From: Burkholderiales bacterium | GTDB lineage: Bacteria > Pseudomonadota > Gammaproteobacteria > Burkholderiales > SG8-41 | Reading direction: 5' to 3' | DNA length: 64,000 nucleotides | Assembly (NCBI GenBank): GCA_030684405.1 | Contig: JAUXYA010000031.1 | Span: 5,483 to 69,482 of the forward strand | Shown: positions 1-64,000 of the stretch, piece after piece | How positions within the stretch are numbered: position 1 is the first letter of the stretch | Layout of the letters: every line of letters begins with the position of its first letter | Program-made: the position numbers and the translations under genes | The notes under the pieces: generated by a model | The model's input: the letters and a program-made list of their open reading frames with translations, nothing else | Database searches by the model: none | Told to the model about the DNA's origin: nothing

Positions 1-325
1 AGCCGTGCATGGGTGTAATGTTCGAGGGATCGGACAAGCGCAGAAAGATGCCGCTGTTGGTAGAGGCCACCGCAAAAAACTCGGCGCGCAGTTCGAAATC
101 GGCATAGGGCTCCCGGGTCAACAGGTACCCGCCCATGCCGCTGCCGCGATCGGCGACAATCGCGCCGCCTTCGGCACGCCAGTTGGCGTCGCCGCTGCGT
201 GCGAAGTTTGCCAGTCCGCGTTCACCGTCAATCAGCGTGACCCAGCCGCCCGGCAACTGCGCGCAGCCGGCGCCCAGAAATGCCGCCAGCAACAGGCTGT
301 ACTGCCACCATCGTCTGCGTTTCAT
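1..325 (-). CDS. DUF1080-like (3-keto-disaccharide hydrolase fold) lipoprotein, C-terminal part cut by window edge
   Basis: Absent from the ORF track because there is no stop inside the window. Minus-strand ATG at 325-323 with a GGGGA SD upstream. Translation: MKRRRWWQYSLLLAAFLGAGCAQLPGGWVTLIDGERGLANFARSGDANWRAEGGAIVADRGSGMGGYLLTREPYADFELRAEFFAVASTNSGIFLRL... Lipobox LGAGC, plus the Y.DFEL..EF and NSGI.LR pattern recalled for DUF1080 proteins. Confidence 0.6.
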   Translation of the reverse strand, partial: MKRRRWWQYSLLLAAFLGAGCAQLPGGWVTLIDGERGLANFARSGDANWRAEGGAIVADRGSGMGGYLLTREPYADFELRAEFFAVASTNSGIFLRLSDPSNITPMHG

Positions 326-356
326 TTTTCCCCGATGTATTCCAAAGCGCCGGCTG

Positions 357-1148
357 TCAACGCCGCACCCCCGGCGTCTCCATTTTCAGACCCGCGCCGC
401 GGCGCGCGAGATACAGTTCAAGGTCGAGCAGTTCGTCCGCACCAAAGGCCGGCTGCTCAGCACGCACGCCAAAATAACAGGCGCGCAGCCGCCGCTGCAG
501 GGAACCGACTGCCTGCCATTCCAGCCGGTAGACCGGATAGGCATTGCCGTGGCCTTCGCTGATGGTGTCGGCGAGCAGCTTGCGGCTGGCGTTCTGCACA
601 TGGCAGTGGGTGCAGGCGAGATTCATCTGGCCTTGGCGCCGATGGAAAATCTCGTGGCCGCGTTGCAGCGCAGCCTGGTCCTCCTTCGCTGCGGGCTGCA
701 GCGGCAGGCCGCGCGACTGGTGCGCGACATAGGTTGTCAATGCCAGCAACTCTTCCGATTCGTAACGCAGCGGATCGGCCTGTTGCCGCTCAGTGCGGCA
801 CCTGTTGATGCGTACTTCGAGACTGACCACTTTTGAGTTCGCACCTTCGACGCGGGGATAACGCGCCGCCACACCCTTCATGCCGGTGGCTGCATCGCGA
901 TGACAACTCGCGCAGGACTGCGCGCTGCGTCCTGCGGGAGCGCTCCAGAGTTTTTCGCCACGCGTGACCCACAACATGCCGGGATTGGCGAAATCATCAG
1001 CCTGCATGGCGCGGATATCCGGACTGGCAAATTCCAAACCGGATCTGGGTTTTGTCGGTGTGATCTCGTGCTGTGCGAGTGCCGGCGCAACCAACACGAC
1101 GCAACAAATCGCACAGACGTTGTGCAGCGGAGACAGTAAAAAACACAT
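357..1148 (-). CDS. soxA: SoxA, dihaem c-type cytochrome subunit of SoxAX
   Basis: Two CxxCH motifs (CASCH, CTHCH) and the conserved distal Cys in LRACYFGVR. Signal peptide runs from the internal ATG (MCFLLSPL...APALA|QHE), so the start is placed at 1148. The longest ORF starts at 1232. Confidence 0.85.
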   Translation of the reverse strand: MCFLLSPLHNVCAICCVVLVAPALAQHEITPTKPRSGLEFASPDIRAMQADDFANPGMLWVTRGEKLWSAPAGRSAQSCASCHRDAATGMKGVAARYPRVEGANSKVVSLEVRINRCRTERQQADPLRYESEELLALTTYVAHQSRGLPLQPAAKEDQAALQRGHEIFHRRQGQMNLACTHCHVQNASRKLLADTISEGHGNAYPVYRLEWQAVGSLQRRLRACYFGVRAEQPAFGADELLDLELYLARRGAGLKMETPGVRR

Positions 1149-1256
1149 GCGATTCAGCAGCTTGGCGCATCGCTGTCGGATGCCTGTTGCCTCTGCCCAA
1201 CAACACCGCCACCGAGAAAATACATTAAGCATTTGATTTTAAACAACTATTAGACC

Positions 1257-1272
1257 TGGCACGGAATACGCT
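1257..1272 (+). promoter_or_regulatory. sigma54-like -24/-12 element (TGGCACGGAATACGCT) upstream of the small ORF
   Basis: GG and GC are at canonical spacing. The -12 region is weak (ACGCT versus TTGCW). Flank is 26/36 identical to the better sigma54 promoter at 26887-26922. Confidence 0.35.
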
Positions 1273-1329
1273 CATATCCAGTGGCAGGCAACCAAGTCTG
1301 TATTTTTGCAAACCAAAAGGAGTACCTCC

Positions 1330-1506
1330 ATGAGCACGAAACATCTCCGCAAGTTCACCCTTCCCGTCGCCGCAGCTGCCGTACTCGCCGTGAGCAGCGC
1401 AGCTTTTGCCGGCACTACCGTGAGCACGACGCCGCAGCAGTCCGCGGAAAAACCCGTCGACTGCAAAAAAACACCGGACCACGAGCGTTGCAAAGACAAG
1501 AAGTAA
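1330..1506 (+). CDS. small exported Lys-rich protein (58 aa), unknown function
   Basis: AAGGAG SD lies 7 nt before ATG 1330. Signal peptide MSTKHLRKFTLPVAAAAVLAVSSAAFA|GTT. The 31-aa mature part has 2 Cys (C-x8-C). A strong hairpin follows. It lies antisense between soxZ and soxA. Confidence 0.55.
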   Translation: MSTKHLRKFTLPVAAAAVLAVSSAAFAGTTVSTTPQQSAEKPVDCKKTPDHERCKDKK

Positions 1507-1547
1507 TTTGCTTTGCGCCGGGGCGCAATGATCCCCCGGCAACTTCT

Positions 1548-1580
1548 GACCGGCCGCGTGATGCGCGGCCGGTCCGTTTT
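1548..1580. terminator. GC-rich hairpin plus T-run between the convergent small ORF and soxZ
   Basis: GACCGGCCGCG / CGCGGCCGGTC is a perfect 11-bp stem with a 5-nt loop, followed by CGTTTT. A second 6-bp hairpin sits at 1513-1528. Confidence 0.6.
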
Positions 1581-1903
1581 CAGCCGGCACTGATGGTGAT
1601 GACGGCGCGTGACTCACCCTGCTCGCCCGAATCGTCACGCCACTCGAACACGAATTCTCCACTGTCCTGTACCCGTACTGGAAACTGCAGCAAGGGGTTC
1701 GCCGCAATGCCCGAGCCCATCTCGGCCCTGAACACCTCGACGCCGTTGTAGCGGCAGACCAGGGTGTTGATCACGTTTTTCGGAATGCGCCGACCGAAAT
1801 GATCGGGGCGGTAGCCGGTTTCCATCGGATGCTGGATGGCTATGCGCAGCTGGACGATCTCGCCGCGTCGCGCGCTGGCCGGCACCTGTACGCGGGATAA
1901 CAT
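1580..1903 (-). CDS. soxZ: SoxZ, sulfur carrier complex subunit
   Basis: 107 aa with a typical SoxZ sequence (RRGEIVQLRIAIQHPMETGYR...VCRYNG). Its start lies 2 nt downstream of the soxY stop (TGAgATG), with no overlap. Confidence 0.9.
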   Translation of the reverse strand: MLSRVQVPASARRGEIVQLRIAIQHPMETGYRPDHFGRRIPKNVINTLVCRYNGVEVFRAEMGSGIAANPLLQFPVRVQDSGEFVFEWRDDSGEQGESRAVITISAG

Positions 1904-1904
1904 C

Positions 1905-2354
1905 TCAGCCCTCCAGGCAGGCGAGTTCGGTGACGATCACATGCGCCCCGCCCATCCACCAACTGCCGTCGGAGAACTGCACCAGTGCCAGCACGTCCTG
2001 GATGTCAGCGAGCCGGATGCGCGTGGAAATTTCCGCCCTGCCGGAGTGCGGACCCAGCGTGAAACTCGCGACCACCGGCCGCGGGTTGCGCTCGGCGAGC
2101 AGCGTGATGCGGCGCACGTGATCCTCCGCAGTCATCGGACTGTCGGCCAGCACGCGCACTGCCACCGAGTGGCCATTGTCGGCGAGCGGCGGCGTATCGA
2201 CGGTGACCCTGCCGGCATTCACTGGCGCACCGCCGGTCACCTCGCGCAGCAAGGCGATGCGTTGCGGATTCTGCTGTGCAGCAGCGACACCCGTGAACAG
2301 CAGACCGCCGGCAAGCGCGGTGCTGGTGAGCAGAAATCGGCGGCGATCAGGCAT
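1905..2354 (-). CDS. soxY: SoxY-like sulfur carrier with Tat signal and a non-canonical C-terminus
   Basis: Tat motif DRRRFLL and a SoxY-like body (PPLADNGHSVAVRV...NPRPVVASF...STRIRL). It ends VTELACLEG rather than the canonical VT.GGCGG. Confidence 0.8.
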   Translation of the reverse strand: MPDRRRFLLTSTALAGGLLFTGVAAAQQNPQRIALLREVTGGAPVNAGRVTVDTPPLADNGHSVAVRVLADSPMTAEDHVRRITLLAERNPRPVVASFTLGPHSGRAEISTRIRLADIQDVLALVQFSDGSWWMGGAHVIVTELACLEG

Positions 2355-2361
2355 CAGCGGA

Positions 2362-2802
2362 TTATTTCAGGGTTTGCAGGTAAGCGACCAGGTCTTCGAT
2401 CTGTCCGGCACTGAGCACCGGTTTGCCGCGCCAGGCGGCGGCCACCCGGTTCAGGCCGTCGATCTTGTAGTAGGACGGCATCACGGTCTCCGGGTTCAAG
2501 CGCGACTGATCAACAATACGCAGCCGCAGCTGGGCCGCTGACAGCCGCGCGCCGATGCCCGACAACGGCGGTGCGATGTTGCCCATGAAGCGCTGCCCGG
2601 TTTCGGGCACCGCATGGCAGAGCAGGCAGTTGGCGTCGCGCCCGGCAATGATGTCGCGGCCGCGCAGCGGATCGGCCGGCGACGCGGACAGCGGCGCGAG
2701 GATCGCATCACCATCGACCCGGTACGCAACAAGGGCCTGCGGCGGCGGCGCGGCACAGGCGGCCGTCACGGCACATAGCAGGCCCCAGGCCGGAACGCGC
2801 AT
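2362..2802 (-). CDS. soxX: SoxX, monohaem cytochrome c subunit of SoxAX
   Basis: Signal peptide, a single CLLCH haem motif, and position directly upstream of soxYZ. Confidence 0.8.
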   Translation of the reverse strand: MRVPAWGLLCAVTAACAAPPPQALVAYRVDGDAILAPLSASPADPLRGRDIIAGRDANCLLCHAVPETGQRFMGNIAPPLSGIGARLSAAQLRLRIVDQSRLNPETVMPSYYKIDGLNRVAAAWRGKPVLSAGQIEDLVAYLQTLK

Positions 2803-2813
2803 CGCGCCCCGGA

Positions 2814-5024
2814 TCAGACCAGCGTCAGTCCCTGCTTCGACAGCGGCAGGCTGCGCACCGGTTTGCCGGTTGCGGCATGGATGGCATTGAGGATCGCCGG
2901 CACCACCACGCAGATCGTCGGTTCGCCGACGCCGCCCCAGAAGTCATGGGTCAGCGCCAACACGGTTTCGACCTTGGGCATTTCGGCGATTTTCATGACG
3001 CGGAAATTGTGAAAGTTGGTTTCCACGATGCGTCCGTTGGCCACCGAAATCTCGCTCTGCAGCGTGGTCATGCCGTAGGCGACGGAACCCTCGATCTGCG
3101 CTGCCGTCTGGTCCGGATTGACCACGTTGCCGCAGTCGAGCGCGAACACGCAGCGATGCACCTTGACCTCCCCCTTGGAGCTCACCGACACCTCGGCCAC
3201 CGCTGCGGAATAGCTGCCGTAACCCATGAACTGGGCAATGCCGCGGAATACGCCCTTCGGCAGCGGCTTGCCCCAGCCGGCCTTCTCGGCGGCGGCATTG
3301 AGCACACCGAGGTGCTTCGGACGCTCGCTCATCAGCGCACGGCGGAACTCCAGCGGATCCTTGCCGGCGAGTTTCGCGACTTCGTCCATGAAGCATTCGA
3401 GGAAAATACCGTTCTGGTTGGTATTGACGCCGCGCCACGGGCCCACCGGCAGATGGGTGTTGCGCATTGCGTACTCGGTACGCAGGTTGGCGTGGGTATA
3501 GCCGATCTGGGCGTCACCTTCCAGCGTCGGCCAGAGGCCCTGCAGCTGGCGCCGGTCCTTGCCGTCCTTGATCGCAGCCGGATTGGCGAAGGCATTGATC
3601 GACTGGCCGGATACCCGGATATGCAGGCCGGTCAGATTGCCCTTGGCATCAACACCCGCCGCCATCCGTGCCTGGGCAATGGGGCGATAGAAATCGTGCG
3701 CCTGGTCTTCTTCGCGGCTCCACACCATCTTCACCGGCTGACCGGGGAAGGCCTTGGCGATCGCGACACCCTGGCGCACCACGTCCTGGTTACCGATGCG
3801 GCGACCAAAACCGCCGCCGAGATCCATTACGTGCGCCTCGCATTTGTCGAGAGGCAGGCCCGAGGACGAGGACAGCGCAGCGAGCGAAGCCTCGGCGTTC
3901 TGCGTCGGAATCCAGATTTCCGATTTATCCGGCGACAGCTTTACCGTGCAGTTCATCGGCTCCATCGTGGTATGCGAGGTGAAAGGCACGCTGTAGACGG
4001 CCTCGATCTTCTTTGCTGAAGCCGCAATGGCCTTGGGCGCATCGCCGGTGTCGATGTCGGCGAAGGCGTCGTTCGAGGTCAAGCCCGATGCCAGGTGTTT
4101 CGCGATCGACGCGCTGTTGACCTTGGCATGCGGGCCCTCGTCCCAGACGATGGGCAGCGCATCCAGCGCCTTTTTCGCCCGCCACCAGGTGTCAGCCACC
4201 ACCGCGACGGTGCTGTCGTTGACCCGCAACACGCGTTTGACGCCGGGCATGCCCATTACCTTCGACTCGTCGAAGCTCACCAGCTTGCCGCCGTAGACCG
4301 GACAGTCCTTGACTGTCGCGTGCAGCATGTCGGGCATCTTCAGATCGATGGCGTAGACCTTGGCACCGTTGAGCTTGTCCGCGGTATCCAGCCGACGCAG
4401 GCCCTTGCCGGCGATTTTCCAGTCCTTGACCGGCTTCAGCTGAATGGTTTTCAGATCGGGCGGCGTCAGCTTCGCCGCCGCTGTCGCCACCTTGCCGTAG
4501 CTGGTGCTGCGGCCGGAGCCGGCGTGGGTGATCACACCGCTAGCGACACGCAGATCGCCGACCGGCACGCTCCATTCGTTGGCCGCCGCCTGCAGCAGGA
4601 GCATGCGCGCCGCTGCACCGCCACGGCGTACGTAGTCCTGCGATTCACGGATGCCGCGACTGCCCGCGGTCGACATTACGCCCCAGGCGCGCTTGCGTGC
4701 GAGATTCTGGCCGGCGGTAATCTGCTCAGTACTGACTTTCTTCCAATCGCATTCCAGTTCCTCGGCCACCAGCTGGGCGAGGCCTGTCAGCGTGCCCTGG
4801 CCCATCTCGGCGCGGGCGATGCGGATAACACAGGTATCGTCGGGTTTCACCACCACCCAGATATTCACCTCCGCGTCCGCCGCGGCACCTTGGGCCGCGG
4901 CGCTGCCGATGCCGAAGGGCAGGTGAAAACCCAGCACAAGGCCGCTGCCTGCGGCGGCGCTGCCGACGAGGAATTTGCGGCGGGAAATTTTCGGGGTATG
5001 CCCGGAGTTCATCGAGTCATTCAT
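2814..5024 (-). CDS. molybdopterin-binding subunit of an aldehyde oxidase/xanthine dehydrogenase-family enzyme (IorB-like)
   Basis: 736 aa with Tat signal SRRKFLVGSAAAGSGLV and an isoquinoline 1-oxidoreductase beta-like sequence. Paired with a 2Fe-2S subunit upstream. Confidence 0.85.
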   Translation of the reverse strand: MNDSMNSGHTPKISRRKFLVGSAAAGSGLVLGFHLPFGIGSAAAQGAAADAEVNIWVVVKPDDTCVIRIARAEMGQGTLTGLAQLVAEELECDWKKVSTEQITAGQNLARKRAWGVMSTAGSRGIRESQDYVRRGGAAARMLLLQAAANEWSVPVGDLRVASGVITHAGSGRSTSYGKVATAAAKLTPPDLKTIQLKPVKDWKIAGKGLRRLDTADKLNGAKVYAIDLKMPDMLHATVKDCPVYGGKLVSFDESKVMGMPGVKRVLRVNDSTVAVVADTWWRAKKALDALPIVWDEGPHAKVNSASIAKHLASGLTSNDAFADIDTGDAPKAIAASAKKIEAVYSVPFTSHTTMEPMNCTVKLSPDKSEIWIPTQNAEASLAALSSSSGLPLDKCEAHVMDLGGGFGRRIGNQDVVRQGVAIAKAFPGQPVKMVWSREEDQAHDFYRPIAQARMAAGVDAKGNLTGLHIRVSGQSINAFANPAAIKDGKDRRQLQGLWPTLEGDAQIGYTHANLRTEYAMRNTHLPVGPWRGVNTNQNGIFLECFMDEVAKLAGKDPLEFRRALMSERPKHLGVLNAAAEKAGWGKPLPKGVFRGIAQFMGYGSYSAAVAEVSVSSKGEVKVHRCVFALDCGNVVNPDQTAAQIEGSVAYGMTTLQSEISVANGRIVETNFHNFRVMKIAEMPKVETVLALTHDFWGGVGEPTICVVVPAILNAIHAATGKPVRSLPLSKQGLTLV

Positions 5025-5040
5025 GTCGTCTCTCCCCGAT

Positions 5041-5535
5041 TCAGGCGTTCTGTTGATCGGTGGTCAGCACATCGGCAGCAGCAATTTTGCCGCTGGCGGC
5101 CATGTGGACCGCGGCACGGATGCGGTGGTAGGTGCCGCAGCGGCAGATATTGGTCATCGCCTCGTCGATATCCTTGTCCGTGGGCTTCGGCTTTTTCGCC
5201 AGCAGCGCCGCAGCCGCCATGATCTGGCCCGACTGGCAGTAGCCGCACTGCGGCACGTCGATTGCCGCCCAGGCGCGCTGCACCGGATGCGAGCTGTCCT
5301 TCGACAGGCCCTCAATGGTGGTGATGCGATCGCCAGGCTTGACCGCGGAGACCGGCAGCGCACAGGAGCGCACGACTTCGCCGTTGAGGTGGATCGAACA
5401 GGCGCCGCACTGCGCTACGCCGCAGCCATACTTGGTGCCGGTCAGACCGACGTGTTCGCGGATTGCCCACAGCAGCGGGGTATCGGCTTCGACATTCACC
5501 TCGTAATTGCGGCCATTGATATTCAGTTGCGCCAT
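5041..5535 (-). CDS. (2Fe-2S)-binding small subunit (IorA-like)
   Basis: 164 aa carrying the two classic cluster motifs, CGVAQCGAC and CGYCQSG...CRCGTY. Confidence 0.9.
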
Positions 5536-5792
5536 GACTTCTCCTCAGCGGTTTGATTGGTACGACACTACGCCCACGCAGGGTTGCGCACGGCAGTGTC
5601 TGAGTTCCCCGATTGAATCTTCTGGCCTGCGGTCGATTGCCGCATGGGCACGCAAAGGAATGCGCGAACGGCAGATTATGCTGCCCTATGGCAACGGTCA
5701 ACAGGAACTGTGCTTCCGGCAAAAACGTCCACCACAAAGTCGAAACGTGCCGCGACGCACAACGGACGGAAGCCGCCCCCCCCGGCGCACGT

Positions 5793-6488
5793 TCAGGGCA
5801 GCTGTGCGCCGTTCATGCGCATCAATATGGTCTGGGTACGACGCTGCAGATAGGCGGTGTTGCTGTCCGGTCCATAACGTCGCGGGCTCGGCACCACCGC
5901 AGCCAGGCGTGCTGCCTGCTCGGGCGAGAGTGCGGCCGCGGTCGTACCATAGTGGTGACGCGCCGCGGCCTCGGCGCCGAACACGCCATCGCCCCACTCG
6001 ATGACATTGAGATAGATTTCGAGTATGCGCCGCTTGTTCATCACGGTTTCAAGCATCACCGCAACCACGGCCTCCTGCGCCTTGCGCCACCAAGCCCGCT
6101 CTCCGGAGAAAAAAAGGTTCTTCGCCAATTGTTGAGTGATGGTCGAGCCACCGGCGACGATTTCGCCCTCGCGCAGGTTTTTCTCGTAGGCCTTCTGAAT
6201 ACCGTCCCAGTCGAAACCATTGTGGGTCGCGAATTTCGCGTCTTCGGCAGCCACCACCGCGCGCTTGAGGTGTATGGAAATCCGCTGGTACGGTACCCAT
6301 TGGTGACGCAGCCGCGCGCGCGGATCGTCCTCCTGCAGTATCTGCAGGCGCGCTCGCATGAAAGCCGTGCTCTCGGGGTTGTGGCTGTTCCAGTGCCAGA
6401 CGTGAATCAGGAACCAGAACTGCAGCGCCGTCAGCGTGATCAGCGCCATCAGGATGATGCGCCAGATCCAGCGCAGCAGGAATCTCAT
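5793..6488 (-). CDS. mtgA: monofunctional peptidoglycan glycosyltransferase
   Basis: 231 aa with an N-terminal TM segment and GT51 motifs (AAEDAKFATHNGFDW, GGSTITQQLAKN). Confidence 0.9.
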   Translation of the reverse strand: MRFLLRWIWRIILMALITLTALQFWFLIHVWHWNSHNPESTAFMRARLQILQEDDPRARLRHQWVPYQRISIHLKRAVVAAEDAKFATHNGFDWDGIQKAYEKNLREGEIVAGGSTITQQLAKNLFFSGERAWWRKAQEAVVAVMLETVMNKRRILEIYLNVIEWGDGVFGAEAAARHHYGTTAAALSPEQAARLAAVVPSPRRYGPDSNTAYLQRRTQTILMRMNGAQLP

Positions 6489-6497
6489 GGACGGGAA

Positions 6498-7325
6498 TCA
6501 GGCGCCGCCGCGCAGCTGCGCGATCACCGGCGCGGTCTGCGGCCTGACGCCGCGCCAGATGCGGAATGACTCTGCCGCCTGCTCGACCAGCATGCCCAAA
6601 CCATCGGTACAGGCCGCGCCGCGTGCGCGCGCAAATTCGAGGAAGGCCGTTTCGCGGCCGTACATCATGTCGTAGGCCAATGCGCCCGGCGCGAACAGGT
6701 CATCCGGCAAGGGCGGCATCGCGCCTTCGAGACTCGCTGACGTGGCATTGATCACCAGATCGAACCGCGTTCCGGCGAGTGCGTCATACGGCTTCGCGGC
6801 CAGCCCCTGATTCGCCAGCGCGGCAAATTTGTGGAAATGGCGTACCAGCGACTCGGCCCGCCCCGGCGTCCGGTTGGCGACGACCAGCAGCCCGGGGCGG
6901 CATTCCAGCAAGGGTTGCAGCACGCCGTGGGAAGCCCCGCCAGCCCCCATCAGCAGCACCCGGCGACCGGCAATCGCGACGCCCAGGTTCCGCTCCAGAT
7001 CAGTGACCAGGCCGATGCCGTCGGTGTTGTATCCCAGCAGCTCGCCGCCCTCGCGCTTGATGGTATTCACGGCCTCCGCCACCAGCGCGCCGCCTTCGCA
7101 GTGGTCGACCAGATTCCAGGCTTCGCGCTTGAACGGAACCGTCACGTTCAAGCCGTGGCCACCCTCGTGAAAAAACTGGCGCACTGAACCTTCGAAGCCG
7201 TCGAGCGGCGCAAGCAGGCGGTCGTAGCGGATGTCCTGGCCGGTCTGGCGCGCGAATGCAGCATGGATCAGCGGCGACTTGCTGTGGCTGACCGGGTTGC
7301 CGATCACCGCGTATCGATCACTCAC
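6498..7325 (-). CDS. aroE: shikimate dehydrogenase
   Basis: 275 aa: YAVIGNPVSHSKSP, NVTVPFK, GAGGA nucleotide loop. Confidence 0.9.
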   Translation of the reverse strand: MSDRYAVIGNPVSHSKSPLIHAAFARQTGQDIRYDRLLAPLDGFEGSVRQFFHEGGHGLNVTVPFKREAWNLVDHCEGGALVAEAVNTIKREGGELLGYNTDGIGLVTDLERNLGVAIAGRRVLLMGAGGASHGVLQPLLECRPGLLVVANRTPGRAESLVRHFHKFAALANQGLAAKPYDALAGTRFDLVINATSASLEGAMPPLPDDLFAPGALAYDMMYGRETAFLEFARARGAACTDGLGMLVEQAAESFRIWRGVRPQTAPVIAQLRGGA

Positions 7326-7332
7326 TGCGCGC

Positions 7333-8346
7333 TCACTGGCTCACGAACTGATCGGCCCGCGTGAAAGTCCAGGTGCGGGTGATGTGCAGGATGTCGGTGT
7401 CGCGGGCAATGTTCTCGGGAAAGGCCGAGTACGGCGCCGCCATCGTGACGATGCGCACGGTCGCTTCGTCAAGCAGCTTGCTGCCGGAAGAACGGTCGAT
7501 CTGCACCCGCTCCAGGCTGCCGTTCGCCTTGATCGACACGGTAGCCACCAGACTGCCGTAGACGCGCTGCTCGCGCGCTGCCTGCGGGTAATTCAGCTCG
7601 CCGATGCGCTCGATCTTTTGTCGCCAGTCCTCGACATAGCGCGCGAACCGGTATTCCTGGGTGCGCGCCCCGATGAACTTGCGACGCGGGCGCTCTTGGT
7701 AGGCGTTCCAGTCCTTGCTGATCTGGGCTTCCAGCCGGGCGATGGCCAGGCTGCGCTGCACCAGGTCCGTGGCATTCACCGTCGGCGCCGTTTCGGACGC
7801 CTGCGGCGCAGGTTTGTCCGGGCTGCTGACCACTTCGCTCTTCGCGCCCTTTTTGGTCAGCAGTTCGCGGGCCTCCCGTTCCAGTTCCGCCACCCGCTTC
7901 TGCGCGAGCTGCAGTTCAGCGGTTTGGTTATCCCTGGTGATCGCCGGCAGAGGGCTTTGCGCGCGCTGCGGAGTATCGACATTGCCGCCGCCATCGAGAC
8001 TGTGCTGGGCCAGCGCATCGGATTTCGCCGGCTTCGTCGGAGATTTCGCATTGACCAGCACCACTTCCAGGGGCGGCGCGGTGTTCTGCAACTGGCGCAG
8101 CTCGGGCACCGTAAAGCTGAGCCCGAATATCACGAAGGCATGCAGCAGGAACGACACCGTACCTGCAGCGCCGAAACGGGTGCGGACGGTCATCCGTGCA
8201 TAGCGGCGGTCGAAATCGGCGATGCGCCGCTCCATTTCTGCAACGCGCGCGTCCAGCCGGTCCACCGCGCTCGCCCAGGAGCTGCGGCGCGGATGCTTCG
8301 CGCGACGTGGCAGGTCCAACACTCGGGCAAGGGGCTTCGGACTCAT
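7333..8346 (-). CDS. TonB C-terminal-domain protein with a long coiled/linker region
   Basis: 337 aa with one TM segment (VSFLLHAFVIFGL) and a C-terminal TonB-like fold (YPQAAREQRVYGSLVATVSIKANGSLERVQIDRSSGSKLLDEA). Confidence 0.7.
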   Translation of the reverse strand: MSPKPLARVLDLPRRAKHPRRSSWASAVDRLDARVAEMERRIADFDRRYARMTVRTRFGAAGTVSFLLHAFVIFGLSFTVPELRQLQNTAPPLEVVLVNAKSPTKPAKSDALAQHSLDGGGNVDTPQRAQSPLPAITRDNQTAELQLAQKRVAELEREARELLTKKGAKSEVVSSPDKPAPQASETAPTVNATDLVQRSLAIARLEAQISKDWNAYQERPRRKFIGARTQEYRFARYVEDWRQKIERIGELNYPQAAREQRVYGSLVATVSIKANGSLERVQIDRSSGSKLLDEATVRIVTMAAPYSAFPENIARDTDILHITRTWTFTRADQFVSQ

Positions 8347-8388
8347 GCAGCTATTCTAGACAAGGCCGGAAAAATAACAATAAAAACT

Positions 8389-8407
8389 TTAATTATCAGA
8401 TAATTAA
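8389..8407. promoter_or_regulatory. 19-bp perfect palindrome TTAATTATC-A-GATAATTAA
   Basis: Lies in an AT-rich island 43 nt upstream of the TonB-like gene start. It contains the Fur-box hexamers GATAAT/ATTATC, but in R-x-F order. Confidence 0.3.
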
Positions 8408-8462
8408 GGTTGTTGCTTAAAGTGGACTCTAGAGTTAGGCGTAGGGTTGGTATCCACTTACA

Positions 8463-10316
8463 TCAGACGGGTTCGAGGGCTGTGCTGAACTCCAGTTCGA
8501 CACCCAGATCCAGCAGGTCGATGACACCGACCGCCAATTCGACCCGCGCGCCGGGCAAGGCGTTCACCAGCGACGGCACGCGCTGGACTATGGGCACTGC
8601 CTCGAGCCGCACCAGGTTTTCCCGGATCACCGTGGCACTGACCACGGTCAGTTGCTCCTGTTGCAGCCAGCGCAGGCTCCAATAGCGCTCCATGCCACGC
8701 TGGAACTCGCCATAGATTTCGTAGGCCGCCTCGAAATCGCGCATCGCCGCCAGCAGCGCAGTGTCCTTGCCGGCATAGACCGGCGGCTCGCCGCGCGCGC
8801 GCGCGATCAGCTGGCGCTGGTTCACCAGATCGGCATACCGCCGCAGCGGCGATGTCGCCCACAGGTACTGCGCGACACCCAACCCGTCATGCGGTCCGGC
8901 TGCCGTGCTGGTACGCACCTTGCCGCCGCTCTGCACGCGATACAGCGCCGGCTGGCCCTCTGTATGCAGTTCGCCGGCCCAGGTGCTGTTGGCAAGGATC
9001 ATCAGTTCGGCGACCGATTGGTCAATCGGTGTGCCGCGGGGGCGCCGGCCAATGGTTACGCGGCCTGCGGCGTCCACTTGGAAGGTGAACTCGGGGCGAT
9101 CTTCCCGCAGCGGCACATCACCCTTGCGCGTGTGCAGCCGGCTACCCGAGAACTGCCACAGCCAGGCCAGCGCTTCGCCTTGCGGATGGTCGATGGCGCC
9201 ACCGGCGGCCAGTGCCTCCGCGTTGAACACCCGCTCCAGCGCATCATGGCGCAGGTTGCCGGCAATACGCACGCGTTCGATCCGGGTCTCGTGCGACAGG
9301 ATCGAAAAATCCGCGGCAATATCAAAATAGATCGACAACGCCGGGCACTCGCGCCCCGCCGCAAGCGTGTAGGCCTCGACCGCAGCATCGGGCAGCATGG
9401 TGATCTTGCTGCCGGGAAAATACACCGTCGACAGACGCTCGCGCGCCACGGCTTCCAGCGGCGAATCTGGTGCGATGCCCAGCGCCGGCGCCGCAATGTG
9501 GATGCCGAGCCGCCGCGCGCCGCCGGGCAGCGCCTGCAGCGAAAACGCATCGTCGATCTCGGTCGTTGTCGCGTCGTCGATGCTGTAAGCCTCGGCCTCG
9601 GCCAGCGGCAAGCCTTCCGGCAGCGGCACCGGCGGCAGTTCGGGAAATCCGGCGCCGCGCGGGAAATGCTCGTGCAGAAAACGGTTCAGGTGCCAGGCAT
9701 GGATGTCGGGCAAGGCACCGCAGCGCTCGAGCAGGCGCACCGGCGTCAGCTTCGCCGCTGCCGCAGCCTCCTCCAGCGCTTTCCATTCAATGCCGTTCTT
9801 GTCCGGCTTGTAAAGCAGCTGGTCGAGCAGCGTCTTGAAGGCTTCAGGCAGGCGTTGCGCAGACAGCTCCGCCACATACGCCGCCTTGGCTTCGGCCTGC
9901 AACCGCTTGCGTTCGACACTGGCCAGCGCTGCCTTCAGCGCATCCTCCGGCGCCGCCTTGTAACGACCGCGGCCCTTCTTGTAAAAGTACATCGGCGCAC
10001 CGTGCAAGCGCATCAGCACGGCCGCGGACTCCGCAGCGGACGGCGAGTGGCCGAAATACTCCGTGGCCAGGCCCTCATAGCTGAACTCTTCGGTGCCACA
10101 GCACTGCCACAGAAAATCGACATCGATAGCATCCGCCTCGCGCTGCGCCTCGGCCATGAACGCGGTATGCGCCGGCGATTCGAAACGCAGCAGCACCGCC
10201 GAAGACTTCACCTTGGCGCGCTTGCCGTGCGGCGCCTCGACCTGCAAGGAAGTATCGTTATCGGCCAATACCAGGCCAACCTTGAACTCGCTGCTTTCTT
10301 CGTAAAAAACGTTCAT
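8463..10316 (-). CDS. RNB-domain exoribonuclease (RNase II family)
   Basis: RNB catalytic motifs (TTEIDDAFS, ...TSPLRRYADLVNQRQL). Start placed at the internal ATG giving MNVFYEESSEFKVG; the longest ORF starts at 10358. Confidence 0.8.
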   Translation of the reverse strand: MNVFYEESSEFKVGLVLADNDTSLQVEAPHGKRAKVKSSAVLLRFESPAHTAFMAEAQREADAIDVDFLWQCCGTEEFSYEGLATEYFGHSPSAAESAAVLMRLHGAPMYFYKKGRGRYKAAPEDALKAALASVERKRLQAEAKAAYVAELSAQRLPEAFKTLLDQLLYKPDKNGIEWKALEEAAAAAKLTPVRLLERCGALPDIHAWHLNRFLHEHFPRGAGFPELPPVPLPEGLPLAEAEAYSIDDATTTEIDDAFSLQALPGGARRLGIHIAAPALGIAPDSPLEAVARERLSTVYFPGSKITMLPDAAVEAYTLAAGRECPALSIYFDIAADFSILSHETRIERVRIAGNLRHDALERVFNAEALAAGGAIDHPQGEALAWLWQFSGSRLHTRKGDVPLREDRPEFTFQVDAAGRVTIGRRPRGTPIDQSVAELMILANSTWAGELHTEGQPALYRVQSGGKVRTSTAAGPHDGLGVAQYLWATSPLRRYADLVNQRQLIARARGEPPVYAGKDTALLAAMRDFEAAYEIYGEFQRGMERYWSLRWLQQEQLTVVSATVIRENLVRLEAVPIVQRVPSLVNALPGARVELAVGVIDLLDLGVELEFSTALEPV

Positions 10317-10361
10317 TCCAACTTTCGCGCACGCGGCCATCAGAACGCGTGCCGCCAATAT

Positions 10362-10401
10362 CTCCCCTCTCCCATTGGGAGAGGGGCCGGGGGTGAGGGG
10401 G
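10362..10401. repeat. GC-rich REP-like hairpin element
   Basis: CCCCTCTCCCA-T-TGGGAGAGGGG hairpin followed by CCGGGGGTGAGGGGG. An inverted, truncated copy of the same words occurs at 63965-64000. Confidence 0.6.
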
Positions 10402-10460
10402 AAAACCTGAAAAAGCGAGCGTCTGGACTGCGATTTAACAGCCAGCAGCAGGGCCGCGAA

Positions 10461-11033
10461 TTATACGCGCCCGCTCTGCCAGAACGCGATAACGGTGTCG
10501 AGGTAATCGGAGAACTCGCGAAAGCCGTGGTCGCCGCCCGACACCACGATCTGCTCGCAGCCGGCATAACGCTCGACACCGGCACGATAATCCAGCACTT
10601 CGTCGCCGGTGGCCGTGATCAGCAGGTAACGCGACGACGTGATGGTTTCCACCTCGAGCGCGCGCAGCTCGGTTATGTGCTGCGGGGTCAGTTCGTAGGC
10701 CTCATCGGTGTAGAGGTTTTTCTGCGGGCCGAGAAACCCGGCGAGCAGTTCGTACGGCCGCACCGCAGGGTTGACCAGCACCGCACGTGCACCGAAACGT
10801 TCGACCAGCGCAGTCGCGTAAAAGCCGCCGAGTGATGAGCCCACCAAAGTGACGCCACGCGGATCGCACGGCGCAATGAGCTCTACCAGCTGCGCCATGG
10901 CCTGTGCCGGACGGTGTGACAGTTCAGGACAAGTGTAGTGATCGGCCAGCCCCAGCTTCGCCATGTGCTCGCGCAGCAGGCCGGCCTTATACGACAGCGC
11001 GGAGCTGTTGAAGCCGTGGACGTAGACCAGCAC
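10461..11033 (-). CDS. yqiA: YqiA/YcfP-family esterase
   Basis: LVYVHGFNSS start region and GSSLGGFYA nucleophile elbow. Start placed at the GTG 5 nt after the amidase stop. The longest ORF (11096) would overlap the amidase. Confidence 0.7.
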   Translation of the reverse strand: MLVYVHGFNSSALSYKAGLLREHMAKLGLADHYTCPELSHRPAQAMAQLVELIAPCDPRGVTLVGSSLGGFYATALVERFGARAVLVNPAVRPYELLAGFLGPQKNLYTDEAYELTPQHITELRALEVETITSSRYLLITATGDEVLDYRAGVERYAGCEQIVVSGGDHGFREFSDYLDTVIAFWQSGRV

Positions 11034-11037
11034 CGGT

Positions 11038-12216
11038 TCAGGCGGCAATACGACGCGCCAGCGCCAGCAACATTGCGTCATTGCCACGACCGGCAAGCAG
11101 CGACACCCCCAGCGGACAGCCCTTCAGCGTCGCCAGCGGCAGCGTCACCTGCGGCAGGCCGGCAAGGCCGGCAATGCACAGCAGGCTCATCGCCTTCGCG
11201 CGGAAATCGTCGAGCTGCGCCGGCGGCGTGTTCAGCAGCGGCGCGATGTCGGGCAGCGTCGGCAATACCAGTACGGCGTTGCCGGAGAGCAACGAGTCCA
11301 TGCGCGCTCGTGCCATATCGCGCAAGCGCTGCGCCTGTGCGACCTCCGCAGACGTGATCGTTGCCGTCCACTCGATACGCTCCTTCACGCCGGGCCCGAG
11401 TTTCGGCTTCACGCGCGCGACCCAGTCACCGAGCTGGGCATGAATCTCCGCGCCCTGCAGCACGCGAAACGCCTGGAACCATTGCGGCAAACCTTCCGTG
11501 CTAACCGTGACTTGCCGGAAAGCACCGAGCACGACGCCGATGCGCGCCAGCGCCGGCTGCAGCGCCTCGCGCGCCGCGGAATCCAGCAAGGCAAATGCAT
11601 CTTCGGCCAGCAGCGCGGAGCCATGTGCAGACGCCTGCACATCACCGAGCAGCACGCGGCCTACGCGTTCGAGCAGCGCCGCATCACGCGCGAACCACCC
11701 CGCAGTGTCGAAACTTTTCGCCAACGCGCAGACGCCTTCCAGCGACACGCGGCCGTGAGTCGGCCGGATGCCGTAGACACCGCAGAAACTCGCCGGCGCG
11801 CGCACTGAACCGCCGGTGTCGCTGCCCAGCGCAAAATCGACCAAGCCACCGGCGACCGCTGCTGCAGAGCCACTGGAAGAGCCGCCGGGAATGCGTCCCG
11901 GCGCGTTGACGTTCACCGGCGTGCCGTAATGCGCGTTCTCGCCATTCAGGCTGTAAGTCAGTTCGTCGGTCTGGGTCTTGCCGAGCATGTCGGCCCCGGC
12001 CGCGAGCAGCGTCGCCACGGTCGGCGCGGTGCGCGTCGCAGGCTCATGCGTCGCCAGCCAGTCGGGGCTGCCGAAGCCAGTGCGATGACCTGTGATGTCG
12101 TAGATGTCCTTGGCGCCGAAGCTGAGCCCCTTGAGCGGGCCGCTGCCGGAGCCTTTCAGCGCAACATGGGTGTGGCGGCAGAATGCGCCGATTGCGTCAT
12201 CCGGTATGTTGGCCAT
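11038..12216 (-). CDS. amidase-signature family amidohydrolase
   Basis: 392 aa with the amidase signature [12 protein letters not shown] and FGAKDIYD. Confidence 0.85.
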   Translation of the reverse strand: MANIPDDAIGAFCRHTHVALKGSGSGPLKGLSFGAKDIYDITGHRTGFGSPDWLATHEPATRTAPTVATLLAAGADMLGKTQTDELTYSLNGENAHYGTPVNVNAPGRIPGGSSSGSAAAVAGGLVDFALGSDTGGSVRAPASFCGVYGIRPTHGRVSLEGVCALAKSFDTAGWFARDAALLERVGRVLLGDVQASAHGSALLAEDAFALLDSAAREALQPALARIGVVLGAFRQVTVSTEGLPQWFQAFRVLQGAEIHAQLGDWVARVKPKLGPGVKERIEWTATITSAEVAQAQRLRDMARARMDSLLSGNAVLVLPTLPDIAPLLNTPPAQLDDFRAKAMSLLCIAGLAGLPQVTLPLATLKGCPLGVSLLAGRGNDAMLLALARRIAA

Positions 12217-12218
12217 GA

Positions 12219-13565
12219 TCAGTGCGCGAACTGCTCGAGCAGCTTGCCATGGATGCCGCCAAAGCCGCCGTTGCTCATCACCAGCACATGATCGCCATCG
12301 CGCGCAGCCGCGGTGATCGCTGTCACCATCTGTCCGAGATCATCGTGCACCGTGGCCTTGTCGCCAAGCGGTACAAGTGCCTCCGCGGCATCCCAACCCA
12401 GCCCTCCGCCGTAGCAATAGACCAGATCAGCGCCGGCAAGGCTGCCGGGCAGGGCCTGGTTCATGACGCCGAGCTTCATCGTGTTCGAACGTGGTTCAAT
12501 CACGGCAAGAATGCGCGCCTTGCCGACCTTGCGTCGCAGCCCGGCGATGGTGGTGGCAATCGCCGTCGGATGATGGGCAAAGTCGTCATAGACCGTGATG
12601 CCGCGTACCGTGCCGCGCACTTCCATGCGCCGCCGCACATTCTTGAATTGCCCCAGCGCATCGACCGCACCAGCCGCCGGCACGCCGGCATGGCGCGCGG
12701 CGGCAATCGCCGCCAGCGCATTCATCCGGTTGTGCGTCCCGAGCAAGTCCCACAGCACACGGCCACGCGAAGCGTTTTCATGGAACACCTCAAAAGCGCC
12801 ACCGTCGTCGGGCTCCCCCGCCTGCCAGGCGCCCTCTCCGCCGAAACGTTCCACCGGCGTCCACGCGCCGCGCGCGAGCACCCGGTCCAGCGCGGGCTCC
12901 GCGCCGTGGGCGACGATCAGCCCGTTGCCGGGCACGGTGCGCACGAGGTGGTGGAACTGGGTCTCGATCGCGGCCAGATCGGGAAAAATGTCGGCGTGAT
13001 CGTATTCGAGATTGTTGAGCACCAGGGTGCGCGGCGCGTAATGCACGAATTTCGAGCGCTTGTCGAAAAATGCGGTGTCGTACTCGTCAGCTTCGATCAC
13101 GAAAAACGGCGTCTCGGTCAATCGCGCCGAGATACCGAAGTTCTGCGGCACGCCGCCGATCAGAAAGCCGGGATGGAGGCCGGCATGCTCGAGAATCCAG
13201 GCCAGCATCGAACTTGTGGTGGTCTTGCCGTGGGTGCCCGCCACCGCCAGCACCCAGTGCCCCTGCAGCACATGTTCGCGCAGCCACTGCGGACCCGACG
13301 CATAGGGCAGGCCACGATTGAGTATGGCTTCCATCAGCGGATTGCCGCGGGTCACCACGTTGCCGATCACGAACAGATCGGGACTAAGGTCCAGCTGATC
13401 TGCCTGGTAACCGGTGATCAGCTTGATGCCCTGTGCCTCAAGCTGGGTGCTCATCGGCGGATAGACATTGGCATCGCAGCCGGTGACCGTGTGGCCCGCG
13501 GCGCGCGCGATCACGGCGAGCCCGCCCATGAAAGTGCCGCAGATGCCGAGGATATGGATGTGCAT
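12219..13565 (-). CDS. mpl: UDP-N-acetylmuramate:L-alanyl-gamma-D-glutamyl-meso-DAP ligase
   Basis: N-terminus MHIHILGICGTFMGGLA is almost identical to that recalled for E. coli Mpl. Mur ligase motif GTHGKTTT. Confidence 0.93.
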   Translation of the reverse strand: MHIHILGICGTFMGGLAVIARAAGHTVTGCDANVYPPMSTQLEAQGIKLITGYQADQLDLSPDLFVIGNVVTRGNPLMEAILNRGLPYASGPQWLREHVLQGHWVLAVAGTHGKTTTSSMLAWILEHAGLHPGFLIGGVPQNFGISARLTETPFFVIEADEYDTAFFDKRSKFVHYAPRTLVLNNLEYDHADIFPDLAAIETQFHHLVRTVPGNGLIVAHGAEPALDRVLARGAWTPVERFGGEGAWQAGEPDDGGAFEVFHENASRGRVLWDLLGTHNRMNALAAIAAARHAGVPAAGAVDALGQFKNVRRRMEVRGTVRGITVYDDFAHHPTAIATTIAGLRRKVGKARILAVIEPRSNTMKLGVMNQALPGSLAGADLVYCYGGGLGWDAAEALVPLGDKATVHDDLGQMVTAITAAARDGDHVLVMSNGGFGGIHGKLLEQFAH

Positions 13566-13593
13566 GATGGGTGCGGAGGATAGCAGAGGAGGG

Positions 13594-13678
13594 TGAGAAG
13601 TAAGGCGTGAGATGTGAGGAATGTTCCTAATCTTGTCATCCCAAACTGCTTACTCCTTACGCCTCACGCCTCACTCAT
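13594..13678. repeat. inverted heptad-array element (TRAG-type 7-mers)
   Basis: Plus strand reads TGAGAAG TAAGGCG TGAGATG TGAGGAA. After a 28-nt centre, the complementary arm reads CTTACTC CTTACGC CTCACGC CTCACTC. About 20/28 arm positions are complementary. It lies 28 nt upstream of the mpl ATG. Confidence 0.7.
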
Positions 13679-13853
13679 GAAATGTTTCAGGTGGCCGTAC
13701 CGGGCAAAGGTCATGAACACGTTGGAGGCAGTCAGCAATACTCCGTGTGGTCAGTAACGGTGGCACTGAGGCCGTATCGTAACCATATGTTTTAATTGAT
13801 ATTTATTCGATACGCATTGTAACGTAAAAAGCGCACGGCCCTATAATGAGCAG

Positions 13854-14432
13854 ATGTCTCCCGTACCCGCCTGCCTCGTCACCGGACTGACCGGCGCCGA
13901 CAAGCGCCGCTTCCTTGTTGCGCTTGTCGGAATGCGTCCTGCGAACACCACTTGGGCGCTGCTCGACAACGACGGCGGCGGCAGTGCCCGGGATCTCACC
14001 GATAGCGGCATCGCAACTGCCGTTGTCAACGGCTGTGCATGTTGCAGTGGCCAGGTAATGTTGCAGACGGGCATCGTGCAACTGCTGCGCCGTGAGCGTC
14101 CGCAGCTGCTGATCATCGCCGTCGACGGCGCTGCAGAACCGGAGGCGCTTGATCGCGTGCTGCGGCAGCCCGGGATCACCGGCAGCGTCACGCCAGCGCT
14201 GCAGCTGTGCATCGCGCCGGCGCAATGGTTCGACGTGCTGCCGGGCCATGCGCGCGCGCGGCTGCAGCGCCAGATGCAGGCTGCGGATGGCGTGATAGCG
14301 GGCGGCGGGAACACGGCCGCAAAGCTGCAGGCCGCGGGCGCGCGACAGTTGCTTCAGGCGGAAGAAGCCATCAGGCGGGTGTCTGCCGTCGCCTCCGGCG
14401 TCAGCGCCAGCGCATCGCGAATCGCTTCGTAG
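13854..14432 (+). CDS. COG0523/CobW-like G-domain protein with a degenerate P-loop
   Basis: 192 aa with a GCACC metal-binding motif, a Walker-B-like LIIAVDGAAEP and QAADGVI, but Walker A reads GLTGADKR (no GK[ST]). TATAAT lies 6 nt before the ATG. The 3' end overlaps the convergent ATP-grasp gene by 79 nt. Confidence 0.5.
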   Translation: MSPVPACLVTGLTGADKRRFLVALVGMRPANTTWALLDNDGGGSARDLTDSGIATAVVNGCACCSGQVMLQTGIVQLLRRERPQLLIIAVDGAAEPEALDRVLRQPGITGSVTPALQLCIAPAQWFDVLPGHARARLQRQMQAADGVIAGGGNTAAKLQAAGARQLLQAEEAIRRVSAVASGVSASASRIAS

Positions 14433-15685
14433 CGCGCCTGCAGATCCCCGGCATCGTGCCCGCCGAGATTGAGCACGGCATAACGGTGGCTGCCCAGCCA
14501 TTTCATCTCGCGCGCCAGGCCGACACCGCGCTTCAGGTAAAACATCAGTCGCGCGTCCGGATAACGCCGGTGCACGGCTTCGATCTGCTCTCGGCTCGGC
14601 AGCGGTCCGTGCGGTCGGCCATCAAAACGGCGGAACACGAAACTTGCCGCCGTGCGGAACTCGCCGGCTCCGCGCACCAAGCGCGGCGTCTCTCCGGTGG
14701 CCAGGTCCAGCAGCATCGAGTAAGGGTCGCAACCGTCGACCCGGCGGTAGAGATTGACGATCTGGGTGGCCATGCGTGGGTTGATCTCGACAATGCGGAT
14801 CGCACCGCTCGCCGCATCGTGGATCAGTTCGATGTTGAAAAAACCGTGGGCATAATCCATCCCGGCGAGCAGGCACTCCGCCAGCGCAACCATGCGTTCC
14901 TGAACTTCCGCCGGCAAGCGTGAGGGGTATTCGAAGCGCATGAAGGCCTGGGTTCCGGGGTACATGACCTCGTCGACAATGCCGAGCACGGTGACGCGTC
15001 CGCGGTGCACATAGCCATCGATGTTGACCTGCACGCCTTCAAGCAGTTGTTCCGCGACCAGTGCGCGGGCGCCGATGTCGAAGGGCGTGTACAGCGGCAT
15101 CAGGTCATCGAAAGGCTTCACCAGCCGGCCGAGCACCAGGCGCTCCAGCGGAGAAAATGCAGTCAGCGCACGCAGCTGCCCGGGGTTGTCGATGCGCCGC
15201 GCCAGCACCGAGTAGGTTGCCTTGACCGGCTTCACGAAACAGGGAAATCCCAGTTGCGGCGGCGCCACCGGTCCGCCGGTGTACGGCAAGGCCTCGAACT
15301 CCGGAACGGCTCCGGGCACGATGCGGCGCTGCAGGCAACGCGCGTAATACTTGTGCTGTGCGGCAATCACCACCGCCGGATCGGTGCCCGGCAGCCCCAG
15401 TCGCTGCGCAAGCACCGCGGCAATCAGGGCGCCGAAATGCTCGTTGTTGCTGATCACGCCGTCGATGCGGCCGCGGTAGCGGCGTTCGAGGCGGCCGCGG
15501 TAGCGGCGTTCGAGGCGGTCGATGTAGCGACGCGCATCGAAAAAAAGCAGTCGCGCGCTTTCGGGGAAACGGAAAAGATCGAAGCCTTCAAGCAGAAATT
15601 CGTAGCGGCCGCGATAGCGCGGATGTTCGAGTTCCGCGCTATCCCAGTCCTTGGGAAACAGCACCAGTATTCGTTTGACGGCCAT
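14354..15685 (-). CDS. ATP-grasp domain protein, unknown substrate
   Basis: ATP-grasp core (FPCFVKPVKATYS, EQLLEG, FFNIELIHD...IVEINPR). Start placed at the internal ATG giving MAVKRILVLF; the longest ORF starts at 15802. Confidence 0.8.
   Translation of the reverse strand: MAVKRILVLFPKDWDSAELEHPRYRGRYEFLLEGFDLFRFPESARLLFFDARRYIDRLERRYRGRLERRYRGRIDGVISNNEHFGALIAAVLAQRLGLPGTDPAVVIAAQHKYYARCLQRRIVPGAVPEFEALPYTGGPVAPPQLGFPCFVKPVKATYSVLARRIDNPGQLRALTAFSPLERLVLGRLVKPFDDLMPLYTPFDIGARALVAEQLLEGVQVNIDGYVHRGRVTVLGIVDEVMYPGTQAFMRFEYPSRLPAEVQERMVALAECLLAGMDYAHGFFNIELIHDAASGAIRIVEINPRMATQIVNLYRRVDGCDPYSMLLDLATGETPRLVRGAGEFRTAASFVFRRFDGRPHGPLPSREQIEAVHRRYPDARLMFYLKRGVGLAREMKWLGSHRYAVLNLGGHDAGDLQARYEAIRDALALTPEATADTRLMASSA
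15467..15514. repeat. perfect 24-bp tandem duplication inside the ATP-grasp gene
   Basis: GCGGCCGCGGTAGCGGCGTTCGAG x2. It is in frame and encodes LERRYRGR twice. Confidence 0.95.
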
Positions 15686-15768
15686 CGGATTTTCCGGAGT
15701 CGCTAAGGGGCCCGTATCTTGAGTCGCAGTTGTTGCGGCGACCTTACAACAGCACCGGGAGCAGGTGC

Positions 15769-16398
15769 TTATTTCATGTGCCGCGGATCGAAAGTTCCCC
15801 ATGCGATATAGCCGGTGCCGAACAGCGTCGGTTCGACCTGCAGGCCAGGCACACGACGCTCCAGCAAATCCCAGGGCCGGTCGAGTCCTTCGTGGCGCGT
15901 GTAACAGCTGCGTGACTTGTAGCGGCGATACAGGCGTAGCGGGTCGAGCCAGCGCGGCGGGTGTTTGATGCCGGCGGCCGCGACGCGGGCACCAGGCCGG
16001 GTCTGGGAGAACACCGCGTCCAGCGCGTCACGAGATCTCAGGATGTCGTGAACATAATTGAACAGCAAGGCATTGGCCGGCACCGGCCAGTGCGCAGATT
16101 CGACCGATGATTCAACCAGCAGCACATTGTCCCAGCCGGCAGCGACCACACGCTGGCGGGCCAGCGCCATCATCTCCGGGCTGGCCTCGACCCCGATCAC
16201 CCGGCCCGATGCACCCACCGCACTACGCAACAGATCGAAGCCGAGGCCGGTGCCGCAGCCGGCATCGACCACGGTGTCGCCAGGCTGCAGCCGGAGATGT
16301 GCGATCGTGCGTCTGCGCAAAGCCATCGTGCGCCGGGCACTGCGGTCATAGTCTGCGGCAATGCTCCGGTAATCGGCAGGCTGGTTTCCTCGCGTCAT
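15769..16398 (-). CDS. class I SAM-dependent methyltransferase
   Basis: 209 aa with motif I VVDAGCGTGLG. Lies upstream of, and co-directional with, the ATP-grasp gene. Confidence 0.8.
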   Translation of the reverse strand: MTRGNQPADYRSIAADYDRSARRTMALRRRTIAHLRLQPGDTVVDAGCGTGLGFDLLRSAVGASGRVIGVEASPEMMALARQRVVAAGWDNVLLVESSVESAHWPVPANALLFNYVHDILRSRDALDAVFSQTRPGARVAAAGIKHPPRWLDPLRLYRRYKSRSCYTRHEGLDRPWDLLERRVPGLQVEPTLFGTGYIAWGTFDPRHMK

Positions 16399-16454
16399 GC
16401 CGGCATCTTAACCCCATGCGATACTCCTCCAGGCATCACAGCCGGAGCCCGTGC

Positions 16455-17780
16455 ATGGCCGCTCACACTGCAACTCCGCATCGCATCGTCATCGTCGGCG
16501 GGGGCGCCGGCGGCCTTGAACTCGCGACGCGGCTGGGCGACAGTCTCGGCCGCCGCGGGCAGGCACAGATCACGCTGATAGACCGTTCGCGCACCCATTT
16601 ATGGAAGCCGCTGCTGCACGAAGTTGCGGCCGGCAGCATGGACGTCGACCAGCATATGCTTGATTACCTGGCGCAGGCACGCTGGCACCATTTCCGTTTC
16701 CAGCTCGGTGCAATGCGCGGGCTCGATCGCGAACGGCGGATGGTGCGCATCGCGCCAACCCACGACGAGGACGGCCGCCTGCTGATCGGCGAACGCGAGA
16801 TTTCTTACGACACGCTGGTCATCGCCGTCGGTAGCGGCAGCAACGATTTCGGCACACCGGGGGCGCGCGAGCATGCGATCAGCCTCGACACGCCGCCGCA
16901 GGCCGAACGCTTCCACAACCAACTGATCAATGCCTGCATCCGCGCCAATGCCCAGCCCGAGCCGCTGCGCCCGGAGCAACTGCAGGTCGCGATCATCGGC
17001 GCCGGCGCGACCGGTGTTGAACTGGCCGCGGAACTGCACCACACGACGCGCGAACTGGTCGCCTTCGGGCTCGAAAAAATCGATGCCGGGCGTGACACCC
17101 GCATCACGCTGATCGAGGCCGGGCCGCGCGTGTTGCCGGCACTGCCGGAACGGCTGTCGAAATCCACCACAGATCTGCTCGGCGCACTCAATGTGCAGGT
17201 GCTGACCGGCGCCCGGGTCACCGCAGTCGAGCGCGATGGCGTGGTGCTCGCCGACGGCCGGAAAATTCCCGCCGAACTGACGGTCTGGGCCGCCGGCATC
17301 AAGGCGCCGGATTTCCTGAAGGATATTGGCGGCCTGGAAACCAACCGTCTGAACCAGCTGGTGGTGAAGGACACGCTGCAGACCACGCGCGACGCCGATA
17401 TTTTCGCGCTGGGCGACTGCGCGGCCTGTGCCTGGCCCGGTCGCGAACACAATGTGCCGCCGCGCGCGCAGGCTGCACACCAGCAGGCGACGCGGCTCGC
17501 GGACAACCTCGAACGCCGGCTCGCCGGCAAGACACTGCGGCCTTTCACCTACCGTGATTTCGGTTCGCTGGTGTCGCTGGGTGAATATTCAACCGTAGGC
17601 AGCCTGATGGGCGCACTGGTCGGCGGCAGCCTGTTTATCGAAGGCCTGTTTGCGCGTTTCATGTACGTGTCGCTGTACCGTATGCATCTCTACGCGCTGC
17701 ACGGCTTTGCCAAGGTGTTTTTCGACACGCTGGCACGGATGATCACGCGGCGCACCGAGCCACGCGTGAAGTTGCATTAA
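16455..17780 (+). CDS. ndh: type II NADH:quinone oxidoreductase
   Basis: Starts at the internal ATG giving MAAHTATPHRIVIVGGGAGGLELA. A second dinucleotide fold is IIGAGATGVELAAEL. The upstream 116 codons of the ORF are Arg/Pro-rich junk. Confidence 0.9.
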   Translation: MAAHTATPHRIVIVGGGAGGLELATRLGDSLGRRGQAQITLIDRSRTHLWKPLLHEVAAGSMDVDQHMLDYLAQARWHHFRFQLGAMRGLDRERRMVRIAPTHDEDGRLLIGEREISYDTLVIAVGSGSNDFGTPGAREHAISLDTPPQAERFHNQLINACIRANAQPEPLRPEQLQVAIIGAGATGVELAAELHHTTRELVAFGLEKIDAGRDTRITLIEAGPRVLPALPERLSKSTTDLLGALNVQVLTGARVTAVERDGVVLADGRKIPAELTVWAAGIKAPDFLKDIGGLETNRLNQLVVKDTLQTTRDADIFALGDCAACAWPGREHNVPPRAQAAHQQATRLADNLERRLAGKTLRPFTYRDFGSLVSLGEYSTVGSLMGALVGGSLFIEGLFARFMYVSLYRMHLYALHGFAKVFFDTLARMITRRTEPRVKLH

Positions 17781-17801
17781 ATACCGTTTAAAATCAAATA
17801 C

Positions 17802-18563
17802 TTATAAAACAATATCAGGTATGCCGGCCGACCGCGAACCGGGCAGCGGTGCATTGTCGAGGGCGCGGTAGGTGAATACCGCGGAGAACTTGGTCCGTGC
17901 TGTGCGGTTGTGGCCCGCGGCGTGAAACAGCCGGCAATGGAAAAACAGCACATCGCCCGGCTCGAGTTCGGCAGCGATCTGCGTGCGCAGCAGGGCTGCA
18001 TTCTCCGCAAGATCGGTGCGCAGAAACTGCGCCGTATCGAGGCGCGAGGCGTCGAAATCCATGGCATGCGTGCCGGGCAACAGCAGCAGGCAACCGTTGT
18101 CGATGCGTTCCCCGCCCAGCGCAAACCATACCGACACCAGTTCCGGGCGCGTATAGGACCAGTAGCGGATGTCGCGGTGCCAGCTGGTCAGGCTGCTGTA
18201 TGCCGGATCCTTGGTCATCACGCAGTTGTGATGGGCCTGCGCCAGCGCGATCCGCGGCCCGAGCAGTTGCCGCAGGCGCCCGGCGACCGGCGCCGCAGTC
18301 GCCCATTCGCTGAACACCACATCACGGGCATAGGCCTGCAACAGCCGGCGCACGGTACGCCCACCCGGCGCATCACGCGATTCGGGCGCGCCGGGATAGT
18401 GGGTGTCGGCTTCGTATTCGACCGGCGCCGCCGCCGCGGCAAGGTCGCGCTCGGCAATCGCGCGCATGCGCTTGCGCGCCTCCACCGGCAGCAGTCCGCG
18501 CACGATGCGGTAGCCCTCGCGCGCGAACTGCGCGACATCGTCCTGCGAAAAATGCTCCGTCAT
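17802..18563 (-). CDS. phytanoyl-CoA dioxygenase (PhyH) family Fe(II)/2OG oxygenase
   Basis: 253 aa: WHRDIRYW..., LLLPGTH, FFHCRLFHAAGHN. Its start overlaps the upstream stop (ATGA). Confidence 0.8.
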   Translation of the reverse strand: MTEHFSQDDVAQFAREGYRIVRGLLPVEARKRMRAIAERDLAAAAAPVEYEADTHYPGAPESRDAPGGRTVRRLLQAYARDVVFSEWATAAPVAGRLRQLLGPRIALAQAHHNCVMTKDPAYSSLTSWHRDIRYWSYTRPELVSVWFALGGERIDNGCLLLLPGTHAMDFDASRLDTAQFLRTDLAENAALLRTQIAAELEPGDVLFFHCRLFHAAGHNRTARTKFSAVFTYRALDNAPLPGSRSAGIPDIVL

Positions 18564-19404
18564 TCCCTTGCCCGCAATTTGCCGAAAAACCAGACGTAAA
18601 AAAGGATTGCGCCCAACAGCAGCGTCACCAGTGAATATACGGGATCGAGCGCGCCTGCGGTAAACACCGAAGGCGTCTCGAACACCGAATCCTCGTAGTG
18701 GACGAACAGGACCAGCAACAGGTTGTTGCCGGCATGTGCACCGATCGCCAGCTCAAGCCTGCCGTCGCGCAGCGTGACCACAGCGAGTAACAGTCCCATG
18801 GCGAAATAGTTGGCTGCCATGATTCCGAGCCCGTAGGCCGCCACTTCCGGATTGTAGAGATGGGGCAGCGTAAACACGGCACTGCTGAAGAGGGCCGGCA
18901 CGACGGGATGGCGGCACAGGCGGCCGGCAGCCTGCATCAGATAGCCGCGGAACACCAATTCCTCCGCCGCGCACTGCAGCGGCGTCAGCAGCAGCGCCGC
19001 GGCAACAAAGGGCAGCCAGCGCCAAAGCTCGAAGCTCCAGGCATAACGACCGGGATAAAGCAGGCTCTCGACCAGACAGAAGAGCGCGGCGAGCACCACC
19101 CATGCCGCTGCACCCTGCAGTATCCGGTACCAGTCCACGCGCGGCGAGGGCGTCACCAACGTGCGCCAGGACCGGCGATGCAGCAGCGCGGTGACGGCCA
19201 CCACGCCTGCCAGCAGCATCAGCACGCTGGCATTGATCGCGACGAATTCAGTGACCGCGCCCAGCGGTAGCTGCATTGCCACGGTGTAGGCATAAACGCC
19301 ACCGACGATCCAGATCGGGACCAGCAGCGCGATGCCGAGCAGGTAACGCCAACTCGCGCTGCGGCCCTCATCGGCCAGCGCGAGATAACGCGCCGCAGGC
19401 GTGA

Positions 19405-19408
<4 letters not shown>
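18560..19408 (-). CDS. CPBP family intramembrane glutamic endopeptidase
   Basis: Polytopic, with motifs [14 protein letters not shown] and HAGNN. Start proposed at the TTG overlapping the metH TGA (TTGA). The longest ORF start (19576) would lie inside metH. Confidence 0.7.
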
Positions 19409-23109
<3,701 letters not shown>

Positions 23110-23224
23110 GGGGCGGGAGTGACGCAGGGATTCTTCGAAAGTGCGAATTTTATCATGGGCTTACGTCATCATCCGGGCCCGCCTATAATGCCTCCTTCCC
23201 GATCACCGACTATCCGCTCAAGCC

Positions 23225-23611
23225 ATGAAACACCTGGAACCGAAACAGGCTTTTGAATTCCTGAAACAGAATCCCAACGCGGTGTTCATCGATTGCCGCA
23301 GCGAGATGGAATATCTGTTTGTCGGCCATCCCGTGGGCGCCATCCACGTCGCGTGGAACGACGGTCCGAACTGGGAAATCAATCCGCATTTCGTGGCGCA
23401 TGTCAAAAAAGCCACCAGCGTCGACCGGCCGATCGTGGTGATCTGCCGCAGTGGAAACCGCTCGCTCGACGCCGGCCATGCACTGGAGGAAGCCGGCTTC
23501 ACGCAGGTCTACAACGTGCTGCACGGCTTTGAAGGCGAACTCGACGACGACCACCATCGCGGATCGAAAACCGGTTGGCGCTTCGCCGGCTTGCCCTGGG
23601 AGCAGTGCTGA
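23225..23611 (+). CDS. single-domain rhodanese-like sulfurtransferase
   Basis: 128 aa with active-site loop CRSGNRS. TATAAT lies about 33 nt upstream. Confidence 0.85.
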   Translation: MKHLEPKQAFEFLKQNPNAVFIDCRSEMEYLFVGHPVGAIHVAWNDGPNWEINPHFVAHVKKATSVDRPIVVICRSGNRSLDAGHALEEAGFTQVYNVLHGFEGELDDDHHRGSKTGWRFAGLPWEQC

Positions 23612-23671
23612 GCCGCGGCGGCTCCACACCTTGAACGCCGCGCGCGGACCGGCATCGCGGATCCTCCTGAC

Positions 23672-24886
23672 TCAGCGACCGTCCTGCTGCAGACGCAGAT
23701 AACACAGCCATGCCAGGCCGCCGAGCAGCAGCAGGCCGGCCATGCTCATGGCGAGCGTCAACGCACTGCCAGACACCAGCGGCGACACCACGCCGGCCGT
23801 GATGCCCGCGAACAGACTATGTGCGAATCCCTGGAATGAGGCTGTCATGCCGCGCAGGCGGGGAAAACGGTCGAGGGTGATCAACGTTACGCTCGGCATC
23901 GCCAGCGCCATCCCGATGGTGTAAAGCATCACCGGCAGTACAGTCCAGGGAAGGGCCGGCGGAAACAGCGCGCAATACGCGACATTCACGGCGGCCGCAA
24001 TGCACATGATCAGATAGCCTGCCAGCACAGTGCGACGCGGACTCAGGCGTTCCGCAAGACGACCGGACAGGAATGCGCCCAGCATGACCCCGGCAATGCC
24101 GGGCACGAACAGCCAGGCAAAGTGCCGCTCGGTCAGGCCCAGCAGGTCGTAGATCACCGCGGGAGCGGACACCACATAGAGAAAAAACCCGGCGAAGTTG
24201 AAGGCCACCGTCAGGCACAGCAGCAACAGCGGCACATCCCTGCCCAGGCTGAGGTAATTGTGGAACAGGGGCGCTGCACGGAAAGGCTGGCGTGCCGGCA
24301 GCGGATGGGTTTCCGGCAGCCGGCGCAGGACAACGACAAACAGCACGGCGCCATAGGCCGTAAGAAACCAGAACACTGAACGCCAGCCGAAGGCGCCCTG
24401 CAGCCAGCCGCCGATCACCGGCGCAATCGCTGGCGCAATGCCGAATATCATCGTCACCAGGGACATCAGGCGCTGCGCCTCCGGACCGGCGAAACTGTCG
24501 CGGATGATGGCACGCCCGACGATGATCCCGGCGCCCGCCGACAGTCCCTGCACTGCGCGCCATAACAGCAGTTGCGGCAGGCTGGTGGCCAGTGCGCAGC
24601 CCGCGGAAGTAATGACATAGAGCAACAGGCTCACCAGAATGACCGGCCGGCGTCCGAAGGAATCGGACAGGGTGCCGTGGAACAGGGTCATCAATGCCAG
24701 GGTGAACAAGTAGAGGCTGAGTGTCTGCTGCAGCTGCGCAGGTGTCGCCCGCAGATCGCTGCCGATGTACGGGAACGACGGCAGATAGGTGTCGATCGTG
24801 AACGGGCCGATCATCGCCAGCGCGGCGAGGATCATCGCGAGCAGCGGCAAGGTAATGGGCGCGGAGTGCCGCGGCACCGCGCTCAT
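23672..24886 (-). CDS. MFS transporter, Bcr/CflA drug-resistance subfamily
   Basis: 404 aa, 12 TM. N-terminal signature GPFTIDTYLPSFPYIGSDL and GRRPV. Confidence 0.85.
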   Translation of the reverse strand: MSAVPRHSAPITLPLLAMILAALAMIGPFTIDTYLPSFPYIGSDLRATPAQLQQTLSLYLFTLALMTLFHGTLSDSFGRRPVILVSLLLYVITSAGCALATSLPQLLLWRAVQGLSAGAGIIVGRAIIRDSFAGPEAQRLMSLVTMIFGIAPAIAPVIGGWLQGAFGWRSVFWFLTAYGAVLFVVVLRRLPETHPLPARQPFRAAPLFHNYLSLGRDVPLLLLCLTVAFNFAGFFLYVVSAPAVIYDLLGLTERHFAWLFVPGIAGVMLGAFLSGRLAERLSPRRTVLAGYLIMCIAAAVNVAYCALFPPALPWTVLPVMLYTIGMALAMPSVTLITLDRFPRLRGMTASFQGFAHSLFAGITAGVVSPLVSGSALTLAMSMAGLLLLGGLAWLCYLRLQQDGR

Positions 24887-26379
24887 GCGCGGTCGAGCCT
24901 GCGGTACTGGATTGCTTCGGCGATGTGCTGGCCGGATAGCGTGGCTTCTCCGGCGAGGTCTGCGATGGTACGCGCCACGCGCAGTATCCGGTGATAGGCC
25001 CGCGCCGACAGCCCGAGCCGCGTGATGGCCTGCCTGAGCAGGGCCTCGCCCCGGGCATCGGGTGCACAGTGGCGATCAATCTCGCGCACCGCCAGCCGGG
25101 CGTTGGGCACACCCTGCCGCGCCAGTGCCCGCTCGCGGGCCGCACCGGTGCGCGCCCTCACGGTCGCCGAGGACTCGCTGTCACCGCCGCGTGTCAGCTC
25201 GTCCTCCCGCATCGCCGGCACCTCGATCTGCAGGTCGATGCGGTCGAGCAGCGGGCCCGAAATGCGGCCGCGGTAACGCGCGACCTGGTCGGGCGTGCAA
25301 CGACAGCGCCCGCTGTAATGGCCGAGGTAACCGCAGGGACAGGGATTCATCGCCGCGACCAGCTGGAACTGCGCGGGGAAGTCCGCCTGGCGTGCCGCGC
25401 GCGACACCGTGATGCGGCCGGATTCCAGGGGCTCGCGCAACACCTCCAGCACGCGGCGCTCGAACTCCGGCAATTCGTCGAGGAACAGCACGCCGTGCAT
25501 CGCCATCGAGATTTCCCCGGGCCGCGGCGTGCCTCCACCACCGACCAGGGCAACTGCGGAGGCCGTGTGATGGGGCGCGCGGTACGGCCGGCGGCGCCAT
25601 GACCGCACATCGAATCCGTTCGAGCCCAGTGACTGGACCGCAGCGGATTCGACAGCCTCGGCCGCGGTCATCGGGGGCAGTATGCCCGGCAGCCGTTGTG
25701 CAAGCATGGTCTTGCCGGTCCCCGGAGGGCCCACCATCAGCAAGCTGTGGCAACCGGCAGCAGCAATTTCGAGCGCGCGCCGCGCCTGCAACTGCGCCTT
25801 GATATCGAGCAGGTCCGGATATTCGAACTGTCCGACTGCCGCAGCCGCCTGCGCAGGCTGCAGTTCGGCCCGTCCCGCGAGATGCGCACACACTTCGCCC
25901 AAAGTCGTGGCGGCATAAACCGCCGCACCTTCAGCCAGCGCAGCTTCGGCAGCGCTGGCTGCCGGCAGCACAAAAGCCCTGCCCTCACGCGCCACCGCCA
26001 GCGCCATTGCCAGAGCACCCCTCACCGAGCGCAGCTCTCCGGTAAGTGCCAGCTCCCCGGCAAACTCGAATCCGGCGACGCGGTCACCGGGCACTTGGCC
26101 GGAGGCCACCAATATGCCCAGTGCAATCGGGAGATCGTAACGTCCCGACTCCTTGGGCAGGTCGGCCGGCGCCAGGTTGACGGTGATGCGGCGCGCCGGA
26201 AACTCGAATCGGGCATTGAGCAGAGCGGCCCGCACACGATCCTTGGCTTCCTTCACCTCAGCCTCGGGCAGACCGACGATGGTGAAAGACGGCAGGCCAT
26301 TGGCCAGATGGGCCTCGACCGTCACCAACGGGGCATCCATGCCCGACAGGGCACGGCTGTACAAAACGGCCAGGGACAC
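24883..26379 (-). CDS. yifB: YifB/ComM family Mg-chelatase-like AAA+ ATPase
   Basis: 498 aa with an N-terminal Lon-like domain, Walker A GPPGTGKT and a C-terminal ChlI-like region. The stop overlaps the MFS start by 4 nt. Confidence 0.9.
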   Translation of the reverse strand: MSLAVLYSRALSGMDAPLVTVEAHLANGLPSFTIVGLPEAEVKEAKDRVRAALLNARFEFPARRITVNLAPADLPKESGRYDLPIALGILVASGQVPGDRVAGFEFAGELALTGELRSVRGALAMALAVAREGRAFVLPAASAAEAALAEGAAVYAATTLGEVCAHLAGRAELQPAQAAAAVGQFEYPDLLDIKAQLQARRALEIAAAGCHSLLMVGPPGTGKTMLAQRLPGILPPMTAAEAVESAAVQSLGSNGFDVRSWRRRPYRAPHHTASAVALVGGGGTPRPGEISMAMHGVLFLDELPEFERRVLEVLREPLESGRITVSRAARQADFPAQFQLVAAMNPCPCGYLGHYSGRCRCTPDQVARYRGRISGPLLDRIDLQIEVPAMREDELTRGGDSESSATVRARTGAARERALARQGVPNARLAVREIDRHCAPDARGEALLRQAITRLGLSARAYHRILRVARTIADLAGEATLSGQHIAEAIQYRRLDRA

Positions 26380-26455
26380 TTGGGATCAGCGCATTTCTTG
26401 GGGAATCGAATCTTCTAAACGCCCGCCGCGGCCCCGCGGCTGACGCTGCGCGGCG

Positions 26456-26710
26456 CTATTGAGCGGAACCGGCCGCAGGGGACGCCGTCTGCTCGAGCTC
26501 GGCCACCTTCTTTTCTAGTGCTTCCAGTTTGGCACGCGTCCGCAGCAGGACTTCGCGCTGCACGTCGAATTCCTCGCGGCTTACCAAGTCCAGCCTGCTG
26601 AACAGGCCACCGAGCATGGCCCTTAGATTTTTGTCGAGATCGGCCGCGGGCCCCTGAGCAAGCGCTGCCTTCACTTTTTCATTGATTTCATCGAGCAGTT
26701 TTTGGTCCAT
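26456..26710 (-). CDS. ubiK: UbiK/YqiC-family accessory (membrane fusogenic) protein
   Basis: 84-aa coiled-coil protein: LDLVSREEFDVQREVLLRTRAKLEALEKKVAELE. Confidence 0.7.
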   Translation of the reverse strand: MDQKLLDEINEKVKAALAQGPAADLDKNLRAMLGGLFSRLDLVSREEFDVQREVLLRTRAKLEALEKKVAELEQTASPAAGSAQ

Positions 26711-26828
26711 GTGCCTCTACCCTCAGTTTCGGCTGAGTCTACCAAGAATGCCTAGGTGCATTGTCCACATGGTACGCATCAGACTGGGGCATGGCTAACG
26801 CCAGATTGGTGCATCGACTGAGCGCATC

Positions 26829-26843
26829 GCACCGTCGTGGTGC
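26829..26843. promoter_or_regulatory. NtrC-type enhancer site GCACC-N5-GGTGC
   Basis: Perfect inverted repeat (tcGCACCGTCGTGGTGCag) about 70 nt upstream of the sigma54 promoter. Further half-site-like TGCA/GGTGCA words occur at 26755-26820. Confidence 0.45.
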
Positions 26844-26906
26844 AGATGTAATTCACACCCTGTTTATAATTTACCGTAATACATTGTTTTTTAACAACTT
26901 TTTATC

Positions 26907-26922
26907 TGGCACGGTACCTGCT
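26907..26922 (+). promoter_or_regulatory. sigma54 promoter TGGCACGGTACCTGCT
   Basis: -24 GG and -12 GC at canonical spacing, 55 nt upstream of the porin ATG, preceded by an A/T tract. Context is the porin-glnK-amtB operon. Confidence 0.6.
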
Positions 26923-26977
26923 GAGTGTGCAGGGCAGTTTTATTGCACATGTGCCAACACTCATGAAAGGGAACAAC

Positions 26978-27775
26978 ATGCTTAAGAAGACCATTATCGC
27001 CGGACTCGTTGCTGGCGCCTTCGCTCCCGCACTGGCCTCCGCTGCCGATTCGCCGCATACGGTGACCGGCAACGTCGGCATCTACAGCCAGTATATTTTC
27101 CGCGGGCTCGCCCAGACTAACAAGGATCCGGCGCTGCAGGGCGGGTTCGATTACAGCCACTCCAGCGGCTTTTACGCCGGCACCTGGATGTCGAATGTCA
27201 GCTGGCTGACTGACGCAACGGCCTATAGCAGCAGCAGCCTGGAAATGGATTTCTACGGCGGCTTTAAAGGCACCTTCGGCAAGAGCGATTTCGGTTATGA
27301 CATCGGCCTGCTGCAATATTACTACCCGGGCACGATCCCTGCCGGCAACATCAAGGCCGACACGCTGGAGCTGTATGGCGCCCTGACCTGGAAATGGCTG
27401 TCCGCCAAGTATTCCCACAGCATCAACAACAAGACTTTCGGGGTAGCCAACAGTGACGGTACCTATTACTTCGACCTGAGCGCGAACTTCCCGGTCACCG
27501 ACAAGCTGACTCTCAGCGCCCATTACGGCATCCAGAAATTCAAAGGCACCAGCAACGCTTGCGGCGCGAACACCTCCAACAATACCTGCGCGTCTTATGA
27601 CGACTGGAAGATCGGCGCCTCCTACGAACTGCCCCAGAGCTTCACTATCGGCGCATTCTTCACCGGCACCGACATGAATGCTGCCCAGAAGGCCTTCTAC
27701 ACCAACCCGGCAGCAGCAGGTTCGCGCTTCCTCGGCAAGGACACGGTCACCGTCTACCTGTCGAAAACTTTCTAA
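26978..27775 (+). CDS. TorF-family putative outer-membrane porin
   Basis: Signal peptide MLKKTIIAGLVAGAFAPALASA. GNVGIYSQYIFRGLAQTNKDPALQGGFDYSHSSGFYAGTW is typical of the porin-like family found upstream of glnK-amtB. Ends with a C-terminal Phe. Confidence 0.7.
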   Translation: MLKKTIIAGLVAGAFAPALASAADSPHTVTGNVGIYSQYIFRGLAQTNKDPALQGGFDYSHSSGFYAGTWMSNVSWLTDATAYSSSSLEMDFYGGFKGTFGKSDFGYDIGLLQYYYPGTIPAGNIKADTLELYGALTWKWLSAKYSHSINNKTFGVANSDGTYYFDLSANFPVTDKLTLSAHYGIQKFKGTSNACGANTSNNTCASYDDWKIGASYELPQSFTIGAFFTGTDMNAAQKAFYTNPAAAGSRFLGKDTVTVYLSKTF

Positions 27776-28174
<399 letters not shown>

Positions 28175-28186
28175 TTGGAGAACAAG

Positions 28187-29572
28187 ATGAAAAAATTAAT
28201 CGCAGCTCTGGCCCTGTTCGGCGCGCTCGGTTTTGCCGGAGCGCCGGCCATGGCACAGGACAAGCCTGCTGAAGCGCCAGCCGCGGAAGCTCCTGCTGCC
28301 GCTCCGGCCGCAGTGGCGGCCGCCGCACCCGCTGCAGCGCCCGCGGAAGAAGCCAAGAAGCTGGACAGTGGCGACACCGCGTTCATGCTGCTGGCCACCG
28401 TGCTCGTCACCATGATGGTCATTCCCGGCCTCGCGCTGTTCTACGCCGGCATGGTGAGATCCAAGAACGCCCTGTCCGTCCTGATGCAGGTGTTTGCGGT
28501 ATTCAGCGTGATGGCCGTGCTCTGGGCGGTATACGGCTACAGCCTGGCGTTCACCGGCGACGGGAAATTCATTGGGACACTGGATAAGTTGTTCCTCGCT
28601 GGCATGACCGCCGACTCGCTGAAGGACACCATCCCCGAGTACGTGTTTGCCAACTTCCAGCTGACCTTCGCTGCCATCACGCCGGCCCTGATCGTTGGTG
28701 CCTACGCAGAGCGCATGAAGTTCTCCGCGGTGCTGCTGTTCATGGTGGCCTGGCTGACGGTCTGCTACGTCCCGATGGCGCATATGGTCTGGGGCGGCGG
28801 CTGGATCGGCGAGATGGGTGCGATTGACTTCGCCGGCGGCACCGTGGTTCACATCAACGCCGGTATCGCCGGTCTGGTGGCCGCGATCGTGCTCGGCAAG
28901 CGCAAGGGCTACGGCACCGTGGCCATGCCCCCGCACAACCTGACCATGACGCTGATCGGCGCTTCGCTGCTGTGGGTGGGCTGGTACGGCTTCAACGCCG
29001 GCAGCGCGCTCACCGCCGGCGGCAGCGCGGGCCTCGCGATGATCAACACCACGCTCGCCACGGCCGCAGCAGCAGCGACCTGGATGTTCCTGGAGTGGAT
29101 GGTCAAGGGCAAACCGAGCCTGCTCGGCATCGCTACCGGTGCAGTCGCCGGACTGGTCGCCATCACCCCGGCCTGCGGCAATGCCGGCCCGATGGGATCG
29201 ATCATCCTCGGCATCGCCGCGGGTGCAATCTCCCTCTGGGCAGTCATCAGCCTGAAGCGGATGCTCGGCTACGACGATTCGCTGGACGTGTTCGGCGTAC
29301 ACGGCATTGCCGGCATCGTCGGCGCGATCGGCATCGGCATCCTGGCCGCGCCCTCCTTCGGCGGCACCGGCTTCGGCGGCGACATCACCAGCATCGGTGA
29401 GCAGCTCACCGTCCAGGTGATCAGTGTGGCCTTCACCCTGGTCTACACCGGCGTCGTGAGCTACGTGCTGCTGAAGGTCATCGACGTCATCGTCGGCCTG
29501 CGGGTCAGCGAGGAAGCGGAAACAGAAGGGCTCGATATTAACGAGCACGGTGAAACCGCCTACAACAACTAA
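28187..29572 (+). CDS. amtB: ammonium transporter with a Pro/Ala-rich N-terminal extension
   Basis: GGAGA SD before ATG 28187. Signal peptide, then about 40 aa of PA-rich linker, then a canonical Amt core (DSGDTAFMLLAT..., AIDFAGGTVVHINAG, VHGIAGIVG). Confidence 0.95.
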   Translation: MKKLIAALALFGALGFAGAPAMAQDKPAEAPAAEAPAAAPAAVAAAAPAAAPAEEAKKLDSGDTAFMLLATVLVTMMVIPGLALFYAGMVRSKNALSVLMQVFAVFSVMAVLWAVYGYSLAFTGDGKFIGTLDKLFLAGMTADSLKDTIPEYVFANFQLTFAAITPALIVGAYAERMKFSAVLLFMVAWLTVCYVPMAHMVWGGGWIGEMGAIDFAGGTVVHINAGIAGLVAAIVLGKRKGYGTVAMPPHNLTMTLIGASLLWVGWYGFNAGSALTAGGSAGLAMINTTLATAAAAATWMFLEWMVKGKPSLLGIATGAVAGLVAITPACGNAGPMGSIILGIAAGAISLWAVISLKRMLGYDDSLDVFGVHGIAGIVGAIGIGILAAPSFGGTGFGGDITSIGEQLTVQVISVAFTLVYTGVVSYVLLKVIDVIVGLRVSEEAETEGLDINEHGETAYNN

Positions 29573-29594
29573 CGCTGCAAGCTGTAACAAACAG

Positions 29595-29622
29595 ACGGGC
29601 GCCTTCGGGCGCCCGTTTTTTT
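29595..29622 (+). terminator. rho-independent terminator of the glnK-amtB operon
   Basis: ACGGGCGCC-TTCG-GGCGCCCGT stem-loop followed by T7. Confidence 0.85.
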
Positions 29623-29665
29623 GGGTTTCCGTCCCGGGACGGAGGGGCCCGAGGGATCGGCTACA

Positions 29666-30988
29666 ATGCCGGCCATGACTGTACCCCGCCTCACCACCGC
29701 GCTGACCGGGCCGCTGCAGGAGCTTGAAAGCCATATCCTCAGGGCCACACCCGACATCGAGCATTGGTTGCGCAGCCAGTGGCAGGAGCATGCCGCGCCG
29801 TTCTATGCCTCGGTCGACCTGCGCAACTCCGGGTTCAAACTGGCGCCGGTGGACACCAACCTGTTCCCCGGGGGATTCAACAACCTCAATCCGGACTTTC
29901 ATACGCTGTGCGTGCAGGCGGCGATGACCGCGATCGAGAAAGCCTGCCCGGAGGCGCATGGCATCGTGCTGGTGCCGGAAAACCACACGCGCAACCAGTT
30001 CTACCTGCAGAACGTCGAGAAACTTGCAGCGATCCTGCGACACGCGGGCGTGGAGGTGCGCATCGGCAGCCTGTTGCCGGAGATCACGGCGCCGACCGAC
30101 CTCGCGTTGCCTGACGGCGGCACGCTGAGGCTGGAGCCGCTGCGCCGCGACGGCAACCGGCTCAAAGTGGCCGATTTCGATCCCTGTGTCGTGCTGCTGA
30201 ACAACGATCTCTCGAGCGGCGTGCCGGCAATACTTCAGGGACTCGAGCAGACCGTGCTGCCACCGGTACTGGCTGGCTGGGCGACGCGCCGCAAGTCCGC
30301 GCATTTCGCGGCCTATGACGACGTGACCCGGGACTTCGCGCAGCTGATTGGCATCGATCCCTGGGTGATCAATCCCTATTTCGAGAAGTGCGGCAAGATC
30401 AATTTCCGCGAGCGGCAGGGCGAGGAATGCCTCGAAGGCTATGTGTCGGAGATCCTCGGCGACATCCGCAAGAAATACGCGGAATACGGCATCACCGAAG
30501 ACCCCTTCGTCATCGTCAAGGCCGACGCCGGCACTTACGGCATGGGAATCATGACGGTCAAGAATCCTTCCGAAGTGAAGGGTCTGAACCGCAAGCAGCG
30601 CAACAAGATGGCTGTGGTCAAGGAAGGCCTCGAGGTTCACGACGTCATCGTGCAGGAAGGCGTCTACACTTTTGAGAACATCGGCGACGCGGTTGCTGAG
30701 CCGGTGGTCTACATGATTGACCATTTCGTCGTCGGTGGCTTCTACCGGGTACACACCGAGCGCGGCAAGGACCAGAATCTGAATGCGCCGGGGATGCAGT
30801 TTGCTCCGCTTGCCTTCGACGAGCCCTGCTCCTCGCCGAATCCGAACGATCCCGGCTGCCCGCCCAACCGCTTCTACTCCTATGGCGTGATCGGGCGACT
30901 TGCGCTGCTCGCTGCAGCCATCGAGATCGAACGCATGGTTGAAGCCGCCGAGAATCCGGTGCCGGTGCTGCTGCGCGCGGCGCCATGA
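29666..30988 (+). CDS. gshA: glutamate-cysteine ligase (compact proteobacterial type)
   Basis: About 440 aa. The sequence (FYASVDLRNSGFKLAPVDTNLFPGGFNNL...) matches the gshA family that sits beside gshB in beta/gamma-proteobacteria. The stop overlaps the gshB start (ATGA). An alternative ATG is at 29675. Confidence 0.8.
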   Translation: MPAMTVPRLTTALTGPLQELESHILRATPDIEHWLRSQWQEHAAPFYASVDLRNSGFKLAPVDTNLFPGGFNNLNPDFHTLCVQAAMTAIEKACPEAHGIVLVPENHTRNQFYLQNVEKLAAILRHAGVEVRIGSLLPEITAPTDLALPDGGTLRLEPLRRDGNRLKVADFDPCVVLLNNDLSSGVPAILQGLEQTVLPPVLAGWATRRKSAHFAAYDDVTRDFAQLIGIDPWVINPYFEKCGKINFRERQGEECLEGYVSEILGDIRKKYAEYGITEDPFVIVKADAGTYGMGIMTVKNPSEVKGLNRKQRNKMAVVKEGLEVHDVIVQEGVYTFENIGDAVAEPVVYMIDHFVVGGFYRVHTERGKDQNLNAPGMQFAPLAFDEPCSSPNPNDPGCPPNRFYSYGVIGRLALLAAAIEIERMVEAAENPVPVLLRAAP

Positions 30989-31929
30989 AACTGGCGTTCA
31001 TCGTCGATCCCCTCGACGAATTCAAGCTCGAAAAAGATACAACCTACGCAATCATGCGTGAGGCGGCGGCACAAGGCCATGCACTCTACGTAATGCAGCA
31101 GGGCGACCTGGCCTGGCACAGGAATGTCGTCACCGGCAACGCCGCACGCCTGCATCTGACCGGGGAAAAGCCGGACTGGTACCGACTCGACCCTCCCGAA
31201 GAGACTCCGCTGGAACGCTTCGACGCGGTGCTGATGCGCAAGGATCCGCCCTTCGACATGGAGTATGTCTACAGCACCTATCTGCTTGAGATCGCCGAAG
31301 GCCGCGGTGCAAGGGTGTTCAACCGGCCGCAAGCCATTCGCGACCACAACGAAAAAATGGCCATCGCCAGGTTCAGCGAATTCACCGCGCCGACGCTGGT
31401 TACCCGCCGCACCGAACTGCTGCATGCCTTTCTCGGCGAGCATGCCGACATCATCCTCAAGCCGCTGGACGGCATGGGCGGGAGTTCAATATTCCGCGTC
31501 CGCGCCGGCGACCCCAACCTCAATGTCATCATCGAAACTCTGACAGCAGAGGGTGCGCGCACGATCATGGCGCAGCGTTACCTCCCGGAGATCGTCAACG
31601 GTGACAAGCGTGTCCTGGTCATCGGCGGTGAAGCAGTGCCCTATTGCCTCGCAAGAATTCCCAAGGCCGGCGAGACCCGCGGCAACCTGGCGGCAGGCGG
31701 CACCGGGGTGGCGCGCGAACTGACGACACGCGACCGGCTCATCGCCGAAACCCTCGGGCCGCAGCTACAGTCGGCTGGCTTGTTGCTGGTCGGACTGGAT
31801 GTCATTGGCGACCATCTCACTGAAGTCAATGTCACCAGCCCCACCTGTTTCCAGGAAATCACCGACCAGACCGGCTTTAACGTAGCCGCCATGTTCTTGA
31901 ATAAACTGGAAAAAATGCTTTTGCCGTGA
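30985..31929 (+). CDS. gshB: glutathione synthetase
   Basis: 314-aa ATP-grasp protein: MKLAFIVDPLDEFKLEKDTT, KPLDGMGGSSIFR, AQRYLPEI..GDKRVL. Confidence 0.93.
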   Translation: MKLAFIVDPLDEFKLEKDTTYAIMREAAAQGHALYVMQQGDLAWHRNVVTGNAARLHLTGEKPDWYRLDPPEETPLERFDAVLMRKDPPFDMEYVYSTYLLEIAEGRGARVFNRPQAIRDHNEKMAIARFSEFTAPTLVTRRTELLHAFLGEHADIILKPLDGMGGSSIFRVRAGDPNLNVIIETLTAEGARTIMAQRYLPEIVNGDKRVLVIGGEAVPYCLARIPKAGETRGNLAAGGTGVARELTTRDRLIAETLGPQLQSAGLLLVGLDVIGDHLTEVNVTSPTCFQEITDQTGFNVAAMFLNKLEKMLLP

Positions 31930-32019
31930 CTGCTGTCGTGATCGGGTGACAGTAATGTTGCGGCGCAAGAAAAGGCGGCGTAAAGTATGGCGCTTTCGTG
32001 ACAGTAGCCTCGCAAACCC

Positions 32020-32442
32020 ATGATCGGCATTTTGATTATCAGCCACGGCACCCTCGGTGAGAGTCTGATCCATTGCGCCTGCCACATGCTTAACAAACGC
32101 CCACCCAAGCTGCGCCAACTGGGCGTCACTGCTCAGGACGATCCCGTGCAGCTGGTGCCCCAGGCCCGCAAAATGATCAAGGACCTGGACGAGGGCGAGG
32201 GGGTGTTGCTGCTGACCGACATGTACGGCGGCTCCCCGTCCAACATCGCCGCCAAGCTGGTGATTCCCGGCCGGATCGAGGCCGTCGCCGGCGTCAACCT
32301 GCCGATGTTGATCCGCGCCCTGACCTACCGCGACAAGACGCTGTCGGTAATGATGACCAAGGCCATCAGCGGCGGCTGTGAAGGTGTGCTTAGGGTGCCC
32401 CCAACTTTCACCACCGTTCAAAATGTTGCAACACGAAGCTGA
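32020..32442 (+). CDS. PTS EIIA component, mannose/fructose class
   Basis: 140 aa: MIGILIISHGTLGESL (phospho-His context), LLLTDMYGGSP. Confidence 0.8.
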   Translation: MIGILIISHGTLGESLIHCACHMLNKRPPKLRQLGVTAQDDPVQLVPQARKMIKDLDEGEGVLLLTDMYGGSPSNIAAKLVIPGRIEAVAGVNLPMLIRALTYRDKTLSVMMTKAISGGCEGVLRVPPTFTTVQNVATRS

Positions 32443-32692
32443 GATCATCAACAAGCTCGGCCTTCATGCCCGGGCTTCCGCGAAACTCACCCAGGTTGCC
32501 GGAAGCTACTCCAGTGATATCTGGCTGAGCCGCAACGGCCGGCGCGTCAATGCAAAAAGCATTATGGGCGTGATGATGCTGGCCGCGGCAAAGGGATCGA
32601 CTATCCTGATCGAAACCAGCGGCAAGGACGAAGCCTCTGCGCTGCAGGCACTGCAACAGCTGATCGCCGACCGCTTCGGCGAAGGAGAATGA
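32423..32692 (+). CDS. ptsH: HPr-family phosphocarrier protein
   Basis: 89 aa from the internal ATG. Active-site GLHARAS; a KS site is also present. Overlaps the EIIA 3' end by 20 nt. Confidence 0.85.
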   Translation: MLQHEAEIINKLGLHARASAKLTQVAGSYSSDIWLSRNGRRVNAKSIMGVMMLAAAKGSTILIETSGKDEASALQALQQLIADRFGEGE

Positions 32693-32782
32693 CCGGGAAG
32701 CATTGAGGGGCTGGCCGGCAACGGGCAGAATGCAGACTGGCATTCCGCCTTTACAACAACCAAGAGTTACCCGGCTTCCATC

Positions 32783-34510
32783 ATGAGTCTCACCATCCAC
32801 GGCATCGGCGTGTCCGGCGGCATTGCCATCGGCCATGCCCACCTCGTCTCGCACACCAAACTCGAGGTTGCGCATTACGACATACCGGCGGAACAGGTCG
32901 CCGATGAGTCAGCGCGCTTTGATGCCGCCGTAAAAACTGTGCGCGACGAACTTGAGCAGCTGCGCGGCACGGTTCCGGCCGGTGCACCCGCCGAATTCGG
33001 CGCCTTCATCGATCTGCACCTGATGATCCTGGCCGACTCGACGCTGTCGGTTGTGCCCCGCACGATCATCCGAAGTGAGTTCTGCAATGCTGAATGGGCA
33101 CTGAAGATCCAGACCGATGAACTGCTGCAGCAGTTCGACACCATCGAGGACAGCTATCTGCGCGAACGCCGCACCGACGTCATCCAGGTTGCGCAACGCG
33201 TGATGAAGGCGCTCTCCGGACAACCGGGTTACGCGCCGCCGCCGGCCGGCGATTCAGAACGCAATCTGGTGCTGGTCGCCCATGACCTGTCGCCCGCCGA
33301 TGTCGTGCTGTTCAAGCAGCACCAGTTTGCAAGTTTCGTCACCGACCTCGGTGGCGTCACTTCGCATACCGCAATCGTCGCCCGCAGCCTGAACATACCC
33401 TGTATCGTCGCGCTGCATCACGCGCGCCAGCTGGTGCGGGAAAACGAGATCATCATCGTCGACGGCACCCAGGGCGTGATCATCGTCGATCCCGATGCGC
33501 AGGTGCTCGCCGAGTACCAGCTGCTGCAGCGTGAATTCGGACTGGAGCGGCAGAAGCTGCGGCGGCTGCGCGACACGCCCGCACGCACTCTCGACGGCAT
33601 CGATGTCGAATTGCACGCCAACATCGAACTACCGGGCGACGTTGCGCTGGCACTCGACGGTGGCGCCACCGGCATCGGCCTCTTTCGCACCGAATTCCTG
33701 TTCCTGAACCGTCCTGACCTGCCCGACGAGGATGAACAGTTCGAAGCCTATCGCCAGGTCCTTGAGGAGATGGACGGGCGGCCGGTCACCATCCGCACCT
33801 ATGACCTCGGTGCCGACAAGCAGATCGACGACAGTGCGCGACTGGCCACCAACCCCGCTCTCGGCCTGCGTGCGATCCGGCTGTGCCTGACCGAACCAAA
33901 GCGCTTCATCACCCAGTTGCGCGCAATGCTGCGGGCCTCGCTCCATGGAAAACTGAAAATCCTGATCCCGATGCTGATGAACGCATCGGAAGTCGACCAG
34001 GCGCTGCAACTTCTGGAGCAGGCGAAGCGCAGCCTTGATGATGACGGCATCACCTACGACCGCAATGTGCCGGTGGGCGGCATGGTCGAGATCCCCGCAG
34101 CCGCCCTCGCACTGGGCCTTCTGACCAAGCGCCTGGATTTCCTGTCGGTCGGCACCAACGACCTGATCCAGTACATGCTCGCCATCGACCGCACCGACGA
34201 CACGGTTGCCCACCTCTACGACCCGCTGCATCCCGCAGTCCTGATGGTTCTGGGGCACATTTTCAGGACCGCCGGCAAAGTCGGCATCCCGGTATCGGTC
34301 TGCGGCGAGATGGCCGGTGACGTGGCGCTTACGCGCCTGCTGCTGGGGCTCGGTCTGCGCCGGTTTTCGATGCACTCCGCGCACCTGCCCGACGTCAAAC
34401 AGCGCGTTCTGAAAACCCACCTCGCCGAAACCGCGCCATTTGCGCGGCGCATGCTGCGCGCAACCGATCCCGGCAGGCTGCACCTCATGCTCGACAAACT
34501 GAACGCCTGA
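32783..34510 (+). CDS. ptsI: phosphoenolpyruvate-protein phosphotransferase (enzyme I)
   Basis: 575 aa: GGVTSHTAIVARSLNIP, FRTEFLF, FLSVGTNDLIQY. Confidence 0.93.
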   Translation: MSLTIHGIGVSGGIAIGHAHLVSHTKLEVAHYDIPAEQVADESARFDAAVKTVRDELEQLRGTVPAGAPAEFGAFIDLHLMILADSTLSVVPRTIIRSEFCNAEWALKIQTDELLQQFDTIEDSYLRERRTDVIQVAQRVMKALSGQPGYAPPPAGDSERNLVLVAHDLSPADVVLFKQHQFASFVTDLGGVTSHTAIVARSLNIPCIVALHHARQLVRENEIIIVDGTQGVIIVDPDAQVLAEYQLLQREFGLERQKLRRLRDTPARTLDGIDVELHANIELPGDVALALDGGATGIGLFRTEFLFLNRPDLPDEDEQFEAYRQVLEEMDGRPVTIRTYDLGADKQIDDSARLATNPALGLRAIRLCLTEPKRFITQLRAMLRASLHGKLKILIPMLMNASEVDQALQLLEQAKRSLDDDGITYDRNVPVGGMVEIPAAALALGLLTKRLDFLSVGTNDLIQYMLAIDRTDDTVAHLYDPLHPAVLMVLGHIFRTAGKVGIPVSVCGEMAGDVALTRLLLGLGLRRFSMHSAHLPDVKQRVLKTHLAETAPFARRMLRATDPGRLHLMLDKLNA

Positions 34511-34562
34511 ACAGGCCAATTTGACAAGGCCGGGCACCGGAGGTAAGTTAGCCGCAGAGTTG

Positions 34563-34628
34563 TCGCGCCGATTTGAGATCAGCTTGCGGGCGCGTAATAA
34601 ATCCGGCTAAAGAGACGAGCAGTTCTCG
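34563..34628 (+). ncRNA. candidate cis-regulatory leader of metXW (SAM-II-like words, class unconfirmed)
   Basis: P1 stem CGCGCC (34564-69) / GGCGCG (34589-94) encloses a GAUUUGAGAUCAGCUUGCG loop. The 3' tail is UAAUAAAUCCGGCUAAAG. The words CGAUUU, GCUUG and GCUAAAG recall the SAM-II consensus. An intrinsic terminator follows. Confidence 0.3.
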
Positions 34629-34629
34629 G

Positions 34630-34660
34630 AACCCCGGCGCGCAGGCTTCGGGGTTTTTTT
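34630..34660 (+). terminator. intrinsic terminator/attenuator ending at the metX ATG
   Basis: AACCCCG...CGGGGTT stem followed by T7, running directly into ATG 34661. The only SD-like purines (GGGG) are inside the 3' arm of the stem. Confidence 0.7.
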
Positions 34661-35809
34661 ATGGCCAGTAACGACACACATACCGCCTCGGTCGGAATCG
34701 TCCGTCCGCAAATCGCGCGCTTCACCGACCCGCTGAAATTGCGCGGCGGCTCGGTGCTGCGCGAGTATGAACTGGTCTACGAGACCTACGGCCGGTTGAA
34801 CGCGGGCCGCAGCAATGCCGTGCTGGTCTGCCACGCTCTCAACGCCTCCCACCATGTCGCCGGTTACTACGAGGACTCTGACAATACCGGCTGGTGGGAC
34901 AACATGATCGGCCCCGGCAAGCCGCTGGACACCGACCACTTCTTCGTCATCGGCGTCAACAACCTCGGCGGCTGTCACGGCTCCACCGGGCCGTCGAGCA
35001 TCAACCCCGACACCGGCAAGCCCTGGGGCGGCGATTTCCCGGTAGTAACCGTTGAAGACTGGGTCGACGCTCAAGCGCGGCTTGCCGATCATCTTGGCAT
35101 CGGCTGCTTCGCGGCGGTGATGGGCGGCAGCCTTGGCGCGATGCAGGCACTGGCCTGGACGATCCGTTATCCGGACCGGCTGCGCCACAGTATTGTGATC
35201 GCCTGCGCCCCCAACCTCTCTGCGCAGAACATCGCTTTCAATGAAGTCGCCCGCCAGGCCATCATCACCGATCCGGACTTCCATGGCGGCGCCTACCAGC
35301 TGCAGGGCACCGCGCCGAAGCGCGGGCTGCGCGTCGCGCGCATGGTCGGACACATTACCTACCTGTCCGACGACGAGATGGCGAGCAAGTTCGGTCGCCA
35401 GTTGAAACACGGCAAACCAGGCTACACCTTCGACACCGAATTCCAGATCGAGTCCTACCTGCGCCACCAGGCCAACAAGTTCGCCGACTACTTCGACGCC
35501 AATACCTACCTGCGCATCACCAAGGCTCTGGACTATTTCGATCCTGCCTTCGCCTGCGGCGGCGAGCTGTCGGCGGCGCTGAAGGACGTTTCCGCGGGAA
35601 TACTGGTGGTGTCCTTCACTACGGACTGGCGGTTTTCGCCGGAACGCTCGCGTGAGATCGTCCGCGCGCTGCTCGATAACCGCGCCCGCGTGACCTATGC
35701 GGAAATCGACGCGCCGCATGGCCACGACGCCTTCCTGCTCGAGGACCCGCGTTATCACCGGCTGGTGGCCGCCTATTTCAACCGCGTCGCCGCGGAGATC
35801 CGGCCATGA
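34661..35809 (+). CDS. metX: homoserine O-acyltransferase (MetX family)
   Basis: 382 aa with an alpha/beta hydrolase fold ([10 protein letters not shown] nucleophile elbow). Typical MetX N-terminus and metW partner. Confidence 0.93.
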
Positions 35810-36402
35810 CCGGCGCCAACGGCAGCCAGCGGCCCGATTTTGCCGCAATCGCGCAATGCATCAGCCGCGATGCCCATGTGCTTGATCTCGGCTGCGGCGA
35901 CGGCACGCTGCTGAAATATCTGCAGCAGTCGCGTGGTGTCACAGGTTACGGCGTCGAGATCAATGACGGCAAAGTGCTCGCCTGCGTCAACAACGGCGTC
36001 AATGTCATCCAGGGCGACCTCGAGCGTGGACTGGCCGAATTCGCCGACGGCTCATTCGATTTCGTCGTGCTGTCGCTGACACTGCAGGCGATGCACAACA
36101 CCGAACGCATCGTCCGCGAAATGCTCCGTGTCGGTCGCGCCGGTATTGTCACTTTCCCCAATTTCGGCCACTGGAAAAGCCGCCTGCAGGTCCTGCGCGG
36201 ACGCATGCCGGTATCGGACAAGCTGCCTTTCGAGTGGTTCGATACGCCGAACATCCACCTCTGCACGATCGCCGATTTCGAGCGTTTCTGCGAGGAACGC
36301 GGCATCCGCATCGTTCGCCGCGCGGTGCTGAGCAGCGGCAGGCCGGTGCATCTACTGCCCAACCTGCTCGGTGAACTCGCCGTCTATCACTTCTCCGGCT
36401 GA
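35806..36402 (+). CDS. metW: methionine biosynthesis protein MetW
   Basis: 198 aa with methyltransferase-like VLDLGCGDG. Overlaps the metX stop by 4 nt. Confidence 0.9.
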
Positions 36403-37637
36403 GCCACCGCCAGCGCGATGACCCGGCGCAGCAGCAGCAGCCCGGGAATCGCGATCAGTGTGCAGAGCAGGAAGAAACCCGGCCAGCCGAGAATCTCCGC
36501 GAACCAGCCGGTGGGCGCCGACAGCAGCACCCGCGGCACGCCCATCAGGCTCGACAGCAGCGCGTACTGGGTCGCAGTGAATCGACGATCGGTGAGAGCG
36601 GCCATGAAGCCGACGAATGCCGCCGTTCCCATGCCGGCTGTCAGGTTCTCGACGGCCACCACAGTGGCCAGCGCGCCGACGTGGTGCGGCATCAGCGCGA
36701 GCACGACAAAACCCAGCGTCGACAACATCTGGCCGAAACCGAACAGCCACAACGCGCGGTGAGTGCCGACGCGCATTATCCACAGCCCGCCCAGCGTGCC
36801 GCCGGCAATGGTCGCCCAGAAGCCGAACAGTTTGACCACGGTGCCGATCTCGGTCTTGCTGTAGCCGATGTCCAGATAGAAAGGCGTGGTCATCGCCGAA
36901 GCCATGGTATCGCCAAGCTTGTAGAGCAGGATGAAGGCGAGAATCAGCCAGGCGCCCTGTCGTGAAAAATAGTCACGGAAGGGCAGCACCACGGCCTCGC
37001 GCAGCGTGCGCGGCCGGCCTTCGGGCAGCGGCGGCTCTGGCGCGAGCAGTGTCACCGCGATGCAGGCGATCATGCACATGGCCATGATGCGGTACATCGT
37101 GCCGAAAGACAGCCAGTCGGCGAGTATCAGTCCCCCGCCGCCGGCGAGCAGCATGCCCAGGCGGTAGCCGTTCACATACATCGCCGAGCCCAGTCCCAGT
37201 TCCGCCTCCTGCAGGCTTTCGCGGCGATAGGCATCGACGACGATGTCCTGCGACGCGGAAAACAGCGCGACCAGCAGGCTGGCCAGCATCACCCAGCCCA
37301 GCTCGTCAGCGGACGGCTGCGTCGCGGCAAGCAGCAGCAGCGCGCCGGCAACGGCGAACTGGGTCAGCGCCAGCCAGCCGCGGCGCCTGCCGGGCGGCGG
37401 CGCAAAGCGGTCGAACAGCGGCGACCACAGGAACTTGAGCGTGTACGGCAACCCAACCAGGGCAAACAGCCCGATTCGCGTGAGGTCAACGCCGCCGTCC
37501 TTGAGCCAGGCCTGCAGCACCGAGCCGATCAGCAGCAGTGGCAGGCCGGAGGCAAAACCCATCAGCAACGCAATCAGCATGCGGCCGCTGAACACGGCCA
37601 GCAGCGTCTCGCTCCAGGAGGGGCGGAGACCGCTCAA
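36387..37637 (-). CDS. ampG: AmpG-family muropeptide MFS permease
   Basis: 416 aa: GLPYTLKFLWSPLFDRF signature. Confidence 0.85.
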   Translation of the reverse strand: MSGLRPSWSETLLAVFSGRMLIALLMGFASGLPLLLIGSVLQAWLKDGGVDLTRIGLFALVGLPYTLKFLWSPLFDRFAPPPGRRRGWLALTQFAVAGALLLLAATQPSADELGWVMLASLLVALFSASQDIVVDAYRRESLQEAELGLGSAMYVNGYRLGMLLAGGGGLILADWLSFGTMYRIMAMCMIACIAVTLLAPEPPLPEGRPRTLREAVVLPFRDYFSRQGAWLILAFILLYKLGDTMASAMTTPFYLDIGYSKTEIGTVVKLFGFWATIAGGTLGGLWIMRVGTHRALWLFGFGQMLSTLGFVVLALMPHHVGALATVVAVENLTAGMGTAAFVGFMAALTDRRFTATQYALLSSLMGVPRVLLSAPTGWFAEILGWPGFFLLCTLIAIPGLLLLRRVIALAVAQPEK

Positions 37638-38416
37638 GGAAAATTACCGTCGTAGTGAATGGTGAGTGGCGCATGATCGGAGAACCGCTCATCTTTGTAG
37701 ATCGCCGCGCGCTTCGCCCGCACTGCGATGCCCGGCGTCGCAATCTGGTAGTCGATGCGCCAGCCGACGTTCTTCGCCCAGGCCTGGCCACGGTTCGACC
37801 ACCAGGTGTACGCCGCATCGGTCGCGTCCGGATGCAGCCGGCGGTAGACATCGACCCAGCCCAATTCATCGAAAATCCGCGTCATCCAGTCACGCTCTTC
37901 GGGCAGGAAGCCGGAATTCTTGCGGTTCCCTTTCCAGTTTTTGAGGTCGATCTCGCGATGCGCGATGTTCCAGTCGCCGCAGAGCACCACTTCGCGTCCT
38001 GACTTGCGCAGGCGCCGGAGGTGGGGATAAAACGCGTCAAGAAAGCGGAACTTGGAGGCCTGGCGGTGCTCGCCGCTGGACCCCGAGGGCAGATAGAGGG
38101 AAATCACCGACAGCCCGCCGAAATCGGCACGCAGATAACGTCCCTCGTCATCAAACTCGGCGACGCCGAAGCCGGCGGCGACCCGGTCCGGCGCAGTTTT
38201 CGAATAGATGCCGACTCCGCTGTAGCCCTTTTTTGCAGCGTAGTGAAAATGACTGTGATATCCGACAGGCGCCAGCAGCTCCGCGGTCATGTCGGCGGCT
38301 TGCGCCTTTATTTCCTGCACGCACACCAGGTCCGCGCGCTGCCGCAGCAGCCATTCGAAGAACCCCTTGCGCGCTGCCGAGCGGATTCCGTTGAGATTCA
38401 GAGTTATAATTTTCAT
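37634..38416 (-). CDS. xthA: exodeoxyribonuclease III
   Basis: 260 aa: MKIITLNLNGIRSA, CVQEIK, GDWNIAH, SDHAP. Confidence 0.93.
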   Translation of the reverse strand: MKIITLNLNGIRSAARKGFFEWLLRQRADLVCVQEIKAQAADMTAELLAPVGYHSHFHYAAKKGYSGVGIYSKTAPDRVAAGFGVAEFDDEGRYLRADFGGLSVISLYLPSGSSGEHRQASKFRFLDAFYPHLRRLRKSGREVVLCGDWNIAHREIDLKNWKGNRKNSGFLPEERDWMTRIFDELGWVDVYRRLHPDATDAAYTWWSNRGQAWAKNVGWRIDYQIATPGIAVRAKRAAIYKDERFSDHAPLTIHYDGNFP

Positions 38417-38498
38417 CGTTCTCGATCCGGCGGAACCGTGCCACCGCCTGTGCTGCCGAAATCAACTTGCCGTGGGCACGCCGGCACCTTCATTCATC

Positions 38499-39149
38499 AT
38501 GGCCGCCAGCTTCCGACAGGAATTCATCCGTTTCGCCATCAGCACCAGGGTCCTGCTCTTCGGTGAATTCAAGACCAAGGCCGGACGTATGTCTCCGTAT
38601 TTTTTCAATGCCGGCCTGTTCTGCGACGGCAGTTCGCTGCGCGAGCTCGCCCGATTCTACGCGAAAGCGATTTCCGCAGCGGACCTGCCTTTCGACATGC
38701 TGTTCGGCCCCGCCTACAAGGGCATACCCCTGGTCGCCGCAGTGGCCATCGCGCTTGCAGATGCGGGGCGCAATGTCCCGTTCAGCTACAACCGCAAGGA
38801 AGCCAAGGACCACGGTGAAGGCGGCAGCGTTGTCGGCGCAGCCCTTGCGGGGCGTGCGCTGATCGTCGACGACGTGATTTCCGCGGGCACCTCGGTGCGT
38901 GAATCGGTAGGCCTGATCCGCGCCGCCGGTGCCGCCCCCGCCGGCGTGCTGATCGCGCTTGACCGCATGGAGCGCGGGGCCACGGAACTGTCGGCAACGC
39001 AGGAGGTCGGAAAGTTATACGACATTCCGGTCATCAGCATCGCGACACTGGACGACCTGATCGGATATCTGGGCAACGAAAAGGGCATGCAAGCGCAGCT
39101 GGCTGCGGTTGCCGCCTACCGAAAACAGTATGGAGTGCATGATGTCTGA
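38499..39149 (+). CDS. pyrE: orotate phosphoribosyltransferase
   Basis: Starts at the internal ATG (MAASFRQEFIRFAI...GEFKTKAGRMSPYFFNAGLF). PRPP motif LIVDDVISAGTS. Confidence 0.93.
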   Translation: MAASFRQEFIRFAISTRVLLFGEFKTKAGRMSPYFFNAGLFCDGSSLRELARFYAKAISAADLPFDMLFGPAYKGIPLVAAVAIALADAGRNVPFSYNRKEAKDHGEGGSVVGAALAGRALIVDDVISAGTSVRESVGLIRAAGAAPAGVLIALDRMERGATELSATQEVGKLYDIPVISIATLDDLIGYLGNEKGMQAQLAAVAAYRKQYGVHDV

Positions 39150-39819
39150 ACGCCTGAGTTCCCTGCCCCTGATTGCCGTGATCGCCACAGCGGCGCTGCT
39201 CGCCCTGCCGGCCCCGGCCCAGAAAATCGTCTGTTGGAAAGACAAGTCCGGCAAGGTCATCGGCTGCGGCGATCGCGTCCCGCCGGAATTCCAGCAGAAC
39301 GAGTCGAAGACCCTGGACAGCCGCGGGCTCACCCGCCAGACCACGGTCTCCGCCGCAGAGGCTGCGCGACTGAAGGAAGAGGAAAAGAAAAAAGCCGCGC
39401 TCAAGGTTGAGGAGGACCGCCGTATTGCCGAGCAACGCCGCCAGGACACCGCGCTGGTCAACACTTACACTGCGGCAAAGGAGATCGACGTCCGCCGCGA
39501 TCGCGAACTGCAGGTGGTCGACCTGCAGATCCAGCAGCTGCAGGCCCAGCTGCGGAATGCCGCCGATGCGCACACTGCGCAAAAGACGCGCTACGCCAGC
39601 TTCGAGAAACGCGGCAAGGTTCCGGACAACGTCAAGGACGATCTCAGCAACTCCGCGGCAGCAGAGGAGCGCGTCAAGACGCGCATCGCGGAGCGGGAAA
39701 AGGACAAGGAAAGAATTGCCACGATCTACGCCCAGCAAAAAGCGCGCTTCATTGAGCTGAAAGGTGGCGCCGCGCCGGGCTCGTCGACTGCGGAAACCAA
39801 ACCTGCTCCGAAAAAATGA
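39139..39819 (+). CDS. DUF4124-like periplasmic coiled-coil protein
   Basis: Signal peptide, then KIVCWKDKSGKVIGCGDRVPPEF, followed by a long charged coiled coil. Its start overlaps the pyrE stop. Confidence 0.55.
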   Translation: MMSERLSSLPLIAVIATAALLALPAPAQKIVCWKDKSGKVIGCGDRVPPEFQQNESKTLDSRGLTRQTTVSAAEAARLKEEEKKKAALKVEEDRRIAEQRRQDTALVNTYTAAKEIDVRRDRELQVVDLQIQQLQAQLRNAADAHTAQKTRYASFEKRGKVPDNVKDDLSNSAAAEERVKTRIAEREKDKERIATIYAQQKARFIELKGGAAPGSSTAETKPAPKK

Positions 39820-39831
39820 GCAGACGCCGGC

Positions 39832-41268
39832 TCAGCCGGCGAGCTTGCTGCGCAAGATATCGTTGACCTGCTGTGGATTGGCCTTGCCGCGGCTGGCTTT
39901 CATCACCTGCCCCACCAGCGAGTTGAAGGCCTTTTCCTTGCCGGCCTTAAAGTCGGCGACCTGCCGGGCATTCGCAGCCAGCACCTGATCGACGATTTTT
40001 TCGATTTCACCGCCGTCTGAAATCTGCTTGAGCCCCTTCGCCGCAATGATCGCGTCGGCATCGCCCTCGCCGGCCCACATGGCATCAAACACGTCTCTGG
40101 CCATCTTGCCGGATATCGTGCCATCGGCGATGCGGTCAACCAGTCCACGCAGCTCCCTTGCCGTAACACGGCTCTGGCCAATGTCCAGAGCCTCCTCGTT
40201 CAGGCGCGCGCTCAGCGCCCCGCTGATCCAGTTGGCGCACAACTTTCCGGTTTTTTCGTCGCCCCCCTCGGCGGCCGTACTGAAATAGTCAGCCAGTTCC
40301 CGGCTTGCGGTCAGCAGGCTAGCATCGTACGGCGTCAATCCGAACTGCGCGCAGAACTGCTCGCGGCGCACCTCCGGCAGCACAGGCATCGCGTCACGTA
40401 CCGCGGCGATGCGCTCGGCAGTCACCTCGAGCGGCAGCAGATCGGGATCCGGAAAATAGCGGTAGTCATGCGCGTCTTCCTTGGTGCGCATCATCCTCGT
40501 TTCACCGGTTTCCGGGTCGAACAACACGGTCGCCTGCTGTATGGTGCGGCCATCCTCGATTTCGCAGATCTGCCAACGCACTTCGTATTCAATGGCCTGC
40601 TGCAGGAAGCGGAAGCTGTTCAGATTCTTGATTTCACGGCGGGTGCCGAGTTCCTGCGTACCGGCAGGACGCACCGACACGTTCGCGTCGCAGCGGAACG
40701 AGCCTTCCTGCATGTTGCCGTCGCAGACATCGATCCAGCGCACCAACGCATGCAGGGCCTTCGCGTAAGCCACTGCCTCATCCGCCGACCGCATATCGGG
40801 TTCGGTGACGATTTCCAGCAAGGGCGTACCGGCGCGGTTGAGGTCGATGCCGGTCTGCCCGCGAAAATCCTCGTGCAGCGACTTGCCGGCGTCCTCCTCG
40901 AGGTGGGCGCGCGTCAGGCGCACGGTTTTTTCGGCATCGCCCACCTGGATGGTGACGCTGCCGCCCTCGACGATCGGCTTCTCGAACTGGCTGATCTGAT
41001 AACCCTTGGGCAGGTCGGGATAGAAATAATTCTTGCGCGCAAAAATGGAGGGCGAATTGATTTTCGCGCCGACAGCGAGACCGAAGCGGATTGCGCGCTC
41101 GACTGCGCCGGTGTTGAGCACCGGCAATACACCCGGCAGCGCGATGTCGACGCCGCAGGCCTGGGTATTGGGTGCGGCGCCGAAGGCCGTCGGCGCGCCC
41201 GAGAAAATCTTCGACACCGTCGACAGCTGCGCATGGGTCTCCAGCCCGATGACCACTTCCCATTTCAT
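39832..41268 (-). CDS. gatB: Asp/Glu-tRNA amidotransferase subunit B
   Basis: 478 aa: [15 protein letters not shown]... Confidence 0.97.
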
Positions 41269-41340
41269 CGCTCATCACTCCGGGACGGGCGGACACTTGC
41301 CATGATGATTTTCAGCTCATCGCTCATCATTCATCGCTCA

Positions 41341-41345
<5 letters not shown>
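41264..41345. repeat. heptad-repeat element in the gatA-gatB spacer with a 16-nt direct duplication
   Basis: TTCATCGCTCATCACT occurs at 41264-41279 (contains the gatB ATG) and at 41330-41345 (contains the gatA TGA). Between them is GCTCATC GCTCATC ATTCATC GCTCATC in 7-nt phase. Confidence 0.7.
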
Positions 41346-44278
<2,933 letters not shown>

Positions 44279-44288
44279 TGACATTTCC

Positions 44289-44339
44289 GCCGGCCCGCCT
44301 TCGCTCCCTTGCCTTAAGCGGCAGCGAAGGCGGGCCGGC
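44289..44339 (+). other. strong hairpin in the mreB-mreC spacer
   Basis: GCCGGCCCGCCTTCGCT / AGCGAAGGCGGGCCGGC is a perfect 17-bp stem with a 17-nt loop. No T-run follows. Confidence 0.6.
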
Positions 44340-44367
44340 CGCATTTCCGGCCGCCGACTGACGCTTC

Positions 44368-45267
44368 ATGGAACACACGCCGCCGCCGCTGTTCCGCACC
44401 GGGCTCACGCCGCTGGCACGCCTGATGATCTTCGCCATGCTGTCCACGGTCCTGCTGATCGCCGACGCGCGCTTCAACTACCTGACACCGCTGCGACAGG
44501 CCGTCGGCGTGATTCTTTATCCCTTGCAGCGCATCGCCGCGGCACCGGCAGCGCTGGGTAAGCACATTGCCGATTTTTTTGTGACCCATGCCGCCCTGCG
44601 CCAAGACAACCAGCGTCTGTCCTCGCACAACCTCGAACTGGCGATGGCCGCACAACGCACGGCCGCCCTGCAAGAAGAGAACACGCGCCTGCGCGGCATG
44701 CTCGGCATGCGTGAACACCTCACCACGCCCTCCGTGGCTGCCGAAATCCTCTACGCCGCGCGCGATCCGTTCTCACGCAAGGTCATGATCAACCAGGGTC
44801 AGCTGGGCGGCATCGAGGCCGGCCGGCCAGTGGCTGATCATGTCGGCATCATCGGCCAGATCACCCGGGTCTATCCCTGGCTGTCCGAATTGACCCTGAT
44901 CACCGACAAGGGACAGCTGGTGCCGGTACTCAATGTGCGCACTGGCCAGCGCGCAGTCATGGCCGGCACCGGCGACGAGGGCCGGCTGGAGCTGCGCTTC
45001 ATCCCGCTGACTGCCGACTTCCAGACCGGCGATCAGCTGGTGACTTCCGGCATCGACGGCACCTATCCGCCCGGCCTGCCGGTAGCAGAGGTGACACGGG
45101 TCGAGCGTGACACCGCCTTCCTGTTTGCCAGCATTGCCTGCAAACCCCTCGCCGCGCCCAGCGCCGGCACCCAGGTCCTGGTGCTGGGTCCGCAGCCCGC
45201 GCAACCGGAGCGGCCAGAGGCCGAGCCCGCTGCCGCACCGGCAAAAAAGAAAAAGGGCAAATCCTGA
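44368..45267 (+). CDS. mreC: rod shape-determining protein MreC
   Basis: 299 aa with an N-terminal TM segment, a coiled coil and a beta-barrel region. PA/K-rich tail. Confidence 0.9.
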   Translation: MEHTPPPLFRTGLTPLARLMIFAMLSTVLLIADARFNYLTPLRQAVGVILYPLQRIAAAPAALGKHIADFFVTHAALRQDNQRLSSHNLELAMAAQRTAALQEENTRLRGMLGMREHLTTPSVAAEILYAARDPFSRKVMINQGQLGGIEAGRPVADHVGIIGQITRVYPWLSELTLITDKGQLVPVLNVRTGQRAVMAGTGDEGRLELRFIPLTADFQTGDQLVTSGIDGTYPPGLPVAEVTRVERDTAFLFASIACKPLAAPSAGTQVLVLGPQPAQPERPEAEPAAAPAKKKKGKS

Positions 45268-45788
45268 TGGCCGCACAGCCGATGACTCCGCAGGAGCTAC
45301 TGCTGCCGGTGAAGCCCGGCTTCATCATGCTGACTCTGGTGGCCGCATTGCTGGCCAACCTGCTGCCCTGGTCAGGATGGGCACTCTGGCTGGTGCCGGA
45401 TTTCGTCGCACTGGTCGTGCTCTACTGGTGTATCGAAGAGCCGCGCAAAATCGGATTCCTAGCTGCCTGGAGCCTGGGCCTGCTGATGGACATCGCCGAT
45501 GGCAGCCTCTTCGGCCAGCATGCGCTGGCCTACAGCATCCTCGCCTACGCGGGCATCTCCCTGCACCGCCGCGTGCAGCGTTTTTCGCTGGCCCAGCAGA
45601 TCCTCCACGTCATCCCGCTGCTGCTGTTCACCGACTTCGTCGTAATGCTGGTGCGGGCGCTGGCCGGCGCGGACTTCCCCGGGTACGCCTACTTCATCGG
45701 CAGCTTCACCGGCGCAGCGCTGTGGCCCGTCCTGTACTACCTCCTGAAGCTGCCGCAACGGCCGCGCCCCGATCCCGACCGTGTCTGA
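45267..45788 (+). CDS. mreD: rod shape-determining protein MreD
   Basis: 173-aa polytopic protein. TGATG overlap with mreC. Confidence 0.85.
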   Translation: MAAQPMTPQELLLPVKPGFIMLTLVAALLANLLPWSGWALWLVPDFVALVVLYWCIEEPRKIGFLAAWSLGLLMDIADGSLFGQHALAYSILAYAGISLHRRVQRFSLAQQILHVIPLLLFTDFVVMLVRALAGADFPGYAYFIGSFTGAALWPVLYYLLKLPQRPRPDPDRV

Positions 45789-47664
45789 ACTGTCGATAAA
45801 TCCCGGCATCGAGATCCGGGACTCGGAACGCGAACTGCAACGTTTCCGCTGGCGGCTGGTGCTGCTCGGAGGTTTCGTGCTGCTGCTGTTCGGCCTGCTG
45901 TTCCTGCGTTTCTTCTACCTGCAGGTAGTTCAGCACGGCCACTACAGCACGCTGGCTGAAGCCAACCGCATCTCGGTGCTGCCGGTCGCCCCCCATCGCG
46001 GCGTCATATTCGACCGCAATGGCGTGCTGCTTGCCCATAACTATTCGGCCTACACGCTGGAAATCACGCCGACCAGGGCCGGCGACCTTGAGACCACGAT
46101 CGACGAGCTGGCCACCATCGTCGAGATCACGCCGCGCGACCGCCGGCGCTTTCGCAAGCTGCTCGAGGAGAGCAAGCGCTTCGAGAGCCTGCCGATACGC
46201 ACCCGGCTCTCCGACGAGGAAATCGCGCGTTTCGCCGTGCATCGCTACCGCTTTCCCGGCGTCGAAGCCAAGGCGCGGCTGTTCCGCCAGTATCCTCAGG
46301 GGGAAATTTTCTCCCATGTCGTCGGACACATCGGACGCATCAACCAGCGCGAAGTCGAACAACTCGAGAAATCCGGCCGCCTCGCCAACTATCGCGGCAG
46401 CGACTACATCGGCAAAACCGGCCTCGAGCAGAGTTACGAAGCGGCCCTGCACGGCACCACCGGTATCGAGGAGGTCGAGGTCGATTCGGGAGGACGCGCG
46501 GTACGCGTGCTGTCGCGCACGCCACCGGTACCCGGCAACAACCTGGTGCTCAACCTCGATGCGCAGCTGCAGGAAATCGCCTACCAGGCCTTCGGCAACC
46601 GCCGTGGTGCGCTGGTCGCAATCGACCCGCGCAACGGCGGCGTGCTGGCCCTGGTCAGCAAGCCCGGCTTCGACCCCAACCTGTTCGTCGACGGCATCGA
46701 CCCGCAAAGCTGGAGCGAACTCAATGGTTCCCCCGACAAGCCGCTGCTGAACCGTGCGGCCGCCGGCACCTATCCGCCGGGTTCGACCTTCAAACCCTTC
46801 ATGGCACTGGCAGCACTGTTCTACGGCAAGCGCGCGCCGCAGCAGATCATCAGCGATCCTGGCTTCTTCATGTTCGGCGGCCACCGGTTCCGCGACGGGC
46901 GACCGGTTCCGCTGGGCGCGGTCGACATGCACCGCTCTATCGTCGTGTCCTCCGACGTCTATTACTACACGCTCGCCAACGAGCTCGGTATCGATCCGAT
47001 CGCGAAGTTCATGGCGCTGTTCGGCTTCGGCAGCCGCACCGGCATCGACATCGCCGGAGAATCCGCCGGCGTGCTGCCATCAACCGAGTGGAAGCTGCGG
47101 CGCTTAAAGCAGAAATGGTATGCCGGGGAAACCATCAGCGTCGGCATCGGCCAGGGCTACAACAGCTACACCCCGCTGCAACTCGCCTCCGCCACCGCAA
47201 CTCTGGCAAACGACGGCGTGATGTACCGTCCGCATATCGTCAACTACGTCGAGAACATCCGCAGCGGCGAGAAGACGCCGGTGGAGCCGAATCCACTGCG
47301 CGATCTGACCCTCAAACCGGAGCACCTCAAGGTGGTCAAGGACGCGATGGTCGGCGTCAACAAGGAGGGTACTTCGGCGCGGGTCTTTGCCGATGCGCCG
47401 TACGTCGCCGCCGGCAAGACCGGCACCGCACAGGTCATCGCCATCAAGCAAGGTGAGAAGTATGTTGAGAGCCGCGTCGCTGAACGCCATCGCGACCATT
47501 CCCTGTTCATCGCCTACGCACCTGCGGACAACCCGACCATCGCGCTGGCGGTGATTGCGGAGAATTCCGGCTTCGGCGCGCGCGCCGCCGCGCCGATAGC
47601 GCGCCAGGTGCTCGATTACCACATCCTCGGCAAGCTCCCCGCAAAACCGGCGGTGACTGACTGA
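45781..47664 (+). CDS. mrdA: penicillin-binding protein 2
   Basis: 627 aa with a GTG start. Transpeptidase motifs GSTFKP and KTGTAQ. Confidence 0.95.
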   Translation: MSELSINPGIEIRDSERELQRFRWRLVLLGGFVLLLFGLLFLRFFYLQVVQHGHYSTLAEANRISVLPVAPHRGVIFDRNGVLLAHNYSAYTLEITPTRAGDLETTIDELATIVEITPRDRRRFRKLLEESKRFESLPIRTRLSDEEIARFAVHRYRFPGVEAKARLFRQYPQGEIFSHVVGHIGRINQREVEQLEKSGRLANYRGSDYIGKTGLEQSYEAALHGTTGIEEVEVDSGGRAVRVLSRTPPVPGNNLVLNLDAQLQEIAYQAFGNRRGALVAIDPRNGGVLALVSKPGFDPNLFVDGIDPQSWSELNGSPDKPLLNRAAAGTYPPGSTFKPFMALAALFYGKRAPQQIISDPGFFMFGGHRFRDGRPVPLGAVDMHRSIVVSSDVYYYTLANELGIDPIAKFMALFGFGSRTGIDIAGESAGVLPSTEWKLRRLKQKWYAGETISVGIGQGYNSYTPLQLASATATLANDGVMYRPHIVNYVENIRSGEKTPVEPNPLRDLTLKPEHLKVVKDAMVGVNKEGTSARVFADAPYVAAGKTGTAQVIAIKQGEKYVESRVAERHRDHSLFIAYAPADNPTIALAVIAENSGFGARAAAPIARQVLDYHILGKLPAKPAVTD

Positions 47665-48767
47665 TGCCGATCATCCTGCGGCGCCTGCTGATCTTCACGA
47701 CCCGGCATATCGACGGCGTGCTGCTGTCGGCTATCCTGCTGCTGATGTTCACCGGCCTGGTGGCCCTGCTCAGCGCGGCCAACGGCAGCTATGTCAGGCT
47801 CTCCGGCCAGCTCATGAACATGATGGTCGCGCTGGGAGTGATGTGGGTTTTTGCCAACATCCCGCCGCATTATCTGATGCGGATGGCGGTTCCACTGTTC
47901 CTCACCGGCTGTGCGCTGCTCGTTGGCGTCGCCGTGGCCGGTGAGGTGGTCAATGGCGCACGGCGCTGGCTGAACATCGGCGTCACCCGCATCCAGCCCT
48001 CGGAGTTGATGAAAATTGCGGTGCCGCTGATGCTCGCCTGGTACTTCAACCGCAACGAGGCCTCGCTGAAGCTGCGCAACTACGCGATTGCCGCGCTGAT
48101 GCTGGCAATCCCGGCCGCGCTGATCCTGCGCCAGCCCGACCTCGGTACTGCGCTGCTGATCAGTGCCAGCGGCGGTTACCTGATTTTCCTCGCCGGCCTG
48201 CCGTGGCGGATCATACTGACGCTGGCCGTTGCCGGGGGTGCGAGCCTGCCACTGCTGTGGTCGGTAATGCATGATTACCAGCGCCAGCGTGTGCTGACAC
48301 TGCTCGACCCGACCACCGATCCACTGGGCTCCGGTTACCACACCATCCAGTCGACGATCGCCGTCGGCTCGGGTGGTATTCTCGGCAAGGGCTGGATGAA
48401 CGGTACCCAGACCCACCTTGACTTCATACCGGAGCGCACCACCGATTTCATTTTTGCGGTGTACTCCGAGGAATTCGGCTTGCTCGGCAACGCCGTGCTG
48501 CTCGCGTTGTACCTGTTCCTGATCGGCCGCGCGATGGTGATCACCGCCAATGCGCCCACGCTGTTCTCGCGGCTGCTTGCGGGCGCCATCACACTGACCT
48601 TCTTCACCTACGCCTTCGTCAACATGGGCATGGTGTCGGGCATTCTGCCCGTAGTGGGTGTACCACTGCCGCTGGTCAGCTACGGCGGAACTTCGCTGGT
48701 TTCGATCTGTCTCGGTTTCGGTATCCTGATGAGCATCAATACCCACAAGAAACTGGTTCAGACATGA
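47664..48767 (+). CDS. rodA: SEDS-family peptidoglycan polymerase RodA
   Basis: 367 aa: QPSELMKI, DFIFAV..EEFGL, PLPLVSYGGTS. Confidence 0.95.
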   Translation: MPIILRRLLIFTTRHIDGVLLSAILLLMFTGLVALLSAANGSYVRLSGQLMNMMVALGVMWVFANIPPHYLMRMAVPLFLTGCALLVGVAVAGEVVNGARRWLNIGVTRIQPSELMKIAVPLMLAWYFNRNEASLKLRNYAIAALMLAIPAALILRQPDLGTALLISASGGYLIFLAGLPWRIILTLAVAGGASLPLLWSVMHDYQRQRVLTLLDPTTDPLGSGYHTIQSTIAVGSGGILGKGWMNGTQTHLDFIPERTTDFIFAVYSEEFGLLGNAVLLALYLFLIGRAMVITANAPTLFSRLLAGAITLTFFTYAFVNMGMVSGILPVVGVPLPLVSYGGTSLVSICLGFGILMSINTHKKLVQT

Positions 48768-48771
48768 TTAA

Positions 48772-48851
48772 AAGCAGTGAGGAGCGCGGAGTGATGAGTG
48801 ATGAGCGGGAAACGGGAGGGTGCGTTCATCGCTCATCGTTCATCACTGCTT
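48772..48851. repeat. inverted heptad-array element in the rodA-rlpA spacer
   Basis: AAGCAGTGA...TCACTGCTT closing stem. Left arm TGAGGAG CGCGGAG TGATGAG TGATGAG; right arm CATCGCT CATCGTT CATCACT, in 7-nt phase. Confidence 0.7.
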
Positions 48852-48859
48852 CGCTTCAA

Positions 48860-49825
48860 GTGTGCCCTTGTCATCGTTGGGCGGCGGTTTTTCTGCTTGC
48901 CGCCCTTCTCACCGCCTGCGGCAGCGCCCCGAAGCGCGGCGGCATCGAACGCGCGCCAGGCGGCAGCACGGAAGCTCCGACACGCGGCGGCGGTTATTAC
49001 CTCGACGATGGACCCGGCGCCAATGCGCCAGCGAATCTCGACGTAATTCCCGATGCCGTGCCGAGGGTCGAACCGCTGCATCGCGGCACCCAGCGTCCGT
49101 ACACTGTCATGGGCCGCAGTTACACGCCGATGACCCGACTCGCGCCCTACAGGGCGCGCGGCATCGCCACCTGGTACGGCCGGCGCTATCACGGCAAGTC
49201 AACAGCCTCTGGCGAGCCCTATGACATGTACGCGATGACCGCTGCGCATACTGTGTTGCCGATTCCGAGCTACGTCCGGGTCACCAACGTCGCCAATGGC
49301 CGCTCGGTGGTGGTACGCGTCAACGACCGCGGCCCCTTCATCGGCGACCGCCTGATCGACCTCTCCTACACTGCGGCGCACCGGATCGGCATCCTCGGCG
49401 CCGGCAGCGGCATGGTTGAAGTGGAGAGCATCATCCCCGGCATCACACCTGCTGCAGTGCCGCCCGTAGCCACCGCAGCTGCACCCGCACCTGTCGTCGA
49501 AACCGCGGCGCTCCCGCCCGCGGCGCCGGTTGCAGTTGCACCCCTGTCTGCGAGTACTCCAGTCCCAGCACCTGCCACCACGACAGCCATCGCGGGCGGT
49601 AGCTGGCTGCAGTTTGGCGCCTTTGGCGTGCAGGCCAATGCCGAAACCTACCTCGCGCGACTGCAGTCCCAGGCCGAGTGGCTGGCCGGCACGCTGCGCA
49701 TCCACCACGGCGACGGCCTCTACCGCGTGCAGGCGGGACCCTATGCCAGCGATGCCGCCGCGCGTGATGCAGCGGAACGCGCCGGCCAGACGCTGGGCGC
49801 GAAGCCGGTGGTCATCAGCCGCTGA
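48860..49825 (+). CDS. rlpA: septal ring lytic transglycosylase RlpA with C-terminal SPOR domain
   Basis: Start proposed at GTG 48860, giving lipoprotein signal (M)CPCHRWAAVFLLAALLTAC. DPBB core (ATWYG...HGKSTASGEPYDMYAMTAAH...VRVNDRGPF). PA-rich linker and SPOR-like end. The longest ORF (48764) runs through the repeat. Confidence 0.8.
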   Translation: MCPCHRWAAVFLLAALLTACGSAPKRGGIERAPGGSTEAPTRGGGYYLDDGPGANAPANLDVIPDAVPRVEPLHRGTQRPYTVMGRSYTPMTRLAPYRARGIATWYGRRYHGKSTASGEPYDMYAMTAAHTVLPIPSYVRVTNVANGRSVVVRVNDRGPFIGDRLIDLSYTAAHRIGILGAGSGMVEVESIIPGITPAAVPPVATAAAPAPVVETAALPPAAPVAVAPLSASTPVPAPATTTAIAGGSWLQFGAFGVQANAETYLARLQSQAEWLAGTLRIHHGDGLYRVQAGPYASDAAARDAAERAGQTLGAKPVVISR

Positions 49826-49830
49826 GCACT

Positions 49831-50304
49831 TCAGTGGTGTTGATGGCTCTTTTTGGGCTGACCCTTGAGGTCACGCACTTCGACTGACAGTTCGACAGCC
49901 TCGCGCTTCTTGTCCGCCAATTCGAAAGTCAGCAGCAGCGGAACGCGGTCGCCGGGAGTAAGCGGCTTGTCGAGCTGCATCAGCATCACGTGATAACCGC
50001 CAGAGGCGAGCTTGACGCTTTTGCCGGCGGGAATATCGATGCCGGCGACCGGGAACATCCGCATCACTCCGTTCTCCATGCGCATGTTATGCACCTCGGT
50101 GACTTTTGCGACGGGGCTGGAAGCCGCAACCAGTCGCGCATCGGTTTTAGCGCTGAGTTCCATGAATGCACCCGTGGCACTTTGTCCCTGCACGGTGCCG
50201 CGGATCCAGGCGTCCCTGACGGTCACGGTTTGTGCCTGTGCGGCCGCTGCGAAAAGTAAGGCCAGCAGCAAGCCTGCGGATTTCAGTAAATTGCGATGAA
50301 ACAT
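49831..50304 (-). CDS. periplasmic copper chaperone PCu(A)C (DUF461)
   Basis: 157 aa with a signal peptide, Met/His motifs (VHNMRMENGVMRM, GGYHVMLM) and a His-rich tail. Confidence 0.85.
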   Translation of the reverse strand: MFHRNLLKSAGLLLALLFAAAAQAQTVTVRDAWIRGTVQGQSATGAFMELSAKTDARLVAASSPVAKVTEVHNMRMENGVMRMFPVAGIDIPAGKSVKLASGGYHVMLMQLDKPLTPGDRVPLLLTFELADKKREAVELSVEVRDLKGQPKKSHQHH

Positions 50305-50340
50305 AAAATATCCTTTAAAAACAAATACTTATATTATATC
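50302..50340 (-). promoter_or_regulatory. AT-rich leader motif copy 1 (upstream of PCuAC)
   Basis: Minus-strand reading: GATATAATATAAGTATTTGTTTTTAAAGGATATTTTATG. Shares the TATAAGTAYTTG(W)TTTTAAA core with 17775-17815, 56873-56910 and 60833-60862. Confidence 0.4.
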
Positions 50341-50401
50341 TCCGCGAACACGGAGCGACGCGACGACGCACGGCGAGTGCGCGGACATCCAAGCGGGACT
50401 G

Positions 50402-50767
50402 TCAGGCGCGCGGCGGTGCGCGCGGATGCAGTGGCTGCAATGCCGCGGAATCATGAACAACAAATGGGGAACGGGCCGCAGGCAAAAGCAGCTCCGGAAT
50501 CAACGCCACTACTTGGAATACCGGTATCGCTACAGGCGGCAATACCGTGGCCAGGCACATCAGGCAATGCGCGGACTGGAGTTTGTTATGTGGCGCTCCC
50601 GGCAAAGACGCCTCGCCCGTGACGCTGACATCGACACGGCAGATCGTCGCGTAGGCCGTCGGATCGACGGCGTGACGCGCCACCGCGAGCATCGGAAATG
50701 CGGTCGCGAACAGGAACGCCAGCAAGGCGCTCCCGGCGATCAACCGACGGTGGATGAACAGGCGCAT
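50402..50767 (-). CDS. DUF2946-like small membrane/periplasmic protein
   Basis: 121 aa with an N-terminal hydrophobic segment and the HCLMC motif recalled for DUF2946 proteins, which accompany PCuAC and TonB-dependent copper receptors. Confidence 0.6.
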   Translation of the reverse strand: MRLFIHRRLIAGSALLAFLFATAFPMLAVARHAVDPTAYATICRVDVSVTGEASLPGAPHNKLQSAHCLMCLATVLPPVAIPVFQVVALIPELLLPAARSPFVVHDSAALQPLHPRAPPRA

Positions 50768-50822
50768 GGGGCCGGATGTTACGCGCCGGTTGAGAAACGC
50801 GTCAAACGCCGCGTCGCAGACA

Positions 50823-52142
50823 TCACAGCACGTAACGCGCGAGGTCCTCGCTCTGTGCCAGGTCCTTCAGCCGCGCATCGACATAGGCCGCATCGATGGT
50901 CACCGTCTCCTTGCGCCGGCCGGCGTTGAAGGACAGGTCCTCGAGCAGGCGCTCCATCACCGTGTGCAGCCGCCGCGCGCCGATGTTCTCGGTGCGTTCG
51001 TTGACCTGCCAGGCGATTTCCGCCAGCCGCTTCACTGCATCGGGCGTGAACACCAGTTCGACATCTTCGGTTTTGATCAATGCCTCGTACTGGCGAATCA
51101 GGCAGGCGTCGGTGCTGGTGAGGATGCACTCGAAATCGTCGACCGTGAGATTCTGCAATTCGACGCGGATCGGCAGGCGGCCCTGCAGTTCGGGAATCAG
51201 GTCCGAGGGCTTCGACAGGTGGAATGCGCCGCTGGCGATGAACAGGATGTGGTCGGTCTTGATCATTCCGTACTTGGTGGTCACTGTCGTGCCCTCGACG
51301 AGAGGCAGCAGGTCACGCTGCACGCCCTGGCGCGAAACGTCGGCGCCCGACACCTCGGAACGGGTGGCAACCTTGTCGATTTCATCAATGAACACGATGC
51401 CGTTCTGCTCAACATTGGTGACGGCCTCGAGCTTCAACTCCTCGTCGTTGACGCGCTTTGCCGCCTCCTCGTCGATCAGCTGCTTCATCGCCTCGGCGAT
51501 TTTCATTTTGCGCATCCTGCGCCTGCCCGCGCCCAGGTTCTGGAACATGCCCTGCAGCTGCGAAGTCAGGTCTTCCATGCCCGGCGGGGTCATGATTTCC
51601 ATCTGCGCCGGCGCGGCGGCGAACTCGATCTCGATTTCGCGCACATCAAGTTCGCCCTCGCGCAGCATCTTGCGGAATTTCTGGCGTGTCGCCGACTCGG
51701 TATCGGGAACGCCATCGCGTGCCGGCGTCAGCAGCGCGTCGAGTACGCGCTCCTCAGCCCCATCCTGAGCCTGGTGCCTGACCCGGCGCATCGCCTCGAC
51801 GCGTGCGTCCTTGATCGCCGCATCAACCAGGTCGCGGATGATGGTGTCGACATCACGCCCGACATAACCCACCTCCGTGAATTTGGTGGCCTCGACCTTG
51901 ATGAACGGCGCATTGGCGAGCCGCGCCAGGCGCCGCGCGATCTCGGTCTTGCCGACCCCGGTCGGCCCGATCATCAGGATGTTCTTCGGCGTGATCTCCT
52001 GGCGCAGCGGGTCCGGCACCTGCTGCCGCCGCCAGCGGTTGCGCAACGCAATGGCCACCGCGCGCTTGGCGGCGTTCTGCCCGACAATATGTTTGTCGAG
52101 CTCGTGGACGATTTCCTGCGGGGTCATGGGGGTCATGGGCAT
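50823..52142 (-). CDS. hslU: ATP-dependent protease ATPase subunit HslU
   Basis: 439 aa: [16 protein letters not shown], Walker [16 protein letters not shown]. Three possible ATGs (52142, 52136, 52127), none with an SD. Confidence 0.97.
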
Positions 52143-52218
52143 GAGCGGTGAGCGGTGAGCGGTGAGCGGTGAGCGGTGAGCGGTGAGCGGTGAGCGGTGA
52201 GCGGTGAGCGGTGAGCGG
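52142..52218. repeat. perfect heptanucleotide tandem repeat (TGAGCGG)x11
   Basis: Counted directly from the sequence: 11 uninterrupted units over 77 bp. The first T is the last base of the hslU start codon complement. Confidence 0.97.
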
Positions 52219-52243
52219 TGGATTGGACGGCTTCTGTTACTGT

Positions 52244-52285
52244 CGGTTCACTACTTACTGCTTACCCTTCACCGCTCACTGTTCA
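52244..52285 (-). repeat. array of six stop-initiated heptads following the hslV stop
   Basis: Minus-strand reading: TGAACAG TGAGCGG TGAAGGG TAAGCAG TAAGTAG TGAACCG. Partly complementary to the CCGCTCA tract downstream. Confidence 0.7.
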
Positions 52286-52289
52286 CTGA

Positions 52290-52841
52290 CTAATCCAGCA
52301 CCTCAATCAGATGCTGCTGGTTGGTGTAAATGCAGAGATCGCCGGCAATCTCCAGCGACTTCTTGACGATGTCGGCGGGTGCAAGATCGGTATTTTCAAG
52401 CAGTGCACGGGCCGCGGACTGGGCATAGGCACCACCGCTGCCGATGGCAACCAGACCGAATTCCGGCTCCAGCACGTCGCCATTGCCGGTGATCACCAGC
52501 GAATGTTCGCGGTCAGCCACTAACAGCATGGCTTCCAGGCGCCGCAGCATGCGGTCGGTGCGCCAGTCCTTGGCCAATTCCACTGCGGAGCGCATCAGGT
52601 TGCCCTGGTGCTTTTCCAATTTCGATTCGAAGCGCTCGAACAAGGTGAATGCGTCGGCGGTGCCGCCCGCGAATCCGGCAAGGATGCGGTCCTGGTAGAG
52701 GCGGCGGATCTTGCGCGCGGTGGCCTTGATCACGATGTTGCCCAGTGTCACCTGGCCATCGCCGCCGAGCGCCACGTGGTTACCGCGCCGGACGGAAAGA
52801 ATGGTCGTGCCGTGAAAAACTGTATCGGTCATGGGATGCAA
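52290..52841 (-). CDS. hslV: ATP-dependent protease peptidase subunit HslV
   Basis: [27 protein letters not shown], with a short N-terminal extension as recalled for other betaproteobacteria. An alternative ATG is at 52832. Confidence 0.95.
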
Positions 52842-52931
52842 GCTCTTGATTATTGGGAGGATGCAGCGGTACGGGGCTGGCCTGCCCCAGTCAGATGAGG
52901 GCGGTCACCCCCATTTCAACCCGGTTGCGGA

Positions 52932-53654
52932 TCAGGACTCCAGACGGAACGATACCGGCACACGCACCCAGGCTTCAACGTTTTCCACACCGCGCCGTGC
53001 CGGTGCAAAACGCCAATCCTTCACCGCATCCAGCGCCGCGCGGTCGAGCGCACGCGAGCGACTCGACTGGTCGACCTCGACTTTCAATGGCGTGCCGTCG
53101 CGCCCGACCAGCACCCGCAGCAGCACTGTGCCCTCTTCGCCGTTGCGCCGCGCAAGCGCGGGATAAGCCGGTGGCGGATTGCGCAGGTACGCCGCATTGA
53201 AAGCGGGCGGCGTGATCACGGGCGGGGTCGCTTTCGCAATCGGCGCGGAAGATGTTGCGGGAGGAGATGGAGATGGCTCCACCGATGAGGGTGCAGCTGC
53301 GGACGCAGGTGCAGGCGCAGCTGCGGTTGCGAGTTCCGGCACCGGGGCAACGGGCAGTACCGCGGCTTCCCGCGCGATCACCGGCTCTTTCTTGCGCGGC
53401 ACTGACGGAGATGTGGCAGGAACAGCCGGTGCTGCCGCCTTCCGTGGCAGCGCTGTCGCCGGTGGCTCGGATGCCACCATCACTACATCCAGCAGCGGCA
53501 TCGCGGGTGCGGGTGCGGGTGCGGGCACTGACACCCGCCATCCCGGCACAAAGATCAGCAGCAGGCCATGCGCAGCCACGCTCGCCAGCAGGCAGATGGC
53601 CAGCGTGTGCCGGGAAATGCGAAATCGGTCGGCCATGGGGGTCGCGCGGATCAA
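52932..53654 (-). CDS. tonB: energy transducer TonB
   Basis: 240 aa with a TM anchor, a Pro/Ala-rich spacer and a C-terminal domain (PPAYPALARRNGEEGTVLLRVLVGRDGTP...). Confidence 0.8.
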   Translation of the reverse strand: MIRATPMADRFRISRHTLAICLLASVAAHGLLLIFVPGWRVSVPAPAPAPAMPLLDVVMVASEPPATALPRKAAAPAVPATSPSVPRKKEPVIAREAAVLPVAPVPELATAAAPAPASAAAPSSVEPSPSPPATSSAPIAKATPPVITPPAFNAAYLRNPPPAYPALARRNGEEGTVLLRVLVGRDGTPLKVEVDQSSRSRALDRAALDAVKDWRFAPARRGVENVEAWVRVPVSFRLES

Positions 53655-53787
53655 GGGAGGGCATTATCCGGCAGATCGGCGACGCCCGACAAACCGCCGC
53701 GGGCCCGACTGCAAGCCCGCGACGGCAGGAACATTACTAAGAGCGCACACCAGGCAGCGCAACGCTCATTTCATCCTGTCAGGCACT

Positions 53788-55887
53788 CTAAAACTGCCCG
53801 CGCAGACCGAGCAGCGCGCTGCGCCGGCCGAGTGGCGCGACGTCCTTGAGGAAAGACACGTGGTTGCGTGCTTCCTCGTTGAGCAGGTTGATCCCGCGCA
53901 GGAAAGCTTCCAGACGCAGGCCATTCGCCGGCAGGCGGTAGGTCAGCGCGGCATTGAGCATCGTGTAACCGTCGGTAGGGCGCTCACCGGTGGCCACGCG
54001 GTCCTGGCCGTCATGCACAGTCGCATCGACGCGGGCACTGAGGCGGTCGCGGCGATACTCCACGCCGACGCCATAACGCCAGGGCGCGATGCGCGGCAAC
54101 GGCCGTCCGTTACTCCGGTCGTCGGCGCGCACATGACTTGCATGGAGCAGCAGATCCAGGGTGCCCCCGCGTTCGAACATGCGGAAGCGCGCCTCGCCCT
54201 CGATGCCGCGGAAACGCGCCGACACCGCACGATAGGCAAACTCCGGCAGGATTTCCTCGCCGGTGTTGAGCGACGTGCCGTCGCCGGCATCGGCCGGATT
54301 CAGTTCGCCGTCTGCACCGCGGGTGTTGCCGCTGTCGAACAGCCCGAGGTAATTGCTGAAACGGTTGTTGAACACGGTAATGCTGCCCGAGTGTTTCCCG
54401 GATTTCAGGCGCAGGGAAATGTCGATGGCCTTCGACTTCTCCTTGCCGAAAGTGCTGTTGCCCACTTCGTAAACGCCGGTGGCAGCATGCGGGCCGTTGG
54501 CGTAGAGCTCGTAATAGGTCGGTGCGCGCTCGGTGTAGCTGCCGTTCACGGCCAGCGCCAGACCCGGCATGAAGCCCCACACCGCACCCAGCGCGCCGCT
54601 GTTGCCGCTGAAATTGCGCGTCTGCGCAGCACCGAAACGCGGATCGACGGCGCCAAACGGTACGGCGCCGCCGCCTTCGCTGCCGACCTCGGTGCGTTCG
54701 TGGCGGCCGCCGAAAGTCAGCTTGAAGCTGCCGAGCGGCAATTCCTCGAAGAAAAACACCGACTTTGCGTTGGTACTGGTCCCCGGAACAAAGGCCTCGG
54801 CACCCAGCGCCGAAAAATCGAAATCCCTTAGCTGCAGGCCGATCGCGCCGCGCAACGGGCCTATTTCACCGTGCACCGCCTCGACATGCAGATCCTTGCC
54901 CTTGTTGCGGAAACGTGTCGCCGCAACACCCGCATCGAGCTCGGTATGTTCGTAATCGGTGTGGCCCATCTTGAATTTCAGGGAACGGATCGCCTGTCCC
55001 AGTTCGCGCACTTCGCCGGCGAGGTCCCAACGGCTGCTCTGCATGTCGATGGTCACGTCGGGTTCAGCCACAGTGCCATACCTGGTGTTGAATCCGGAAC
55101 GCGAGATGCCGACATAACCCTGGGCCCAGGTATGCGACAGGCCGATGGCGCCACCGTCGGATCGCGACGCGCTGTTGGGCAAAACGCCCTCCGCTTCGAC
55201 CGGCTGGGGATCAGCGGCACGCAAGCGCGCCGATCGCGCGAAACCCTTGATGCGCAGGTCATCGGTGTCGCGGGTATGGACATCGGCGTGCAGGGCAAGG
55301 CTGCCGTTGCCGGCCTCGAACACGATACCCGTTGCCTTCTCGCGCGCAGCGCCGCCGAAGCGCGTCTCGACACGGCCTGTGACGCCACGGATCGCGGCCT
55401 GGGGAATGCGGTTGTCGATGACGTTGACTACGCCGCCAACGGCATTGCCCCCATAAAACAGGGCTGCAGGCCCACGCACTACCTCGGCTCGCTCGACGAC
55501 CAGTGGGTCGACGGCGACGGCGTGGTCGAAACTGAGCGACGAGGCATCCAGTGTGCCCGCGCCGTTCTGCAGTATGCGGATGCGGTCGCCATCGAGGCCG
55601 CGGATGACCGGACGGCTGGCATTGGGACCGAAGCCGGTGGCCGCGACGCCGGGCAAGCCGTCGAGGGTGTCGCCCAGCGTGTTGCCACGCCGCTGGAACA
55701 ATTCGTCACCCTGCAGCAGGGATGCCGGGGAAGCGAGTTCAAACAGGTCACTGCCCAGCGGGTTGCCGGTGACCACAACTTCGGGCAGCGTCGTCGCCGG
55801 TGGGGCGACTTGCGCATGTACGGTTGCTGCATGCACAGCAACCGCCATCGCGGCCAGCGCAAAAGACTGGCGTTTCAATTTCAACAT
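53788..55887 (-). CDS. TonB-dependent outer-membrane receptor, ZnuD/OprC-like metal receptor (metal not assignable)
   Basis: Starts at the internal ATG with signal peptide MLKLKRQSFALAAMAVAVHAATVHA. Plug motifs (IRGLDGDRIRILQNG, SFDHAV, VVRGPAALFYG). HTDYEHTE loop. Terminal RGQF. Confidence 0.9.
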   Translation of the reverse strand: MLKLKRQSFALAAMAVAVHAATVHAQVAPPATTLPEVVVTGNPLGSDLFELASPASLLQGDELFQRRGNTLGDTLDGLPGVAATGFGPNASRPVIRGLDGDRIRILQNGAGTLDASSLSFDHAVAVDPLVVERAEVVRGPAALFYGGNAVGGVVNVIDNRIPQAAIRGVTGRVETRFGGAAREKATGIVFEAGNGSLALHADVHTRDTDDLRIKGFARSARLRAADPQPVEAEGVLPNSASRSDGGAIGLSHTWAQGYVGISRSGFNTRYGTVAEPDVTIDMQSSRWDLAGEVRELGQAIRSLKFKMGHTDYEHTELDAGVAATRFRNKGKDLHVEAVHGEIGPLRGAIGLQLRDFDFSALGAEAFVPGTSTNAKSVFFFEELPLGSFKLTFGGRHERTEVGSEGGGAVPFGAVDPRFGAAQTRNFSGNSGALGAVWGFMPGLALAVNGSYTERAPTYYELYANGPHAATGVYEVGNSTFGKEKSKAIDISLRLKSGKHSGSITVFNNRFSNYLGLFDSGNTRGADGELNPADAGDGTSLNTGEEILPEFAYRAVSARFRGIEGEARFRMFERGGTLDLLLHASHVRADDRSNGRPLPRIAPWRYGVGVEYRRDRLSARVDATVHDGQDRVATGERPTDGYTMLNAALTYRLPANGLRLEAFLRGINLLNEEARNHVSFLKDVAPLGRRSALLGLRGQF

Positions 55888-55981
55888 GATGTTCTCCAAT
55901 AGACGTGACAGGCCGAGCGCAGCCTCAAGGGCGCGCTTGATCCGGAAAAAAAGGTATGACCGGCGGTAGCCGGGAATGCGT

Positions 55982-56362
55982 CTAGGAGAGTGCGGGTGGC
56001 GCGCGGGAATCGTAAGGAACCGTGGAGGTTCCTGCTGTTGCGACACTGCCCGCAGCAATCAGTACCGCGCCGGCAGCGTCAGTAGCGACGCTGCGGTAAC
56101 CACCGGGGGCGCCGCCGAGGACTTCGCTGTAAAGAAGGTCGAATCCGCAGTCTGCTGACCACTCGCCGAAGGGGGGCTCATGGTCATGCTCATGGGCATG
56201 ACCATGAGCATGCGCGGCATGCGCCTCCGCTACGCCATGATGGGCAACATGCAGCAGCGCATGAGTCAGCGCGCCATGCTGGGCAAACAGCAGCAGCGCG
56301 ATCAGCGCCGCATGCAGCAGGCGCGGCGGGCGCGGCGGGCGCCGCAGCCAGGCATTGCTCAC
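55982..56362 (-). CDS. His-rich small protein, DUF2946-like
   Basis: 126 aa with an N-terminal hydrophobic segment, then HVAHHGVAEAHAAHAHGHAHEHDHE and a single Cys. Confidence 0.5.
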   Translation of the reverse strand: MSNAWLRRPPRPPRLLHAALIALLLFAQHGALTHALLHVAHHGVAEAHAAHAHGHAHEHDHEPPFGEWSADCGFDLLYSEVLGGAPGGYRSVATDAAGAVLIAAGSVATAGTSTVPYDSRAPPALS

Positions 56363-56365
56363 TGC

Positions 56366-56875
56366 TTACCTGCCAACGGCTGCGGCATCGGTCAGCCGGT
56401 AATAGAGCCCCATCTCGTCATTGCGCAGCAGCGTGAGGCGCCCGGAGATGACGATCGGCTCGAAACCGTATTTCACCGGCGTCTTGGCCCGTACCTCGAC
56501 CACCTGCTCGGGGCCGCCGGGCATGCAGAAGGCGCAAGTCGGCGGCAGGGCCACCAGCAGAAAACGTTTCTGCCGATCACCCATTTCCAGCGGCATCATG
56601 AAACCCTGCAGCTTCACTTCCTGGCGATCAAGCGCAGCCACGCTCTTGCCGAAGTCGGGAATGAAGCGGTCCTTCTGCTTCAGTGTCTTCACGTCGGCCA
56701 GCGTCTTCCACGACACCACGCCCTTGATCTCGGGCAGCGGCTTCGCCGCATAAGGCGAAGGCGGCAGGTTGGCGTCAGGATCGCGCTTCATCAACTCGCC
56801 GGAACCCGGCTGAAAACCCTGGGCAGCCGCCGGAATGGCCGCTGCCAACATCATCGCAATCATCCAGGTTTTCAT
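56366..56875 (-). CDS. DUF3299-like periplasmic protein
   Basis: 169 aa with a signal peptide and ...VKLQGFMMPLEMGDRQKRFLLVALPPTCAFCMPGGPEQVVEV... as recalled for DUF3299 partners of MacB-type ABC systems. Confidence 0.7.
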   Translation of the reverse strand: MKTWMIAMMLAAAIPAAAQGFQPGSGELMKRDPDANLPPSPYAAKPLPEIKGVVSWKTLADVKTLKQKDRFIPDFGKSVAALDRQEVKLQGFMMPLEMGDRQKRFLLVALPPTCAFCMPGGPEQVVEVRAKTPVKYGFEPIVISGRLTLLRNDEMGLYYRLTDAAAVGR

Positions 56876-56910
56876 AAAATTCCTTTATAATCAAGTACTT
56901 AAAAAATTAG
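56873..56910 (-). promoter_or_regulatory. AT-rich leader motif copy 2 (upstream of DUF3299 gene)
   Basis: Minus-strand reading: CTAATTTTTTAAGTACTTGATTATAAAGGAATTTTATG. The plus strand contains AATCAAGTACTTA, a perfect match to the IHF consensus WATCAANNNNTTR. Confidence 0.4.
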
Positions 56911-57183
56911 TCAGTGGCGATGCTTCATGCCGCAGTATTTCCCGATCGCCAGTCCTTTGCAATCCTTGGCGAGCTGGGCGTGGCACTCCTTCTCCGACTT
57001 CCCGCCTTCCAGGCATTTCGCCGCGTTGAGGTGGGCCTCGGCCATCGCGCGGTGATCGGCAACGTCTTTCTTGATTTCCGCGGCGCTGTGCGGCTTATCG
57101 CCCTTCTGCTGTGCATGGACCGGCAGGCCTCCAAATATGATGAGGGCGGCGATAAGCGGTGCTGCGAACAATTTCAGCTTCAT
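56911..57183 (-). CDS. small periplasmic Cys/His-containing protein, unknown function
   Basis: 90 aa with AAGGAA SD and a signal peptide. The mature part has 4 Cys and several His (HRAMAEAH...KCLEGGKSEKECH...DCKG...YCGMKHRH). Confidence 0.5.
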   Translation of the reverse strand: MKLKLFAAPLIAALIIFGGLPVHAQQKGDKPHSAAEIKKDVADHRAMAEAHLNAAKCLEGGKSEKECHAQLAKDCKGLAIGKYCGMKHRH

Positions 57184-57231
57184 GTTCTTTCCTTTCGATG
57201 TAAAAAAACAGCATAAAAATTTCCAGTAACT

Positions 57232-58446
57232 TCAACCCCGGGCCAGCGTGCCGGCGATATCAGTGCGATAGGCGCGCCAGGCCGGCAGCAGCGCGGCCAA
57301 GATGCCGGTGGCCAGCGCCAGCGCGACGACCCAGAGTTCTTCCATCACCCAGGCAAACCCGGTGATCTCGATCTGCTGCGCCGCTTTCAGCACATGGCCC
57401 AGAACTTCCGCCATCGCATGACCGAGCACCAAGCCCAGCGCGGCACCGGCGGCCGCCAGCAACAGGCCCTCGAACAGCAGCAGCAGCAGCAACCGGCGCG
57501 GACTCGCGCCCAGCGTGCGCATCACCGCCAGGTCGTAACGCCGCTCGTTGAGCGCGTTGTAGAGCGCGATGAACACGCTCAGACCGGCGCTGAGGATCAG
57601 CACCAGCGCAAAGGCGCGCAGCACATCGACACCGACGCCGATCAGGCTGAACAGCCGTGCGGTCTCGTACGCCGGTGACGCCGCCTGCATGCCGGTGTTG
57701 TTGTTGATGTAACGCGGCAGGATGGCCACCGCCAGCGGAGAGGAATACTGCAGCAGCAGCGCAGTGAATTCCTTCTCGTCATCGCCGAGTTGCTGCTCGA
57801 TATTGGTCACGTCCTTGATGTCATGGTGCTCGGCATGCACCACCCATACGCTCTGGTAGGACGTCAGTACCAGACGGTCGAGTACGCTGCCGCTGCGTTC
57901 CAAAACGCCGACGACCCGATACGGATGATCTTCATGGGCATGCCCGCCACTGTCGCCGAGACCGTGCACGCCGTGGAATTCGGCGCCGACGCCGAAGCCG
58001 GTGCGCGCGGCGACTTCGGCGCCGAGCACCGCCTCCATCGGCGCCTGCCACATCCGGCCGGCGGCGATTTTTGCACCGTAGTGCGCCACATAATCCGGCG
58101 TCGTGCCAACGATGCGATAGCCGCGGTAACTGTCGCCGAGCGCCAGCGGAATGGCTTTTTTCACCATGCGGTGGCGCGAAATCTCCTGCGCTTCCTTCCA
58201 GGAGATGTTCCCGGTCGGCACATCGATGTGGTAGATCGCCGACAGGATGATCTGCATCGGACTGCCCTTGGCGCCGACGGCGAGGTCGATGCCGCGCGCG
58301 TCGCGCTGCATGCGCTCCTCGAGCTGGTGGGTCGTCAGCAGCAGCAACACGATGGTGCCGACACCCAGCGCCAGCAGCAGCACATTGAGCAGCGTCGCCA
58401 GCGGCCGCGCGCGCATGTACGAAAAACCGACGGTTGCGATATTCAT
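57232..58446 (-). CDS. ABC transporter permease, FtsX/MacB type
   Basis: 404 aa with 4 TM segments and a large periplasmic domain between TM1 and TM2. Confidence 0.85.
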   Translation of the reverse strand: MNIATVGFSYMRARPLATLLNVLLLALGVGTIVLLLLTTHQLEERMQRDARGIDLAVGAKGSPMQIILSAIYHIDVPTGNISWKEAQEISRHRMVKKAIPLALGDSYRGYRIVGTTPDYVAHYGAKIAAGRMWQAPMEAVLGAEVAARTGFGVGAEFHGVHGLGDSGGHAHEDHPYRVVGVLERSGSVLDRLVLTSYQSVWVVHAEHHDIKDVTNIEQQLGDDEKEFTALLLQYSSPLAVAILPRYINNNTGMQAASPAYETARLFSLIGVGVDVLRAFALVLILSAGLSVFIALYNALNERRYDLAVMRTLGASPRRLLLLLLFEGLLLAAAGAALGLVLGHAMAEVLGHVLKAAQQIEITGFAWVMEELWVVALALATGILAALLPAWRAYRTDIAGTLARG

Positions 58447-59081
58447 GCCCGCGCCCCCAGATCGTAATGCTGTGCGACACGCGACTTGATGCGCTGGTCA
58501 TGGGTGGCGATCAGCAGCGTCGCATTGCAGGCTGTGGCCTGCGCCTGCAGCAACTCCAGCGCCTGCAGGCAGCGCGCGTCGTCAAGGTTGGAGGTCGGCT
58601 CATCGGCGAGCAGCAGCTGCGGACGGTTGACCACCGCGCGTGCGATGGCGACACGCTGCGCCTGGCCGAAAGACAGTTCGTGCGGCTTCGCGCTGCCCTT
58701 GTCCGCAAGGTCGAGTCCGGCGAGCACCTCATCGACGCGCTGCCGGTCCTGCGGCAGTCCGGCGAGGTACTGCGCGAGCATCAGGTTGTGTGCGACGTCG
58801 AGGCTCGGGATCAGGTGCAGCCGCTGCAGCACGATGCCGATGTGTTGCCCGCGGAAGCGGTCCAGCAGCTGCGCGCCCAGCGCGCCGAGATCCTGTCCCG
58901 CCACGGTTACCGTGCCGGCCGCCGGCCGCAGGATGCCGGCCAGCGCATGCAGCAGCGTGGTCTTGCCGCTGCCCGAAGGCCCCAGCAGCAGCCAGTGCTC
59001 GCCTTGTGCGGCCTGCCAGGCATCGACGTGCAGCACTTCGGCCTCATCGTAGGCATGGCTTACGCCTTGCAATTCGAACAA
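58443..59081 (-). CDS. ABC transporter ATP-binding protein
   Basis: 212 aa: Walker A GPSGSGKTT, signature LSFGQAQRV, Walker B LLLADEPT. Confidence 0.9.
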   Translation of the reverse strand: MFELQGVSHAYDEAEVLHVDAWQAAQGEHWLLLGPSGSGKTTLLHALAGILRPAAGTVTVAGQDLGALGAQLLDRFRGQHIGIVLQRLHLIPSLDVAHNLMLAQYLAGLPQDRQRVDEVLAGLDLADKGSAKPHELSFGQAQRVAIARAVVNRPQLLLADEPTSNLDDARCLQALELLQAQATACNATLLIATHDQRIKSRVAQHYDLGARA

Positions 59082-59083
59082 AA

Positions 59084-59470
59084 CTATTCCTCCTCAATGC
59101 GAGTCCAGACCGGAAAGGGATCAGGATATGAACTCCAGGCAGCCGGGCCCTGTGCCATCTCGACTGTGTTCAGAAGGCAAGCCTCCAGAGACATTTCGAT
59201 GGCTTCCCGGTCCATGCCGATACCGATAAACACCAGCTCCTGCCGGCGATCGCCCCAGGTTTCGACCCACTTGGCATCGATTAGTTTGCGGTATTCCTCG
59301 TCCTGCGGCCAGTTTTCGCGTTCGACCGCCACCCACCACAGTCCCGCGGCTGCATGCCGGCAGACGCCGCCGGCCTGCGACCACGATGCGGCGATGTCCA
59401 TGCGCGAGGCCAGCCAGACGAACATGCCCTGGCCACGCCTCTCGATTCTCAGGTAGCTGATGGAATTCAA
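59084..59470 (-). CDS. stand-alone CobW C-terminal domain protein (COG0523 C-domain only)
   Basis: 128 aa. TTG start with a GGGAG SD, 8 nt after the ZIP stop. GMFVWLASR...WSQAGG...WWVAV...WPQDEE...WGDRRQELVFIGIGMD...LEACLL...PDPFPVW matches the C-terminal domain pattern of CobW/YeiR/ZigA-type GTPases. No G-domain is present. Confidence 0.65.
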   Translation of the reverse strand: MNSISYLRIERRGQGMFVWLASRMDIAASWSQAGGVCRHAAAGLWWVAVERENWPQDEEYRKLIDAKWVETWGDRRQELVFIGIGMDREAIEMSLEACLLNTVEMAQGPAAWSSYPDPFPVWTRIEEE

Positions 59471-59478
59471 TGGCTCCC

Positions 59479-60189
59479 TCAGTGTGAATGCAGGAACATA
59501 TGGGAAAGCAGGATGGTGCCGATACCCGCCGCGATGAACACGATCTGCAGCACGCTGCTGCGAATATCGCTGCGACGATGCATCTCCGGGATCAGATCGG
59601 CCACGGCGATGTAGATGAAACTTGCGGCGGCGAGCACCAGCACGTACGGCGTCGCCTCGCGCGCGTCATCCAGGGCAAAGTAGCCCAGCACACCGCCGGC
59701 AATCGACATCAGGCTGGAGGCAAAATTGAGCAGCAGCGCTTTCCGGCGGCTGTAGCCGGCGTTCAGCAGCACCATGAAATCACCCACTTCCTGCGGAATT
59801 TCGTGGGCGATGATGGCCAGTGTGGTCGCCACACCCAGAGCGGTGTCGGTCATGAACGCGGCAGCGATCAGGATGCCGTCGACGAAATTATGGAAACCGT
59901 CACCGATGACGATCAGCATTCCGGTCCGGCTGTTGTGGCCAGTGCTCTCGCCAACGTGATCATGGCCGTGGCGCCACAGCGCCGCCTTCTCCAGCAGGAA
60001 AAATCCTAGCAGTCCGGCGAGCGTTACCGCGAACAAACCTTCGATGCTGTCAGCCTGGGAAAACGCCTCCGGCAGCAGGTGCAGGAAGGCGGCGGCGAGC
60101 AGGACACCCGCGGCGTAACTCACCATCGGCGCGAGCCAGCGCGAGAGCAACGCAAACGACAGCAACCCGGCAGCCAGCAGGCTCAGCAC
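59479..60189 (-). CDS. ZIP-family divalent metal transporter
   Basis: HEIPQEVGDF and HNFVDG motifs. The first canonical start is GTG 60189, but conserved-looking TM1 residues continue in frame upstream to the stop at 60250-60252. Confidence 0.85.
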   Translation of the reverse strand: MLSLLAAGLLSFALLSRWLAPMVSYAAGVLLAAAFLHLLPEAFSQADSIEGLFAVTLAGLLGFFLLEKAALWRHGHDHVGESTGHNSRTGMLIVIGDGFHNFVDGILIAAAFMTDTALGVATTLAIIAHEIPQEVGDFMVLLNAGYSRRKALLLNFASSLMSIAGGVLGYFALDDAREATPYVLVLAAASFIYIAVADLIPEMHRRSDIRSSVLQIVFIAAGIGTILLSHMFLHSH

Positions 60190-60252
60190 ACCACCGGCCA
60201 GCGTCGCAGCGAGAATCCAGTAAAAAACGGTATCGATGACGATCTCCCGTTA

Positions 60253-60269
60253 TTGCAATTGAGTTGCGT
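60253..60269. promoter_or_regulatory. candidate operator TTGCAAT-TGA-GTTGCGT upstream of the ZIP gene
   Basis: 7-3-7 inverted repeat abutting the SD region of the ZIP gene. The same architecture occurs twice in the zur-yidD intergenic region. Confidence 0.4.
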
Positions 60270-60301
60270 TTCTGGGCAAAAAAAACGGAATGGCTGATTG
60301 C

Positions 60302-60835
60302 TCAGTGCGGATGCAGGTGCGCTCCGGCCTTCCTGCGAACGGGTCCGCATTCGGCACACAGCCCCTTCACTGTCAGCTCGACTCGCTGCTGGCGATAACC
60401 GACGGGTAATTTCACGGCAGGGCCGCTTGTAACCGGATCCAGGCACAACACGTGCCCACAGTCACTGCACTGGAAATGCGCGTGCGGTCCGCGATGCGCG
60501 TGCTCCGCAGCGTTGAAACGCCAGACGCGATCATCTCCGGCAATCTTGTGGGCCAGACCCCGCTCGGTGAGCCACTCCAGCACACGGTAAATAGTCACAC
60601 GGTTAACCCCGAGTGATGCCGGTAGCCGCGACTCGACCTCTGTATGCGTGAGCGCGCGCTCCGCCGCGAACAATACGGTAAGCACTGCGATGCGCGGACG
60701 CGTCGTCCGCGCCCCGGTGCGGCGTATGGATTCTTCGGCGATGTCAGAAGCGTGGGTTTTCACGGCAGTATTCGTGTGGATTGCCGGATTAAAGCACAGG
60801 CCTACGCGGATCAAACAACCAGATGAATTATTCAT
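60302..60835 (-). CDS. zur: Fur-family regulator, Zur-like
   Basis: Winged-helix region (RPRIAVLTVLF...LTHTEV...VTIYRVLEWL) and two Cys pairs (CSDCGHVLC, CAEC). Neighbours are zinc-type genes. Confidence 0.8.
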   Translation of the reverse strand: MNNSSGCLIRVGLCFNPAIHTNTAVKTHASDIAEESIRRTGARTTRPRIAVLTVLFAAERALTHTEVESRLPASLGVNRVTIYRVLEWLTERGLAHKIAGDDRVWRFNAAEHAHRGPHAHFQCSDCGHVLCLDPVTSGPAVKLPVGYRQQRVELTVKGLCAECGPVRRKAGAHLHPH

Positions 60836-60923
60836 TTAAAACAATTATTTATATTCAGACTTTGTTTGCATACCCACGCCTGCCCCACATCGGGGGGAGC
60901 AGTGTTTCAGTGCAACCGCATTA

Positions 60924-60979
60924 TTGCAACAAAGTTGCGATCATAGGCGTCCCTTTTGGTTTTCGCAACCTTGTTGCAA
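60924..60979. promoter_or_regulatory. two candidate operators: TTGCAAC-AAA-GTTGCGA (60924-60940) and TCGCAAC-CTT-GTTGCAA (60963-60979)
   Basis: Same 7-3-7 palindrome as at 60253. An extra TGCAAC half-site lies at 60911-60916. Located between the divergent zur and yidD. Confidence 0.4.
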
Positions 60980-61015
60980 TCAGGAGGCTGTTGCTACGCC
61001 TATATACTCCCGCCG

Positions 61016-61243
61016 ATGAAACGCCTGCTGATCCTGCTGATCGACGCCTACCGCCTGCTGCTATCGCCCTTCTTCGGCACGCAGTGCCGCTTCTGGCCGA
61101 CCTGCTCGGCTTATGCGCGGGAAGCCATCGACACGCACGGGGCGATCAAGGGAGCCTGGCTGACGGTCAAGCGACTGGGGAAGTGCCATCCCTGGCATGA
61201 GGGCGGGATTGATAACGTGCCGCCGGCGCGGCGAGAAAATTAA
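61016..61243 (+). CDS. yidD: membrane protein insertion efficiency factor YidD
   Basis: 75 aa from the internal ATG: LLSPFFGTQCRFWPTCSAYAREAI..HG..KG..L...R..KCHPWH. Confidence 0.85.
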   Translation: MKRLLILLIDAYRLLLSPFFGTQCRFWPTCSAYAREAIDTHGAIKGAWLTVKRLGKCHPWHEGGIDNVPPARREN

Positions 61244-61250
61244 TCCTTTA

Positions 61251-61891
61251 ATGAACGCTCCGATCAACTGGCATATCGAGTTTGCGAACATTATTAATTG
61301 CTCCCGTTGCTCGGTCACAACGGACGGTAATTTGCTACGCGACTCTGACGAGAACGTCCCGCAGCCTGGATACATTGGGAAGAATTACAACACCGCTCGG
61401 GTTTTACTTGTCGGTCAGAATCCCGGCACGCCCAAGTCGTTGGACAAAAAAGACCTTTCATACACCGCCGCGCTCCGTGCCCTTCGCGACGAACCAACTT
61501 CAGAACGCTATGCACAACTTACAGCAGTTCTTGATGCGTTTATTCCCCAATGGCCTGTGCACGGCCACTACTTTCCTATCTCTGAATGTGGACTGACTTT
61601 GCAAGATATCGCTTACTGCAATATTGTTCGCTGCCGCACGAGAAAAGACAAAGTGCCAAATACCAGAATAGCTGAACAGTGCGTCAACGAACACTTTGCC
61701 AGATGGCTGCGTATTCTTGCGCCCAGAGTTGTGGTTTTTATCGGTAAGTGGGCATCAAAACGGGGGCAACTATCGTAGCTGAAGCTAATATCCCACATGC
61801 TTTCATGAATCGCCAGCGCAGCCTCTCCTCCGCTGAGCGCCTTACAAATCGCTCAACTGTCGTCTCTCTGGTTCGGCAGTGTCGTGGCTAA
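61251..61891 (+). pseudogene. family-4-like uracil-DNA glycosylase superfamily gene, apparently frameshifted at a G5 run
   Basis: Lower GC than its surroundings. CSRC...LLVGQNPG...YCNIVRCR...C...VVVFIGKWA resembles the family-4 UDG layout. The ORF stops at 61778, but adding one G to GGGGG (61762-61766) continues it in frame as ...GATIVAEANIPHAFMNRQR... to a TAA at 61889-61891. Confidence 0.5.
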
Positions 61892-61907
61892 GTTACTTAA
61901 ATAACCG

Positions 61908-62063
61908 CTAAGCACTATCCCGAAGCAATAAACCTTTTAGGTATTCCCCCTCCGGAAAATTCAGCGCTACCGAATGATCCGCCGAGGCATGCAACCAGCC
62001 TTCGATGCGCGCCTCCACCCCGGCGTCGAGCGCCGCGCCGGCGACGATTTTCTGGAACAGGTC
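61908..62063 (-). pseudogene. duplicated 3'-terminal fragment of rlmI
   Basis: Encodes DLFQKIVAGAALDAGVEARIEGWLHASADHSVALNFPEGEYLKGLLLRDSA*. It is colinear (offset 795 bp, no indels) with the last 51 codons of rlmI at 62703-62858. Confidence 0.8.
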
Positions 62064-62124
62064 AGATTGTTCGAGCAGTCGGACAGCCTGTTGCAAGGGT
62101 CTGTTTCCGTAGCTACAATAACCT

Positions 62125-62400
62125 ATGGCAGTCACCTTCGATCCGAAAAAGCGCGCGGCCACCCTTGCTGAACGCGGCCTCGATTTCAAGGACGCCACAC
62201 TGGTGTTTTCAGGGACGACTTTTGAAGTCGAGGACAAGCGAAGGAACTACGGTGAAACCCGAATCATTTGCTTCGGTTTTCTACGCGGAAGGATCGTTGT
62301 CGTTGGCTATACACCGCGTGGCGCGGATCGTCACGTCTTCAGCATGAGGAAAGCAAATGACCGCGAAAAAGCGCGTCTCGCGACACTCCTTGGGCTCTGA
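62125..62400 (+). CDS. brnT: BrnT-family (DUF497) toxin
   Basis: 91 aa: FDPKKRAATLAERGLDFKDA...ETRIICFGFLRGRIVVVGYTPRG..RHVFSMRKAN. Confidence 0.85.
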   Translation: MAVTFDPKKRAATLAERGLDFKDATLVFSGTTFEVEDKRRNYGETRIICFGFLRGRIVVVGYTPRGADRHVFSMRKANDREKARLATLLGL

Positions 62401-62638
62401 CCTGAAGCGCGTGGACGCCCACGTCATTCAGCGGCACGAGTACGACGAACTGCCGGAGCTGACGGATGACATGCTCGCCCGCGGCAAGATCAACAAAGGG
62501 GGGCGTCCCCGCTCTGCAAATCCGAGAAAACTCATATCCATCCGCTTGCCCGAGAGCGTCATCGAGCGCTGGCGCGCGACGGGGCCGGGCTGGCAAACGC
62601 GCATGGCGGACCGGCTAGCCAAGACACCGCCAAAGTGA
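62357..62638 (+). CDS. brnA: BrnA-family antitoxin
   Basis: 93 aa with AGGAAA SD. ...LPELTDDML...GRP....K.LISIRLPESVIERWRATGPGWQTRM is typical of BrnA/DUF4415. Overlaps brnT by 44 nt. Confidence 0.8.
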   Translation: MTAKKRVSRHSLGSDLKRVDAHVIQRHEYDELPELTDDMLARGKINKGGRPRSANPRKLISIRLPESVIERWRATGPGWQTRMADRLAKTPPK

Positions 62639-62702
62639 AACCTGGCCACGCGGCAGTGCACCGGACGCCCGCAGGAGCAATCCGCGCGGGTGACTGCAAA
62701 CG

Positions 62703-63884
62703 CTAAACCCCGACCCGCAACACCAAGCCCTTCAGATACTCCCCCTCCGGAAAATTCAGCACCACCGGATGGTCCGCCGAAGCATGCAGCCAGCCTTCGA
62801 TGCGCGCATCGACCCCGGCATCCAGCGCCGCGCCGGCGACGATTTTCTGGAACAGGTCCGGGCTGACGCCACCGGAGCAGGAATAGGTCATCAGCAGGCC
62901 GCCGGGATTGAGCAGCTTGAAGCCGAGCAGGTTGATGTCCTTGTAGGCGCGCGCGGCCTTTTCGGCATGGGCGGCGGTCGGCGCGAGTTTCGGCGGGTCG
63001 AGCACGATGATGTCGAACTTGCGGCCGCCGTCGCGGAAGCTGCGCAGGGTCTTGAACACGTCGGCTTCGAGCCATTCCGCTGTTTGCCCGTCACCCGGCA
63101 GCTTGTTGCGCCCGGCATTGGCCTTTGCCGCCGCCAGGGCCGGGCCTGAGCTGTCGATCGCGGTGACTGACTTTGCACCGCCGGCCAGCGCGTTCAGCGC
63201 GAAACCGCCGCAGTAGCAGAAACAGTCGAGCACGGTCCTGTCACTGGCGAGCCCTCGCAGCAGCAGGCGGTTGTCGCGCTGGTCGAGGTAGAAGCCGGTC
63301 TTGTGGCCCTGTTCGGCGTCCACCGCGAATTCGAGGCCGTGTTCGCGCACCGACAGCGGGCCCGCCGCGGGCTCGCCGCGCAGCAGGCCGGACTGCGGCG
63401 GCAAACCTTCCAGTTCGCGCACGTCGGCATCCGAACGCTCGATCACGCGCGCGACACCGGGCAGCGCCACCAGCGCATCGGCAATCGCGCCGCGCCAGCG
63501 TTCGGCGCCGGCGCTGAGCAATTGAACGACCACGGTGTCGCCGTAACGGTCGGCGACGACGCCGGGCAGGCCGTCGGATTCACCATGCACCAGGCGCGTG
63601 CCTTCGCCGGCGGAAACACTGCGCGCTGCCGCCGCGCGCGCGACGCGTTGCGCAAAAAACCCGGCGTCGATGTCGCCCGCGGTCCACGACCAGACGCGGG
63701 CGCGGATCTGCGATTCCGGGCTGTACGCGGCGACCGCGAGGAAGGCACCGTCGGCGGAACGCACTTCGACGGTATCGCCGAGCTGCGGCTTGCCTTCGAC
63801 TTTCGCGATGGCCCCGGAGAATACCCAGGGATGCCGGCGTTTCAGCGATTTCTCGCGGCCGGGTTTGAGTATGAGTCGATGCAA
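62703..63884 (-). CDS. rlmI: 23S rRNA m5C methyltransferase RlmI-like
   Basis: (M)HRLILKPGREKSLKRRHPWVFSGAI matches the start recalled for RlmI. SAM motif VLDCFCYCGGF and DPPK. Start placed at TTG 63884, which has an AAAGG SD. The longest ORF starts at TTG 63953. Confidence 0.85.
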   Translation of the reverse strand: MHRLILKPGREKSLKRRHPWVFSGAIAKVEGKPQLGDTVEVRSADGAFLAVAAYSPESQIRARVWSWTAGDIDAGFFAQRVARAAAARSVSAGEGTRLVHGESDGLPGVVADRYGDTVVVQLLSAGAERWRGAIADALVALPGVARVIERSDADVRELEGLPPQSGLLRGEPAAGPLSVREHGLEFAVDAEQGHKTGFYLDQRDNRLLLRGLASDRTVLDCFCYCGGFALNALAGGAKSVTAIDSSGPALAAAKANAGRNKLPGDGQTAEWLEADVFKTLRSFRDGGRKFDIIVLDPPKLAPTAAHAEKAARAYKDINLLGFKLLNPGGLLMTYSCSGGVSPDLFQKIVAGAALDAGVDARIEGWLHASADHPVVLNFPEGEYLKGLVLRVGV

Positions 63885-63964
63885 TTCAAAAACCTTTCTT
63901 GTCCCTCTGTCCGCATAAGTGGGGCGGTGTCGACTTTTCAGGCCGCATGACAAAAAGCCTTTGG

Positions 63965-64000
63965 CCGCCCCTCACCCCAACCCTCTCCCCCAAAGCTTTG
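63965..64000. repeat. GC-rich REP-like element, truncated by window end
   Basis: CCCCTCACCCCAACCCTCTCCCCCAAAGCTTTG is the reverse-complement word set of the element at 10362-10401. Confidence 0.5.

Follow-up and report, generated by a model that had tools for sequence, protein, structure and literature searches.

Why is the gap between hslV and hslU of an uncultured Burkholderiales bacterium, 147 nt long, filled almost entirely with 7-nt units, and does this array serve the two genes that it separates or does it belong to something more general? We approached the question from the 64-kb stretch of DNA that contains the locus (hereafter, the window), from related genomes, and from the literature on intergenic repeats.

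Anatomy and stability of the hslV-hslU spacer

The flanking genes match the NCBIfam equivalogs HslV (E = 2.8e-90) and HslU (E = 5e-199). The 180-aa HslV product has an exact match on four other contigs, whereas an exact look-up of the 183-aa form, which would begin at an upstream TTG, returned no match. The parts of the locus are as follows, in the sense direction:

52290..52832, minus strand: hslV, 180 aa from ATG 52832, stop codon TAG at 52292-52290, alternative upstream start TTG 52841
52244..52292, minus strand: 5' arm, seven G/A-rich sense-strand heptads, delimited by sequence and pattern matches
52219..52243, minus strand: loop or spacer, 25 nt, ACAGTAACAGAAGCCGTCCAATCCA, as read from the sequence
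52142..52218, minus strand: 3' arm, a perfect (CCGCTCA)x11 in sense, which is (TGAGCGG)x11 on the plus strand
52120..52142, minus strand: hslU initiation region, with three ATGs (52142, 52136, and 52127) and a 9-bp repeat, GGGGTCATG x2.2
50823..52136, minus strand: hslU

The original prediction of a perfect (TGAGCGG)x11 tract in a 147-nt gap was borne out: TRF reports TGAGCGG x11.3 at 52142-52220 with 100% matches and a score of 158, and this is the longest period-7 array in approximately 1 Mb of sequence from the window and its relatives. The 5' arm reads TAGTCAG, TGAACAG, TGAGCGG, TGAAGGG, TAAGCAG, TAAGTAG, TGAACCG in sense. Its last six units begin with TGA or TAA, as had been described. 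The one ahead of them, made of the hslV stop TAG plus TCAG, is a first unit that has diverged; relatives whose HslV is 97-99% identical have TGAGCAG in this place, and its TGA serves as the hslV stop. The 77-nt 3' arm is C-rich and G-poor (57% C, 14% G). Inspection upheld two further early observations on this side of the loop, namely that CCGCTCA is free of stops, and also of starts, in any frame, and that no Shine-Dalgarno-like purine run is seen in the spacer sequence 5' of the hslU ATG. Over the whole window, the pattern TRAN4 x4 gave 14 matches against 0.0 expected from shuffles, and a further heptad pattern count was 14 versus 1.5 in shuffles.

At the junction of array and hslU, the original prediction saw a 9-bp tandem duplication yielding three alternative ATGs. 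The repeat is real (TRF, GGGGTCATG x2.2 at 52120-52139) and so are the three ATGs, but the MTPMTPQ N terminus that it encodes is kept in relatives, so that the repeat is old and not a fresh duplication. The likely hslU start is ATG 52136-52134, which matches the start in relatives, leaving only ATG 52142 as extra.

The array occurs in five independent assemblies, with 11 copies in the window and 11, 11, 11, and 10 on the four other contigs. An assembly artefact as its source, a reservation attached to the 11 units, is ruled out by the same spacer in all five and by homologous arrays in relatives with 97-99% identical HslV. A 3' arm of the CCGCTCA type has nine copies in L384, which together with L383 also has a homologous loop, caatagcagaagccatccaatcca, and a related (CGCTCAT)n has eight versus six copies on contigs with identical HslV. 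Copy number thus differs among near-identical assemblies, and the array is slippage-prone, as had been proposed. The strain L001 (98.2% nucleotide identity) still has 11 copies, and the array might therefore be steadier than a free-running microsatellite.

Comparison of the spacer among related genomes gave a split result: heptads in the closest relatives and in scattered distant ones, but a short spacer in most of the distant ones (HslV 79-90% identical). All close relatives (HslV 94-100% identical) have heptads immediately 5' of the hslU ATG, with units that differ. Among the 64 relatives with a measurable spacer (HslV 79-96% identical), most spacers measure 8-30 nt, and approximately a dozen lineages have hairpins built of heptads or octads whose unit sequences are unrelated. 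One strain has an IS element inserted in the hslV-hslU spacer. Retention of heptads at this site across the 94-100% subclade could reflect selection and not inertia.

Heptad elements beyond the hslVU operon

The array is not specific to hslVU. A search of the window found three further intergenic heptad elements:

41266..41343, minus strand: gatA-gatB spacer, with TGAGCGA, TGAATGA, TGAGCGA, TGAGCTG from the gatA stop onward
48778..48850, plus strand: rodA-rlpA element, opposed arrays GTGATGA GTGATGA GCGG ... TTCATCG CTCATCG TTCATCA, with flanking genes assigned by Pfam
13594..13673, no strand assigned: gap between a Mur-ligase gene (minus) and a cobW-family gene (plus), with TGAGAAG TAAGGCG TGAGATG on the plus strand

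The first two are conserved operon spacers. In gatA-gatB, another short copy in direct orientation (TGAGCGA TGAA) adjoins the gatB ATG, and folding predicts no hairpin for this element. The rodA-rlpA element has a near-perfect predicted hairpin (-46.9 kcal/mol, z = -3.75); relatives have heptad hairpins at this site too, and units turn over both here and at the hslVU site. The third element, whose opposing minus-strand units are TGAGGCG TGAGGCG TAAGGAG TAAGCAG, lies in a divergent gap and is an exception to the scarcity of arrays in such gaps. In sequence, all that unites the four elements of the window is a 7-nt period and units that are purine-rich and TRA-like.

The hslVU unit itself is also widespread. 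At least three tandem copies of TGAGCGG are present in at least 120 species-representative genome stretches from many phyla, and an opposed CCGCTCA or CCGCTTA array often follows 10-100 nt downstream. We rejected the idea that TGAGCGG is a special cross-phylum motif, as control heptads matched in composition are no less frequent. The original prediction had named identical arrays scattered over numerous loci, whatever the neighboring genes, as the mark of a generic repeat; scattered arrays are indeed found, which largely fits that picture, except that they are similar and not identical.

To describe placement and strand, we used 1.9 Mb of fetched loci. Genes were called with our own codon-usage model, trained on annotated relatives, in place of two earlier positional-GC gene callers that missed genes or placed them on the wrong strand. 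Since the codon model was validated on one annotated locus, L208, distances to start codons are approximate. Period-7 arrays are intergenic in 40 of 55 cases (73%), whereas approximately 19% of bases are non-coding. The genes flanking intergenic arrays in one set (set A) are co-directional in 34 cases, convergent in four, and divergent in none.

The arrays follow a strand rule: just 3' of a stop codon the sense strand is the G-rich one, and 5' of a start codon it is the C-rich one. The rule is obeyed in 17 of 18 cases with hslVU spacers left out (P = 1.4e-4) and in 36 of 41 with TGAGCGG-like units left out (P = 8e-7); unpaired arrays obey it likewise, and the hslVU element conforms. Where arrays are paired, the G-rich one comes first, with G-first to C-first ratios of 16:0 and 78:5. 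Of the 87 G-rich arrays located 3' of a gene, 76 are no more than 10 nt from its stop codon, and unpaired C-rich arrays right before start codons are common. Arms usually have approximately four to five units, and expansion of the start-proximal arm is not significant as a rule (18 versus 9, P = 0.12).

Much had been made at first of the phasing of stop codons, with every unit on its own strand opening with TGA or TAA. Across the class, stop-bearing units are only modestly above the expectation from letter composition (15 of 26 versus 10.8 +/- 2.1, and 34 of 71 versus 28.2 +/- 3.3) and are not required. In a viral collection, arrays of heptads matched in composition occur in 18, 4, and 51 stretches for stop-free units and in 9, 18, 9, and 13 for stop-bearing ones. 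With an enrichment this weak and stop-free heptads as frequent in that collection, we rejected stop-codon phasing as a defining feature of the class.

Relation to published intergenic repeats

The original prediction did not recognize the array as a described element class, but intergenic heptameric SSRs have been published, and as summarized in these sources their over-representation, convergent inverted pairs, position beside stop and start codons, and a strand rule identical to the one seen here are already on record (PMC4692102; PMC4679880). The hslV-hslU array matches this class (Mrazek 2007; Rehm et al. 2015) in its tandem 7-nt units, non-coding placement, strand rule, and variation of copy number and sequence at a conserved position. 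According to the summaries of Mrazek 2007, heptamers are the most abundant class of LSSRs (units of 5-11 nt) in many large genomes, including those of Burkholderia and Xanthomonas; the repeats are ascribed to polymerase slippage, and units whose length is not divisible by three are kept out of coding DNA (PMC4679880). That survey is statistical, and paired G-first architecture and stop-codon anchoring are absent from its summaries (PMC4679880).

Rehm et al. 2015 described G-rich intergenic heptamers, GGGAATC in Xanthomonas and GGGGAYT in Nostoc, in 2-26 copies (PMC4692102). Many form convergent pairs on the plus and minus strands, with potential stem-loops, and some lie inside operons (pecE-pecF); their position is conserved in related species, while length and sequence vary (PMC4692102). 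The hslVU array resembles them in its tandem 7-nt units, variable copy number, convergent pairing, site within an operon, and conserved position. It differs in that TGAGCGG and its relatives have no GGG runs and carry stop codons, in that units are heterogeneous among loci of one genome, and in its host. Because TGAGCGG-type units lack GGG runs, the G4 rationale offered for the Xanthomonas and Nostoc repeats is inapplicable here.

A second comparison is with the TAACTGA direct repeats of marine Beggiatoaceae, cyanobacteria, and Bacteroidetes (MacGregor 2015; PMC4679880). Like the hslVU array, these are stop-bearing heptamers (TAACTGA has stops in all three frames) that are intergenic, overlap the ends of upstream ORFs, lie directly before start codons without a Shine-Dalgarno sequence, and have a patchy spread across phyla (PMC4679880). 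Unlike it, they have one fixed unit, are almost never inverted, and form no hairpin (PMC4679880). The stop-bearing strand of TAACTGA is sense right before the start, whereas at hslVU the C-rich complement sits there; with different units and a stop-free C-rich strand before the hslU ATG, the array falls outside that family.

We found no specific description of TGAGCGG-type arrays or of Burkholderia heptameric repeats in the literature. The STRR heptamers of cyanobacteria (Calothrix/Anabaena) are tandem intergenic arrays dispersed over the genome, and thus similar as intergenic tandem heptanucleotides, but they have other units and belong to another phylum. We know of no report of paired G-first architecture among them.

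Competing explanations and consequences for the operon

In the spacer, G/A-rich heptads begin at the hslV stop and lead through a short loop into a complementary C-rich array ending at the hslU start. We consider it probable that the hslV-hslU spacer is a "G-first inverted pair" heptanucleotide SSR, a member of a genome-wide and cross-phylum class, and not a regulator specific to hslVU. Such elements would expand, contract, and homogenize through replication slippage. Because each 7-nt step changes the reading frame, they would be restricted to non-coding DNA, where they would occupy the short gaps between cistrons. The perfect (CCGCTCA)x11 would then be a recent expansion and homogenization of the 3' arm, well past the usual four to five units, and the array may have parted two cistrons that lie close together in most relatives.

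Folding of the spacer agrees with the long imperfect hairpin in alternative registers that the original prediction had envisaged, although as a modest signal: the predicted sense MFE is -51.7 kcal/mol with z = -2.5, and the ensemble frequency of the MFE structure is 0.002. The antisense strand is predicted to fold much better (-91.8 versus -48.9 kcal/mol). Twelve hslVU spacers have no consistent G-U bias toward the sense strand, as five fold better in sense and seven in antisense, and G-U asymmetry was dropped as evidence of RNA-level selection. Better antisense folding and the lack of a consistent G-U bias thus leave selection on the sense RNA structure without support. Rfam matches reach no gathering threshold and are confined to generic long hairpins (miRNA precursors) at 16-35 bits, against 71-168. 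A scan of 51900-53100 for intrinsic terminators (a GC-rich stem-loop plus U tract) gave no terminator-like site, the 3' arm running into AUGCCCAUGACC, and no sigma-70-like promoter was found near the array. The array is intercistronic and outside both ORFs, unlike phase-variation SSRs, which lie in an ORF or a promoter spacer.

The predicted stem base brings the hslV stop next to the hslU start, and in a folding series stability saturates at approximately six units while the unpaired probability of the 25 nt before the ATG rises from approximately 0.28 (three to six units) to 0.58 (11 units). Both predictions would suit a dedicated regulator, evolved for control of the HslU:HslV translation ratio with copy number as its tuning knob, for example by translational coupling, in which ribosomes terminating at the hslV stop would open the base of the stem and so expose the hslU ATG. 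The heptads 5' of hslU in every close relative argue for it as well, and the lack of a Shine-Dalgarno sequence means that some unusual initiation route is needed. We nevertheless judge this account unlikely, as similar elements also occupy the unrelated gatA-gatB and rodA-rlpA spacers and recur across phyla, unit sequence is unconserved even among 96-97% relatives, a spacer of 8-30 nt suffices in most relatives, and one strain tolerates an IS insertion. The same C-rich tract could instead be a Rho-loading (rut) or polarity site, recruiting Rho to untranslated RNA between the cistrons so that hslU transcription would hang on the hairpin or on ribosome loading. By inspection its composition and length fit, the predicted fold with 11 copies leaves approximately 33 nt unpaired, and the near-absence of C-first hairpins would be expected if early-exposed C-rich RNA were harmful; but unpaired C-rich arrays right before starts are common and evidently tolerated, and this reading is very improbable.

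In enterobacteria and pseudomonads, REP/BIME elements repeat a single palindrome in near-identical form and go together with RAYT transposases. A mobile palindrome of this kind, spread by a RAYT-type transposase and acting as an mRNA stabilizer or attenuator, would explain intergenic hairpins that are enriched in co-directional and convergent gaps, depleted in divergent ones, and present in several copies per 64 kb, and REP/BIME, found within operons and between convergent genes, offer a plausible parallel for any influence on mRNA stability and polarity. Here, however, the arms are tandem heptads that change by whole units, units are locus-specific, orthologous sites bear unrelated units, and the four elements of the 64-kb window, with so little in common, include neither near-identical copies nor a REP consensus, so that this origin is very unlikely. 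No more credible would be a regulatory repeat that adopts a G-quadruplex or another non-B-DNA form, whose G-rich strand would form a G4 and affect transcription or translation, and we place such a structure among the most remote of the readings. Position and strand rules are those of the proposed G4-forming heptamers (PMC4692102), and the typical arm has a suitable four to five units; but TGAGCGG has GG runs alone, 5 nt apart, not the four or more runs of at least three G per array that mark the G4 heptamers, and would form a weak two-tetrad G4 at best, and units without G runs (TAATTGG, AAGTCGA, TGATGAG) obey the strand rule too.

For the operon, the slippage-generated inverted pair that we favor would give an hslV-hslU mRNA with a register-slipping stem-loop. 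Because the 3' arm with its 11 units outnumbers the 5' arm, approximately 30 nt before the hslU ATG would form an unstructured, G-poor leader free of starts and Shine-Dalgarno sequences, and through this excess copy number could modulate, but not switch, hslU translation or polarity between the genes. Any effect on hslU through the RNA hairpin or the open C-rich leader is thus a thermodynamic prediction of modest size.

The strand rule and G-first polarity are seen for many units that are not G4-capable, in many phyla. This suggests that the strand rule of the Xanthomonas and Nostoc repeats is general; its cause may be translation, Rho, or the mode of origin. A bolder version, possible but doubtful in our view, is that G-first heptad hairpins and their unpaired relatives are pan-bacterial, self-renewing intercistronic "insulators" whose polarity is selected via translation and not via G-quadruplexes: the C-poor arm would put stops in every frame right where the upstream gene ends, the G-poor arm would give the downstream gene a leader without starts, Shine-Dalgarno-like sequences, or structure, and copy-number slippage would tune the expression ratio of neighboring cistrons. 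If so, the published G4 explanation of the strand rule would be incidental. The hslVU, gatAB, and rodA-rlpA spacers of this clade offer natural copy-number series in which any such tuning of cistron ratios could be gauged.

Several contigs end at or within the hslV-hslU array. The array accounts for these breaks and for the disagreement of gene callers on the hslU start, as it does for a 150-nt spacer without a Shine-Dalgarno sequence in an otherwise tightly coupled protease operon.

The hslV-hslU spacer

The ORFs on either side of the spacer were HslV and HslU equivalogs (NCBIfam). Tandem Repeats Finder (TRF) reported TGAGCGG x11.3 at 52142-52220 with 100% matches and a score of 158, and the heptads (7-nt units) of the sense strand were confirmed, so that the original prediction had described the array accurately. 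On the sense strand, the spacer reads as follows.

52292-52290, - strand: hslV stop codon TAG
Directly after the hslV stop, - strand: TCAG
52285-52244, - strand (sense): six heptads, each starting with TGA or TAA (5' arm)
Between the six heptads and the C-rich array, - strand: unique 25-nt stretch
52218-52142, - strand (sense): (CCGCTCA)x11 (3' arm), its final A being the first base of an ATG

TRA-phased heptad runs gave 14 matches in the window vs 0.0 expected, and the 11-unit array was the longest period-7 array in 1.0 Mb comprising the window and relatives, ascertained solely via HslV (set A). The element is clearly homologous, with the same loop, on contigs L383 and L384, the latter carrying (CCGCTCA)x9. 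Because the TGA of the first heptad is the hslV stop on both, TAGTCAG in the window is a diverged first unit, and heptads fill the spacer from the hslV stop codon onwards.

Two NCBI MAGs and a pair of JGI metagenomes supplied four further contigs that encode the same 180-aa HslV, and two of these contigs stop a few bases past the array. All four carried the same spacer with 11, 11, 11, and 10 copies, which rules out an assembly artefact and shows that the copy number varies. The 9-bp tandem duplication at the hslU start was also found by TRF; the N-terminus encoded there is common to the relatives. The duplication is therefore old, and hslU likely starts at ATG 52136.

Folding of the mRNA spacer predicted a register-slipping hairpin (-51.7 kcal/mol, z = -2.5), in agreement with the long imperfect hairpin that had been proposed. 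In a computed copy-number series, hairpin stability saturated at ~6 units, near the length of the 5' arm, and further repeats lengthened a C-rich leader left unpaired; with 3-6 units, the 25 nt before the ATG were unpaired with a probability of ~0.28, and with 11 units this rose to 0.58. Because this predicted leader grows with the units, copy number could tune hslU initiation or polarity. The antisense strand folded far better than the sense strand (-91.8 vs -48.9 kcal/mol), and there was no consistent G-U signature favouring sense RNA. No terminator, promoter, or Rfam family was found at the element.

Unit turnover among relatives and sites

We fetched 80 metagenomic relatives (HslV 79-96% identical), and the spacer was measurable in 64. 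It was merely 8-30 nt in most of them, consistent with tight hslV-hslU coupling, and about a dozen lineages had the same architecture with unrelated units, as at the following loci.

L125: TAATTGG... / ...TTACCAG
L141: TGAGCAG... + (CGCTTAT)x6
L188: ...TAAGCGG + (CAATCAC)x5
L129 and L137: 8-nt units in part

The units at L129 (~790-890) and L137 (3066-3226) were 8 nt (GTGAACGA, GTGAAGGA) or 7-/8-nt mixtures, and therefore the period is not strictly seven.

Among closer relatives (94-99%), heptads lay immediately 5' of the hslU ATG on every contig. Contig L213 had (CGCTCAT)x8 vs x6 in L214 and L215 with identical HslV in all three, which, together with the 10 vs 11 copies among the contigs that share the window's spacer, supports the view of the array as slippage-prone. 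TGAGGAG/TAAGGAG units faced CTTACTC/CTGACCC units in L208-L211, and the 5' arm of L385 was an expanded (TAAGCAG)n. In strain L382 (HslV 99% identical), an IS3-family insertion sequence (HTH_Tnp_1 OrfA, 1502-2291) sits in the heptad array, after the second heptad, and parts hslV from whatever comes next. At L167 (1880-3208), 1.3 kb, apparently with opposite-strand ORFs, separate hslV and hslU, splitting the operon.

The element is not unique to hslVU, as arrays of the same kind of units occur at three further sites in the window.

41266-41343: gatA-gatB spacer array, beginning at the gatA stop
48778-48850: near-perfect heptad hairpin between rodA and rlpA (-46.9 kcal/mol, z = -3.75)
13594-13673: array between a Mur-ligase gene and a cobW-family gene

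The units vary from site to site (TGAGCGA, TGATGAG, and TGAGGCG/TAAGGAG), and thus no single mobile sequence was copied to all of them. All the closer relatives had heptad hairpins at the rodA-rlpA site too, again with other units. The picture is of a site occupied long-term, where whole units turn over rapidly and each arm evolves in concert.

Beyond this clade, a pattern scan with one genome per species found (TGAGCGG)x3 in at least 120 stretches. The listed matches included Gemmatimonadota, Actinomycetota, Bacteroidota, Chloroflexota, Planctomycetota, Verrucomicrobiota, Acidobacteriota, Myxococcota, and beta- and gammaproteobacteria; among these stretches, TGAGCGG arrays were interspersed with TGAGCAG, TAAGCGG, and TGAACGG units, and an opposed CCGCTCA-type array very often followed 10-100 nt downstream.

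Strand and polarity rules of a known repeat class

General rules were derived by TRF from set A and from 0.86 Mb of loci from the TGAGCGG pattern scan (set B), with genes called by a codon-usage model for which annotated relatives served as training data and one held-out annotated locus as a check. In set A, 73% of period-7 arrays were intergenic vs ~19% of bases non-coding; 34 lay between co-directional genes, 4 between convergent, and 0 between divergent ones. For arrays ≤80 nt from a gene end, the sense strand was G-rich after stops and C-rich before starts in 17/18 cases in set A, not counting any hslVU spacer (P = 1.4 × 10−4), and in 36/41 in set B, not counting TGAGCGG-like units (P = 8 × 10−7). 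About half of the arrays had an inverted partner, with arms typically of 4-5 units, and these pairs were ordered G-rich array first by 16:0 in set A and 78:5 in set B. Unpaired arrays obeyed the same strand rule (after stops, 38 G-rich vs 11 C-rich; before starts, 20 C-rich vs 3 G-rich), and 76 of the 87 G-rich arrays following a gene lay no more than 10 nt from its stop codon as called. Stop-codon phasing was only weakly enriched over permuted unit letters. In a viral collection, stop-free heptads formed arrays as frequently as stop-bearing ones of the same composition, and TGAGCGG was no commoner than its permutations.

The hslVU feature is real and striking, and it is explained by a class already known. 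Proposed as an undescribed element, it shares the defining features of the heptameric simple sequence repeats (SSRs) of Rehm et al. 2015 (PMC4692102): an intergenic location between aligned ORFs and rarely between divergent ones, an identical strand rule up to 50 nt from stops and starts, many convergent pairs, presence inside operons, and conserved position with variable length. The quadruplex interpretation of that study, however, rests on G3 runs, which the window element does not have. The most interesting residue is that the G-first strand rule appears general for units unable to form G-quadruplexes. The TAACTGA repeats of MacGregor (PMC4679880) likewise have all-frame stops and downstream genes without a Shine-Dalgarno motif, but their orientation at the start codon is opposite. 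No common consensus of the REP/BIME kind was present, and the element matched neither an intrinsic terminator nor a classical phase-variation SSR.

The arrays are polymorphic in copy number, homogenised within arms, confined to non-coding DNA, and subject to strand and polarity rules. Replication slippage would create and renew them, an origin that PMC4679880 mentions as already proposed for heptanucleotide long SSRs (Mrazek 2007). Because a 7-nt unit could not expand within an ORF without a frameshift, arrays would come to fill the stop-to-start gap. Stop codons all lack C, and start codons and Shine-Dalgarno motifs all need G. The strand rule may therefore stem from translation: downstream of a gene, an array poor in C would do no harm or could even protect, and upstream of one, an array poor in G would be inert. 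Alternatively, the rule may serve to keep C-rich RNA from being exposed and loading Rho.

Further observations at heptad-bearing loci

The gatA-gatB spacer is 72 nt of TGAGCGA/TGAATGA heptads, which reappear just before the gatB ATG as direct, not inverted, copies; no hairpin was predicted there. At 48764-48870, the rodA-rlpA hairpin extends over the start of the longest rlpA ORF. In the window, rlpA likely starts at a GTG near 48860, immediately before a lipoprotein signal peptide, and relatives instead have an ATG within the hairpin loop, so that annotation of the rlpA N-terminus is unstable, and the N-terminus itself perhaps too. In three relatives, heptad arrays with differing units also occupy a third orthologous site (L125 ~11045-11071, L141 12973-13062, L191 4220-4323). 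The gene upstream of this site has a reverse complement that appears to end in ...KKLVQ(T).

The hslVU neighbourhood is conserved (window 52900-60000; L001, L205, L208, L213). One side carries tonB, a TonB-dependent receptor, DUF3299, a MacB-like ABC exporter, several cobW-family GTPases, and Fur-family and ZIP genes, suggestive of zinc homeostasis; the opposite side carries DUF2946 and LpqE-like genes.

The metagenomic locus L141 (Ga0194128_10000048, 20.5 kb) gave 14 TRF period-7 rows in 20 kb (e.g. 4335-4426, 9822-9906, 12973-13062, 17482-17566), several of which form inverted pairs of stop-free units (AAGTCGA/CTTTCGC). Some arms, although perfect arrays, complement their partner only in part (AAGGCGG vs TTTCGAC), suggesting separate homogenisation of each arm. 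In Gemmatimonadales, and at one further locus, a palindromic repeat of another, unrelated kind (GTCATCCCGAGGAGCG.AAGCGACGAGGGATCTAC...) lies past or between the heptad arrays, the two families being nested at L005 (~2216-2320), L007 (~6665-6760), L023 (~4705-4800), and L124 (reverse strand, after the array at 7546-7566).

Follow-up and report, generated by a model that had tools for sequence, protein, structure and literature searches.

A probable zinc-limitation locus of separable modules, with a candidate arrest-peptide leader, between yidD and tonB-hslVU in a Burkholderiales bacterium

The closest described relatives of the locus analyzed here are the ZrgABCDE operon of Vibrio and PA4063-PA4066 of Pseudomonas aeruginosa, each of which encodes, in one operon, a separate ABC ATPase and a permease of the MacB_PCD/FtsX type together with an exported DUF3299 protein, and each of which is tied to a Fur-family regulator and zinc-starvation genes. 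The ZrgBCE/PA4064-66 homologues are Zur-regulated (PMC9817125; PMC11481552). In Bordetella pertussis, CruR (Bp2923, DUF2946) is an upstream ORF that controls the TonB-dependent transporter BfrG, and its hallmarks have been described (PMC9426467). Arrest by CruR has been shown, and the R(A/G)PP motif, which is proven to cause arrest, is enriched upstream of TonB receptors (PMC12992588). The receptor ZnuD of Neisseria meningitidis (PDB 4rdr) likewise stands in a Fur-family-regulated metal-starvation context, and the Zur regulon of Cupriavidus metallidurans, a betaproteobacterium without ZnuABC, includes a zupT, zur-cobW2-cobW3, cobW1 cluster.

The locus lies in a 64,000-nucleotide stretch of DNA (the window) from an uncultured freshwater or groundwater Burkholderiales bacterium. 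It shares the ATPase, permease, and DUF3299 genes with the Vibrio and P. aeruginosa operons; in contrast to them, it lacks ZrgA/PA4063 (DUF2796) and ZrgD (DUF2607) genes and has instead, between the permease and DUF3299 genes, a gene for an unannotated 90-residue Cys4/His protein (p90). No description was found in the literature of such an ABC and DUF3299 module combined with a ZIP importer, a ZnuD-like receptor, and a TonB gene behind a Fur-family regulator. We consider it probable that the locus consists of zinc-limitation modules placed between yidD and tonB-hslVU, namely a regulator unit, a ZIP-led operon, a leader checkpoint, and a separate tonB.

Organization of the locus

The original prediction described an eleven-gene minus-strand array. 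The same-strand genes were present at the predicted coordinates, but they number ten, and recomputation of the intergenic gaps gave the predicted values: from the regulator to tonB, 112, 8, 2, −4, 48, 35, 3, 94, and 133 nt. The features are as follows.

60924..60979, palindromes S2 and S3, flanking the sigma-70-like promoter of the regulator gene; candidate operator
60302-60835, minus strand, Fur-family regulator with two CxxC pairs, divergent (PF01475, 43.5 bits)
60253..60269, palindrome S1, a degenerate third copy between the regulator and ZIP genes that may act as the operator for the ZIP-led operon
59479-60189, minus strand, ZupT-like ZIP-family transporter (PF02535, 140.6 bits); start codon uncertain
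59084-59470, minus strand, CobW_C-only ORF, the 3' end left over from a ZigA-like COG0523 GTPase gene
58443-59081, minus strand, ABC ATPase of the FtsE/LolD/MacB type (PF00005, 112.7 bits)
57232-58446, minus strand, MacB-type (type VII) permease as its own polypeptide (PF12704, MacB_PCD; PF02687, FtsX)
56911-57183, minus strand, p90, exported small helical Cys/His protein of 90 residues (by alignment)
56366-56875, minus strand, exported DUF3299 protein of the ZrgE/PA4066 type (PF11736, 41.4 bits)
55982-56362, minus strand, His-rich 126-residue ORF, CruR-like candidate arrest-peptide leader (alignment of 25 homologues)
55893..55989, minus strand, predicted long-range RNA stem, leader end with receptor Shine-Dalgarno (SD) region (window MFE and centroid fold)
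53788-55887, minus strand, TonB-dependent receptor nearest ZnuD (Plug and barrel); start at an internal ATG
52932-53654, minus strand, tonB (TonB_C, 82.7 bits), with a promoter-like site extending to 53692

Pfam and NCBIfam profile searches placed FUR, Zip, CobW_C, ABC_tran, MacB_PCD plus FtsX, DUF3299, Plug plus barrel, and TonB_C above the Pfam cut-offs. The predicted FUR, ZIP, CobW_C, DUF3299, and receptor domains were thus recovered, whereas the DUF2946 match (13.3 vs 23.7 bits) and the ZnuD equivalog match (NF038289; 306 vs 950 bits) fell below their cut-offs. The ZIP protein missed the ZupT equivalog cut-off (71.8 vs 252 bits); it is the likely importer at the cytoplasmic membrane.

The top NCBIfam matches of the ATPase were FtsE, LolD, and DevA. 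Periplasmic His161, His171, and His204 of the permease were invariant in 74 homologues, including those of Rhodothermales and Alphaproteobacteria, and C114-x-x-C117 was conserved in 75 homologues of the DUF3299 protein, whose match to PDB 4hsp was weak. For p90, no match was found in Pfam, NCBIfam, or the PDB, nor by structure comparison of its predicted fold (AF2 model, pLDDT 75). Its family is unannotated: the databases contain at least 5501 homologues, none of them named, and residues C57, C67, C75, C84, H44, H51, and H88 were invariant by alignment. The MacB-type ABC system, exported p90, and the DUF3299 protein all have invariant His or Cys ligands; together they may handle metal at the periplasmic side, in either direction.

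The CobW_C ORF, predicted to be an orphan component, aligned only with positions 283–390 of the 390 in ZigA (NCBIfam). At the same site a related locus (L001) carried genes for a 340-residue COG0523 protein, a 93-residue protein, and a 414-residue COG0523 protein. Mapping of the breakpoints defined a deletion of ~2.3 kb with its junction near 59418-59423, such that the first ~17 codons derive from the spacer after the ZIP gene and continue in frame into the last ~111 codons of the lost gene; contigs of two independent studies, including an independent metagenome, covered this junction. By these sequence comparisons, the ORF is a deletion remnant of a ZigA-like COG0523 gene and not a component of the system. 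It is transcribed, and chaperone activity is not expected of it. Both intact COG0523 genes have been lost from the site in the window strain.

Regulation and module turnover among relatives

The gene predicted to be zur does encode a Fur-family protein, but an equivalog-level Zur call was not obtained (26 vs 167 bits). All NCBIfam equivalogs scored far below cut-off, and solved structures of Fur, Nur, PerR, and Zur all matched at ~30 bits. The regulator may be called Zur-like on its context alone; its sequence does not permit a Zur call. Only 6 of 19 genomes in the genus carried the regulator gene, and only one other Cys-containing Fur paralogue was present in the genome, in keeping with a role in zinc.

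Three copies of the palindrome TTGCAAC-N3-GTTGCAA were located at the regulator, and none was found in the rest of the genome's intergenic DNA. S2 and S3 flank a sigma-70-like promoter (TTGCGA-17-TATGAT, 60968..60940) that serves the regulator and is divergent to yidD. Among 80 related loci the palindrome was restricted to regulator-adjacent sites, and the S1 position was kept in nine. This operator is GC-richer than the AT-rich Zur box of Vibrio (PMC9817125). The regulator would repress its own promoter through S2 and S3, and, on the strength of the spacing and the third palindrome, the ZIP gene, the COG0523 stump, and the ATPase, permease, p90, DUF3299, leader, and receptor genes may form one operon. 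In most relatives, unlike the Zrg and PA4063-66 systems, the ABC operon has its own conserved GGTAGAAT-type promoter without a palindrome; the core is not generally under zinc control.

The tight spacing from the ZIP gene to the His-rich gene fits a single operon, and a promoter and terminator scan found no strong intrinsic terminator inside the array. An internal promoter is possible. Metatranscriptome contigs spanned 56418-59215, from the DUF3299 gene through the stump, and crossed two gene borders, with the remnant/ATPase border among those covered. Because these contigs were limited to that segment and exclude the ZIP gene, the regulator, the leader-receptor junction, and tonB, one long transcript was neither shown nor excluded.

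Of the 80 loci surveyed, 57 belong to the lineage; the core of related loci was ATPase-permease-p90-DUF3299. Within a fixed yidD…hslVU frame, modules had been gained or lost among the roughly 57 related loci. Among the 49 that were informative upstream, 30 had no regulator, ZIP, or COG0523 gene, four had the regulator only, nine had the regulator and ZIP, and six had all three; the receptor was missing from 12 of the 38 that were informative downstream. About five related species carried the full set (L001, L003, L005, L006, and L049). As in C. metallidurans, a ZupT-type ZIP gene and COG0523 genes lie by the regulator, the order in relatives being zur-ZIP-COG0523-x-COG0523. The differences are that the window strain lacks both intact COG0523 genes at the site, and that its regulator is accessory in the genus with a recognizable regulon of one locus.

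The tonB product was the best of three TonB_C proteins encoded in the genome. A promoter-like site (TTGTCG-18-GATAAT, 53692..53663) lies in the 133-nt gap ahead of the gene, which was found beside the DUF3299 gene in 11 loci without a receptor and has hslVU as its conserved neighbor. The claim that the receptor has its own TonB was therefore unsupported; tonB is better viewed as a separately promoted, conserved neighbor of the locus.

A candidate leader ahead of the receptor

The original prediction called the 126-residue product a His-rich, DUF2946-like protein. The motifs bear this out but the profile score does not: sub-threshold DUF2946 matches were obtained for 15 of 25 leader homologues (best E 1.5e-4). 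The motif evidence supports a relationship to DUF2946 despite the score. From its N terminus the ORF encodes an anchor followed by a His-rich tract, C72-G-F-D75, 44 residues, R120-A-P-P123, three codons, and a stop; CxxD replaces CxxC, the second Cys being missing. CruR has the same plan: a gene for a small exported protein immediately 5' of a TonB-dependent receptor gene with a spacer of ~90–160 nt, and a metal-ligand motif followed by 44–45 residues, RAPP or RGPP, two or three codons, and a stop. The window leader differs in its CxxD and His-rich tract and in its position in mid-operon after DUF3299, whereas CruR heads its operon. A canonical CxxC/RAPP CruR (50402-50767) heads a PCuAC copper chaperone gene (49831-50304) 5 kb away.

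In both the MFE and centroid folds, the receptor SD region (55905-55893) is paired with the end of the leader (55989-55979), which comprises its final two codons, its stop, and three bases beyond. Enclosed by this stem, immediately past the leader stop, is a conserved GC hairpin. Complementarity between leader tail and SD region had a mean z of −2.7 over 30 loci. When cognate pairs were compared with non-cognate ones, 0 of 5000 permutations did as well, and the pairs, which covary over 29 loci, formed three covarying sequence classes. The post-stop hairpin had a z of −1.85, compared with ~0 at control genes; the window's own anti-SD duplex was modest (−7.8 kcal/mol, z −1.3), and the whole-leader fold had a z of −1.15. 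Leader and receptor co-occurred in 26 of 26 loci, and the leader was found only with the receptor. The pair directly adjoins yidD in two same-genus genomes, and one locus (L011) has an extra leader copy ahead of the ABC operon.

Because of the CruR anatomy and the covariation of tail and SD, the ORF is most likely a ribosome-stalling arrest-peptide leader that switches the receptor, rather than a relay protein. The 126-codon leader would be exported co-translationally, and the ribosome would stall at R-A-P-P, covering the last leader codons, which otherwise pair with the receptor SD; the receptor would then be translated. Periplasmic metal would bind the nascent His/Cys/Asp segment and relieve the stall, as copper does for CruR, whereupon the stem would re-form and shut the receptor off. 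The predicted read-out is SD unmasking; in B. pertussis, termination is Rho-dependent. The motifs and the covariation were observed in the sequences, and stalling and metal sensing we infer; the metal is most likely zinc.

Metal and alternative readings

Zinc is indicated by the ZigA-like stump, by the relatives that retain two full COG0523 genes, and by the receptor, which had ZnuD as its best solved-structure and NCBIfam match although no His/Asp-rich loop was evident in its sequence. ZnuA was not found in the 99.4%-complete genome, and ZnuABC is absent. Copper is also compatible with the Cys-rich p90, the DUF3299 CxxC, and the CruR-PCuAC pair. The locus, or at least its ABC-p90-DUF3299-leader-receptor part, could serve copper or a different metal (cobalt, for example), which its leader would sense in the manner of CruR: DUF2946/CruR leaders have so far been linked to copper (PMC9426467), and PA4064-65 affects the cobalt content of P. 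aeruginosa (PMC11481552). We regard this as unlikely, because the leader family has exchanged CxxC for CxxD and acquired a His-rich tract, whereas CxxC persists in sister branches of the order, the receptor matched ZnuD (4rdr) at 199 bits and OprC, a copper receptor, at 28 bits, the ZIP and ZigA-like genes adjoin a Fur-family regulator rather than one of the CueR, CopRS, or CsoR type, and the Zrg/PA4063-66 homologues are under Zur.

MacB-type ABC systems are not established importers. The ABC system with p90 and the DUF3299 protein might export a metallophore or extract mis-bound metal from the periplasm, leaving import to the receptor and ZIP. The MacB periplasmic core domain and FtsX fold of the permease and the type of the ATPase favor this, as does the P. 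aeruginosa homologue, which is argued and modeled to be a MacB exporter and whose loss leads to accumulation of intracellular pyochelin and cobalt (PMC11481552). We hold it only tentatively: in Vibrio, ZrgABCDE is regarded as serving zinc acquisition (PMC9817125), the invariant His triad suggests direct metal handling, and metallophore synthesis, MacA adaptor, and TolC-type genes were absent in or beside the array in the 80 loci, a limited test made by homology to the window's genes. Doubtful, in our view, is the proposal that the ten genes are all transcribed as a single unit and that their products physically cooperate as an integrated outer-to-inner-membrane zinc relay, from the receptor with its own TonB through small periplasmic proteins to the ABC system and ZIP. 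The shared direction of the genes, the short gaps between ZIP and leader (−4 to 48 nt), the lack of a strong internal terminator, and recurrence of the whole set agree with it; independent presence of the modules in relatives, the gap, promoter-like site, and receptor-independent synteny of tonB, the gene stump, the regulatory anatomy of the His-rich component, and RNA contigs covering the ABC segment only argue against it. The predicted combination of ZIP, Zrg-like ABC system, receptor, and TonB behind a Fur-family regulator is real, but the survey shows that it is not fixed.

The evidence favors an array of separable known zinc-starvation modules, combined differently among relatives; the reading as a single fused relay is only partly supported. 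Within that array, the sequence features of the leader suggest a second, translational checkpoint by which metal, probably zinc, may control the receptor.

Gene content and variable assembly of the array

ORF listing and translation identified ten consecutive minus-strand genes at 52932–60835, one fewer than the eleven of the original prediction. The family labels given to them were mostly confirmed by Pfam and NCBIfam searches, and recomputation of the intergenic gaps returned the same values; the inventory was essentially right, and the inference of a role in zinc was judged reasonable. The genes are listed below in the order of the array.

Genes of the array
60302–60835, minus strand: Fur-family regulator (PF01475, 43.5 bits)
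59479–60189, minus strand: ZIP transporter (140.6 bits)
59084–59470, minus strand: CobW_C-only ORF (49.7 bits), covering positions 283–390 of the 390 in the ZigA model
58443–59081, minus strand: ABC ATPase of the FtsE/LolD/MacB type (PF00005, 112.7 bits)
57232–58446, minus strand: permease, MacB_PCD (PF12704, 52.2 bits) plus FtsX (PF02687, 60 bits)
56911–57183, minus strand: p90, a 90-aa Cys/His protein
56366–56875, minus strand: DUF3299 protein (PF11736, 41.4 bits against a cut-off of 22)
55982–56362, minus strand: proposed leader, a His-rich 126-aa ORF
53788–55887, minus strand: TonB-dependent receptor, plug plus barrel, top family ZnuD
52932–53654, minus strand: TonB (TonB_C, 82.7 bits)

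At default thresholds p90 and the 126-aa protein had no family match in Pfam or NCBIfam. The receptor scored 306 bits with the ZnuD model NF038289, under its cut-off of 950, and ZnuD was by far its top PDB match (199 bits). The start of the ZIP gene is uncertain; the first canonical start in the region 59479–60252 is the GTG at 60189, from which the product is 12 residues short of the TTG-started homologue in the closest related locus (L001).

The assembly that holds the window is 3.74 Mb in size and 99.4% complete, and belongs to a lineage of uncultured Burkholderiales for which the only sources are metagenomes from groundwater, lakes and similar settings. Besides the regulator of the array, the genome has two Fur-family genes, one a canonical Fur and the other a Cys-less paralogue, making three in all. 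TonB_C genes and TonB-dependent receptors also number three each, and no ZnuA-family binding protein was found.

The array had been proposed to be a single fused unit in which the receptor is served by its own TonB. Its organization was surveyed in 80 fetched loci that encode relatives of the permease, onto which the homologues of each window gene were mapped. The universal core in these 80 loci is ATPase–permease–DUF3299, which extends to Rhodothermales, Calditrichia and Alphaproteobacteria. The 57 loci of the window's own lineage have a constant frame, with a divergent yidD on one side and tonB–hslVU on the other, between which the inserts vary. Among the 49 loci informative for the upstream side, 30 lack the regulator, ZIP and COG0523 genes, four have the regulator alone directly before the ATPase, nine have the regulator plus ZIP, and six, the window among them, have all three. 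The His-rich leader and the receptor, always as a pair, are present in 26 of the 38 loci informative for the downstream side and missing from the other 12, in 11 of which tonB directly follows the DUF3299 gene. Because tonB is kept beside DUF3299 in loci without a receptor, we conclude that it is a conserved neighbor and not demonstrably the receptor's own; in the window it is preceded by a 133-nt gap with a promoter-like TTGTCG-18-GATAAT. The survey does not bear out a fused unit. The array is assembled variably from known zinc-starvation modules, and two of its parts had been misread: one is a gene stump, the other probably a regulatory leader.

The stump is the ORF originally taken for a component with an orphan CobW C-terminal domain. 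It lacks the N-terminal GTPase domain (cobW, PF02492) and does not qualify as a COG0523 metallochaperone. In L001, whose permease is 96% identical to that of the window, the ZIP and ATPase genes are separated by a 340-aa COG0523 gene, a 93-aa ORF and a 414-aa ZigA-like COG0523 gene. Alignment showed that the window follows L001 colinearly as far as L001 position 3692 and resumes at 6029, which places a deletion of approximately 2.3 kb at about 59418–59423 of the window. The 128-codon stump ORF consists of approximately 17 codons of post-ZIP spacer, read from a TTG, fused in-frame to the GTPase gene's final ~111 codons, and the GTPase part that it is missing is the part deleted relative to L001. 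A 7268-nt contig from a groundwater run reads through the junction without gaps, and an 849-nt contig from an unrelated study of oil sands spans it as well. Because it was recovered in two independent studies, we conclude that the deletion is a real allele in nature; an assembly artefact is ruled out by the independent study's contig across the junction. The ORF is thus the remnant of a ZigA-like COG0523 gene, and it illustrates how the scar of a recent deletion can pass for a novel "orphan domain" gene. The 93-aa ORF between the two COG0523 genes (L001 4838–5119), which has no family match, was lost in the same deletion.

The regulator and a candidate operator

The first gene had been called zur. 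Its membership in the Fur family was upheld (PF01475, 43.5 bits, with two CxxC pairs); its identity as Zur was not supported by sequence, with 26 versus 167 bits for the Zur equivalog NF008646, and Fur, Nur, PerR and Zur structures matched it roughly equally (~25–31 bits). The regulator is accessory within the genus, in which 6 of 19 genomes have the gene and several genomes at least 95% complete lack it.

Two copies of the palindrome TTGCAAC-N3-GTTGCAA (60924–60940 and 60963–60979) lie upstream of the regulator, flanking a promoter-like TTGCGA-17-TATGAT, and a degenerate third copy is in the regulator–ZIP spacer (60253–60269), so that palindromes precede only the regulator itself and ZIP. Elsewhere in the genome only two sites with at most one mismatch were found; both are within genes, and a wider regulon in this genome could not be deduced from them. 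In 976 kb of related loci, 22 of the 23 sites with at most two mismatches are immediately upstream of the regulator or between the regulator and ZIP, and none is at a locus without the regulator. From this distribution in the genome and its relatives, we conclude that the palindrome is the regulator's own site and that the visible regulon is this locus. The palindrome is a candidate operator through which zinc-dependent, Zur-type repression of the array might act.

In relatives without the regulator, a conserved GGTAGAAT-type −10 element drives the ABC operon. The −10-like element (GGTAGAAT / GGTAAAAT) lies ~45–55 nt before the ATPase start in ~30 related loci without the regulator/ZIP/COG0523 module, such as L018, L021, L037, L038 and L046, and the TGCAAC palindrome is absent there.

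The ABC core, p90 and DUF3299

The Vibrio ZrgABCDE system, of which ZrgE is a DUF3299 protein, is in the Zur regulon (PMC9817125), and Pseudomonas aeruginosa PA4063–PA4066 is Zur-regulated as well; PA4064/PA4065 has been modelled as a MacB-type exporter whose loss leads to accumulation of pyochelin and cobalt (PMC11481552). The direction of transport by systems of this type is disputed. The window shares with both a separate ABC ATPase, a permease with a MacB periplasmic core and an FtsX C-terminal domain, and a ZrgE/PA4066-type DUF3299 protein in the same operon. No array product matches ZrgA/PA4063 (DUF2796), for which the two small proteins were checked to an E-value of 10; in ZrgA's stead the exported, helical p90 is found between the permease and DUF3299 throughout the lineage. 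The DUF3299 gene begins 35 nt downstream of p90 and is kept after the permease in 75 homologous loci.

Residues C57, C67, C75, C84, H44, H51 and H88 of p90 are invariant, and its family has at least 5501 database homologues, all unnamed. Pfam, PDB and fold searches gave no match to p90. A CsoR/FrmR-like helical fold was considered and set aside; the resemblance was weak and not significant (AF2 pLDDT 75; nothing below E = 1 in Foldseek). Some relatives carry a second p90-family copy after the receptor, and in a Pelomicrobium genome the protein occurs as a tandem duplication with two domains.

Further copies or versions of the p90 family in related loci
L018, 11761–12129
L019, 11727–12104
L062, 11594–12028

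Conserved potential ligands are also present in the other two proteins. In the permease, the periplasmic residues H161, H171 and H204, plus H343, do not vary among 74 homologues that range from Burkholderiales to Rhodothermales, and it is possible that these histidines constitute a metal site of Zrg/PA4065-type permeases. In the DUF3299 protein, C114 is present in 75 of 75 homologues and C117 in 97%. Judged from conservation, the ligands of permease, p90 and DUF3299 argue for direct handling of metal on the periplasmic side, in either direction. The p90 family and the permease His triad are two widespread and unexplained partners of MacB-type Zrg/PA4064–PA4066 systems, and they bear on the question of import versus export.

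RNA contigs from one freshwater metatranscriptome match the stump, the ATPase, the permease, p90 and DUF3299 with full identity. The borders between stump and ATPase and between ATPase and permease are both crossed by them, and one contig (58958–59215) shows that the stump is co-transcribed with the ATPase. Within a 20-kb span, RNA contigs were restricted to 56418–59215 and to spots near 42000–43100 and 52024–52687, with none on the regulator, ZIP, receptor, tonB or hslVU. Because assembled contigs show presence and not absence, they support in situ expression of the core only; there the ABC–p90–DUF3299 core may reach a comparatively high level of expression.

The proposed leader upstream of the receptor

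The leader is the noteworthy element of the array. It had been described as DUF2946-like and as a protein of the metal relay. DUF2946 is the family of CruR, exported upstream-ORF proteins that head TonB-receptor operons; copper relieves the CruR ribosome arrest and turns the receptor off (PMC9426467). Experiments have shown RAPP and RGPP to be strong arrest motifs, and small exported proteins encoded upstream of TonB receptors and PCuAC genes are enriched in them at their C-termini (PMC12992588). The match of the leader spans positions 4–117 of the 117-position PF11162 profile but does not reach the gathering score (13.3 versus 23.7 bits), so the likeness stood without formal membership. At relaxed thresholds the leader and its L001 homologue match DUF2946 across the full profile (E = 0.14), and 15 of 25 homologues match it at E ≤ 1, the best at 1.5e-4. 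Strong matches to the family profile were restricted to the window's own leader family, which has ~300 unnamed homologues in a large protein database.

Alignment of 25 homologues, together with the RNA pairing described below, revealed the anatomy of a regulatory leader in place of that of a relay protein. The C-terminus reads S-R120-A-P-P123-A-L-S-stop; P122 and P123 are invariant, R120 is at least 90% conserved, and in nearly all homologues three residues follow before the stop. C72, D75, H34 and H38 are also invariant. An export anchor can be read from the sequence as an Arg-rich N-terminus followed by invariant hydrophobic positions L23–L25...A31. From C-x-F-D to the Arg there are 44 ungapped residues, preceded by a variable His-rich tract, compared with 45 from the metal motif to the RAPP-type motif in Bordetella pertussis CruR (Bp2923). 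The CruR CxxC itself is not found; C72 is kept, whereas the second position is an invariant Asp. Related branches of the order have the same N-terminal AQQGA..H...H anchor but retain CxxC, and the window's family looks like a derivative with a changed metal motif. Leader and receptor co-occur in 26 of 26 loci, the leader never being found without the receptor, with a spacer of 94 nt in the window and 75–135 nt in homologues; in two genomes of the same genus the pair directly adjoins yidD.

The 35 nt that follow the leader stop form a GC hairpin in nearly all loci (mean z −1.85, versus ~0 after four control genes). A U-run follows it in only some loci, and intrinsic termination is not claimed. 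The leader tail also pairs with the Shine-Dalgarno (SD) region of the receptor, with a mean duplex z of −2.7 in 30 loci. In 29 loci, cognate tail/SD duplexes averaged −12.4 kcal/mol versus −9.8 for non-cognate ones, and 0 of 5000 permutations reached the cognate mean. The two strands covary in classes: CUGUGA with CACAGGAG (8 loci), CUCUGA with CAGAGG (5) and CUCC-stop with GGAGA (11). The window's own duplex is modest; in both its MFE and centroid folds 55989–55979 pairs with 55905–55893 and buries GGAG.

Two further leaders were observed. A related locus, L011, has a second His-rich RGPP leader copy (5866–6243) immediately before the ABC ATPase gene; its stop is followed by a GC hairpin and a U-run, and the ABC operon there seems to be under leader control of the receptor's kind. 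In the window itself, a canonical CruR/DUF2946 ORF of 121 aa (50402–50767, minus strand; PF11162, 22.2 bits) has CLMC, 44 residues and then RAPP-R-A-stop. It lies just downstream of hslVU and is followed after 97 nt by a PCuAC copper-chaperone gene (49831–50304, minus strand), and the window thus carries both copper-type and His-rich variant leaders. The fold of the CruR–PCuAC pair showed no tail–SD pairing, and we make no claim of an anti-SD design there.

For the His-rich leader, a stall that places Pro122 in the P site and Pro123 in the A site would leave the ribosome sitting over the leader tail and free the receptor SD, a logic like that of SecM. The exported nascent chain would report periplasmic zinc to its own ribosome. 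Leader stalling, its relief by metal and the identity of that metal are inferences. It is a serious possibility, falling just short of probable, that the leader belongs to a lineage-specific, unannotated CruR/DUF2946 branch whose sensing has shifted from copper (CxxC) to zinc (Cys/Asp/His), and that it acts as a zinc-reporting nascent chain whose stall unmasks the ribosome binding site of a ZnuD-like receptor. Combined with the Fur-family repressor, such a leader would gate outer-membrane zinc uptake twice, by a repressor in the cytoplasm and by a mid-operon translational switch that senses the periplasm. A literature search found no paper that ties a CruR-type arrest peptide to zinc. The locus would present a natural CruR-type nascent-chain metal sensor with an altered metal motif on a zinc-type receptor, for which covariation supports a read-out by SD unmasking. 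If this is true, metal sensing by arrest peptides would reach beyond copper.
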